In this document: positions 1-30,004 of the stretch, one piece after another
Numbering within the stretch: position 1 is the stretch's first letter
How the letters are laid out: every line of letters starts with the position of its first letter
Assembly (NCBI GenBank): GCA_021158845.1
Contig: JAGGSY010000086.1
Location: forward strand, 1 to 30,004
DNA length: 30,004 bases
Reading direction: 5' to 3'
DNA from: Caldisericia bacterium
GTDB taxonomy: Bacteria > Caldisericota > Caldisericia > B22-G15
Translations under genes and position numbers: made by a program
The notes under the pieces: model-generated
Told to the model about the DNA's origin: nothing
Seen by the model: the letters and a program-made list of their open reading frames with translations, nothing else
Database searches by the model: none

Positions 1-29
1 AAAAAAGGGAGGCAGTTTGCCTCCCTTTT
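1..29 (-). terminator. Rho-independent terminator ending the hutP-fdrA-xdh operon (possibly bidirectional)
   Basis: Perfect 12-bp inverted repeat AAAAGGGAGGCA(3-14)-GTT-TGCCTCCCTTTT(18-29). A6 at 1-6 reads as a U-tract on the minus strand. Lies about 25 bp past the stop at 54. Confidence 0.9.
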
Positions 30-53
30 GATTTGATATTATAAACTCTTTCT

Positions 54-2441
54 TTAAGCCTCTTTTTTCTTTGTTGGAGCCATGAAGAAGTCATCAACCT
101 CCTTCTTTCCGTGTAGAAGAGCAAGAGCGATCTTTTCTGCTGTAATTGGCATTGCTTTTACCCTTACTCCAACAGCATCTTCAACTGCATTGGCTATTGC
201 TGGAGCAACGGGAATCATAACATGCTCTGCCATACCTCTTGCACCAAATGGTCCATCGTGTTGAGGAACTTCTACAAATATTGGTATAAATTCATCCGGT
301 ATATCAAGAGATGTTGGAATCTTGTAGTCTGTGAAGTTTGGATTGAGGATCTTTCCATTTTCATCAATCCTCATGTCTTCATAGAGAGCTGTTGCAATTC
401 CCTGAACAGCACCACCTATAAGCTGCCCTTTTAGAGTTTCAGGGTTGAGAGCCTTTCCAACATCTATTGCCTCTGCAAGTTTAAGAATGTGAACTCTTCC
501 AGTCTCTTTATCAATCTCAAGAACAACTCCTCCAGCTCCCACTGTGTAGTGAACATTTGGATGTCCACCCTGGCTTGTCTCTGGATCCTGAAGCGCAGAT
601 GCAAATTCAACCATGATTGATCCACTTCCAACAATCGCCTGACCTCTGTATGTTCCATCCTCCATCATAATTCCATTAATCACAAAATCTTTGAGTGGGA
701 GTTCAAAGTCTGGGTCTGTTGTACATTTAACCTTCTCATCTTCAAGATAGAGATGGTCCTTTTCATAGTTAAGTGCTCTATGAACAACATCAAATATCTT
801 CTCTCTTGCATCAAGGGCAGCTCTCTTTACAGCATTTCCAAGTAACCATGTAGAGTGAGAAGCAACAGTCTGCCAGTGGTATGGGTTTCTATCTGTATCT
901 GGAAGTTCCACTCTAATCTTCTCTGGTGGTACAGATAGAATTTCAGCTGCAATCTGAGCCATTACAGTGTACATTCCCTGTCCTATTTCCATTCCTGAGA
1001 CAAGTATATTTATACTTCCATCTTCGTTGAACTTAAGAAATGCAGAACAGGTAACATTTGGAGGCATTGCTGGTGCCTTCCATAATGCTGCTATTCCTTT
1101 TCCTATTGCTTTCTTTGGATCTTTACTCTCCTCTTTCTCCTCAAGTTTTATTGCATCTGCAACCTTATCAATACATTCAATAAGACCATTTTCATTCATT
1201 GGAGCACCGTAGGCGAGTGGATCTCCTTCCTTTATTCCGTTTATTTTTCTAAACTCTCTTGGGCTCATTCCAAGTGCTTTTGCAATTCTTGTCATGTGGG
1301 ACTCAATAGAGAACATTATCTCTGAATACCCAAATCCTCTGTACGGTCCTGCTGCTGGAAAGTTTGTGTATATGCAAAGTCCATCCATCTTTATATTAGG
1401 AATATTATAAGGTCCTGTTGCTGATAGAGTGGCAGCATTTACAACATTTGCTCCATACTCTACATATGGACCAGCATCCCAATAGTCTGTACGTTCGAGG
1501 GCAGTTATCCTTCCATCCTTCTTTACACCTACTTTTAATTTAGTTATAACTTGCTGCCTCATATAGGTGTTGTAGAATTCCTGATCTCTCCTCCACCTTA
1601 CCTTCACAGGATGCCCCTTTACAGCTGTTGCTAAAGCTGCAGCAATTATCTCCATGGTTACTCCAGCTTTTCCTCCAAATCCTCCACCAACATATGGGAC
1701 AATTTCTCTTATATTCTGTTCTGTAAAACCAAGCGGTCTGAGCGCTTCAGCGATTAGGTGTCTCTGTGTATGAGGGGATTGAGAGGAAGCCCAGATGGTA
1801 AGCCTTCCATTGTAGTCAACAAAACCTACTGCAATATGTGTTTCCATACAGCAGTGTGCATATCTTGGAATCCTGTATGTATCTTCAAGTATAAAATCTG
1901 CTTCAGCAAATCCTTTCTCAACATCGCCCTTTCTCACCTTTCTCCAGTGTGCGATATTTGTCCCACCATGGGGGTAATACCATGGAACATGGGGGTAGGA
2001 AGCTAACTCTGGATGAATTATTGGCGCATCTTCCTTTATTGCTTCAAGGGGATCAAAAACTGCTGGAAGCGGTTCATACTCAACCTTTACAAGTTTTGCA
2101 GCCTTTTTCGCAGTTTTTGGATCTCTTGCAATAACTGCTGCGACCTGCTCTCCTATAAATCTTACCCTATCCTGAGCAAAGATATATCTATCCTTCATAT
2201 ATAGACCAAACTTGTAGGGAAAGTCTTTTCCAGTCACTACCTTTACAACTCCTGGAACCTTTTCTGCTTCAGATGTATCAATGGAGAGAATCTTTGCATG
2301 GGCATAAGGACTTTCAACTATCTCTGCATAGAGAAGATTTGGACCAAAGTTTATATCATCAACATACTTTGCAGCACCAGTAACTTTATCCTTTTCATCT
2401 ATTCTATTTATTGGCTTTCCAATGAATTTGTATTCACTCAT
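54..2441 (-). CDS. Xanthine dehydrogenase family molybdopterin-binding (large) subunit
   Basis: 795 aa. N-terminal RIDEKDKVTGAAKYVDD hammerhead start, Moco-loop motifs GGGFGGK, YRGFG, EIGQG, and C-terminal GPFGARGMAE with the catalytic Glu position. SD GGAGGAG upstream. Confidence 0.95.
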   Translation of the reverse strand: MSEYKFIGKPINRIDEKDKVTGAAKYVDDINFGPNLLYAEIVESPYAHAKILSIDTSEAEKVPGVVKVVTGKDFPYKFGLYMKDRYIFAQDRVRFIGEQVAAVIARDPKTAKKAAKLVKVEYEPLPAVFDPLEAIKEDAPIIHPELASYPHVPWYYPHGGTNIAHWRKVRKGDVEKGFAEADFILEDTYRIPRYAHCCMETHIAVGFVDYNGRLTIWASSQSPHTQRHLIAEALRPLGFTEQNIREIVPYVGGGFGGKAGVTMEIIAAALATAVKGHPVKVRWRRDQEFYNTYMRQQVITKLKVGVKKDGRITALERTDYWDAGPYVEYGANVVNAATLSATGPYNIPNIKMDGLCIYTNFPAAGPYRGFGYSEIMFSIESHMTRIAKALGMSPREFRKINGIKEGDPLAYGAPMNENGLIECIDKVADAIKLEEKEESKDPKKAIGKGIAALWKAPAMPPNVTCSAFLKFNEDGSINILVSGMEIGQGMYTVMAQIAAEILSVPPEKIRVELPDTDRNPYHWQTVASHSTWLLGNAVKRAALDAREKIFDVVHRALNYEKDHLYLEDEKVKCTTDPDFELPLKDFVINGIMMEDGTYRGQAIVGSGSIMVEFASALQDPETSQGGHPNVHYTVGAGGVVLEIDKETGRVHILKLAEAIDVGKALNPETLKGQLIGGAVQGIATALYEDMRIDENGKILNPNFTDYKIPTSLDIPDEFIPIFVEVPQHDGPFGARGMAEHVMIPVAPAIANAVEDAVGVRVKAMPITAEKIALALLHGKKEVDDFFMAPTKKKEA

Positions 2442-2452
2442 CTTGCTCCTCC

Positions 2453-2917
2453 TTAATATTTCTTTGAGGCGTCAAGAATTGCCTCAATTATAGAAACATA
2501 CCCTGTACAACGGCAAAGGTTCCCACTTATAGCTTCTTTTACCTCTTCTTCTGTTGGATGAGGATTCTTCTTTAGGAGTTCTGTGGCAGTCATTATCATT
2601 CCAGGAGCACAGAAACCACACTGGAATGAGTTATGCTCAATAAAGGATTCCTGAAGTGGGGTAAGCTTATCCTTTGAAAGACCTTCAAGGGTAGTTATCT
2701 CATGACCATCCACCTCTACTGCAAGAATAAGGCAACTTCTTACACTCTTTCCATCGAGAAGAACTGTACATGTTCCACAGTCTCCTCTCCCACACCCATA
2801 CTTTGGAGCAGTTATTCCAAGTTTTGTCCTTAAAACTTCAAGAAGGATATCGTTAGGTTCAACTTCAATGGTTCTCTTTTCTCCATTTAAGATAAAAGTT
2901 ATGGTTTTCTTTTCCAT
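2453..2917 (-). CDS. XDH family (2Fe-2S)-binding small subunit (CoxS/XdhC-like)
   Basis: CGRGDCGTC...SC and QCGFCAPG...NLCRCTGY cluster motifs. Start moved from 2965 to ATG at 2917 (MEKKTITF), which has SD GGAGGA and removes the overlap with the FAD subunit. Confidence 0.95.
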   Translation of the reverse strand: MEKKTITFILNGEKRTIEVEPNDILLEVLRTKLGITAPKYGCGRGDCGTCTVLLDGKSVRSCLILAVEVDGHEITTLEGLSKDKLTPLQESFIEHNSFQCGFCAPGMIMTATELLKKNPHPTEEEVKEAISGNLCRCTGYVSIIEAILDASKKY

Positions 2918-2927
2918 TTTTATCCTC

Positions 2928-3818
2928 CTATATGAGCCTTGTCCCATAATCGGGACCCTTTCCATTCAATCTTTCAACTGCTGCTTTAAGAGCTCTATCA
3001 AGCATAACCTTTGCCATATGCATTCTGTACTCTTTTGTTGCTCTTATATCTGTAATGGGGGAGATCTCCTCTTCTACAAGTTTCTTAGCCTCTTCAATCA
3101 AGGAATCGGAAAGTTCTTTGCCGTTGAGAAGAGATTCAATCTTCTTTGCCCTTGTTGGTTTTGGACCTACTGCACAGAAGGCAACTCTGTATTCATTTCC
3201 AGATAATACAAGAACACCTACTCCAACCTGAGCAAGGTCTTCTCCATTGTATCTTCCAAGTTTTACATAACATCCTGCATGTTTTTTCTGTGGGAGAGGT
3301 ATCTCAATGTATTCTACAAGTTCTCCCTCTTTAAGTGCTGTCTTTCTCGGTCCAAGGAACCACTCTTCAATAGGAATTCTTCTTTCTCCATCTTTACCCT
3401 TTACCACAACAGTTGCCTCATACAGAAGAAGAGCAGGTCCAGAATCAAGGGATGGAACTGCAGAACATATATTTCCAACCATTGTTGCCCTGTTTCTTAT
3501 TCCCATGGATGCAACACTTTTTGCACTTTCCCATAAAAGTGGAAACTTCTCCTTTACAGTTTCATCATCAATTATTTCGTTGAAAGTAGTAAGGGATCCC
3601 ACTATCAATTTGTTATCTTTAAATTCCAACTTCTTTAACTCCTTAAGACCTTTAATGTCAATTACTGCATCTGGAGTTTCAAAACCATCTTTAATTCTTA
3701 CAACAAGATCAGTTCCACCAGAAAGAATCCTTGCTTTAGCACCATACTTATTTAAAAGTTTAATGGCTTCATCAATTGATGAAGGTTTAAAATACTCAAA
3801 CTCATGAGCTATAATCAT
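2928..3818 (-). CDS. XDH family FAD-binding medium subunit (CoxM/XdhB-like)
   Basis: FEYFKPSSIDEAI, LSGGTDL, IRNRATMVGNI, DSGPAL, PITDIRATKEYR motifs; 296 aa. Confidence 0.95.
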   Translation of the reverse strand: MIIAHEFEYFKPSSIDEAIKLLNKYGAKARILSGGTDLVVRIKDGFETPDAVIDIKGLKELKKLEFKDNKLIVGSLTTFNEIIDDETVKEKFPLLWESAKSVASMGIRNRATMVGNICSAVPSLDSGPALLLYEATVVVKGKDGERRIPIEEWFLGPRKTALKEGELVEYIEIPLPQKKHAGCYVKLGRYNGEDLAQVGVGVLVLSGNEYRVAFCAVGPKPTRAKKIESLLNGKELSDSLIEEAKKLVEEEISPITDIRATKEYRMHMAKVMLDRALKAAVERLNGKGPDYGTRLI

Positions 3819-3832
3819 ATCGTACCTCCAGA

Positions 3833-4651
3833 TTATTCAGGTGGTTCAAGGGCAATAACCCTCATCATAGAGGATTCAAACTCAATTGCCCTTAATGGAA
3901 AAGCACCAATCCATACCCTCTTATTTTTTAACTTGTCTATATCACCACCAAGGTTTTCAGCATGAACAAGTCCCTTAGGGAATAGTTTAAGATGCATCAC
4001 CTGATAGTACTCCTCGGGAGGGAACATCTCATCCCAACTCTTTCCATACTTTTCCTTAAGTTTCTTTTCTGCCTCCTGAAATGCTTTGGGATGCCACTGT
4101 CTTATTATTGTGTTCATGGGGTGATCAGCACTACCACAATCAACACCTATCCACTTAAACTTCATCTCGAGCGCCCATTTATGAAATTCAGGGTCAGGTC
4201 CTGGATGCTTTACAAAGTATCTTACCTCATCAGACTCTGGCTGATCCCACGCATACCTGTGATACCCTGTATTTATGATTAGAATATCACCCTTTCTAAT
4301 ATCTGCCTTTTCCATGAGCATCTCTGGGGAATAGAGGTCGTAATCTCCAACCTCATCAGATATATCCACAACAACACCAGGTCCAATCCATTCTTCAATA
4401 GGAACCTCACCTATGGATCTTCCACTTGCATGGAAGTGAATCTCTCCATCCATATGAGTTCCCACATGATGGCTTGTTGTTATTACCTGACCATTGGCTC
4501 CCTGTCCCATGTGCGCACCAGCAATTCTCTTGAAGTATTGAACACTTAAAGGGATATAGCTTGGCCATGGAGGAGTGTGCACACTCAAAGGCTGTGTTAG
4601 ATCATAGACCTTAACTTTACCCATAAACTCCAAAAATTCATCAATGTTCAT
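3833..4651 (-). CDS. Cyclase family metal-dependent hydrolase (kynurenine formamidase/isatin hydrolase fold)
   Basis: YDLTQPL start, HVGTHMDGEIH (variant of HxGTHxDxPxH), GVDCGSADHP, HAENL; SD AAGGAGG. Confidence 0.9.
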   Translation of the reverse strand: MNIDEFLEFMGKVKVYDLTQPLSVHTPPWPSYIPLSVQYFKRIAGAHMGQGANGQVITTSHHVGTHMDGEIHFHASGRSIGEVPIEEWIGPGVVVDISDEVGDYDLYSPEMLMEKADIRKGDILIINTGYHRYAWDQPESDEVRYFVKHPGPDPEFHKWALEMKFKWIGVDCGSADHPMNTIIRQWHPKAFQEAEKKLKEKYGKSWDEMFPPEEYYQVMHLKLFPKGLVHAENLGGDIDKLKNKRVWIGAFPLRAIEFESSMMRVIALEPPE

Positions 4652-4661
4652 CTTAACCTCC

Positions 4662-4835
4662 TTACTTTCCCAGTAATTTCTTTAGAGCTTCCATTACCTC
4701 CTCATCTCCACCTGCAGGTGGCCTCCAATCCACCTGAATAACCTTAACTCCTGCATCTTCAAGGCTTTCTTTAAATGAGAGAAGCCCAATGTTTATAACC
4801 TTGAGTTCTTTTCCAAATAGATCCTTTATAGCCAT
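4662..4835 (-). CDS. 57-aa stand-alone 'FdrA domain' protein (module found at the C-terminus of E. coli FdrA and N-terminus of YahG)
   Basis: Not in the ORF track. Manual translation: MAIKDLFGKELKVINIGLLSFKESLEDAGVKVIQVDWRPPAGGDEEVMEALKKLLGK*. ATG overlaps the fdrA stop (TAATG), SD GGAGGTG upstream, and it fills the gap exactly. INIGL..F and DWRPPAGG match the module from memory. Confidence 0.85.
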   Translation of the reverse strand: MAIKDLFGKELKVINIGLLSFKESLEDAGVKVIQVDWRPPAGGDEEVMEALKKLLGK

Positions 4836-6412
4836 TACTTATCACCTCCCAGCTTCTTTACAATGTATGCAGATAGTTTGCTTGCTGCAGCATTTGATGG
4901 CATAACTATGGCTCCTGCCTCTTTAAGTTCCTTCTCTACCTTATCTTTATTCTGTGGGTCTTTCTTTGTTCCAGTTATGGAGCAAATGATGGATAAATCT
5001 CTTCCCTCCTTCTTTGCCATCTCCTTTGCTTTCTTAATCACTGGGGCAAGTTCCTCTCCCGGTTTCATATTGGAGCCATACCCAAGTACTACATCAAGTA
5101 GAATTACTGCTACCTCTGGATCCTTTGCCTCTTCAAGAATCCTTTTATTTCTTAAGGTATAATCAATCATTGGGTGTGGTCTTCCAACTGTGAATTCATC
5201 CTCTCCTAAATCAACCACTGTGTTCTTAAAACTCTTCCATGAGTCTTTAAGCTTAAATTCTTCCTTTAGAGGTGCATTACCATATGCATAACCAATCATA
5301 TCCTTAAAGAGAAGTTGAGCCTCATCACATAGTGTTCCTCCTGTGTATAATCCTCTAACATACTTCTGCCCCTCTTTCTTCTTTGAAGCTTCCTCCTCAG
5401 CAAGTTTCTTAATCTCCTCTTCTCTTTCCTCAAGGAGTTTTTTAAACTCATCCATGCTCTTTCCTTTTGAGAGAGAAGCTGCAATGAGTCCTGCCTCCTC
5501 AAGGGTGTTGGCTGGAATGGCTCCGGCATTTTTAACCACTTCCGGATCTCCTCCAATAAATATTCCAACAACTGGTTTCTTAATCTCTTCCTTTATAAGA
5601 TTTGCAATCTTCTTTAGTACATCCTCGTGTGGTGGTTTAGATACAAGGGCAATAACCTTTGTGTTTTCATCCTCGTTAAGTGCCTTCATTCCCTCAAGAA
5701 ACATTATTCCACCAACATCCTTTTTAACATCCCTTCCACCTGTTCCTATAGCTTGAGATATTCCTGCTCCCTCATTTGTAATTACACAACTTACCTCCTG
5801 AAGTCCTGTTCCAGATGCTGCCACAATTCCTATGTCTCCACGATTCACTACATTTGCAAAGGCAAGTGGAGCTCCATTTATTATTGCAGTTCCACAATCT
5901 GGTCCCATTACAAGAAGTCCTTTATCCCTTGCATACTTCTTAAGTTCGATCTCCTTTTCAAGGGGAACATTGTCTGAGAAGAGCATAACATGGAGGCCTT
6001 TCTCAAGTGCTTTCATCGCTTCATCTCCAGCATACTTTCCTGCAACAGAGATAAGCACGAGATTTGCATCTGGCATGATCTCCAGTGCACCTTCAAGACT
6101 CTTCGGTAGATAGTCTCCAGCCTCTTCAAATTTTGTTCTGCTCTCCTGAAGGTCTTTTTCTGCCTTTTCAAGCATCTTTTCAGCGAGAGATTCATCCTTT
6201 GCTTTGACAACAATAATGAGATCAGAATCCTTTGCTTGCTTAAACTCATCAAGCAGCATTCCAGAAGATTCAAGAATGGACTTGTTCTCATCTGTCCCCA
6301 TAACAATAGCAGCATCTTCAACTCCTTCAACCTCTGTAAGACCTTTAGCCACGAGCATGAGAGTCACAGAATCAAAGTACTGACCTTTCTTAACAACACC
6401 TTTTACAACCAT
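4835..6412 (-). CDS. fdrA: FdrA/AllF acyl-CoA-synthetase-like protein (oxamate carbamoyltransferase subunit family)
   Basis: GQYFDSVTLM start, LFSDNV, MGPDCGT, IVAASGTG, AIGTGGRD, GLYTGGTLC, VGRPHPMID; 525 aa. Confidence 0.93.
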   Translation of the reverse strand: MVVKGVVKKGQYFDSVTLMLVAKGLTEVEGVEDAAIVMGTDENKSILESSGMLLDEFKQAKDSDLIIVVKAKDESLAEKMLEKAEKDLQESRTKFEEAGDYLPKSLEGALEIMPDANLVLISVAGKYAGDEAMKALEKGLHVMLFSDNVPLEKEIELKKYARDKGLLVMGPDCGTAIINGAPLAFANVVNRGDIGIVAASGTGLQEVSCVITNEGAGISQAIGTGGRDVKKDVGGIMFLEGMKALNEDENTKVIALVSKPPHEDVLKKIANLIKEEIKKPVVGIFIGGDPEVVKNAGAIPANTLEEAGLIAASLSKGKSMDEFKKLLEEREEEIKKLAEEEASKKKEGQKYVRGLYTGGTLCDEAQLLFKDMIGYAYGNAPLKEEFKLKDSWKSFKNTVVDLGEDEFTVGRPHPMIDYTLRNKRILEEAKDPEVAVILLDVVLGYGSNMKPGEELAPVIKKAKEMAKKEGRDLSIICSITGTKKDPQNKDKVEKELKEAGAIVMPSNAAASKLSAYIVKKLGGDK

Positions 6413-7287
6413 ACTTCTCCTCCTTTCATCAAAGTCATAAATAATCCTGTCCCAATATCACTCCCTGAAGTATCTCCTACCCCCATTAGCTTAAAGAAGT
6501 ACTCTTCCACATCTCTCGGACTCTTATAAATAATTGAGATAATCAGGTTTTTTGCCCTCTCGAAAAACTCTCCTCTACTTGAAAAGTATAAAAATGATGA
6601 TGAGATTAGGTTATGAGTTTTAGATAATTTATATATTTTAGCCCTAACAGTGGTTAAATCATAATTAAACAAATTTTCAAGGATATAGAGCCCTGAAAGA
6701 ACTCCAGATATGAAATCATCTCCACTTGGAGTGAGACCATAGCCTACTCCCTTTAGCAGATTAATCCCTGATTCTACTCTTCCACTGAACAACTCATCAG
6801 CGCCTTTCTTTATTCTTCTCACAAAAGTTCTTTCAAATTCACTTTTGAAATAACCTTCCCTTCTTTTGTCCAGAAGGAAGGATAAACTCCGTTCTGGTGA
6901 ATGGAAAATAAGTAGATCTCTTAGAGTGTTAAGGTTCTTTTTGTACCTATCCATGGAAAACTCTAAAGAGAAGTCAATTTTTGAAGAGTAGACTAAATTT
7001 TTGTTTATTTCAAAACGACTTTCATTCACAATTATAAAACCGTCTCCAACAGATAAAGTTTTTACACAATTTATCGGAAAACCTCTTATCACTATATTCA
7101 CAGGACCTCCTCCCACTTCCTCTGTAACCACCGATGCAAGATAACCATCTTTTACAAAATTCACCACCCTTTTAAATCTTGAGTGAAGTTTGTAATTCCC
7201 TATATGGAGCCTATCTCCTATACTTAATAATTCTAACTTATGGATATTGGTTTCTAAATTTTTTTTTAATAGAGTTTTTTCTTTCAC
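6403..7287 (-). CDS. DUF2877 family protein (YlbF/AllH/YahE-like)
   Basis: GVGYGLTPSGDDFISG and GDTSGSD motifs, directly upstream of fdrA as in all/yah clusters. GTG start is somewhat uncertain. Confidence 0.85.
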   Translation of the reverse strand: MKEKTLLKKNLETNIHKLELLSIGDRLHIGNYKLHSRFKRVVNFVKDGYLASVVTEEVGGGPVNIVIRGFPINCVKTLSVGDGFIIVNESRFEINKNLVYSSKIDFSLEFSMDRYKKNLNTLRDLLIFHSPERSLSFLLDKRREGYFKSEFERTFVRRIKKGADELFSGRVESGINLLKGVGYGLTPSGDDFISGVLSGLYILENLFNYDLTTVRAKIYKLSKTHNLISSSFLYFSSRGEFFERAKNLIISIIYKSPRDVEEYFFKLMGVGDTSGSDIGTGLFMTLMKGGEVWL

Positions 7288-7292
7288 TTAGA

Positions 7293-7742
7293 CTACCTTA
7301 GATGCATAATTCCAAGTGCAGCCTTTTCATGATTTGTAATGGGATAAAAGGCTGAATCTCCAAATATTCCAACACAAAGCCATCTTCCATCAGATACTAT
7401 CCCAACTTTAAGGGAGAGGGAGGAATCTAAAGACTCATTTAATATAAGGGAATTTAACGCTTCAAGAGAGGCATGAACGAGGGCATGAACCTCCGGAACT
7501 GTTTTGTTAATGACATTACAATTCAATGCAGCGCCAAGAACTGCTGGAATCAACTTTTTTCTAATATCAGAGGCAAATCCTGCTACCCGCGTAACACCTA
7601 TTTTGTACTTCTTAAGTTCAGAAAGTTTCTTTTTTAACTCTACTTCCTCCTCATCTGAAGACATTGCAAGTAGAAGTGCCGCCTTACCTACCCTATCCAC
7701 ATTCATTCTAAATTCTGTTGCAACTACACTCTTTTTTTCCAT
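7293..7742 (-). CDS. hutP: HutP family RNA-binding regulatory protein
   Basis: 149 aa (B. subtilis HutP is about 148). HxxxH (H86, H90) plus H138. C-terminal KVGIVSDGRWLCVGIFGD...NHEKAALGIMHL strand pattern typical of HutP. Confidence 0.82.
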   Translation of the reverse strand: MEKKSVVATEFRMNVDRVGKAALLLAMSSDEEEVELKKKLSELKKYKIGVTRVAGFASDIRKKLIPAVLGAALNCNVINKTVPEVHALVHASLEALNSLILNESLDSSLSLKVGIVSDGRWLCVGIFGDSAFYPITNHEKAALGIMHLR

Positions 7743-7750
7743 ATCCTCTC

Positions 7751-7767
7751 CTATTCTCTAAAATCTA
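7751..7767 (-). promoter_or_regulatory. Putative HutP-binding RNA element UAG-N4-UAG-N4-UAG overlapping the hutP Shine-Dalgarno
   Basis: Minus strand reads UAG AUUU UAG AGAA UAG GAGAGG AU AUG. CTA triplets on the + strand at 7751, 7758 and 7765, exactly 7 nt apart. Confidence 0.75.
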
Positions 7768-7774
7768 CATTTAA

Positions 7775-7803
7775 ATTATTAACTATCTACTTAAAGTTGT
7801 CAA
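7775..7803 (-). promoter_or_regulatory. Sigma70/SigA promoter of the hutP operon
   Basis: TTGACA (7803-7798), 17-nt spacer, AATAAT (7780-7775). Predicted TSS about 7768-7770. Confidence 0.75.
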
Positions 7804-7825
7804 GTAAAATTGGTGTCCGATTCGC

Positions 7826-7854
7826 TTTATATAAAAGAGGTTTTTTGGTATATT
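7826..7854 (+). promoter_or_regulatory. Extended -10 promoter for the DUF4388-mglB-mglA operon (probably leaderless)
   Basis: TG-G-TATATT at 7846-7854, weak -35 TTTATA at 7826-7831 (17-nt spacer). ATG at 7861 is 6 nt past the -10, with no SD. Confidence 0.55.
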
Positions 7855-7860
7855 TTTAGT

Positions 7861-8391
7861 ATGAAATTAAAGGGTGAATTGGGAATAATAGAGGTATCCT
7901 CTTTAATACAAACAATAAATCAATTAAGAAAGACTGGAAAACTTGAGATTCTTCTCCCCAATGGAGATAAAGGTGAAATTTTTTTTGACAATGGAGAGAT
8001 AATTCATGCACATTCGCCTGATAATTTTGGTCTTGAAGCCCTTGCAGAAATTTTACTATTCAAGGAAGGAGAGTTTAATTTTAAAGAGAATATAGTTCTT
8101 CCAGCACCTTCCATTAGAATGGATACAGATAGAGCGATAATTGAAGCTATGAGCATGGTTGATGAAACCCAAAGCATTAAGGATATTCTTTCGAAGGTAA
8201 TAGAAATTAAATTTCAAAGTGATGATTCTAAAGTATCTCTTAACAAAGAAGAATTAGTTATATTGATGAAAAGCGATGATAAGAAGACCTTAGGTGAAAT
8301 ATTGTCTGAAACTGGAATGGATAAAGTTAAATTTTTAAAGATAATTGACCAACTATTAAAAAAGGGTATAATAACTTTAAGAAAGGAGTAG
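7861..8391 (+). CDS. DUF4388 (PatA-N-like) domain protein with a C-terminal winged-helix-like region
   Basis: LKGELGIIEVSSLIQ...RKTGKLEI...GEIFFDNGEIIHA...EGEFNF pattern of DUF4388. Start moved from GTG 7810 region to ATG 7861. Confidence 0.8.
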   Translation: MKLKGELGIIEVSSLIQTINQLRKTGKLEILLPNGDKGEIFFDNGEIIHAHSPDNFGLEALAEILLFKEGEFNFKENIVLPAPSIRMDTDRAIIEAMSMVDETQSIKDILSKVIEIKFQSDDSKVSLNKEELVILMKSDDKKTLGEILSETGMDKVKFLKIIDQLLKKGIITLRKE

Positions 8392-8394
8392 AAA

Positions 8395-8877
8395 ATGGCT
8401 GAAGGAATGTCCTCTGTTGTTATATCTGATGAGGATCTAAAAAGAATTGATGATTATTTATCTCAAGCCCTTGCCGATTCCCAGGCAAAAAACATTCTTC
8501 TTTCTGATAGATCGGGTCAGCTTATAACAAAACATGGAGGTGTTTCAAGACAGGATGCTCTAAACATATCTGCTCTTGCTGCTGGTCTCTTCTCTGCAAC
8601 AAATGAACTCGCGAAGCTCCTTGGAGAGAAGGAATTTACCGTCACGTTCCATCAAGGCGAAGAAACCAACATCCATATTTCTCTTCTTGTACCACAGGTC
8701 CTTCTTGTAATTGTATTTGACAATAGAGCGCCAGTGGGAGCAATTAGATTTTGGGCAAAGAAGATAGGAGCAGAGATTATTCCCTATCTCAAAAATATTT
8801 CTGAGAAGCCACCTGAATCTATCAAGAAGGAAGAAATGGAGTCAGAAGTGGAGAAGAAACTGGACTCTCTCTTCTAA
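8395..8877 (+). CDS. mglB: Roadblock/LC7 domain protein, MglB-like GAP
   Basis: LLSDRSGQLI, SALAAGLFSATNELAKLLGEKEF...HQGEETNIH, VIVFDNRAPVGAIR, C-terminal acidic helix ending LDSLF; adjacent to mglA. Confidence 0.9.
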   Translation: MAEGMSSVVISDEDLKRIDDYLSQALADSQAKNILLSDRSGQLITKHGGVSRQDALNISALAAGLFSATNELAKLLGEKEFTVTFHQGEETNIHISLLVPQVLLVIVFDNRAPVGAIRFWAKKIGAEIIPYLKNISEKPPESIKKEEMESEVEKKLDSLF

Positions 8878-8883
8878 TAGAAT

Positions 8884-9468
8884 ATGGCGCTGATAAATTA
8901 TTCTTTAAAAGAGATTACATTTAAAATAGTCTATTATGGCCCTGCTATGAGCGGAAAAACTACCAATTTGAGGTACATTTACGATCATCTTCCCGAGAAG
9001 CTTAAAGGAAAATTCACCTCTATTGCTACAAAGGATGAGAGAACACTCTTCTTTGATTTTCTTCCCCTTGATTTAGGAAAGATAAAGGGTTTTACCATAA
9101 AACTTTCTTTGTATACTGTTCCAGGGCAGGCAATATATACCCTCACAAGAAAAACAATCCTTAAAGCAACTGATGGAATAATATTTGTAGCTGATTCTCA
9201 GAGACATGTGAGAGAAAAAAATATAGAGAGTTTTAAAGATATGGCAGAGAATCTGAAGGAATTTGGTCTTTCCGTTGAGAAGATTCCAATAGTTCTTCAA
9301 TACAACAAGAGAGATTTAAAGGATACTTTAAGTGTGGAAGAGTTAAATGATGATTTAAATGAAGGTGGAACACTCTATCCATACTTTGAATCTATAGCCA
9401 TTGAGGGGAAGGGAGTGATGGAGTGTCTGAAGGCTATCTCAAAATTGGTGATAAGGAAAGTCTCCTGA
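8884..9468 (+). CDS. mglA: MglA small Ras-like GTPase
   Basis: INYSLKEITFKIVYYGPAMSGKTTNL, ERTLFFDFLP, LYTVPGQ, DGIIFVADS, QYNKRD. Confidence 0.95.
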   Translation: MALINYSLKEITFKIVYYGPAMSGKTTNLRYIYDHLPEKLKGKFTSIATKDERTLFFDFLPLDLGKIKGFTIKLSLYTVPGQAIYTLTRKTILKATDGIIFVADSQRHVREKNIESFKDMAENLKEFGLSVEKIPIVLQYNKRDLKDTLSVEELNDDLNEGGTLYPYFESIAIEGKGVMECLKAISKLVIRKVS

Positions 9469-10755
9469 AGAGATAAATTCTTTTAATTTCTTAATTCCTC
9501 TTTCAAACATTCTCTTTCTCCTCTCCCTTTTTGGAAGTTTTTCATTGATGGGTGGTAAAAGACCAAAATGAGCATTTGTTGGCTGAAACTCATTTTCTTT
9601 AGAAGTTATGTATTTTATTAGAGCTCCTATCATTGTCTCTTCGGGAAAAACGATACTTCCCTTACCATGAAGTTTGTTAAAGATATTTAATGATGCCACA
9701 AGGCCTGTGGCTATGTTTTCTGTGTATCCCTCAGAACCTATGATCTGCCCGGCAAAGAAAACCCCATCCTCTTTTTTCAACTCAAGATTAACTTTTAGTA
9801 GTTTTGGTGAGTTTATGAAGGTGTTTCTATGCATGGAACCATATGTGAGAAACTCTGCATTCCTTAAAGCTGGAATAAGTCTGAATACCCTTTTCTGTTC
9901 GCCATACTTAAGTGATGTTTGAAATCCAACGAGGCTAAAGAATGTTTTTTTCCTATTTTCAGGTCTTAACTGAACAACTGCAAAGGGTCTTTTCCCTGTT
10001 TTTGGGTCTATCAAACCGGTAGGCCTTAGGGGACCAAATCTAAGAGTATCCTTACCTCTCCTTGCTATCTCTTCAATTGGGAGGCATGCTTCAAAAAATT
10101 TACCCTTCTCAAAATCTCTTACCTCAGTTTGTTCTGCATTTACAAGCTCTCTCCAGAAAATTTCATACTCACTTTCATTTAAGGGACAATTCAGATAATC
10201 TTTCTCATCTGAGTATCTTCCACCCCAGAATGCCTTTGAATAGTCTATGGTTGATCCATCCACTATGGGAGCGATGGCATCATAGAAGTATAAAAAATCC
10301 TCTCCCAAAAAATTTTTTAAATAGAGAGAAAAGCTATCCGATGTTAAAGGTCCTGTGGCAATAAGAACTGGTCTTTCATTTGGCAACTCTTTCATCTCTT
10401 CTCTGACAATCTCAATGTTCTCCATAGATGAAAGCACAGATGTTATACGCTTAGAAAATCTTTCCCTGTCAACTATTAGAGATTTTTTAGATGATATACT
10501 CACCTCATAGGCAGTTTTTATAAGCAGAGAGTTTAATAACTTCAGTTCCTCTTTTATCATTCCTCTGCCCCTTGTTACATCTGTTGAACCAAAGGAGTTT
10601 GAGCAGACTATCTCAGAAAGGTAGCCTGTTTTGTGAGCAGGTGTAAATTTTTTAGGTCTCATCTCAAAGAGAGTTACTTTGATTCCTCTTATTGCGAGTT
10701 GGAAGGTAGCTTCACTTCCTGCAAGCCCCCCACCTATTACAACAACACTCTTCAT
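9439..10755 (-). CDS. trmFO: Folate/FAD-dependent tRNA (uracil-5-)-methyltransferase TrmFO
   Basis: VIGGGLAGSEA, FEMRP, EIVCSNSFGS, ATGPLTS, FYDAIAP, YLNCP, FEACLPIE, GPLRPTGL, VVQLR, GSMHRNTF, FAGQ. Confidence 0.97.
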   Translation of the reverse strand: MKSVVVIGGGLAGSEATFQLAIRGIKVTLFEMRPKKFTPAHKTGYLSEIVCSNSFGSTDVTRGRGMIKEELKLLNSLLIKTAYEVSISSKKSLIVDRERFSKRITSVLSSMENIEIVREEMKELPNERPVLIATGPLTSDSFSLYLKNFLGEDFLYFYDAIAPIVDGSTIDYSKAFWGGRYSDEKDYLNCPLNESEYEIFWRELVNAEQTEVRDFEKGKFFEACLPIEEIARRGKDTLRFGPLRPTGLIDPKTGKRPFAVVQLRPENRKKTFFSLVGFQTSLKYGEQKRVFRLIPALRNAEFLTYGSMHRNTFINSPKLLKVNLELKKEDGVFFAGQIIGSEGYTENIATGLVASLNIFNKLHGKGSIVFPEETMIGALIKYITSKENEFQPTNAHFGLLPPINEKLPKRERRKRMFERGIKKLKEFISSGDFPYHQF

Positions 10756-11597
10756 TTCTTATGTTCTGTAATTCTACCAAGGAGAATATCAAGTGCGTGG
10801 GGCAGGATGGGAATAATAACATCCATGCACTCTTCTACCGCTTTCTCTGAACCAGGAAGATTAATTACAATCATATCTCCTCTTATCCCAGAAATTCCTC
10901 TGGATAGATATGCCATTTTTGTTATCTTTCCTGTTTCATGCCTTATTAACTCTGGAATACCAGGTATCTCTTTTTCTATTGTCTCTCTTGTTGCTTCAGG
11001 GGTTACATCTCTTTTAGAAAAACCTGTTCCTCCTGTTGTTATAAGGAGATTTATGCCACTTTTCTCTGCCTCTATCAAGTTTTCCTTTATGATTTCTTTT
11101 TCGTCAGGTACAATCTTATAGAAAACTACATTAAAACCGTTCTCTGTTAAAATTTTTTCTATTGCCCTTCCCGATCTATCCTCCCTTTCACCCCTTGAAC
11201 CTTTATCACTTATGGTGAGCACACCTGACCATATATCATCGTTATCAATCTCTATGATAACCCTATCACCATCTTTAAGATTTAGTTTCTCCCTTAGTGG
11301 AACATCTGATACTATCTCTAACACATCTTCGTATTTTGTTTTATCAGGAAGAACTATGTGACAATTCATGTTGTTTAGTTTACATGGTGATAAGGATATA
11401 TCGCCAAATCCAGAGAATCCTTTAATGATTTTCCTCTCTTTAAATTTTATATTTTTAACCCTTAGGGGAGTTCTAATGTTTAGAGTTCCATTAAATACAT
11501 CTATTCCTAAAACATCCTTTATCCTTTCTTTATATATCTTAATGTACTTCTCCCCCTCCTTTATTCCACTGGTAACCTTTCCAGTTATTCTCTTCAT
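10752..11597 (-). CDS. Fusion: archaeal-type CTP-dependent riboflavin kinase domain (about aa 1-118) plus MogA/MoaB molybdopterin adenylyltransferase (about aa 121-281)
   Basis: N-part: GKVTSGIKEG...LGIDVFNGTLNI...IVLPDKT...LEIVSDVPLREKLNLKDGDRV. C-part: LTISDKGSRGEREDRSG, VPDE, TTGGTG..RDVTPEA, PGIPE, LSRG, INLPGS. Confidence 0.85.
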   Translation of the reverse strand: MKRITGKVTSGIKEGEKYIKIYKERIKDVLGIDVFNGTLNIRTPLRVKNIKFKERKIIKGFSGFGDISLSPCKLNNMNCHIVLPDKTKYEDVLEIVSDVPLREKLNLKDGDRVIIEIDNDDIWSGVLTISDKGSRGEREDRSGRAIEKILTENGFNVVFYKIVPDEKEIIKENLIEAEKSGINLLITTGGTGFSKRDVTPEATRETIEKEIPGIPELIRHETGKITKMAYLSRGISGIRGDMIVINLPGSEKAVEECMDVIIPILPHALDILLGRITEHKK

Positions 11598-12967
11598 ACC
11601 TCGTCTCTTGAAATGGGATTTTCTATGTTTGTGCCGAAGGGAAGGTTTGGTTTCTTTCCATTTATGGAAATATCCAATTTGTCAATGTTCAGTGCGTCAG
11701 TAAATGTGTAGACAAGCTCCTTTAAAAACAATCTTTCTTTTGTTTTAGAGTCAATGAAGGAGAGGTCTATTTTAATATCTATTTTAAGAGTGTCTCCTTT
11801 TAAGGAATGGGATACAATTTTAGCTGATTTCGGTATAAATGTTTCAAGACCAACTGGAGGGTTCTTCAATCCATTAAATATAGTGTTAACGCCGTCTCCC
11901 TCTTCCTTTGTGAATTTTGTTATAGGTGTTATGAAGTACTTATCCTTAATTTTATATATATAGTAGATGGGATATCCAATCATGCCTTCAGGAGGTGGGT
12001 TTAGATCAAAATACCATCTTGTTAGAGGTTTGCTTGTATCAAAGTTGCCTCCTATGGTATCCTGAACCTCCCCATCTACTAAAAATAGAACCTTATTTAT
12101 ACCCGGAATTTCAGTCATGGATAGAATTATAGAGTACATAAAAGCATTTTCAGAGGCAGATCCAAATCCTGTGTAGGATAAAATATCAGAGGTAAAATCT
12201 AAGGTTAATACATCTCCTTCAATTCTAATATCCTTCAAATTCGCAATCTTTGGTACCGTGGGGATGAGGTAATCTTTGTATATTCCAGATGGGCCGGATT
12301 TTAATTTATCAAAAACTATTCTTGCCCATCTAATTCTATCCTCAGGTTCAGGAATTTCAGTCTCATAAAGTATGGGAAAGGTTGCATTTTTGTCAAAGAA
12401 GTAAATGATTGCCTTTCTGCCCTGGGGAAGAGAAGATGTAAGCATGTTAAGGGGTTCTGATATAGACACAGAATCCCAATAGAAATTGTCAGGTTTGTCA
12501 TTTATTAGAATTTGAACCCTCCTTAATGGTGTATTTGCCACTATACTGTTTACAATGGAGTAGAGTGAAGCTGCTTCACCAGATATTCCAGGAAGTATTC
12601 TATTTTTAATCTCCTTGGAAAAGGAGACAATGGCTATATCTTCTTTGGTTTCAACGCCTATAATCTTCGTATTTGGATCTACAACTCTTGAGAGATTACT
12701 ATTTTTTGGACCTCTTACTATTTCAAGACATATCCTCTTTATCTTTTCCTCTATATGAGAAAATTTTGGAATTGTGTGTCTTTCCCATACAAGTTCTTTA
12801 GAGTCCTCTTCATAAAAGTATATTTTTACTGATTCATTGCCTTTAGAGAAAAGATTAATATTAAATACTCTTAGTGAAACAAGAACCACAATAACAAATA
12901 TAAGCAGGAACACAAAGGCTAAGCGTCTTGAACTATCTTTTTTTCTTTTTATATTTCTCTTTCTCAT
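11594..12967 (-). CDS. Membrane-anchored protein with three GerMN-like domains
   Basis: Basic N-terminus plus one TM helix, then three units of the pattern IYF...(GP)...IP....I....D/A.V.F/L.....E...YSIVxS....I..V..L(I/V)DG. Confidence 0.75.
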   Translation of the reverse strand: MRKRNIKRKKDSSRRLAFVFLLIFVIVVLVSLRVFNINLFSKGNESVKIYFYEEDSKELVWERHTIPKFSHIEEKIKRICLEIVRGPKNSNLSRVVDPNTKIIGVETKEDIAIVSFSKEIKNRILPGISGEAASLYSIVNSIVANTPLRRVQILINDKPDNFYWDSVSISEPLNMLTSSLPQGRKAIIYFFDKNATFPILYETEIPEPEDRIRWARIVFDKLKSGPSGIYKDYLIPTVPKIANLKDIRIEGDVLTLDFTSDILSYTGFGSASENAFMYSIILSMTEIPGINKVLFLVDGEVQDTIGGNFDTSKPLTRWYFDLNPPPEGMIGYPIYYIYKIKDKYFITPITKFTKEEGDGVNTIFNGLKNPPVGLETFIPKSAKIVSHSLKGDTLKIDIKIDLSFIDSKTKERLFLKELVYTFTDALNIDKLDISINGKKPNLPFGTNIENPISRDEV

Positions 12968-12970
12968 CCA

Positions 12971-14140
12971 TTAAATTATAACACCAAAGGATTTAAGAGA
13001 TAGATATATAAGAAATACACCAAGGATAAGGAAGAGAATTGAGGTTGCCAGTTTCACCTTTCCCACATTCTCCCTCATCAATCTTCCGAGTTCTCTGTTG
13101 GACATACCAAAATAGACACCGGTAAATATAAGTATCAAAGGTAGAACAAACATAAGATTGTAGATTACAAGCATTAACAAAGCTTTAACTCTAAGTTCTG
13201 GGATTCCAATTATATAGACTATGGTTGGTAGGTAGGTTTGTCCTGTACACAGGAACTCTATCAGGGAGATTGGAAATGCCACAAGGAAGGCAGTAACTGC
13301 TATTAAAGATGATTTTGGTTGTTTCTTTATAATCTCCTTTGCCCCCTTTTTAAAAAATCTTGGCAATTGAAGGGAAATATCTCCTCCTTTGCCTTTTTTA
13401 ATCTTTATATAATCTATAAAAGAAAAGACAGAGAGAGTTATTACAAGAATTGCAGAGATAAGGTATATTACTTTTGAGATCATTCCAACAAAAGAAAGTT
13501 TAAGTATTACCCTGAATAGACCCAAACCAGATAGAAGGTAAGCAAGGAATACACCGAGTGTAAAAGATATTCCTGTTATTAGAACTTCTCTCCTGCTCCT
13601 TTTTTGGGTAAGAAGAAATGTTATGAAAAATATTAGAACTGCAAAGGCACATGGATTTATTCCATCAATCAACCCTGCCAACATAACCATCAAGGGACCA
13701 AATGTTTCGAAGTATCTTTTGATTCTTTCCTTTCCACTCATACTTGATGATGCTGCCTCAAGTAAAAACTGGGTATCCTCTGGAGAGTAATTTTTTATCT
13801 TTTCCATTAAATTTTCTTTGATTTCTTCTTCTCCTATAAGGGCAGTTTTTCCAATAAAAACTGCTGGAACGACTCCCCTCTCTTTTTCGTCAACTTCATA
13901 TATTTCATCAAGTTTTGCTCTAAGTTCCTGATTCTTTTCCTCTGCTATATTAAACTTTGTTATTTTTATTCTCTTATTTGACAATGCAAGGTGTTCAAGA
14001 TATGGACCTACCCTTCCGCATTCTGGACAACCCTCTATGTAGAAGTAGTAGATAGTTATGTCAGAGTTAAGTGAGAAAATTTTCACTTGAGGAATTAAAA
14101 AAAATAAAAAGAGGAAAGCTATTAGTATATATTTTTTCAT
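12971..14140 (-). CDS. Thioredoxin-domain (CPEC) fused CcdA/DsbD-type transmembrane electron transporter
   Basis: Signal-like N-terminus, FYIEGCPEC, then about 6 TM helices with GINPCAF and EFLCTGQTY cysteines. Confidence 0.82.
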   Translation of the reverse strand: MKKYILIAFLFLFFLIPQVKIFSLNSDITIYYFYIEGCPECGRVGPYLEHLALSNKRIKITKFNIAEEKNQELRAKLDEIYEVDEKERGVVPAVFIGKTALIGEEEIKENLMEKIKNYSPEDTQFLLEAASSSMSGKERIKRYFETFGPLMVMLAGLIDGINPCAFAVLIFFITFLLTQKRSRREVLITGISFTLGVFLAYLLSGLGLFRVILKLSFVGMISKVIYLISAILVITLSVFSFIDYIKIKKGKGGDISLQLPRFFKKGAKEIIKKQPKSSLIAVTAFLVAFPISLIEFLCTGQTYLPTIVYIIGIPELRVKALLMLVIYNLMFVLPLILIFTGVYFGMSNRELGRLMRENVGKVKLATSILFLILGVFLIYLSLKSFGVII

Positions 14141-15156
14141 AGCCCTAAAAATTCCTTTAGTTTCTCCTCTATGTTTTTGAATGTGGGACTCCCATGGAAC
14201 ATAATTGTTCCATCTGAATCTACAAACATAACTCTTGGTGTAAACTCCATTGTAAGTTTTTTTACAAGCTCTCTCTTTGTATCGATTACTATTCTCATAT
14301 AATCTATGTTTTTAGAGTCTTTATACTTTTCAAGGGTTTTATCTTTGGAGGTTACCGATATAAAAAGATAGTTAACTTTCCTCCTTTTTATATATTTTGA
14401 TAGCATCTCATCAAATTCACGTGTGTGCCGTATACAGGAACCACATGTGGCGTTTGTTGCAACTATTATGAGTTTCTTTCCCATTAAATCCCTGCTTTTT
14501 ATTTTATTTCCATCAATGTCTATTGCCTCAAATTCAGGTAGTTTATCACCAATCCTAAGTATTTTATGCTCCTCTTCTTTATTTGAAGTAAGGTTTTTGT
14601 ATGCAGTGACTCCATGATCATCTATGTATGAGAGGGCAGCAACCTCTTTTATTTTATCTCGAATCAACATAGAGACCTCTCCTTCCTCTACTGGGAGAGG
14701 GATGGGTTTTGTAAGAAGGTCCTTATAATCTTTTCCTTCAAAGTTTTTAAAGAATGAATCCCAATCTACATCACTTGATGTTAATATCTCATTCATAGGT
14801 AGAATTTTTAGTATTTTTCCGTTGGAGTCAAATGCAACAAGGAGTTTAACTTCATTGTTCTTATTCTTCAAAGAAAGATGCTTAATTGTAACTACTGCCG
14901 TTTTTCCAAGAAAGGTGTTTTTCTTGTTTACTATGGTATCAAAACTTACGCCAGTATCTGGTCTATCAGGAAAGTTTACTGTCCTTGTTTCATAAATGGA
15001 TACATCTTTCCCAAAAACTAAACTTAAAGCTTTGTCATAGGATAGATTTTTCTTGAAGATTAATGGAATAGTTACAATAAGAATAAAGGCTAAAATGATA
15101 ATTGAAGATACAATGAAATAGGTTTTTACAGGATTTTTTTCTTTTCTCTTTTTCAT
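14137..15156 (-). CDS. Membrane-anchored FMN-binding-like domain plus TlpA/redoxin (CGSC) domain protein
   Basis: One TM; KLLVAFDSNGKILKI...FFKNFEGK resembles RnfG/NqrC-type FMN_bind; C-terminal IGDKLPEFEAIDIDG...TCGSC...FTPRVMFVDSDGTI is TlpA-like. Confidence 0.65.
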   Translation of the reverse strand: MKKRKEKNPVKTYFIVSSIIILAFILIVTIPLIFKKNLSYDKALSLVFGKDVSIYETRTVNFPDRPDTGVSFDTIVNKKNTFLGKTAVVTIKHLSLKNKNNEVKLLVAFDSNGKILKILPMNEILTSSDVDWDSFFKNFEGKDYKDLLTKPIPLPVEEGEVSMLIRDKIKEVAALSYIDDHGVTAYKNLTSNKEEEHKILRIGDKLPEFEAIDIDGNKIKSRDLMGKKLIIVATNATCGSCIRHTREFDEMLSKYIKRRKVNYLFISVTSKDKTLEKYKDSKNIDYMRIVIDTKRELVKKLTMEFTPRVMFVDSDGTIMFHGSPTFKNIEEKLKEFLGL

Positions 15157-15169
15157 CTTTCACCTCCTA

Positions 15170-16333
15170 TCATCCATCAAGAAAAGACACTATCTTTACC
15201 GGTTTACCTTCCTTTATATACACCCTTGGTACAGATCTACTTATCCTTGATACTATCTCATAGTTTATTGTATCAAGTTTCTCTGCTATCTCTGTAGCAG
15301 TGATCTCCTCTTCTCCATCTCTTCCAATAATTGTTACCTCATCTCCAACTTTCAGGTCTGGAATATCAGTTACATCTATCATAAATTTTCCCATACACAC
15401 TCTACCTACAACTCTCACCCGCCTTCCTTTTACAATCACCTCTCCAATGTTTGTTAACGCTCTGGGATAACCGTCTGAATATCCCATGGGGATAGTTGCT
15501 ATAATACTTTCTCTCTCTGTATAGAATTTTCTTCCATAACTTATTGGAGTTCCCTTATCAACTCTCTTTAAAAAAATTATTTTTGCTCTTATACTCATAA
15601 CTGGATGTAGGTTTATCTCTCTAACAAATATTGAAGGTTTCAATCCATAAAGCATTATCCCAATTCTTACCCCGTCAAGAGAAAACTTCGGAAGGTCAAT
15701 TACAGTGGCGGAGTTCCCTATGTGTTTTAATGGTATTTTGATTCCCTCCCTTTCAAGTTCATCAACAACATACATAAATCTTTTAAATTGTTCTTCTGTA
15801 AAGGATTTATCCTCCTCGTCTGCTGTGGAGAAGTGAGAGTAAATTCCCTCTATCTCAATATTTTTAAACTCTGTTAATTTCTTTATAAACTCAATGGAGT
15901 CTTTATAGGGAACTCCCAACCTTCCCATTCCTGTATCTATTTTTACATGCACCTTAATCCTTTCGCCGTATATTTCAAGAAATCTTTGCAATTCCTCTGC
16001 AAATTCAAGAGAGAGGATTGTAGGTGTAAGGGAAAATTCAACTATATAGTTTACCTGCTTTGGAAATACATATCCCATTATAAGTATTGGCTTCTCTACG
16101 CCCTCGCTTCTCAACTCTATTCCTTCCTCAAGATTCCTTACAGCAAGATAGTCTGCTCCAAGATTTTCCAGTTCCTTTGCTATTTCCACAGAGCCATGCC
16201 CATAGGCATTACTTTTTACAACTGCTATAAGTTTTCTATTTCCTATTATTTCTCTTACCTTTTCATAGTTCTTTTTGAGATTATCAAGATTTATCTCAGC
16301 CCAAACAGGTCTTAAGAGAACTCCATTTTTCAT
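15170..16333 (-). CDS. alr: Alanine racemase family PLP enzyme
   Basis: WAEINLD, AVVKSNAYGHG (PLP Lys), HVKIDTGMGRLG, YSHF, VRIGIMLYG, ISYG (catalytic Tyr), GYSDG, TINYE. Confidence 0.93.
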   Translation of the reverse strand: MKNGVLLRPVWAEINLDNLKKNYEKVREIIGNRKLIAVVKSNAYGHGSVEIAKELENLGADYLAVRNLEEGIELRSEGVEKPILIMGYVFPKQVNYIVEFSLTPTILSLEFAEELQRFLEIYGERIKVHVKIDTGMGRLGVPYKDSIEFIKKLTEFKNIEIEGIYSHFSTADEEDKSFTEEQFKRFMYVVDELEREGIKIPLKHIGNSATVIDLPKFSLDGVRIGIMLYGLKPSIFVREINLHPVMSIRAKIIFLKRVDKGTPISYGRKFYTERESIIATIPMGYSDGYPRALTNIGEVIVKGRRVRVVGRVCMGKFMIDVTDIPDLKVGDEVTIIGRDGEEEITATEIAEKLDTINYEIVSRISRSVPRVYIKEGKPVKIVSFLDG

Positions 16334-17343
16334 GGATTTACCACATATGTGTATTCATCAAAGTAGAGGTCTCTCCCCCAATCCACCTCTCCTTTAATCT
16401 TTATTACCTTTTCTCCAACAAGTTCCACTCTGAAGAGATGGGAATTGTACCATAAAGTTTTTGGATTTCCTAATTTGAAGGGATTTTCCTTTATTATAGG
16501 TAGGTCACTTTCCAGTATGTCCCCCTCTCCAAGAGAGTACCATGAGAATTTTCTTACAACATCTGTTATGACGAGGTTCATTTCAAGAAGAGACTTTTCA
16601 ATGGCAAGCCACTTTTTCATATCTGATTCTATGGTTGTTAGTCCAAAGTAGCCAGAACTTCCCACTCCTTTTACTCCCTCAAGAAGTCTTGAGATAAACA
16701 ACTCTATCCCTTTTACCGTCTCAACAGGGTCTGTGAAGAATACATCAAATTTTCCCTTCAATTCCTCTGGTATCTCCCACCTTGCATCGTATCTTATAGC
16801 TTTAAGGTTGCTTAAGCCCTTCTCTTTGCTAATTCTATCTATGAAATTTACAAGCCTTTCATCAACTTCAAGTACCACTATTTCTTCTGGTAGTTTTGAT
16901 AGTGCAAATAGAATCCCCATAAGGTCGTCATCACCGAGTATGAGTATCTTTTTCTTATATATATCCCCCCTCTCTAACATGTAAAGCATTCTCGCAAGGG
17001 CAGTGTCAGAATCAACTACTCCCTGGTCGTATAGAGTTGTAGGTCTTGGTCTTTCCTTTGCAATGTTGTTATACTCATTAAGTAGGTTTCTCCAACGATC
17101 TTTTTCGTCAACTACTCCTCTTCCTTTACATTCACTGCATCTATAGGAAGTGGAAACAATTTCTGGTAAGGGATTTTTTACATAGAATTTCTCATTTCTC
17201 TCTTCTATTATTCCATCCTTTATTAATGTTCCTATGGCATCTATTACCTCTTTTGCAGAATAGTTTGAAAAGGATACTATACTCCAGAAATCTTTTCCTC
17301 CTCTTGAAAGAAATCTTATTATTTCTTCTTTCACTCTCTCCAT
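16330..17343 (-). CDS. bpsA: Branched-chain polyamine synthase (N4-bis(aminopropyl)spermidine synthase)
   Basis: CSECKGRG, YDQG, RGDI, ILGDDDL, VLEVDERL, FDVFFTDPVET..G...F.SR, GYFG, WYNS; 337 aa. Confidence 0.85.
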   Translation of the reverse strand: MERVKEEIIRFLSRGGKDFWSIVSFSNYSAKEVIDAIGTLIKDGIIEERNEKFYVKNPLPEIVSTSYRCSECKGRGVVDEKDRWRNLLNEYNNIAKERPRPTTLYDQGVVDSDTALARMLYMLERGDIYKKKILILGDDDLMGILFALSKLPEEIVVLEVDERLVNFIDRISKEKGLSNLKAIRYDARWEIPEELKGKFDVFFTDPVETVKGIELFISRLLEGVKGVGSSGYFGLTTIESDMKKWLAIEKSLLEMNLVITDVVRKFSWYSLGEGDILESDLPIIKENPFKLGNPKTLWYNSHLFRVELVGEKVIKIKGEVDWGRDLYFDEYTYVVNP

Positions 17344-17375
17344 TTATTCCTCCTTTTTATATCTTTACAGGAAAA

Positions 17376-17384
17376 ATTATAACA
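17376..17384 (-). promoter_or_regulatory. Extended -10 promoter (TGTTATAAT) for the bpsA operon
   Basis: Consensus TG-n-TATAAT about 33 nt upstream of the bpsA ATG; leader carries SD AAGGAGG. Confidence 0.6.
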
Positions 17385-17392
17385 TAAGGTTA

Positions 17393-18280
17393 TTATAGAA
17401 GTATATTGCTAAGCAATGTTAATGTTAAAGGGGAGAGTAATGTTGTTAAGGTAACCCCTTTGGTAAGTAGTTTCTTATCAAGCCCTATCTCTGCTCCAAA
17501 GATGGTTGATGCCATCATTGTTGGCATCATTCCCTGAAGAAGGGATGGTTTAAGTATAAAGGGTTCCAATCTTAGAACAGAGGATATGAGGAGTATTATA
17601 AAAGGGAAAATCAAAAGTTTAAATACACTCACAGGTAAAAGATACTTTATCTCCTTTGGTTTAATGTTGAGTTCAAGGTTTATGCCAAGGTAAAGCATTA
17701 CAAGAGGACTTATAGTATATTTTAGAAGGATGAGGGGCTCCATGATTAAACTCGGTATTGTAAAATTCCTCAAAATTAATCCTATTATAAAGGCAAAAAA
17801 TGGTGGTGATATAAAGAATTTTTTAATTCCCCCTCTATCTCCTCCTCCAATGTGGGCAAGTACGGGAAGGAGAAATATTAGAAAGAAGTAGAAGTTTATT
17901 TGATCAAAGAGTATTCCATAAGGCAAGGAAGTGTTTCCTAAAACATGTTCTATGAGAGGATAACCCAGAAAAGCAGTATTACCCATAACTCCAGAGAGTA
18001 TAATTGATGCTCTCATTTTTTTATCTTTTGTTAAAAGGAGTCCTGTAATAAATAAAAGGAAAAACTGAACTATCATAGCCAGAGGAACCATGATAAAAAG
18101 TAGAAAAAATTTCCCTTCAAATTTTGATGAGGTTAGAGAGACAAATATGAGAGCTGGCAAAGATATGTTGAATATGATTTTCTTGAGAAGCTCTCCATCC
18201 TTTTCAGTAAAAAACTTAATCCGCTTTAGAATAAATCCGAGCAGTATTATTATTAAAAAGGATACTATTTTATTTATCAT
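17393..18280 (-). CDS. AEC (auxin efflux carrier) family transporter
   Basis: Highly hydrophobic, FNISLPALIF, GNTAFLGYP, ISPLVMLYLG, MPTM. ATG 18280 preferred over TTG 18286. Confidence 0.9.
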   Translation of the reverse strand: MINKIVSFLIIILLGFILKRIKFFTEKDGELLKKIIFNISLPALIFVSLTSSKFEGKFFLLFIMVPLAMIVQFFLLFITGLLLTKDKKMRASIILSGVMGNTAFLGYPLIEHVLGNTSLPYGILFDQINFYFFLIFLLPVLAHIGGGDRGGIKKFFISPPFFAFIIGLILRNFTIPSLIMEPLILLKYTISPLVMLYLGINLELNIKPKEIKYLLPVSVFKLLIFPFIILLISSVLRLEPFILKPSLLQGMMPTMMASTIFGAEIGLDKKLLTKGVTLTTLLSPLTLTLLSNILL

Positions 18281-18785
18281 TATCAAACCGCTCTATCTGT
18301 TTTATAATAAAATCTGCAATCTCCTCTTCTGGGTATGGCCATGCATATATGATCTCTGCTTCTGGATGTAAAATCTTAGAAAATTCAAGTCTCTCTTTTA
18401 TTTCAATTTCACATACTCTATCACCTGGAATGATCATAACTGGAGCCACTATTATCCTTTTACATCCATTTTTCACCGCTCTGTCAATTGCTTCAGTTAT
18501 TGATGGAGAACAATAATCATAAAATCCAAAATAGATTGAAGTTCCTGCATTTCTCATAATATGAGAAATTACATCAAAAAATCCTTCCCAGTACTCATCG
18601 TTTCTGTTGTTTCTCTTCCATTTTCTTAACGATTCATTAAGTTCTTCGAATCTGTCTGACTCCTCTTTGGATAGAATTTCACCACCTATGATTTTCGCCT
18701 TTAGACTAAAATACTCTCCAAGTTCTTTTCTTGGGAAATCTGTAGGAATATCTCCCCTTCCTATGATCACATAACACTTCTTCAT
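18270..18785 (-). CDS. CbiX/SirB chelatase-fold protein (metal-binding His apparently lost)
   Basis: FGFYDYCSPSITEAIDRAVKNGCKRIIVAPVM pattern of CbiX; N-terminal IIGRG where xxHG is expected. Confidence 0.65.
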   Translation of the reverse strand: MKKCYVIIGRGDIPTDFPRKELGEYFSLKAKIIGGEILSKEESDRFEELNESLRKWKRNNRNDEYWEGFFDVISHIMRNAGTSIYFGFYDYCSPSITEAIDRAVKNGCKRIIVAPVMIIPGDRVCEIEIKERLEFSKILHPEAEIIYAWPYPEEEIADFIIKQIERFDNDK

Positions 18786-19180
18786 CCCCCCACCACCTTG
18801 ACAAAGACCTTCCTTGTTCTCGGCCCATCAAATTCAAGAAAGAATATGCCCTGCCATGTTCCGAGAAGGATCTCTCCATCTTCAATGATTATCTCCCTTG
18901 AAGAACCAATTATAGATGACTTTATGTGTGAATCGGCGTTACCTTCAAGGTGGGTATAATCTCCGTGGTGTGGAATAAGTTTTGAGAGTGTTGAAAGAAC
19001 ATCCCTCATAACAGAGGGATCTGCATTCTCATTTATTGTAATTGCGGCAGTGGTGTGTGGAACAAAAACAACACAGATTCCATCTCTCACCCCTGACCCT
19101 CTAACAACACTCCTTACCTCTTCTGTAATATCCATAGCTTCAATCCTTCTTGTCGTTCTTACCGATATAGTTTTTAACAT
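18782..19180 (-). CDS. yjbQ: YjbQ/UPF0047 family protein
   Basis: FVPHTTAAITINENADP, HLEGNADSHIKS, LGTWQGIFFLEFDGPR. Confidence 0.93.
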   Translation of the reverse strand: MLKTISVRTTRRIEAMDITEEVRSVVRGSGVRDGICVVFVPHTTAAITINENADPSVMRDVLSTLSKLIPHHGDYTHLEGNADSHIKSSIIGSSREIIIEDGEILLGTWQGIFFLEFDGPRTRKVFVKVVGG

Positions 19181-20435
19181 TTTCCTCTTCCTCCTTTAAT
19201 ATCTCTATGGCAGCCCTACCAACATCCTCTCTCCAATACCTCCCCAAAAATTTTTTAATCTCCTCAATTATTTCTCTCCTTGTTTTTCTTTCGGCATAAG
19301 GTCTTCCAGCTATCATAGACTCTATAGTGTCAGAAATTGCAATTATTTGAGATTCAACAGGAATCTCCTCCCCTGTTAATCCAAGGGGATAACCTGAACC
19401 ATCAAGCCTTTCATGATGAAATCTTGCCCATAGCGCTATATTTTTGAAGGAATTCACCTGGGATATAATCTTGTAACTCCAGTCTGGATGTTTCTTTATC
19501 TCTTCATACTCATAGGGGGTAAGGGACCCTGCCTTTCTAAGTATTGTCTCGCTTATGGCTATCTTTCCTATATCGTGAAGAAGTGAAGCTATCTTTATTT
19601 TTTTTATTTTTTCATCGGTAAAATTCATCTTCTCTGCTATTTTTTTGGCATAGTATGCAACTCCAATACTATGACCTTTGGTAAATGGATCCTTTGCCTC
19701 AAGTGCTGATACAAATACATTCAGGAACTCATCTGTGAATCTTTCAATATCTCTTCTCTTTGCATACTCTGTGAGGAATGTATGGAGTATATGAACAATC
19801 ATCTCAATCATTGGATAAAATTCTTCTACCTTTTCCTTACTTACAGGTTCCTTAAATTTTATGTATATCTGTGTTTTAGCCCCTATATCCTTTGTTTCCC
19901 ATATCACCCTTGCTATATCAAACTTAACACTAAGTTCAAGATTATCTAATATGGATTTTAGATTTTCACAGTGAAAATCTCTTCCAAAAGAGCCCTCATA
20001 CTTCTCGTTGTTGTATGTAAAACAGATTTTACAACCTTCAAAATTTGCCATTAGAGAAAGTTCTTTGGAAAGCATGGGGAGTAGCTTGTTAATGGAGATG
20101 TTGAGGGTAAATACATCTAAAAGTTCAGGCAATTGTCTCAGTATCGCCATTGTCTTTTTAAGGTTTGTATTTTCACTTTCAACCGTGCATATCATGTTAA
20201 CAATATTCAAGAATTTGTTAACAGTCAATTTATCTATTGGAGAAAATTCATTTTCTCTATTTAGTATAATTTCAGCTTCTCCATCTCTTCTGAGTACTTT
20301 TTTAGCCTCTTCTTTTAAAGATCCAAGCTCAATAAATTTCCCGCATTTATTCAAACTTATGTAGTTCAACCTTAAAAGTTTCTTAATTACATAGAGAAGG
20401 TCTGTTAGTTCAAAGTCCAGAAGATTATCATCCAT
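19140..20435 (-). CDS. HD-GYP domain cyclic-dinucleotide phosphodiesterase with an unassigned N-terminal region
   Basis: EAKDPFTKGHS, LLHDIGK, HP, HHERLDGSGYPLGL, IAISD, RPY. Confidence 0.9.
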   Translation of the reverse strand: MDDNLLDFELTDLLYVIKKLLRLNYISLNKCGKFIELGSLKEEAKKVLRRDGEAEIILNRENEFSPIDKLTVNKFLNIVNMICTVESENTNLKKTMAILRQLPELLDVFTLNISINKLLPMLSKELSLMANFEGCKICFTYNNEKYEGSFGRDFHCENLKSILDNLELSVKFDIARVIWETKDIGAKTQIYIKFKEPVSKEKVEEFYPMIEMIVHILHTFLTEYAKRRDIERFTDEFLNVFVSALEAKDPFTKGHSIGVAYYAKKIAEKMNFTDEKIKKIKIASLLHDIGKIAISETILRKAGSLTPYEYEEIKKHPDWSYKIISQVNSFKNIALWARFHHERLDGSGYPLGLTGEEIPVESQIIAISDTIESMIAGRPYAERKTRREIIEEIKKFLGRYWREDVGRAAIEILKEEEENVKNYIGKNDKKD

Positions 20436-21447
20436 TCTCGATCATCTCCTTGTATGGAGTGACGATTATTTTAAAATGCTCCTTTTTGTTCGTCTCAAGC
20501 TCTATAAAACCCTCTTCCTCAATATCATCAAGAAGAATCTTTTTTGTTATAATCCTGCTTAAATCAATCTCTCCATTCGAAATTATAGACACAGCTTTCT
20601 CAAAATCTGGTGGAGTGTAGAGGTACGATGTAGATATTGAGAGTTCTCTGGTTAAAGCATCAAGGATGTTTAATGTTATTGGAATATAATGAATTCCAAA
20701 AATTACAACTTTTCCACCTGGATCAACATACTTTATGGAAGCTTTTATCGGATCTGAAGATTGGATTGCTTCAATACTTGCCCCAGCAACCTCAAAAACT
20801 GTGTCAAACTTCTCACTTTCACTCTCAAGGATTCTAAATCCCATCTCTTTAGCCATCTCTCTCCTTTCTTCAATAACCTCAAGAACAGTTACATCTCCTC
20901 CCATATTTCTTAAAAACTGCGCCATAATGTATCCAACTGTTCCAAAACCAATTACAAGAAACTTCTCTCCAACCCCCATTAAAGAAGCATGGATAATAGC
21001 TGCCATAGGTTCTGCAAAGACAAGGAGTTCTGGATTTATATCTTTTGGAGCTTTGTAAACATTTCTTCTATTTAAAACAATCTCTTCTCTAAATCCACCA
21101 TCATGGGTGATACCTAAATACCCCCCATTTAAACAAAGATTCTCTCTTCCATTGATACAGTACTTACATTTTCCACAATAGATAAGAGGAGAGACGAAGA
21201 CAAGATCACCAACCTCAAGATCGTTGATATTCTCTCCAACCTCAACTATCTCTCCACCAAACTCATGTCCTGGAATTATAGGTCTATTCTTTGGATAGAG
21301 GATGGGACCCCTTACAAATTCTATAAGATCAGTGGTGCATATTCCACACCAGAGGATCTTTACCCTTACCTCATCCTTTCCTACATCCTTCCTTTCATCT
21401 TCCTCTACTCTTATGTCTCTTCTTCTATAGTATCTTAAAACCTTCAT
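20428..21447 (-). CDS. Zinc-dependent medium-chain dehydrogenase (2,3-butanediol/sorbitol dehydrogenase-like)
   Basis: CGICTTD, GHEFGG, CGKCKYC..G..NLC, EP, GFGTVG. Confidence 0.92.
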   Translation of the reverse strand: MKVLRYYRRRDIRVEEDERKDVGKDEVRVKILWCGICTTDLIEFVRGPILYPKNRPIIPGHEFGGEIVEVGENINDLEVGDLVFVSPLIYCGKCKYCINGRENLCLNGGYLGITHDGGFREEIVLNRRNVYKAPKDINPELLVFAEPMAAIIHASLMGVGEKFLVIGFGTVGYIMAQFLRNMGGDVTVLEVIEERREMAKEMGFRILESESEKFDTVFEVAGASIEAIQSSDPIKASIKYVDPGGKVVIFGIHYIPITLNILDALTRELSISTSYLYTPPDFEKAVSIISNGEIDLSRIITKKILLDDIEEEGFIELETNKKEHFKIIVTPYKEMIENG

Positions 21448-22049
21448 ATCCTTCTCTCTTTAATCCATTTTACAATACTTCTTCCGTGCCTCAAGACTTG
21501 GATGAGAATCAGAAATGCAAGAAATACAAATGTGTATAGATTCTCTCGAAAGACAATAATAAGAATAAAACCCACAAAGTACGATACTGCACCTGCTCCT
21601 ACAAGAGGTGTTAAACCTGGAACGACCCCTTTTTTTCTTATCTTGCCATATAAAAAGAGAGCAAGGAACACAAAAGCCACAATCAATGTTTCAACTGGAA
21701 TAATAGAAAAAGCAGCTCCGAGACTTGTGGATAAACCTCCGCCTCCCCTAAACTTAAGAAATATGGACCAGTTATGTCCCACAACTGGAAGAATGGCACA
21801 GAGAATTACAATAATTGGATGAAGATTTAACTTCATGGCAAGGAATGGAGGAATAAATCCCTTTGAAAAATCCAGGATAAATGTTGTTATTCCCCAGAAT
21901 GGAGAAACCTCACGGAACACATTTGCAGCTCCTGGATTCCTACTTCCAACCTCTCTTATATCTATACCCTTTACAAGCTTTCCAATTATATAGGCAAAGG
22001 GGATAGAGCCTATAAAGTAAGATGAGACAATTAAAACAATGTATTTCAT
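21444..22049 (-). CDS. plsY: Glycerol-3-phosphate acyltransferase PlsY
   Basis: YFIGSIPF, DIREVGSRNPGAANVFR, DFSKG, GHNWSIFLKFRGGGG. Start moved to ATG 22049 (MKYIVL). Confidence 0.9.
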   Translation of the reverse strand: MKYIVLIVSSYFIGSIPFAYIIGKLVKGIDIREVGSRNPGAANVFREVSPFWGITTFILDFSKGFIPPFLAMKLNLHPIIVILCAILPVVGHNWSIFLKFRGGGGLSTSLGAAFSIIPVETLIVAFVFLALFLYGKIRKKGVVPGLTPLVGAGAVSYFVGFILIIVFRENLYTFVFLAFLILIQVLRHGRSIVKWIKERRI

Positions 22050-22056
22050 GGATATA

Positions 22057-22085
22057 ATTATAGTATCCCCTTGACAAACATGCAA
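22057..22085 (-). promoter_or_regulatory. SigA promoter for plsY operon (leaderless)
   Basis: TTGCAT (22085-22080), 17-nt spacer, TATAAT (22062-22057); ATG 7 nt downstream with no SD. Confidence 0.7.
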
Positions 22086-22098
22086 TGGTTTGTATAAT
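22071..22098 (+). promoter_or_regulatory. SigA promoter for groESL
   Basis: TTGACA (22071-76), 16-nt spacer, TATAAT (22093-98). Confidence 0.85.
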
Positions 22099-22109
22099 TT
22101 AATTTGAAA

Positions 22110-22136
22110 TTAGCACTCACAATCTTTAAGTGCTAA
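22110..22136 (+). promoter_or_regulatory. CIRCE element (HrcA operator)
   Basis: TTAGCACTC-N9-AAGTGCTAA, one mismatch to TTAGCACTC-N9-GAGTGCTAA, between the promoter and the groES SD. Confidence 0.95.
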
Positions 22137-22152
22137 AAAAGGAGGTGAAGGT

Positions 22153-22440
22153 ATGAAGCTTAAACCAATTGGTGACAAGATTGTTGTTGAACCCGAGAAG
22201 GAAGAGGAAGTTACAAAATCTGGCATTGTTTTACCTGATACTGCCAAGGAAAAACCTCAGAAGGGAAAAGTCATAGCTGTTGGACCAGGCAAGGTTCTTG
22301 ATAATGGTGAGAGAAGCCCAATGGAGGTCAAAGAGGGGGACACGGTAATTTATTCAAAATATGCTGGAACTGAGGTAAAGATTGATGATAAAGAGTATCT
22401 AATTCTCTCTCAGAGGGATATTTTAGCCATTGTTGAATAA
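22153..22440 (+). CDS. groES: Co-chaperonin GroES
   Basis: [12 protein letters not shown]...[26 protein letters not shown]...KYAGTEVK. Confidence 0.99.
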
Positions 22441-22444
22441 ATAA

Positions 22445-24073
<1,629 letters not shown>

Positions 24074-24094
24074 TAGATAATTAGGTGAAATTTT

Positions 24095-24127
24095 AAGCCC
24101 CTGAACATTCAGGGGCTTTTTTCTTTT
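24095..24127 (+). terminator. Rho-independent terminator after groEL
   Basis: AAGCCCCTGAA...TTCAGGGGCTT hairpin followed by a T-run. Confidence 0.9.
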
Positions 24128-24164
24128 ACAAAGTAGTTATATAATTTCACTGAAAGGAGGTAAT

Positions 24165-24533
24165 ATGTATCTACTTGTTGTGGTATTAAACCATGAGACT
24201 CATGTTAGAGAGATTCTGGAAAGATTTATAGAGGTAGATGTGAGAGGAGCCACTGTAATTGAGACTCAAGGTATGGGAAGACTATTAAGTGAGGAAGTTC
24301 CAATTTTTACAACTTTCAGAAAGATCATTTCAGGAGCACAGCAGAGAGTAAATAACTTTACAATCTTTTCAGTTATAAGGACAGAAAAAACTTTAAGGGA
24401 TGCCATTGATGTAGTTTTTGATGTTGTTGGAAATATTGATAAACCAGGGGTAGGTATAATGTTTGTTTTGCCGGTACTTCATATGTATGGTCTTGCCAAC
24501 CCCATAACAAAGAATCAGATGGGAGAAAAATAG
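24165..24533 (+). CDS. PII-superfamily small regulatory protein
   Basis: VRGATVIETQGMG (compare PII GxTxxxxxGxG) and PGVGIMFVLPV (compare GDGKIFV); 122 aa; SD AAGGAGG. Confidence 0.65.
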   Translation: MYLLVVVLNHETHVREILERFIEVDVRGATVIETQGMGRLLSEEVPIFTTFRKIISGAQQRVNNFTIFSVIRTEKTLRDAIDVVFDVVGNIDKPGVGIMFVLPVLHMYGLANPITKNQMGEK

Positions 24534-24534
24534 T

Positions 24535-25749
24535 ATGGATGTAGTACTTAACTCGGGTATTATAATTCTTGCAGGAGTTCTTGCTGCATGGCTTCTTAGT
24601 AAATTAAAACTTCCAAAGGTTTTAAGCTATATAGTTGTTGGTGCGTTTCTTGGTAGAAGTGTGGCAAACATCGTTTCCCCTTCCATAGTGAGATGGGAGG
24701 AGATAATTAGTGTTGTTGCTTTAGGATTTATAGCGTTTCTGATTGGTGATACATTCAGGTGGAAAAACATAGTTGAGATAGGAACAAGAGGTATAATTGT
24801 ATCTCTACTTGAATCAACACTTACAGCGGTAATAGTCGGAGGAGGCTTTCTAATCCTTACAACCACTGGGATTTTATATGTAAAGCATCCAGTCCCAATT
24901 TCTCTTCTTCTTGGCGCATGTGCTGCAGCGACAGCTCCTGCAGCCACATTTATGGTGGTAAGAGAGTATAGGGCAAAAGGAACTTTAACAAACTATCTTC
25001 TCATGGCAGTTACCTTTGATGATGCTGTTGGAATTATCCTCTTTGATATATCAGTTGTTATTGTGAGAGTTCTTCTAAAGGGTGGAGGATTAAGTATCGG
25101 AGAGGCAGTTTTTGCTCCTATTAAAGAGATAACACTTTCCCTTGTCATAGGTGCAGCAATGGGATTTCTACTCACATTTTTAGAAAGGTTTACGAAAACT
25201 AAAGAGAATTCCCTTATCCTTGCAATTTCCTTTGTCCTTATAACTGGTGGACTTTCAAGACAGTTCCATCTTTCCCCCCTTCTATCAAATATGGCTCTTG
25301 GCGCTATCTTCGCAAACTTTAGTATCAACGCAGGGAATATTTTTAGTGAGGTAGAAAACTGGATTTCCCCCATCCTTCTCTTCTTCTTTGTTCTTTCAGG
25401 TTCAGATCTTGATGTAAGCCTTCTTCCAAAGCTTGGGCTTATGGGAATTGGATATGTTGTCTTGAGGAGTTTAGGTAAAATATTTGGCTCAAGGATAGGA
25501 GCATTCTTTGCAGGTGCACCAAAGAAGGTTCAGAAGTATCTTGGTTTTGCAATGCTTCCTCAGGCAGGAGTTGCCATTGGTTTTGCCGTATTTATAAAGA
25601 ATCTCTTTCCAGAACTTTCATATATAACAACAATAGTCCTTTCAACTGTTGTTCTCTTTGAAATAATAGGACCACTTGGTGCGAAGTATGCCATATTTGG
25701 TGCAGGAGAAGTTAAGACACATCAGCAGGTTGCAAAGGAGCATGCATAG
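24535..25749 (+). CDS. Cation:proton antiporter (Na/H exchanger family) without a soluble regulatory domain
   Basis: About 12 TM helices, AATAPAAT, FDDAVG, RSLGK, LPQAGVAIG. Confidence 0.9.
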   Translation: MDVVLNSGIIILAGVLAAWLLSKLKLPKVLSYIVVGAFLGRSVANIVSPSIVRWEEIISVVALGFIAFLIGDTFRWKNIVEIGTRGIIVSLLESTLTAVIVGGGFLILTTTGILYVKHPVPISLLLGACAAATAPAATFMVVREYRAKGTLTNYLLMAVTFDDAVGIILFDISVVIVRVLLKGGGLSIGEAVFAPIKEITLSLVIGAAMGFLLTFLERFTKTKENSLILAISFVLITGGLSRQFHLSPLLSNMALGAIFANFSINAGNIFSEVENWISPILLFFFVLSGSDLDVSLLPKLGLMGIGYVVLRSLGKIFGSRIGAFFAGAPKKVQKYLGFAMLPQAGVAIGFAVFIKNLFPELSYITTIVLSTVVLFEIIGPLGAKYAIFGAGEVKTHQQVAKEHA

Positions 25750-26309
25750 TGGATATACTGTTTCTCTTCGTTAATCCGAAAAAGTTCTTTGAGGAGAGAA
25801 AAGAAAAAAATTACCTTTGGTTTATAGTTCCTATTTACATAGTTCTTTTTATTTTACTCTACTTTTCTGCAAGAAATCTCTTTGGTTCCTCTCGGGAAGT
25901 AAACATTGGTATTCTCATACAGATAATATTTAACCTTGTATTTTTCTTATTCCTCTCTCTTTTTATTAAGGTCTTTATAAAAATCTTTGGCGTTGAAAGA
26001 AAACTATTTAAATCCATAGAGGATGGATTATTAATCTCTCTTCCATCATTTACTCTCTTTGTTATCCTGTTTTATTTTCTTCAGCATAAGTTTCTCTCCC
26101 TCTCCTATCCTTTAATCTACTTCTTCACATTTCAGAAGTATGCAACTACCCTATCAAAGATACTTTTCTTCTTTTATTTCCCTCCAAGAGCCCTTCTCTT
26201 TGTATATACATTAATTGGAATTAGGTATATGTACAATCTAAACTGGAAAAAATCCCTTCTTCTTAGTATTATCATATATTCTATATTCTTTTTAACCTAT
26301 ATTCTGTGA
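25749..26309 (+). CDS. Yip1-like membrane protein
   Basis: N-terminal LFVNPKKFFEE followed by about 5 hydrophobic segments; GTG start coupled to neighbours. Confidence 0.55.
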   Translation: MDILFLFVNPKKFFEERKEKNYLWFIVPIYIVLFILLYFSARNLFGSSREVNIGILIQIIFNLVFFLFLSLFIKVFIKIFGVERKLFKSIEDGLLISLPSFTLFVILFYFLQHKFLSLSYPLIYFFTFQKYATTLSKILFFFYFPPRALLFVYTLIGIRYMYNLNWKKSLLLSIIIYSIFFLTYIL

Positions 26310-26317
26310 GGCTAAGG

Positions 26318-26962
26318 ATGAACTACAAAAAGGAAAGAGAAGAATTTATGAGAGTTGTGAATAAAATTTTAGAATACAGATTGACAGTTGGGACATGGGG
26401 AAATTTGAGTATGAAAGTGGAGGATGATAAATTTCTGATAACACCCTCTGCAATGGAATATGAGGATATGAAAGGAGAAGATCTTGTTGTTATGGATCTT
26501 GAAGGAAACATAATTTCTGGTAAGAAACCCTCCACTGAGAAATTTTTACATATGGAGATATATAAAAGTAGAAAGGATGTGCGTGGTATTCTTCATATTC
26601 ATGCCGTGTATTCAGGTGTATTCTCTGTAGTTGGAATCCCAATTCCTCCTTTAACAGAGGACATGGCACAAGGAATAGGTGGAGAAGTGGAGGTTACAGA
26701 TTATGTTCCACCTGGAACTAAGGAACTTGCCCTTGAGGTTGTAAGTCGCCTTAAAGACAAACAAGCTGTTATAATAAGAAATCATGGACTTGTAACCGTT
26801 GGAGATACGCTAAAAGAAGCTTTTAAGGTTGCAACACTTGTTGAGAGGGGAGCAGAAATTTTTATTCTCTCTCACTTAATTGGAGAACCAAAGATTTTAT
26901 CCCATGAAGAAGTTAAAAAATTAAGAGAATTCTATAAGAATAGATATATTAAAAGAAGATGA
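26318..26962 (+). CDS. Class II aldolase/adducin family protein (L-fuculose-1-P aldolase-like)
   Basis: GTWGNLS, ITPS, PSTE..LH, HIH, NHG. Start is ATG 26318 or GTG 26306. Confidence 0.92.
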   Translation: MNYKKEREEFMRVVNKILEYRLTVGTWGNLSMKVEDDKFLITPSAMEYEDMKGEDLVVMDLEGNIISGKKPSTEKFLHMEIYKSRKDVRGILHIHAVYSGVFSVVGIPIPPLTEDMAQGIGGEVEVTDYVPPGTKELALEVVSRLKDKQAVIIRNHGLVTVGDTLKEAFKVATLVERGAEIFILSHLIGEPKILSHEEVKKLREFYKNRYIKRR

Positions 26963-26967
26963 GGATT
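26946..26967 (+). repeat. 22-bp direct repeat, left copy (ATATTAAAAGAAGATGAGGATT)
   Basis: Identical to 28779-28800; contains the aldolase stop TGA. Confidence 0.95.
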
Positions 26968-26971
26968 TATA

Positions 26972-27913
26972 ATGAAAGGTGAGAAAAAATATAAAGAAAT
27001 GAAAGAGATAACTCAGGAAGATTATTTGGAATTCCTTAAAGTTAGAGAGAAGGTTGTAATAGAGGATGTGGAGATAAAATTTCAGAAAAATTGGGATATT
27101 AAATCTTTTGGTCCTCCCGAGGATTACACCCTTGAACGAACAACTGTATGGAGTTTCCCCGACCGTGGAAATTGGGCTACTCACAAAGGTAATTACCGTG
27201 GAAATTGGTCACCATATATCCCTAGAAATCTTATTCTAAAATACACTGAAAAAGGGGATTGGATTCTTGATCAGATGATGGGAAGTGGCACAACATTAGT
27301 AGAAGCGAAATTGTTGGAAAGAAATGCTATTGGACTGGATATAAATCTTGATGCTGTGATGGTTACAAAAGATAGACTGAATTTTTCCTATAATCCTCTA
27401 TTCAAAGAATATAGGGAGCCAATAATAAAAACATATTGGGGAGATGCAAGAAATCTTGATAAAATTAGTGATAATAGCATTGATCTCATCGCTACTCATC
27501 CTCCCTATGCGAGCATAATTTCATACACAAAAAAGAAAAAACTCAGTGATGACCTATCACAGCTTCCATTTGAAGAATATCTGAAAGAGATGAGTAAGGT
27601 AGCTGAGGAATCTTATAGGGTTTTAAAACCTGGAAAGATCTGTGCAATTCTTATTGGAGATACCAGAAAACACAAACACTACATACCAATTGCTTTTAGG
27701 GTTATGCAGGCTTTTTTAAATTCAGGCTTTATTTTAAAAGAAGACATTATTAAGTTACAATGGAACATGAAAGCCACCAGAGAAAGATGGCGTGCTAAAA
27801 GATATGAATTTTACCTTATTGCTCATGAACATATTTTTATCTTCAGAAAACCTGAGAGTGAAAAAGAGTATAAAAAGTATAAATTTAGTGTAAAATGGTG
27901 GAAGGATGATTAA
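26972..27913 (+). CDS. Amino-type (N6-adenine/N4-cytosine) DNA methyltransferase, atypical HPPY catalytic motif
   Basis: Motif I DQMMGSGTT precedes motif IV THPPY; RVLKPGK; HEHIFIFRK. Overlaps the REase start. Confidence 0.85.
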   Translation: MKGEKKYKEMKEITQEDYLEFLKVREKVVIEDVEIKFQKNWDIKSFGPPEDYTLERTTVWSFPDRGNWATHKGNYRGNWSPYIPRNLILKYTEKGDWILDQMMGSGTTLVEAKLLERNAIGLDINLDAVMVTKDRLNFSYNPLFKEYREPIIKTYWGDARNLDKISDNSIDLIATHPPYASIISYTKKKKLSDDLSQLPFEEYLKEMSKVAEESYRVLKPGKICAILIGDTRKHKHYIPIAFRVMQAFLNSGFILKEDIIKLQWNMKATRERWRAKRYEFYLIAHEHIFIFRKPESEKEYKKYKFSVKWWKDD

Positions 27914-28808
27914 ATTTAAGAAATTGGGCTTCAAAAGTTTTGAAGAGTATGTAAAAAGTTTTTTTGGCACTTTACTACCTTCAAACAAAACTTATGAATA
28001 CTTTGTGGACTGGAATAAAGTCAGAAAAGTAATAAATAAATATTTAGATGAACTCTCTTTATTAAACTCTTTAACAAAGGTAAAACCTTCTGAAATAGGA
28101 AAACATCTACAATCTTTACTAATAAAATACCCACAAATAGTGGAGGTTATCCCCTTTCTTATAGCTGAAAGAGCTAAAAATGGAAAAGTTGATATATTTG
28201 ATCCCGAATTAGAACAATTTTTAATTTTTGAATTCAAACGATCTAAAGTTAATAAAAATTCAATTCCAAAAATTATAGATTTTTGTATAAAAACAGGGAT
28301 TGTTGATCTGTTTCATGAAATAAAAGATATACATGATTATTTACTCGGAGTAGAGGTTGGGATTGATACAAATGCACGAAAGAATAGAAGCGGAGATATA
28401 TTTGAAAAGATGTGTCAAAACAAGGTAAGCAAAATTATAACAAAAGAATATGTCTCGGTAAACAACGATCCTAATTTCTCACTTTATCCAAAAATCACTA
28501 AAGGTAAGAGTAAAGGGAAAACTCATGATATAGTTATCTATAAACACAATCAACCAATACTAATAGTGGAGTGCAATTTTTATAATGTTATGGGAAGCAA
28601 ACCTATTTCTATAGCAGAAAGTTACATAGAGATGTATAGAGTGGCAAAGAAAAGTAATGTATTATTTTTATGGGTGACTGATGGACCTGCTTGGCTCAAA
28701 ATGAAAGAAGCTTTATTAAGAAGCATGAAGGAGATTGATTGGTTGCTTAATTATAGAATGTTAAACCTCATTATAAAAATATTAAAAGAAGATGAGGATT
28801 CTATTTAA
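27906..28808 (+). CDS. DpnII-family type II restriction endonuclease (likely GATC)
   Basis: GVEVGIDTNARKNRSG..FE, ECNFYN..GSK, FLWVTDG..W are DpnII family hallmarks. Confidence 0.88.
   Translation: MIKFKKLGFKSFEEYVKSFFGTLLPSNKTYEYFVDWNKVRKVINKYLDELSLLNSLTKVKPSEIGKHLQSLLIKYPQIVEVIPFLIAERAKNGKVDIFDPELEQFLIFEFKRSKVNKNSIPKIIDFCIKTGIVDLFHEIKDIHDYLLGVEVGIDTNARKNRSGDIFEKMCQNKVSKIITKEYVSVNNDPNFSLYPKITKGKSKGKTHDIVIYKHNQPILIVECNFYNVMGSKPISIAESYIEMYRVAKKSNVLFLWVTDGPAWLKMKEALLRSMKEIDWLLNYRMLNLIIKILKEDEDSI
28779..28800 (+). repeat. 22-bp direct repeat, right copy
   Basis: Identical to 26946-26967; contains the amidohydrolase ATG (28792). Confidence 0.95.
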
Positions 28809-30004
28809 GAATGGAAACATTTATGGAGAAAATTTCAAACTTTACAAATTCATGTCTGTAAAAGACGGAGTTTTTGAATATGTTGGTAACCATGAACCCA
28901 CTGGAATTAATTTTAATAAAGAAGTAGACCTTAAAGGAAATTTTGTCCTTCCTGGATTTTTTGATTCCCACATACACCTTCTCTCCTACTCAAAAACGCT
29001 TTTTGAACTAAATCTATCAGGTATCCAGTCAATGGAAGAGGTTAAAAAGGTTTTAAAAAGCTTTAAGCCCAAAGGAGAAGTTATCTATGGTTTTGGATGG
29101 GATGATGAGAAGTGGAAGGTAAAGCCAGACAAAAGGATACTTGACGAGATTTTTCCTGATAGATTTGTAATTCTAAAGAGAAGGGATGGTCACTCTCTCT
29201 GGGTAAATTCCCTCGTTTTAAAGAAGTTTAACATAGATAAAAATACTCCTGACCCTCATGGCGGAAAGATAGAGAGGGATGAAGAGGGAAATCCCACAGG
29301 AGTTTTAAGAGATAGAGCAATGGAACTTGTGAAGTTAAAAGATTCCTTGTATTCTGAAAAGGAGATTATAAATGAAGGCATAAAAAAACTTCACTCTCTT
29401 GGTATAACCTCTATTTGCAATATGGATGGAGATATACTTCACACTCTTATTGAAGGTAAGTTTAAATTGAGGATCTTTTCTTCCATACCTCTTGAAAAAC
29501 TTGATTCACTGATTTCTCTTGGTTTAAGAAGTTTCTTTGGAGATGAGTTTTTGAAAATAGGCGGTGTTAAGGTATTTCTTGATGGTTCTCTTGGCTCAAA
29601 AACCTGCTTTATGAAGCAGGGGTTTGAAGATGAAAAAAAGAATAGGGGTCTTATCTATTTTGATGAGGAGGAACTTGAAGATATATTTAAGAAGATAGAG
29701 GATAACAACCTTGTTCTTTGGGTTCACTCTATAGGAGATATGGCAAATGAGATTATACTCTCTATCTTTGAGAGATTTTGGAAGAAAAGGAATCTTCATC
29801 ACAGAATTGAACATGCTCAAATCCTCTCAGAATCCCTTATAGAGAAGATAAAAAATATAAAGCCATACCTTTCTGTTCAGCCTTCTCACATCTATCTTGA
29901 TGTGGAAAAGATAGAAAAGTATCTTGGTAAAAGAGGTAGGTGGACCTATCCCATAAAAAGTTTAATAAATTCTGGCTCTGTTGTCTCTTTTGGTTCTGAT
30001 GCTC
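28792..30004 (+). CDS. Amidohydrolase 3 family (YtcJ-like) protein, truncated by the window end
   Basis: Absent from the ORF track (no stop in window). Manual translation: MRILFKNGNIY...DLKGNFVLPGFFDSHIH...GFGWD...RDGHSLWVNS...GNPTGVL...VKVFLDGSLGSKT...HSIGD...HRIEHAQ...SVQP...GSDA. Confidence 0.92.
   Translation, partial: MRILFKNGNIYGENFKLYKFMSVKDGVFEYVGNHEPTGINFNKEVDLKGNFVLPGFFDSHIHLLSYSKTLFELNLSGIQSMEEVKKVLKSFKPKGEVIYGFGWDDEKWKVKPDKRILDEIFPDRFVILKRRDGHSLWVNSLVLKKFNIDKNTPDPHGGKIERDEEGNPTGVLRDRAMELVKLKDSLYSEKEIINEGIKKLHSLGITSICNMDGDILHTLIEGKFKLRIFSSIPLEKLDSLISLGLRSFFGDEFLKIGGVKVFLDGSLGSKTCFMKQGFEDEKKNRGLIYFDEEELEDIFKKIEDNNLVLWVHSIGDMANEIILSIFERFWKKRNLHHRIEHAQILSESLIEKIKNIKPYLSVQPSHIYLDVEKIEKYLGKRGRWTYPIKSLINSGSVVSFGSDA

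Follow-up and report, generated by a model that had tools for sequence, protein, structure and literature searches.

In E. coli, all three genes of the AllFGH system are needed for activity, and oxalurate/oxamate is its only demonstrated substrate pair (PMC11326118). The same organism has uncharacterised paralogues, yahE-yahF-yahG-yahI, in an operon with a carbamate kinase and the amidohydrolase YahJ, without a cyclase or a Mo hydroxylase. The actinobacterial oxidative pyrimidine pathway proceeds through uracil/thymine dehydrogenase, barbiturase (EC 3.5.2.1) and ureidomalonase, the final step being hydrolysis to urea (PMC3758960). In the reductive urate (2,8-dioxopurine) pathway, XdhD, YgfK, SsnA, HyuA, YgeW and YqeA break down nucleobases anaerobically with a Mo enzyme and ATP formation from carbamoyl phosphate; PreT/PreA-type enzymes also serve urate breakdown (10.1101/2025.05.19.654654). 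The locus described here has genes or proposed chemistry in common with each of these systems, and the cluster to which it belongs most likely serves to degrade a nucleobase, for instance uracil, along an undescribed route from which ATP could be gained.

The window is a 30,004-nt stretch of a Caldisericia genome. ORF coordinates together with Pfam and NCBIfam assignments confirmed the original prediction of eight co-oriented genes (minus strand) that overlap or are separated by gaps of at most 14 bp, and the operon is real. In gene order (hutP, allH, fdrA, a 57-aa ORF, cyclase, xdhM, xdhS, xdhL) the junctions are a 5-bp gap, a 10-bp overlap, a 1-bp overlap and gaps of 10, 14, 13 and 11 bp. 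Shine–Dalgarno (SD) sites are strong for seven of the eight starts and weak for allH. One promoter at the start and one terminator at the end had also been predicted. A putative sigma-70 promoter (-35/-10 at 7775–7803, minus strand; the best match, at 11 of 12 positions; 17-nt spacer) lies just 5' of hutP, with TTGACA at the equivalent position in the related loci L005, L007 and L017. A terminator-like intrinsic hairpin occupies positions 1–29 (minus strand; 12-bp hairpin at 3–29, then T6) at the contig end and is identical in L005. Promoter-like sites across the region were not above chance overall (17 observed vs 21 expected). No known RNA element matched at the Rfam gathering score in the window or in the allG leader.

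The AllH/YahE (DUF2877) subunit (294 aa; 6403–7287, minus strand; PF11392, 74 bits) shares 25–28% identity with E. coli YahE/AllH across 112 aa. FdrA/AllF/YahF, a succinyl-CoA-synthetase-alpha-like subunit of 525 aa (4835–6412, minus strand), scores 536 bits against PRK06091 (cut-off 433) and is 42% identical to YahF and 40% to AllF; its invariant His413 is a candidate for the role of phosphohistidine. The 57-aa stand-alone ORF (4662–4835, minus strand) matches residues 3–53 of YahG and 509–554 of AllF, so that the same module begins AllG proteins of the YahG type and ends E. coli AllF. Judging from the alignment, the ORF is the AllG N-terminal module in detached form; among 54 loci it is fused to AllG in 48 and a separate gene in 6.

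The protein families equal those of AllFGH, with 40–45% identity for AllF and AllG. Here, however, allG is encoded elsewhere, the small module has a gene of its own, the order is allH-fdrA, and the system is partnered by a cyclase and a Mo hydroxylase. In E. coli there is linkage to allB/C/D/E, and oxalurate is supplied by AllD; this linkage is lacking here, and AllA, AllC, AllD, AllE and PF02615 found no match in the 96% complete genome, which leaves no usual source of oxalurate. By comparison of sequences, gene order and domain split appear closer to yahEFG than to allFGH, the module sitting on the AllG N-terminus in most loci of the cluster as it does in YahG. YahF and YahG (48% identity) also score slightly higher than AllF and AllG, by scores rather than by a tree: 369 vs 362 bits to FdrA, and 409 vs 376 bits to a cluster AllG. 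The original prediction had placed the operon on a short-cut off the allantoin pathway; its yahEFG-like architecture and a context favouring pyrimidines over purines or allantoin speak against this.

The Mo hydroxylase comprises an FAD subunit (M, 296 aa; 2928–3818, minus strand), which falls under all equivalog cut-offs, a 2x[2Fe-2S] subunit (S, 153 aa; 2453–2914, minus strand) and a molybdopterin subunit (L, 795 aa; 54–2441, minus strand), all assigned by Pfam/NCBIfam. The start of S was picked by its SD site and is most likely 2914 rather than 2965. The three subunits, the catalytic Glu and the Moco-binding motifs are those of the xanthine oxidase family, and L retains Glu739, Arg368 and Gln221, which we take to be equivalent to the xanthine oxidase residues. 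In contrast to xanthine dehydrogenase (XdhA/PucD), L has Ala after GGFGGK where the xanthine-binding acid would stand, and it scores below the XdhA, PucD, CoxL and HcrA cut-offs (540 vs 780 for XdhA, 430 vs 784 for PucD). Protein searches with L returned generic names only; it forms a clade of its own, uncharacterised and below every curated cut-off.

The cyclase-family protein (272 aa; 3833–4651, minus strand) would supply the ring-opening step. It has the HxGTHxDxxxH motif, downstream Asp/His/Glu and cyclase fold of PF04199 metallo-amidohydrolases, with H62/H66/D68/H72, D171 and H230/E232 conserved, and is 78–99% identical between phyla. Its best fold match is isatin hydrolase (TM 0.64–0.65). 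Fold and metal-binding motif are common to isatin hydrolase (4J0N, 5NNA) and KynB (4COB), whereas identity to them is about 20%, the loops are longer and the gene context differs. Residue equivalences to KynB, and to malonamidase E2 below, are presumed from alignments.

The gene-neighbourhood survey of the cyclase clade suggested in the original prediction covered 46 well-flanked loci drawn from many phyla, and in 37 of them the cyclase has FdrA, AllG, M and L together as neighbours. The operon is one piece of a wider cluster (in full, allH-fdrA-allG-cyclase-xdhM/S/L) and is not self-contained. This cluster is very conserved over many mostly uncultured phyla and common to many oxygen-avoiding microbes; no description of it was found in the searchable literature. 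The predicted logic of Mo-dependent oxidation, ring opening by the cyclase and recovery of carbamoyl phosphate by the Fdr proteins fits the conserved gene set and the intact catalytic motifs, but the route is not complete within the operon, because AllG is encoded on contig C82 and a carbamate-kinase-like gene lies on C47.

As read from the sequence, there is about an even chance that the operon specifies the greater part of an oxygen-independent route for pyrimidine-base catabolism and works with genes elsewhere. From the observed gene identities, motifs, linkage and locations of the missing genes, we infer its substrate and every reaction as follows. Uracil or thymine would be imported by an NCS2 permease (C37), and M/S/L would add a water-derived oxygen at C6 to give barbiturate (5-methylbarbiturate from thymine). 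The cyclase, unrelated to barbiturase, would do that enzyme's job by hydrolysing the cyclic imide to ureidomalonate, an acyl-urea and oxalurate analogue one carbon longer. AllH, FdrA, the 57-aa module and the C82 AllG would then phosphorolyse ureidomalonate, releasing carbamoyl phosphate together with either malonamate or a C3 unit bound to CoA, and the C47 enzyme would make ATP. The first two steps would share their chemistry with the actinobacterial pathway, in which the ring is opened by an AtzD-family barbiturase rather than a cyclase-fold enzyme and the last step is hydrolysis rather than phosphorolysis. Embleya barbiturase found no match in the genome as a tblastn query, and PF09663 was not found in the genomes reached through the loci, in a search run without a positive control.

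Contextual support for the uracil reading comes from the linkage in 37 loci and from the exact co-occurrence of AllG with the cyclase clade: of 41 genomes in the class, 16 have the two together and 25 have neither (kin are not independent). The reading is further supported by the permeases. Of the 16 bacterial NCS2 proteins associated with the cluster (15 at cluster loci, and the C37 orthologue), every one has Glu at the site of UraA E290, which is Gln in XanP/XanQ/UacT; the residue at this site is known to determine specificity (PMC5972032). An amidase of sister clusters adds support, being malonamidase-like (best PDB match malonamidase E2, 180 bits, next 156; equal GSxxRPA spacing). An Embleya cluster with a true barbiturase (595 bits to 5HWE) has a parallel cast of CoA-transferase III, carboxyltransferase, carbamate kinase, Mo hydroxylase and RutG-like permease. 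Haloarchaeal cyclase homologues (45–49%) likewise adjoin a Mo hydroxylase, with an L subunit closest to the Embleya enzyme (32–33%), and Glu-motif permeases; one neighbourhood also has genes annotated as cytosine deaminase and cytosine permease. Both neighbourhoods favour uracil, as do the absence of allA/C/D/E and the location of purine-type enzymes at other loci (XdhD-like, 40%, on C3; PucD-like on C43; SsnA-like, 35%, on C65). These are the candidates for the reductive urate pathway, whose enzyme families differ from those of the operon. The C47 carbamoyltransferases were rejected as YgeW (below its cut-off, an AOTCase-like model scoring best), so a complete 2,8-dioxopurine pathway is not claimed.

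Other observations weaken the uracil reading. L is only 28% identical to the barbiturase-linked Mo enzyme of Embleya, a stand-in picked by context in place of the Rhodococcus sequence, and lies on a separate branch, so that it was rejected as an orthologue. The Glu motif also marks broad purine/pyrimidine carriers, and although 8 of the 16 permeases group with UraA/RutG, the C37 type, linked to the family of this genome, falls outside that group. PreT/PreA are encoded in the genome and may already provide a reductive uracil route. The CoA-transferase of sister clusters has YfdE (337 bits), presumably an oxalate CoA-transferase, as its closest match, in keeping with oxalurate chemistry. The cyclase occurs without fdrA in 8 of 53 loci, and carbamate kinase, which every one of the 41 genomes from the class carries, is not specific. 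The wider proposal, given somewhat less than an even chance, is that pyrimidines are broken down by a widespread anaerobic pathway which yields ATP and dispenses with the textbook enzymes. Their places would be taken by a new clade of Mo hydroxylases, a barbiturate hydrolase of the cyclase fold that is unrelated to barbiturase, and a ureidomalonate phosphorylase of AllFGH type; in this genus the phosphorylase would be assembled from two loci, with the 57-aa module as a bridge. If true, pyrimidines in sediments and digesters could be turned over without oxygen and with conservation of energy, the AllFGH family would gain a second substrate, with a clue to the role of E. coli yahEFG, and the cyclase fold would gain a new activity.

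The isolated position of L suits another N-heterocycle (a modified nucleobase, pteridine or pyridine ring) or a reductive Mo enzyme, with the oxidise, open and phosphorolyse logic unchanged. FdrA/AllG modules are also found alongside other amidohydrolases (L132), and the uracil route does not explain a Cys-less pair of thiolase-fold and DUF35 proteins and an orphan protein of GNAT fold, found in 21–25 of 80 loci; the thiolase-fold pair, the sister-cluster amidase and the CoA-transferase are absent from this genome. We nevertheless consider such a substrate rather unlikely, given that nucleobase permeases and malonamidase-like amidases recur among the loci, and transporters or enzymes for other classes of ring do not.

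The main rival, nearest to the short-cut originally predicted, is a hydantoin/parabanate route. The Mo enzyme would oxidise a five-membered ureide ring, the cyclase would open parabanate to oxalurate, and AllF/G/H would be a true oxamate carbamoyltransferase. This would keep the one demonstrated AllFGH substrate pair, agrees with the YfdE-like CoA-transferase and with the fold match to isatin hydrolase, which acts on an alpha-dicarbonyl lactam, and recalls the induction of oxamate transcarbamylase by parabanic acid, as stated in the title of a 1965 paper in the reference list of PMC3364942. It is judged unlikely: the linked carriers are Glu-motif NCS2 rather than NCS1/AllW-type allantoin carriers, the amidase is malonamidase-like, identity to AllF/AllG is only 40–45% and slightly below that to YahF/YahG, and allantoinase/hydantoinase-like matches occur in only 1 of 80 loci.

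DUF1116/AllG, which the original prediction invoked, is missing from the operon; AllH and AllF are encoded in the window and AllG on C82. That the operon is a decaying remnant with a dead Fdr module could be argued from the need for all three genes in E. coli and from L005, the only fdrA locus without allG among 45. This is very improbable, as the C82 allG is intact and single-copy (415 aa) with its own promoter-like site and recurs as a separate locus in two sister genomes (G001, G002), and every ORF of the operon is intact and conserved, with 89% DNA identity to L005 and no breaks. Misassembly was rejected as an explanation for the missing allG on the strength of the same two genomes and of the double cyclase beside the C82 allG, the cyclase copies having only 67–71% DNA identity. 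The allG leader is genus-specific; a row of alignment A2 with faulty coordinates was left out of account. FdrA, the module and the C82 AllG were predicted as a complex with a score of 0.52 (best control 0.02), in a range, up to 0.60, that in calibration held passes for 7 of 80 solved complexes and for both of the 2 mismatches that passed among 110. Runs agreed in 100% of contacts and partner pLDDT was at least 92, giving weak support to the complex and, through it, to the uracil reading. The split architecture indicates that the module and AllG can be encoded at separate places.

That the cyclase is an ordinary kynurenine formamidase beside an unrelated xanthine dehydrogenase is scarcely credible: KynB gives its best PDB sequence matches (38–46 bits) and some databases label its relatives so, but it scores 56 bits against arylformamidase TIGR03035 (cut-off 223), kynureninase (TIGR01814) was not found in the 96% complete genome, a separate shorter cyclase lies on C84, and the linkage is kept across phyla.

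The first gene encodes a HutP-family protein (149 aa; 7293–7742, minus strand; PF09021, 112 bits), a probable RNA-binding regulator. It falls below the NCBIfam HutP cut-off (42 vs 155 bits) and, aligned to PDB 1VEA, retains the HxxxHxxxE and C-terminal His positions. HutP occurs in 8 of 84 genomes of the class, all in one family (f1), and is a family-specific addition rather than a core part of the cluster, being present in 3 of 53 loci. The B. subtilis-type antiterminator has a terminator between hutP and the next gene, whereas here only the 5-bp gap separates hutP from allH. The short leader (7743–7770, minus strand) is a possible HutP-type binding site. It holds three UAG triplets at a spacing of 4 nt, and the third overlaps the SD site. 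None is evident in L007 or L017; one UAG is changed to CAG in L005, and all three are exact in this operon.

The eight genes of the original prediction were all recovered in an ORF check of the window, on the minus strand and at the predicted coordinates, and Pfam and NCBIfam placed them in the families it had named. Their junctions are overlaps or gaps of at most 14 bp, most with a strong Shine–Dalgarno (SD) sequence. The single promoter and terminator also have counterparts: the best promoter match directly precedes hutP, and past the last gene there is a 12-bp hairpin followed by T6. Both recur in the sister genome, which is 89% identical across the operon. Counted over the whole region, promoter-like sites do not exceed chance expectation, so the case for this promoter rests on position and conservation. 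At 7743-7770, three UAG triplets spaced 4 nt cover the hutP SD; they show no clear conservation in the sister genus, and could give HutP a candidate role in controlling its own operon at the translation level. Divergent genes at 7810-9468 (DUF4388, MglB-like roadblock/LC7 and MglA-like small GTPase) share a 67-bp intergenic region with the operon.

The window operon is a fragment of a larger conserved cluster. It had been read as a degradation route, but allG is absent from the window, its single genomic copy lying on contig C82. [quoted passage not shown] On C82, allG precedes a 549-aa double cyclase (54-57% identity to the window cyclase) and a convergent GNAT-fold gene; a second GNAT-fold gene is on C18. 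The sister genus (L007, L017, L092) has the order NCS2 permease, two small ORFs, hutP, allH, fdrA, module, cyclase, allG, double cyclase, M, S, L and GNAT-fold gene, a set that the host genus distributes over the window contig, C82 and C37 (permease). Two sister genomes have the same separate allG locus; the split is therefore real. The host genome is 1.21 Mb (37% GC, 96% complete), and the nearest intact clusters are in records labelled Caldisericota, to which the host probably belongs as well.

Double cyclases of 545-549 aa (L128:944-2593 on C82; L090; L092) occur in the host's family and in some genomes of another. In aligned L090 and L092, the metal motif is gone from domain 1 (His62 replaced by Thr, Asp68 by Val); domain 2, aligned for L090, keeps it, and by sequence the protein resembles a fused pseudo-heterodimer. 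A leader of about 190 nt between a promoter-like site and allG (L128:3860-4075; L090:4820-5036; L091:1882-2098) contains a 9-bp inverted repeat, is 90% conserved within the genus only and matched nothing in Rfam.

The 57-aa module (4662-4835, minus strand) aligns to YahG 3-53 and AllF 509-554, and is joined to AllG as one protein in 48 of 54 loci. Complex prediction for FdrA, module and C82 AllG scored 0.52 against 0.02 for the best control, with partner pLDDT of at least 92 and all contacts agreeing between runs; in calibration, passes this low (≤0.60) accounted for 7 of 80 solved complexes and for the only two of 110 mismatches that passed. The model hints that the three may assemble. In L093 and L097 (G039, G054) they are apparently one fused protein of about 1040-1050 aa. 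A second fdrA-allG pair (L132:6903-16933, contig C5 of G006) accompanies an isochorismatase-family hydrolase, an NCS1 carrier and an ABC transporter, and an fdrA-allG unit appears also to serve other ureides.

Relatives of the window cyclase at 78-99% identity were found in Cloacimonadota, Verrucomicrobiota, Elusimicrobiota, Bacteroidota, Spirochaetota, Acidobacteriota and Undinarchaeota records. The predicted Fdr and Mo partners recur around this clade, whereas hutP, confined to the host's family among the surveyed genomes of the class and the cluster loci, is not shared core. Among loci with enough flank, the cyclase neighbors fdrA in 45 of 53, allG in 44, allH in 41 and M/S/L in 56-58 of 64; FdrA, AllG, M and L are all present in 37 of 46. 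A sister cyclase clade (~53% identity) is accompanied by these partners in different gene orders. Accessory genes across 80 loci encode a GNAT-fold orphan (25), a thiolase-fold/DUF35 pair (21-22; the customary catalytic Cys is missing from the consensus), an amidase (10), CoA-transferase III (9) and NCS2 permease (9); in the locus survey, neither carbamate kinase nor allB/C/D belongs to the cluster. The cluster is real and uncharacterised, and a literature search, with most subscription papers outside its reach, found no description of it. In three archaeal records (L029, L037, L051; Undinarchaeota and another archaeon), cyclase-M-S-L occurs with fdrA/allG not nearby, and L is 68% identical to window L.

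For the substrate, we infer from gene context, at about an even chance, a route from uracil. M/S/L (2928-3818, 2453-2914 and 54-2441, minus strand) would convert uracil to barbiturate, the cyclase barbiturate to ureidomalonate, and AllH/FdrA/module/AllG would split ureidomalonate, an analog of oxalurate one carbon longer, to carbamoyl phosphate and a C3 unit; the C47 kinase would then make ATP. Barbiturate is a known intermediate of oxidative pyrimidine breakdown, its ring opened to ureidomalonate (PMC3758960). Glu occupies the UraA E290 position in 16 of 16 bacterial permeases associated with the cluster, and eight of these group with UraA/RutG; Gln/Glu there is a recognized specificity determinant, although Glu also permits broad purine/pyrimidine binding (PMC5972032). 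The accessory amidase matches malonamidase E2 most closely. The true barbiturase cluster of Embleya has CoA-transferase III, carboxyltransferase, carbamate kinase, Mo hydroxylase and a RutG-like permease. Haloarchaeal cyclase homologs adjoin Glu-motif permeases and a Mo hydroxylase nearest that of Embleya (32-33%; long branches, weak), one with neighbors annotated cytosine deaminase and permease. The host has carboxyltransferase, biotin carrier and OadB-type genes, which could be candidates for (methyl)malonyl-CoA decarboxylation. Against uracil, window L is just 28% identical to the Embleya enzyme, the cluster CoA-transferase is closest to YfdE, PreT/PreA is present in the host, and the amidase, CoA-transferase and thiolase pair were not found in the host genome. 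In Embleya, carbamate kinase lies immediately upstream of true barbiturase (L110:9988-15095), suggesting carbamoyl phosphate recovery in an actinobacterial pyrimidine route as well.

Another ring, or the reductive direction, is unlikely. Conversion of hydantoin or parabanate to oxalurate, each reaction again conjectural, is about as unlikely. A C108 cyclic amidohydrolase is 31% identical to AllB and likewise to HyuA; a genome-wide search for all-pathway genes elsewhere found no AllA, AllC, AllD or AllE homolog in the 96% complete genome. The operon is better not regarded as an abbreviated allantoin pathway: yahE-yahF-yahG shares the cluster's gene order and domain split, and the context favors pyrimidines over purines or allantoin. 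Yah and All paralogs score about equally against the cluster's proteins. The cluster would work like AllFGH and the oxidative pyrimidine pathway joined, and by tested features belongs to neither. That the operon is a dead remnant is very improbable, and an ordinary KynB, with no kynureninase in the same genome, is barely credible.

Window L falls below every curated cut-off. Its catalytic Glu is retained, and after GGFGGK there is an Ala at what we take to be the position of the acid of xanthine dehydrogenases. The host has three further Mo hydroxylases, two of purine type (C3, C43). An L and S pair with a cytosine-deaminase-like amidohydrolase, M not adjacent (L131, C16:3646-7674), includes the L subunit nearest to window L outside the clade (43%). 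PreT/PreA joined to a PucD-like XDH (L130, C43:452-6601), together with two carbamoyltransferases, a PLP enzyme and an insertion-containing carbamate kinase (L129, C47:3990-8714), probably form a variant anaerobic purine route.

Follow-up and report, generated by a model that had tools for sequence, protein, structure and literature searches.

The gene considered here joins, in one reading frame, an archaeal-type riboflavin kinase (RibK) domain to a MogA/MoaB-type domain of molybdenum cofactor (Moco) synthesis, and the question it raises is whether the two were joined to couple flavin and Moco supply or came together by accident. The window, i.e., the whole stretch of DNA that was analysed, spans 30,004 nucleotides of a Caldisericota contig (JAGGSY010000086.1), and its source organism is a hydrothermal-vent bacterium. 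RibK orthologues have been stated, from comparative genomics, to be absent from Bacteria (PMC5397151). An earlier note on this DNA, made from sequence alone, knew of no described fusion of this kind; the literature on RibK in bacteria, on PF01982/DUF120 and on riboflavin in Caldisericota likewise yielded no published account of a RibK-MogA fusion, and the protein carries the label 'hypothetical' at NCBI. The gene and its parts are as follows.

10752..11597, minus strand: ribK-mogA fusion gene, 281 codons plus stop
11247..11576, minus strand: RibK domain (residues 8-117), PF01982, archaeal-type riboflavin kinase of the cradle-loop barrel fold
11226..11246, minus strand: junction (residues 118-124, D-N-D-D-I-W-S), where the C-terminal tail of RibK runs straight into the N-terminus of MogA
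10797..11225, minus strand: MogA/MoaB-type domain (residues 125-267), PF00994/TIGR00177, molybdopterin adenylyltransferase

The single 281-residue reading frame reported earlier at this position is present, on the minus strand, which had been left unstated. The same 281-codon frame is shared by several species within a single Caldisericota genus, including genome G002 (90% identity) and the metagenome-assembled genome (MAG) proteins RLD17100.1 and RLD13267.1 of NCBI, while two further SRA assemblies hold a 76%-identical fusion orthologue in identical synteny. The junction is bridged by contigs from four different studies, with no indels and no joints. An assembly artefact, a risk that the earlier note had raised, or a frameshift is ruled out by the shared frame and by these junction-bridging contigs, and the gene is real. 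In one other genome of the genus (G001), the locus falls in the gap between the ends of contigs C51 and C57 and, thus, its lack of the fusion is uninformative. The three fusion orthologues compared are each exactly 281 codons in length and diverge with a dN/dS of 0.05-0.13 per half at a dS of up to 1.7; both halves are under purifying selection. The start and the stop each lie within an ATGA overlap with the adjoining gene. The junction string quoted earlier, IEIDNDDIWSGVLTISD, occurs in the protein, no linker has been added between the RibK and MogA parts, and Ile122 (Leu in P0004) may mark the position where the start Met of MogA would be expected.

The N-terminal domain matches PF01982 (CTP-dependent riboflavin kinase), as the earlier note had proposed, over residues 8-117 (E 5.6e-26; 91.3 bits against a cut-off of 25; model positions 1-121). 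Its sequence matches in the PDB include RbkR (3cta, E 8e-20) and MJ0056 (E 1e-12). The AF2 model of this domain has a pLDDT of 85-97 and, in Foldseek, aligns with MJ0056 (2vbv; TM 0.77, rmsd 2.2 Å) and RbkR (5trd; rmsd 2.4 Å), which places it in the cradle-loop barrel fold of MJ0056; a feature search of the ESM Atlas gave no usable match. The catalytic motifs, as defined for RibK (bioRxiv 10.1101/2021.04.15.440061) and aligned to MJ0056 and RbkR, comprise the triphosphate-binding GTLN (G37-T38-L39-N40), the PxxT of the riboflavin site (P84-D-K-T87), the Mg-binding Glu (E94) and the cytosine loop LRxxxxL (L101-R102...L107). Among 47 aligned RibKs, G11, G37, T38, N40, P84 and E94 are invariant and L39 is nearly so. 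The kinase motifs listed in the earlier note stand almost in full; the exception is the glycine-rich loop, which reads S-G-I-K-E-G and not G.GEG, with a Lys in place of the middle Gly of GxGEG (G11-I-K-E-G15).

This loop invites the view that the chemistry has changed, with another phosphate donor (e.g., ATP for CTP) or another substrate. All RibKs of family f1 have Lys or Arg at the position, those of family f7 read GLGKG, and the domain scores below the cut-off of the NCBIfam ribK_Meth equivalog (NF040694; 68.8 bits against 168). However, LRxxxxL, GTLN, PxxT and the Mg-binding Glu are all kept, an Arg occupies the same loop position in the nearest relative from an archaeal context (P0142), and the cell has a clear physiological need for a riboflavin kinase; a change of donor or substrate is very unlikely. 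A profile search found no winged-helix or other HTH domain in the fusion protein, the match to NF010762 covering the kinase part only (positions 93-220). Weak MazE/AbrB-like matches at residues 100-122 fall below their cut-offs and do not mark a separate domain; they reflect the kinship of the last beta-hairpin with swapped-hairpin proteins, whose relationship to cradle-loop barrels is known.

The remainder of the genome bears on what the RibK half does. The possibility, raised earlier, that the RibF of this genome lacks its kinase domain proved correct: the protein is 239 aa long, the GxGxxLGFPTAN segment (PTAN motif) is deleted and the last ~60 residues are missing, while the HxGH and ISSxxIR adenylyltransferase motifs are kept. 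The 96%-complete genome has no match to the flavokinase domain PF01687 and a single match to PF01982, namely, the fusion. Lumazine synthase was not found in this genome, and the gene for an ECF S-component is immediately preceded by an FMN riboswitch (109.6 bits). On the strength of the missing flavokinase domain, the RibF stub, the missing lumazine synthase and the riboswitch-linked importer, the RibK half is apparently the only candidate riboflavin kinase of the cell.

The RibK domain could alternatively serve chiefly to sense CTP/FMN and thereby gate MogA, which would tie the adenylylation step of Moco synthesis to the flavin or CTP status of the cell. In archaeal RbkR, CTP and FMN binding tunes the attached DNA-binding domain; a MocA-like cytidylyltransferase is present in the genome, and MocA likewise uses CTP, to make the cytosine dinucleotide cofactor; and, as the junction has no linker, the RibK and MogA domains must sit close to each other. 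A sensor role is nonetheless highly improbable, as the catalytic motifs are kept as in stand-alone enzymes, the data hold no inter-domain interface (the C-terminal domain being poorly defined in the model), and, with no second riboflavin kinase in the genome, the RibK domain must at least be catalytic.

The phyletic survey covered 93 Caldisericota genomes, with 18 in families f1 and f7 (that of the window included) and 75 in families f2-f6. PF01687 is found in none of the 18 and in 73 of the 75, whereas PF01982 is found in 12 of the 18 and in none of the 75; no genome surveyed in the phylum has both RibK and the RibF kinase domain. The RibF frame is 236-248 aa long throughout f1, compared to 304-417 aa in f2-f6. 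The data show what appears to be a clean non-orthologous displacement within the phylum and between domains of life, in which an archaeal-type RibK took the place of the kinase half of RibF and a kinase-dead stub was left.

The fusion is, by comparison, confined to one genus (g1). In the sister genus (g2), a stand-alone ribK occupies the same GerM-linked locus, its product ~50% identical to the RibK half of the fusion; this genus has neither MogA nor any other PF00994 protein, and carries 3-5 XDH-family genes. In family f7, RibK and MogA are encoded by separate, unlinked genes. An exhaustive HMMER scan for RibK domains, with architectures taken for the best 150 of 841 clusters, returned no second RibK-MogA fusion among those 150; the other fusions noted are of RibK to a CTP_transf_like/RibL-like domain (P0252) and of a PIN domain to RibK (P0166).

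The two halves differ in their apparent ancestry. Among control genomes, PF01982 was matched in archaeal ones only (n = 4), and the nearest outgroups of the RibK half are archaeal, a taxonomy that relies on gene context and on the few members of the clusters that are named. An archaeal derivation of the RibK half is plausible, in line with the source named in the earlier note; the kinase did not, however, come in with the fusion but was there before it as a stand-alone gene. The MogA half shares 60-65% identity with MogA of Caldicellulosiruptor and Caldicoprobacter versus 43-52% with other Caldisericota MogAs, and appears to be of a different origin, from bacteria like the thermophilic Clostridia.

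The C-terminal domain belongs to PF00994 (MoCF_biosynth) and is MogA-type, as the earlier note had read it (residues 125-267; E 1.6e-34; 119.1 bits against a cut-off of 26.6), with support from TIGR00177 (118.1 against 85.35). The closest PDB sequences include Thermus thermophilus MoaB (2is8, E 1e-43) and gephyrin-G (E 1e-39), to which the TxSD, DxSG, GGTGxxxRDxTPEA and NLPGS motifs are aligned (P0001, residues 127-250); the PGxxE and SRG motifs are also present. The GGTG and RDVTPEA elements are both found as first described, separated by three residues and not by two. Foldseek returns MoaB, MogA and Cnx1G, with the domain modelled at low confidence (pLDDT 40-80) because the alignment is shallow. 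The scores for the MogA (NF006932, PRK09417; 122.8 against 158) and MoaB (TIGR02667; 87.5 against 222.4) equivalogs both fall below cut-off, and the assignment is at the level of the domain family only, not of a MogA or MoaB equivalog.

This domain is the sole MogA-sized PF00994 domain in the genome of the window. Alongside the fusion, the genus encodes MoaA, MoaC-MOSC, a 342-aa PF00994 protein, a MocA-like gene product and XdhC. MoaE was not found in three genomes of the genus, nor ThiS/MoaD and MoeA_N in the genome of the window (G000); thus, the Moco pathway looks incomplete and the supply of molybdopterin (MPT) to the MogA half is unaccounted for.

The surroundings of the fusion gene are as follows.

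11594..12967, minus strand: GerM/Germane-domain protein, 457 aa, the upstream neighbour, translationally coupled through an ATGA overlap
9439..10755, minus strand: trmFO (GIDA family), 438 aa, the downstream neighbour, in ATGA overlap with the stop of the fusion
7810..9468, plus strand: divergent DUF4388-MglB-MglA module, between the fusion operon and the XDH operon
54..3818, minus strand: three-subunit XDH-family molybdo-flavoenzyme (FAD, 2Fe-2S and Moco subunits)

The operon of the fusion is a mixed housekeeping unit of a GerM-domain protein, TrmFO, alanine racemase and a redoxin. A GerM-domain gene also precedes the stand-alone ribK of the sister genus, and trmFO is absent from the matching position there. 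A promoter and terminator scan around the operon gave counts at shuffle expectation. The Mo-flavoenzyme that had been spotted nearby is indeed an XDH-family enzyme on the same strand as the fusion, and its operon forms a transcription unit of its own.

The earlier note took the fusion for a Rosetta stone that coordinates FMN/FAD and Moco supply, possibly for the nearby Mo-flavoenzyme. On this view the fusion would be under selection for such coordination, by stoichiometry or proximity, in the maturation of XDH-type enzymes, for which FAD and Moco are both required. The genome does encode four XDH-family Moco subunits, one of them in the operon ~7 kb from the fusion together with an FAD subunit, and it has maturation genes for MocA and XdhC; moreover, the fusion has been kept without indels over a dS of ~1.7 with both halves constrained, a long retention that selected coupling would likewise give. 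Against this, the sister genus maintains its XDH-family genes and RibK yet has no MogA, RibK and MogA of f7 remain unfused at separate loci, no second lineage with the architecture emerges from the best 150 RibK clusters, the fusion resides in an unrelated housekeeping operon outside that of the XDH enzyme, and FMN serves all flavoproteins, not XDH alone. Selected coordination is, on this balance, unlikely, and the claim of coordination for the nearby enzyme is not supported. Also unlikely is an adaptive cofactor-assembly module, in which RibK, tethered to a MogA trimer or acting in cis as a CTP/FMN sensor, would synchronise flavin and Moco (cytosine-dinucleotide) supply for XDH-type enzymes; if this were so, the regulation of flavin and Moco supply would be directly linked, a new kind of cross-talk undescribed so far.

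The protein is probably a bifunctional polypeptide of two independent enzyme domains, the sole riboflavin kinase of the cell and a MogA-type enzyme, joined by a contingent fusion that would provide at most co-expression without mechanistic coupling. Riboflavin would be imported by the ECF transporter under control of the FMN riboswitch and converted to FMN by the RibK domain, presumably with CTP, and FMN would be converted to FAD by the truncated RibF, of which the FMN adenylyltransferase domain alone is left. The C-terminal domain would adenylylate molybdopterin toward Moco for the four XDH-family enzymes. In evolutionary terms, RibK may have taken over from the RibF kinase domain in the ancestor of this family, and in f7 by a separate or an earlier event. 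A mogA resembling most closely that of the thermophilic Clostridia would then, in one genus, have come to lie directly after ribK. The end-to-start fusion of the two genes probably arose by a small lesion at an ATGA-type stop/start overlap, of the type seen at both junctions that flank the fusion today. The evidence suggests that the two genes were joined by a lineage-specific accident, with no functional coupling between the flavin and Moco pathways.

The displacement matters for automated annotation, since these proteins are deposited as 'hypothetical', and for metabolic reconstruction, which would otherwise deny uncultured bacteria of vents and sediments the ability to make FMN. The locus also urges caution in Rosetta-stone inference: when two cofactor enzymes are fused and the fusion is conserved and under selection, it looks functional, while the sister genus and another family indicate that the flavin kinase and MogA activities are not otherwise linked.

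Of the known systems, archaeal RibK as exemplified by MJ0056 (EC 2.7.1.161; PDB 2vbv, 2p3m) shares with the N-terminal domain the PF01982 family, the cradle-loop barrel and the GTLN, PxxT, Mg-binding Glu and LRxxxxL motifs, and is likewise the sole riboflavin kinase of its genome. The fusion differs in its bacterial host, its G-x-K-E-G loop and its C-terminal MogA domain, and in acting upstream of a bacterial RibF-type FMN adenylyltransferase where archaea use RibL. RbkR of Thermoplasma acidophilum (3cta/5trd; PMC5397151), the best PDB match of the N-terminal domain, similarly fuses RibK to a second functional module. By contrast, the partner in RbkR is an N-terminal DNA-binding wHTH, whereas that of the fusion is a C-terminal enzyme of cofactor biosynthesis with no wHTH. 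RibK also serves as a module in the RibL-like fusion, whose partner stays within flavin metabolism, unlike MogA with its unrelated cofactor pathway, and in the multi-domain PIN protein, again with a different partner. The C-terminal domain is matched over its full length by MogA/MoaB proteins (E. coli MogA, MoaB 2is8, gephyrin-G and Cnx1-G). N-terminal fusions to this domain are known from MoaC-MoaB (NF002947) and Cnx1 E-G; in the window, by contrast, the N-terminal partner is a kinase of the flavin pathway. The 239-aa RibF, finally, gives sub-threshold matches to the monofunctional RibF-related FAD synthases (NF045965 'RibF_rel', PRK07143), which it resembles in having adenylyltransferase motifs and no functional kinase domain; the difference is that the missing kinase would here be supplied by an archaeal-type RibK.

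The RibK-MogA fusion protein combines domains of two well-known families on one polypeptide, encoded as follows.

10752-11597, minus strand: ribK-mogA fusion, a single open reading frame of 281 codons
Fusion residues 8-117: PF01982 (CTP-dep_RFKase), E 5.6e-26 (Pfam)
Fusion residues 125-267: PF00994 (MoCF_biosynth), E 1.6e-34 (Pfam)

Both Pfam matches are far over the gathering scores, and the fusion matches the domain-level NCBIfam model TIGR00177 (118 bits vs. a cut-off of 85); neither half reaches the equivalog cut-offs of ribK_Meth, MogA or MoaB. Among solved structures, the N-half matches the Thermoplasma acidophilum regulator/kinase RbkR (3cta, E 8e-20) and the archaeal RibK MJ0056 (E 1e-12), while matches to the C-half include MoaB of T. 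thermophilus (2is8, E 1e-43), gephyrin-G, Cnx1-G and a number of Mog proteins. The AlphaFold2 model of the N-domain (pLDDT 85-97) is superposed by Foldseek on RbkR (5trd, rmsd 2.4 Å) and MJ0056 (2vbv, TM 0.77, rmsd 2.2 Å), while the C-domain, modelled at lower confidence from a shallow alignment, retrieves MoaB, MogA and Cnx1G. Archaeal RibKs are defined by a GxGEG loop and by GTLN, PxxT and LRxxxxL motifs (bioRxiv 10.1101/2021.04.15.440061), of which the latter three are kept and the loop reads G-I-K-E-G. The earlier note described the domains and motifs accurately, except for this loop, and left the minus strand unstated.

The fusion is real and not the assembly artefact considered in that note. 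The same 281-codon frame is found in the congeneric genome G002 (90% identity) and in the NCBI MAG proteins RLD17100.1 and RLD13267.1 ('hypothetical protein, Caldiserica bacterium'), and two further SRA assemblies carry a 76%-identical orthologue in identical gene order (GerM-fusion-TrmFO-MglA). The junction is spanned, free of indels and joints, by contigs from four metagenomic studies, covering hydrothermal vents and marine sediment. In G001, of the same genus, no fusion match is found, which is uninformative because contigs end on each side of the locus. Both halves are under purifying selection: by Nei-Gojobori estimates, dN/dS lies between 0.05 and 0.13 in RibK and between 0.06 and 0.11 in MogA, with dS reaching about 1.7.

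The flavin pathway of the window's genome (G000; 1.21 Mb, 96% complete) bears on the role of the RibK half. The flavokinase domain PF01687 is found nowhere in this genome, which holds one FAD_syn domain and one PF01982 domain, the latter being the fusion. The relevant loci are:

L001 1246-1965 (contig C18), minus strand: ribF, 239 aa, at the usual truB-ribF position
L080 284-424 (contig C69), plus strand: FMN riboswitch RF00050, 109.6 bits, directly upstream of the ECF S-component gene
L080 478-942 (contig C69), plus strand: ECF S-component gene, PF12822, 58 bits

Aligned to full-length Caldisericota RibFs, the G000 protein has lost the GxGxxLGFPTAN phosphate-binding motif through a 13-residue deletion; its kinase domain also lacks the final ~60 residues and is left as a ~65-aa vestige. 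The RibF kinase loss that the earlier note proposed to check is thereby borne out. The FMN adenylyltransferase half is intact, with HxGH and ISSxxIR retained, and matches to NCBIfam 'RibF_rel FAD synthase' (NF045965) are sub-threshold. As no lumazine synthase was found in G000, the S-component is likely a RibU-type importer serving an organism auxotrophic for riboflavin. Together, these results predict an organism that takes up riboflavin under FMN control, having no means of making it; its RibF is kinase-dead, and the RibK of the fusion is its single candidate riboflavin kinase.

This pattern extends across the phylum. In all 93 genomes compared, the RibF kinase domain and RibK are mutually exclusive: PF01687 occurs in 73/75 genomes from families f2-f6 and 0/18 from f1 (the family of the fusion) and f7, and PF01982 in 12 of these 18 and none of the 75. 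The RibF open frame measures 236-248 aa throughout f1, vs. 304-417 aa in f2-f6. This is non-orthologous displacement, in which an archaeal-type enzyme has replaced the kinase domain of RibF.

Certain f7 genomes (genus g23, G087-G090, and G092; 74-89% complete) carry a RibF-type FAD_syn domain but lack both the flavokinase domain and PF01982; the riboflavin kinase of these genomes either goes unrecognised or was missed through genome incompleteness. In G084, also of f7, a stand-alone ribK overlaps the gene upstream of it, which encodes a 171-aa multi-pass membrane protein (weak 5TM-5TMR_LYT match). This protein is a candidate flavin transporter that would make a transporter-kinase pair with RibK, and a nearby gene presumably encodes a nitroreductase-like protein.

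L016 1850-2365, minus strand: membrane-protein gene, 171 aa
L016 1480-1863, minus strand: ribK
L016 88-717, minus strand: nitroreductase-like gene

Acquisition of the kinase from archaea, as the earlier note proposed, is favoured by the controls, in which PF01982 is matched only in four archaeal genomes, and by the nearest outgroups, all of them short RibKs that stand alone, encoded on archaeal-looking contigs (Trm1, PF04008) or falling in Altiarchaeales/Thermoplasmata-named clusters. In the domain tree, the RibKs of f1 group together (SH-aLRT 83); within this clade the fused proteins are monophyletic (99) and the stand-alone proteins of the sister genus g2 are their sister group (87); f7 RibKs form a separate clade elsewhere. 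Because the backbone is poorly resolved, an archaeal origin is likely but not proven.

The MogA half is the only MogA-sized PF00994 domain in G000. It is closer to MogA of Caldicellulosiruptor/Caldicoprobacter (60-65% identity) than to MogAs of other Caldisericota families (43-52%), which suggests lateral acquisition from a source other than that of the RibK half. A second PF00994 protein, weakly MoeA-like with a Cys-rich C-terminus, is encoded ahead of a MocA-like gene (TIGR03310, 146 bits, below cut-off) and xdhC.

L004 976-3369 (G000 contig C13), plus strand: 342-aa PF00994 protein, MocA-like cytidylyltransferase and XdhC

This cluster is probably a Mo-insertion and MCD maturation set for XDH-family enzymes, of which four Moco subunits occur in the fusion's genus, g1, along with MoaA and a 284-aa MoaC-MOSC fusion (L005/L006 on C57; L039 on G002 contig C5). 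Since MoaE is found in none of the three g1 genomes, and ThiS/MoaD and MoeA_N are not found in G000, the MPT-synthase step is unexplained in g1, a caveat on the substrate supply inferred for the MogA half.

The earlier note read the protein as a Rosetta-stone fusion coordinating flavin and Moco supply, possibly for the nearby XDH-family enzyme. Long retention leaves some room for selection of such a coupling, but the comparative evidence argues against a functional link. In g2 (six genomes, five 99-100% complete), this locus carries a stand-alone ribK (120-122 aa) that is likewise coupled to the GerM-domain gene upstream and has convergent mglA directly after it; no PF00994 protein (neither MogA nor MoeA) or MoaC is found in these genomes (G003-G008; e.g., L007, L011, L036). 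Every one of them nevertheless encodes MocA-like proteins and 3-5 XDH-family Moco-binding subunits, and g2 may obtain Moco or molybdopterin by scavenging from its surroundings. In f7, stand-alone RibK and MogA (155-161 aa) are encoded at unlinked loci. HMMER, run exhaustively over 1.84 billion representative proteins, gave 841 RibK-domain clusters; among the best 150 of these, the RibK-MogA architecture is confined to the window's own cluster; others are wHTH-RibK, PIN-RibK, RibK-RibL-like and a 768-aa methyltransferase-RibK-glycosyltransferase. The metagenomic proteins P0252, P0166 and P0144 represent RibK-cytidylyltransferase-like (RibL-type), PIN-RibK and the 768-aa architectures, the last with two RibK-like stretches. 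The fusion's operon, moreover, is long, with many overlapping junctions between unrelated housekeeping genes, and a divergent DUF4388-MglB-MglA module lies between it and the XDH operon.

9439-22085, minus strand: co-directional run of functionally unrelated genes (HD-domain protein, YjbQ, CbiX, transporter, BpsA-like polyamine synthase, alanine racemase, redoxin, membrane protein, GerM-domain protein, ribK-mogA, trmFO)

The best reading is that the chain carries two activities independent of each other, co-expression being the sole likely benefit. Long retention also leaves some room for the RibK half as a sensor, in a role like that of RbkR. The junction, too, argues against a functional link: g2 RibKs end ...EVDIENDF and the fusion runs on without added linker (...EIDNDD-I-WSGVLTISDKG), with Ile (Leu in the fused orthologue P0004) at the expected MogA start Met. 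Both junctions flanking the fusion, the two checked in sequence, are ATGA stop/start overlaps, and a small lesion at a ribK/mogA overlap of this kind would yield exactly this product. N-terminal fusion to a MogA/MoaB domain is tolerated elsewhere, in MoaC-MoaB (NF002947).

No description of a RibK-MogA protein was found in the literature searched, in agreement with the earlier note, and public records label it hypothetical. Alongside the new architecture stands a bacterial displacement of the RibF kinase by RibK; the displacement, and the lesson on over-reading fusions, outweigh in value the fusion's presumed mechanism.

Follow-up and report, generated by a model that had tools for sequence, protein, structure and literature searches.

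A restriction-modification pair between two host genes

The window, the whole 30,004-nt stretch of DNA that was analysed, encodes on its plus strand a class II aldolase (26306..26962; PF00596, E=1.1e-51) and an amidohydrolase (28792..30004, cut by the contig end; PF07969, E=3.8e-63; 496 aa in relatives). The DNA comes from an uncultured bacterium of the Caldisericota that belongs to hydrothermal vents. In two congeneric genomes, G001 and G002, the aldolase orthologs are 92-94% identical and lie directly upstream of the amidohydrolase, whose orthologs are likewise 92-94% identical. In the window the two genes are separated by an insert of 1811 bp on the plus strand (26968..28778), whose limits follow from comparing the filled allele with the empty one of G002 and G001. 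It runs from 4 nt before a methylase ATG to codon 291 of an endonuclease gene and carries no other genes; the genes around it are those that surround the empty site.

The upstream gene of the insert encodes a DNA methyltransferase (M) of 313 aa (26972..27913, plus strand). It matches the N6_N4 DNA methylase family (PF01555, E=3.7e-28) in two stretches of permuted order, with the AdoMet-binding region preceding the catalytic 'HPPY' region, and its N-terminus (MKGEKKY...) has the normal native form. Homologs of M with 80-88% identity adjoin DpnII-family genes in many bacteria and archaea, and a protein identical to M is found in 15 metagenome contigs.

The downstream gene encodes a DpnII-family Type II restriction endonuclease (R) of 300 aa (27906..28808, plus strand). 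Its match to PF04556 (E=5.7e-71, 239.5 bits) spans residues 17-287 and is thus nearly full length. The gene shares 8 nt with M and 17 nt with the amidohydrolase, and its TAA stop (28806-28808) falls 14 nt inside the amidohydrolase. In an alignment of 34 sequences R agrees with the others at every one of the 50 invariant columns, and it is intact in 10 of 10 full-length population copies, among which 18 polymorphic codons are synonymous only and 13 change the amino acid, a synonymous excess. We found no solved structure or NCBIfam model matching R. The pair has two features of a DpnII-family Type II restriction-modification (R-M) system, an endonuclease domain with its conserved core and an adjacent cognate methyltransferase, and the same pairing recurs in about 20 related loci. 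From sequence, M and R presumably form a GATC-specific Type II R-M system. Avoidance of GATC was considered as a mark of the system and rejected: the observed/expected ratio of 0.51 here compares with 0.55 and 0.66 in congeners that lack the cassette, and several other palindromes have ratios equally low or lower still. As GATC is similarly under-represented in these cassette-free congeners, the genome shows no specific imprint of the cassette.

The insert stands out in composition, with 31.4% GC placing it at the 1.9th percentile of the genome. The low GC content that the initial annotation had noted from a few lines of sequence is right in kind: R has 28.3% and M 34.0% GC, compared with 37.0% for the genome, and R lies below every 900-nt window in the genome.

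A junction repeat read in three frames

The insert is flanked by two exact plus-strand copies of the 22-mer ATATTAAAAGAAGATGAGGATT, at 26946..26967 and 28779..28800, just where they had been reported. None of 100 dinucleotide-preserving shuffles leads one to expect such a recurrence (0 expected), and a blastn-short comparison of flank against flank gave E=2.7e-8. Identity ends at both outer edges of the repeat (26945 T and 28778 A; 26968 T and 28801 C). The left copy has its native left context and is identical to the single copy of G002, and the right copy contains the amidohydrolase ATG (28792) and a borrowed endonuclease tail.

Reading both copies also bore out the proposal that the 22-mer is used in all three frames. 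The left copy holds the last five codons of the aldolase and its stop (...YIKRR followed by TGA), as well as a GAGGA (26961..26965, plus strand) six nt 5' of the methylase ATG that resembles a Shine-Dalgarno (SD) sequence and, judged by sequence, may act as one. At the empty site these same bases lie within amidohydrolase codons 1-3. The right copy reads ...ILKEDED(S) in the endonuclease frame and ATG-AGG-ATT in that of the amidohydrolase. Because the target was a 4-nt stop/start overlap, its copy is read in three frames; because 22 nt of the junction were left on both sides, both host genes are intact, and with junction bases copied to either side all four genes stay readable. The copied amidohydrolase start also opens a 7-codon mini-ORF, MRIYNER* (26959..26982, plus strand), that spans the methylase ATG and could possibly serve as a translational coupling relay for the methylase.

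The insert has no promoter, SD or stop codon of its own. This agrees with the earlier view that the cassette depends on signals of the host operon, for such a minimal insert of bare coding sequence would have to be expressed from that operon. No plus-strand terminator was detected between the groEL terminator (24095) and the contig end, and promoter-like sites occur no more often than in shuffled sequence; both scans are weak in either direction.

Empty sites in relatives

The initial annotation predicted that relatives would have the aldolase and amidohydrolase joined through a single 22-mer. The congener G002 has precisely this, one exact 22-mer with the ATGA overlap (L003, 1488-1509); in G001 the genes are arranged alike, and the 22-mer has three mismatches. 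Filled and empty alleles differ by the two genes and one repeat copy and by nothing else, and the insert is, as claimed, free of transposase and integrase. A metagenome contig of the G002 species (L123) also has a single-copy empty site with the ATGA overlap. It was the sole match when metagenome contigs were scanned for the exact pattern of the empty junction, with 99.4-99.8% identity to G002 and 90-92% to the window; belonging to the G002 species, it adds no conspecific empty allele. A look-up of conspecific empty-site contigs by exact aldolase protein returned either nothing on record or filled contigs only.

R was not found in any of the eight same-family genomes searched and was found in only two of 32 other relatives. 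The left flanks of G001 and G002 are 95% identical to one another and 89-90% identical to the window. In the sister genus the aldolase does not adjoin the amidohydrolase, so this outgroup cannot polarise the junction.

Populations and persistence

At least 12 independent metagenome contigs, drawn from JGI, ENA and Logan assemblies, have the filled locus. An assembly artefact was rejected as an origin of the repeat, since these contigs, made by different assemblers, carry both junctions. The insertion is common to strains from at least 10 metagenomes, in which R has a mean diversity of 1.4% and the flanks of 2-2.5%, and it is seen together with both right-flank haplotypes (CTATTT and CTTTTT). 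In several cassette-bearing strains the left repeat copy has already mutated and differs from the right copy. The insertion is thus recent, as had been suggested, relative to the sister-species split (~90% nucleotide identity), but not otherwise, given the diversity of R and the mutated left repeat.

In contigs of four runs, words of the empty junction are present and cassette depth is lower. Vent metagenomes contain both filled and empty alleles; the latter may be ancestral and need not stem from excision through the repeats, as the initial annotation proposed. The cassette has presumably persisted through defence or addiction, the latter corresponding to the post-segregational killing that was suggested at first.

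The endonuclease C-terminus and the right joint

The homologs of R end in ...ILK*, which answers the question of where the native endonuclease stops. In the window the codons ILK coincide with the first nine nucleotides of the right repeat, ATATTAAAA (28779..28787, plus strand), a microhomology at the right junction, and the same nine bases encode ILK in two relatives, L049 and L036. They are consequently as likely to be donor as target sequence, and only EDEDSI is borrowed. The earlier statement that the repeat supplies most of the endonuclease C-terminus holds for EDEDSI and for the missing stop codon, but 'most' is an overstatement since ILK is the native end of the family. Part of the repeat may accordingly be donor sequence, with a truly duplicated target of 13-22 nt, and from these readings the right junction looks microhomology-guided. 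The 9-nt match could alternatively reflect selection for insertions that keep a working endonuclease tail.

A second insertion of the cassette family

The cassette family (80-88% amino acid identity for M and 73-79% for R) has a scattered distribution among MAGs of thermophilic bacteria and archaea. In a Clostridia MAG (L036) a cassette of this family has inserted a second time, independently, with a 43-nt duplication that has three mismatches. The target there is the stretch where an Eco57I-like gene overlaps an Mrr_N gene, and the corresponding empty site is found in G042. The left joint precedes the native methylase ATG by about 5 nt, much as in the window (4 nt), and comparison with the nearest relative showed no obvious microhomology there. 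We followed the suggestion to inspect the cassette flanks at other loci and found flanking repeats in only 2 of about 16 independent loci. Flanking repeats were thus rejected as a general trait of the M-to-R cassette family.

Origin of the insertion

The empty sites, the GC content and the repeat uphold the initial proposal that a foreign R-M pair inserted at the ATGA junction with target duplication. The locus very probably arose by recombinase-less integration of a horizontally acquired Type II R-M pair at the aldolase/amidohydrolase overlap, the most likely route being microhomology-guided illegitimate joining. The pair would have entered the 4-nt stop/start overlap with no recombinase of its own, the right joint falling within the 9 nt common to the 3' end of the donor endonuclease and the target, and the left joint 13-22 nt further downstream in the target, so that the stretch between the joints is present twice. 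One form that this could take is a replicative template switch that leaves the target after ...GAGGATT and returns at ATATTAAAA. No close donor cassette is on record (the best non-self M is 87% identical and the best R 79%); microhomology at the left joint cannot be checked for this reason, and the template-switch route is accordingly tentative. Once in place, the cassette would be transcribed by host read-through, the methylase translated from the GAGGA of the left copy and the amidohydrolase from the ATG of the right copy. The cassette would then have persisted and spread in the species, with the empty allele remaining in the same populations.

Other origins were weighed against this one. 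A non-autonomous transposon-like unit might be suspected from an 8-nt inverted match, TATAATGA (26968-26975) and TCATTATA (28768-28775), whose arms are at most 3 nt away from the insert ends; only about 0.1% of random position pairs in the genome show one. PMC2853133 describes R-M units with inverted repeats on their flanks and mentions that IS1630 makes duplications of 19-26 bp. The right arm of this match, however, sits in endonuclease codons that are variable among homologs and is broken (ATT GTA) in L025, L115 and L121, and between it and the repeat lie three further bases (AAA, codon K291). Inverted ends of this kind are missing from the second event (L036), the other cassette loci have no conserved ends, and there is no transposase in the insert or its neighbourhood. 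With neither a transposase nor terminal inverted repeats shared by copies, the insert does not have the make-up of an IS or of a transposon with passenger genes, and we regard a transposon-like origin as very improbable. Integrase-mediated islands typically have their att site in a tRNA gene; here the insert has no integrase and the target is a junction of protein genes.

Two further scenarios turn on the population data. In Campbell-type integration, a circular cassette that already carried the 22-mer, for instance because it had been excised from this site in a relative, would have entered by a single crossover at the 22-nt homology, making the present locus a secondary arrival. In its favour are the coexistence of filled and empty alleles in the same vent populations, the presence of both right-flank haplotypes in the filled state and an R diversity somewhat below that of the flanks, the last being what spread of the unit from strain to strain would produce. 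Homologous recombination of the ordinary sort, acting in the long flanks, explains such spread equally well, though, and no circle, tandem or excision joint is listed among the contigs of the four runs, in which rare forms drop out. Since this scenario also leaves the first joining of the 22-mer to the cassette unexplained and still needs a primary illegitimate event, we consider it highly unlikely. Alternatively, the cassette could be ancestral to the genus and have been lost from the lineages of G001 and G002 by exact deletion between the repeats, so that their empty sites would be excision scars. Recombination or slippage between the 22-nt direct repeats would exactly restore the ATGA junction, and because G001 and G002 are closer to each other than to the window, one loss is as parsimonious as one gain. 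Against this stand the strongly foreign composition of R, its diversity below that of the flanks and the fact that the cassette was not found in any of eight same-family genomes. The fusion of the endonuclease tail to host sequence moreover requires that insertion into an empty site came first regardless, and an ancestral cassette appears exceedingly improbable as the origin of the empty sites.

Returning to illegitimate joining as the preferred origin, it is conceivable, if rather doubtful, that promoter-less and SD-less DpnII-family M-R pairs are specialised 'gene-junction parasites' that enter coupled overlaps by two template switches. Such a pair would exit near a start-codon or SD-like stretch and return at the endonuclease's own 3' end, both at microhomologies. 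If true, this would explain why the left joints lie 4-5 nt before the methylase ATG in two independent events and why the copy includes the start of the downstream gene.

The locus is one of the cleaner natural records of an R-M pair settling without a mobility gene, as an empty site, the filled site in many strains, presence and absence within populations and a second independent event are on hand together. It suggests, at the level of sequence, that an R-M unit can be bare coding sequence that lives on host operon signals and even borrows its stop codon. The joint in sequence shared by donor and target offers a lead, microhomology or template switching, for a mechanism left open in the literature.

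Comparison with known systems

The R-M pair resembles the DpnII and MboI-type Type IIP (GATC) systems in having a PF04556 endonuclease with a methyltransferase directly upstream and overlapping. It differs from DpnII in having one methylase where DpnII has two. Nor is M Dam-like: the genome has no PF02086, and M matches PF01555 in permuted order.

R-M insertion with long target duplication was described in Helicobacter pylori by Nobusato et al. (2000), as cited in Furuta, Abe and Kobayashi (2010, NAR 38:2428; PMC2853133), whose account of the class confirms the attribution to H. pylori made in the initial annotation. The locus in the window is a further case of this known class and not a new kind of element; the general understanding of such R-M systems is unchanged by it. 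Like the members described in PMC2853133, it consists of R and M genes only (inserts below 20 kb) with no mobility gene, and its flanking direct repeats align to a single copy at a relative's empty site. Fusion of a gene with the duplicated target is also reported there; here it concerns the endonuclease tail and in L036 the methylase. The repeat is shorter, at 22 nt and possibly 13 nt of pure target, than the 46-47 bp of the cases compared here and than the >30 bp required in that screen, a threshold meant to exclude site-specific recombination and not a biological boundary. Unlike the class as portrayed in that paper, the target is a 4-nt stop/start overlap and the insert lacks its own SD and stop; unlike in the discussion there, nine nucleotides of the repeat coincide with the donor gene's own end, hinting at a microhomology route.

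Recombinase-free joining of foreign DNA at microhomologies is known from short-patch double illegitimate recombination in Acinetobacter baylyi, and ectopic single strands are reported to integrate at microhomologies during replication in Acinetobacter (bioRxiv 10.1101/2023.11.22.568220). In the A. baylyi events described, two microhomologies are used, the size varies and recipient bases are duplicated or deleted. Those events are short patches, whereas the unit here comprises two genes in 1.8 kb, and where joining in A. baylyi involves two microhomologies, only one of the two joints here lies demonstrably in shared sequence.

A 22-nt direct repeat brackets the restriction-modification genes

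The 22-mer ATATTAAAAGAAGATGAGGATT occurs at 26946-26967 and 28779-28800, and the match between the copies stops abruptly at each outer edge. A search of the window confirmed the initial annotation that this repeat is present twice, flanking a restriction-modification (R-M) pair. It found no further copies with two mismatches allowed, and no repeat of this type is expected in shuffles of the window. The ORF list and Pfam place four co-directional and tightly overlapping genes here: a class II aldolase (26306-26962), an N6_N4 DNA methylase (M, 26972-27913), a DpnII-family endonuclease (R, 27906-28808) and an Amidohydro_3 protein (28792 to the contig end). Frame inspection bears out that the repeat copies are read in three frames. 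In the left copy, the aldolase frame reads ...Y I K R R stop, a GAGGA overlaps this stop, and the methylase ATG lies six nt further on. In the right copy, the endonuclease frame reads I L K E D E D (S), and the amidohydrolase start, ATG AGG ATT, lies in a different frame. The endonuclease ends at a TAA inside the region of the amidohydrolase sixth codon. No terminator-like sites were found on the + strand from the groEL terminator (24095) to the contig end.

The methylase aligns to the Pfam N6_N4_Mtase profile with the two parts permuted: the match to the AdoMet-binding part precedes that to the catalytic part, where the motif is an unusual HPPY. Weak Trm11/UPF0020-like matches were also obtained, and the methylase homologs are called tRNA methylases in some sources.

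Relatives carry the empty site

The window is the entire contig C1 of a 1.21 Mb genome (G000) in 181 contigs. Judged by the cluster names of its amidohydrolase relatives, the host belongs to Caldisericota. Two same-genus genomes, G001 and G002, encode the amidohydrolase at 92-94% aa identity, and a search of both found no R. As predicted for relatives without the R-M genes, the aldolase stop and amidohydrolase start of G002 overlap as ATGA inside a single exact 22-mer. G001 has the same layout, with three substitutions in its 22-mer, and the empty junction is also found on a JGI metagenome contig belonging to the G002 species. The filled allele has exactly one repeat copy and 1811 bp more than the empty one; this extra DNA holds the two R-M genes and nothing else, and both host genes remain intact.

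Joints of the insert

Close R homologs are mostly 294 aa long; after ...LNLIxxILK they stop at once or continue for a few variable residues. The window protein ends in ...LNLIIK-ILK-EDEDSI. Since the homologs end in ILK, these residues are native in kind and only six are borrowed, which narrows the proposal that the repeat supplies most of the C-terminus to those six. ILK is encoded by the nine bases ATATTAAAA, with which the right repeat copy begins, and the same bases code for ILK in two other loci, L049 (where TGA follows) and L036. The donor 3' end and the target thus have nine bases in common (13 of 15 with neighbouring positions), so the right crossover could lie anywhere within them. 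On this comparison, the stretch necessarily derived from the target would be 13 nt, within an apparent duplication of 22 nt. The left joint lies at most 4 nt upstream of the methylase ATG. With MKGEKKY..., the methylase has a normal native N-terminus, so no part of the gene was lost; a donor SD region is absent as a separate sequence at this joint.

An independent insertion of the same cassette family

Of some 16 independent M-then-R loci that include both flanks, only the window's lineage and L036, a locus from an uncultured Clostridia bacterium MAG, show significant direct repeats there. In L036, a 43-nt stretch recurs with three mismatches at 1392-1434 and 3386-3428. The left copy lies where an Eco57I/TaqI_C-type gene ends, its TGA overlapping an ATG, and the right copy is the opening of a 186-aa Mrr_N-domain gene. 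The same two host genes are adjacent and overlapping in a relative, G042 (L125:1960-2130, minus strand), which represents the empty site. A copy of the opening 14 codons of the Mrr_N gene runs in frame into the L036 methylase, whose native ATG lies five nt past the left copy. Unlike in the window, the endonuclease keeps its own stop and about 125 nt of its 3' flank. Both insertions have an overlapping-junction target, a downstream gene start in the copy and a left joint 4-5 nt upstream of the M ATG. Two cases are too few to separate mechanism from survivorship: visible events are likely limited to those with prompt M expression and spared host genes.

A wider pass over 81 DpnII-family loci returned three more direct repeats that bracket a DpnII-family two-gene unit: L079 (3805-3878 and 6046-6119; 74 nt at 93%), L110 (567-592 and 2406-2431; 26 nt, exact) and L088 (3129-3177 and 5564-5613; 50 nt at 88%). 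These are candidates for further insertions with target duplication.

Foreign origin of the cassette

The low GC content ascribed to the endonuclease holds genome-wide: R has 28.3% and M 34.0% against 37.0% for the genome, and R lies below every 900-nt genome window. Relatives searches found R in none of eight same-family genomes and in 2 of 32 others. Overlapping M-then-R pairs homologous to the cassette (70-79% identity for R and 80-88% for M) are found in Thermoproteota, Methanothermococcus, WOR-3, Clostridia, Planctomycetia, Dictyoglomus, Caldisericum and other MAGs. Only frequent horizontal transfer among thermophiles accounts for this scatter. No donor closer than about 87-88% (M) or 79% (R) is on record.

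The closest non-identical cassette is that of L026 (R 79%, M 88%). There, the methylase start shares 7 nt with a 193-aa gene (975-1556) that has no Pfam match and may be a third component of that system variant.

CTAG is nearly missing: its observed/expected ratio is 0.09 in G000 as a whole and 0.02 and 0.14 in 200 kb each of G001 and G002; in G000, ACGT, GGCC, GTAC, GATC and TCGA range from 0.33 to 0.52. Palindrome avoidance is strong across the genus, whatever the cassette contributes.

Strain variation and age of the insertion

An identical M protein is on record in 15 contigs. Ten of these and population contig L025 stem from different projects and assemblers, and those that extend into a flank all have the order aldolase, M, R and amidohydrolase, so the assembly artefact considered initially can be set aside. 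Drift of the repeats has begun. In four contigs (L113, L115, L117 and L122) the left copy, but not the right, has a synonymous T-to-C change, and L118 has a 1-nt deletion in its left copy, after which the aldolase ends in ...KRDEDL at a TAA that overlaps the methylase ATG. In L121 (copies at 25-46 and 1858-1879) both copies show an identical G-to-A change (GAAGATG to GAAAATG), which could reflect gene conversion between them or recurrent mutation.

Mean pairwise difference among cassette-bearing contigs is 1.4% for R, 2.0% for the aldolase and 2.4-2.5% for the amidohydrolase start; M diversity is lower but biased, the contigs having been retrieved by identical M protein. Between the window and L025, the insert differs by 1.3% and the flanks by 1.9-3.2%. 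The insertion is thus younger than the divergence from G001 and G002 (nt identity about 90%), and it is older than, or has spread through, much of the diversity that the species now has. The insertion had been called recent; it does postdate that split, yet repeat drift and strain diversity indicate that it is not brand new. All ten full-length copies of R are intact; their polymorphic codons comprise 18 with synonymous changes only and 13 that change the amino acid, consistent with a working gene under purifying selection. Phage defence and post-segregational killing are established means of maintenance in other Type II systems.

L025 also encodes, two genes past the amidohydrolase, a metallo-beta-lactamase-fold protein (5094-5912, minus strand) with a precomputed Pfam match to Anti-Pycsar_Apyc1. 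It is probably a host hydrolase, though near a defence insert.

Filled and empty alleles in vent populations

Runs with the locus come from metagenomes of hydrothermal vents and sediments. For four runs, each from a different study, Logan contigs were mapped to 26300-29500 at ≥95% identity. Flank depth exceeds insert depth in three: X12 (314-325 versus 105-124), X3 (17-20 versus 8) and X6 (40-100 versus 8-12). The X12 left-flank depth rests on a single 567-nt unitig, which is 98% identical to the window and thus too near for a sister species. Empty-junction words are present, GAATAGAT preceding 28779 in X3 and X6 and CTTTTTAA following 26967 in X12. These junction unitigs are short and could be sister-species DNA, so the depth argument carries the weight. 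We read these data as coexistence within the species of filled and empty alleles, the latter either ancestral or excision products. Circle- or tandem-type joints were not found among the Logan contigs of the four runs.

In another vent metagenome run, X1, one contig extends from the left flank through M at full depth (19.6) and ends at 27887. For the endonuclease region (27888-28733) there are only fragments, at depth 1-6, and from 28734 onwards the depth is again 20. In most X1 cells, a diverged or deleted R may lie next to an intact M.

Proposed expression and integration

M and R would be transcribed by read-through from the host operon, and the methylase translated from the left-copy GAGGA. 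The copied amidohydrolase ATG opens a 7-codon frame (26959-26982) that ends just past the methylase ATG and may aid M translation; the endonuclease and amidohydrolase would be translated by coupling.

For integration, we favour recombinase-free illegitimate joining guided by microhomology. In the simplest concrete form, a replicating strand would switch template twice, out after ...GAGGATT and back at ATATTAAAA, so that the stretch between would be copied twice. A preprint on Acinetobacter describes ectopic strands integrating at microhomologies during replication (bioRxiv 10.1101/2023.11.22.568220).

The sole argument for a transposon-like unit mobilised in trans is an 8-nt inverted match between the two ends of the insert, TATAATGA (26968-26975) and TCATTATA (28768-28775), of a kind seen in only 0.1% of random position pairs in the genome. 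Its right arm lies in variable codons and is already broken in some strains, and the match is missing in L036; it is thus probably due to chance, and we regard such a unit as very improbable. Campbell-type entry of a circle already carrying the 22-mer could account for spread among strains, but it leaves the first event unexplained and seems unlikely overall. That the cassette was ancestral and precisely lost in the sister species is possible on so small a tree; composition and diversity speak against it, to the point that we give it hardly any credence.

Relation to known insertions

Several features deserve to be retained: a minimal insert living on host signals, the nine common bases at the right joint, the apparent presence/absence polymorphism in vent populations, and the independent second insertion of the same cassette family. 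The locus belongs to the class termed insertion with long target duplication. As set out by Furuta, Abe and Kobayashi (2010, PMC2853133), this class was found first in H. pylori and later in many bacteria, with all R-M types; its mechanism is left open there, with double-strand breakage suggested. Three of the four screening criteria of that paper fit the locus. The fourth is a repeat of >30 bp, whereas the window repeat has 22 nt; this threshold was meant only to exclude site-specific recombination.
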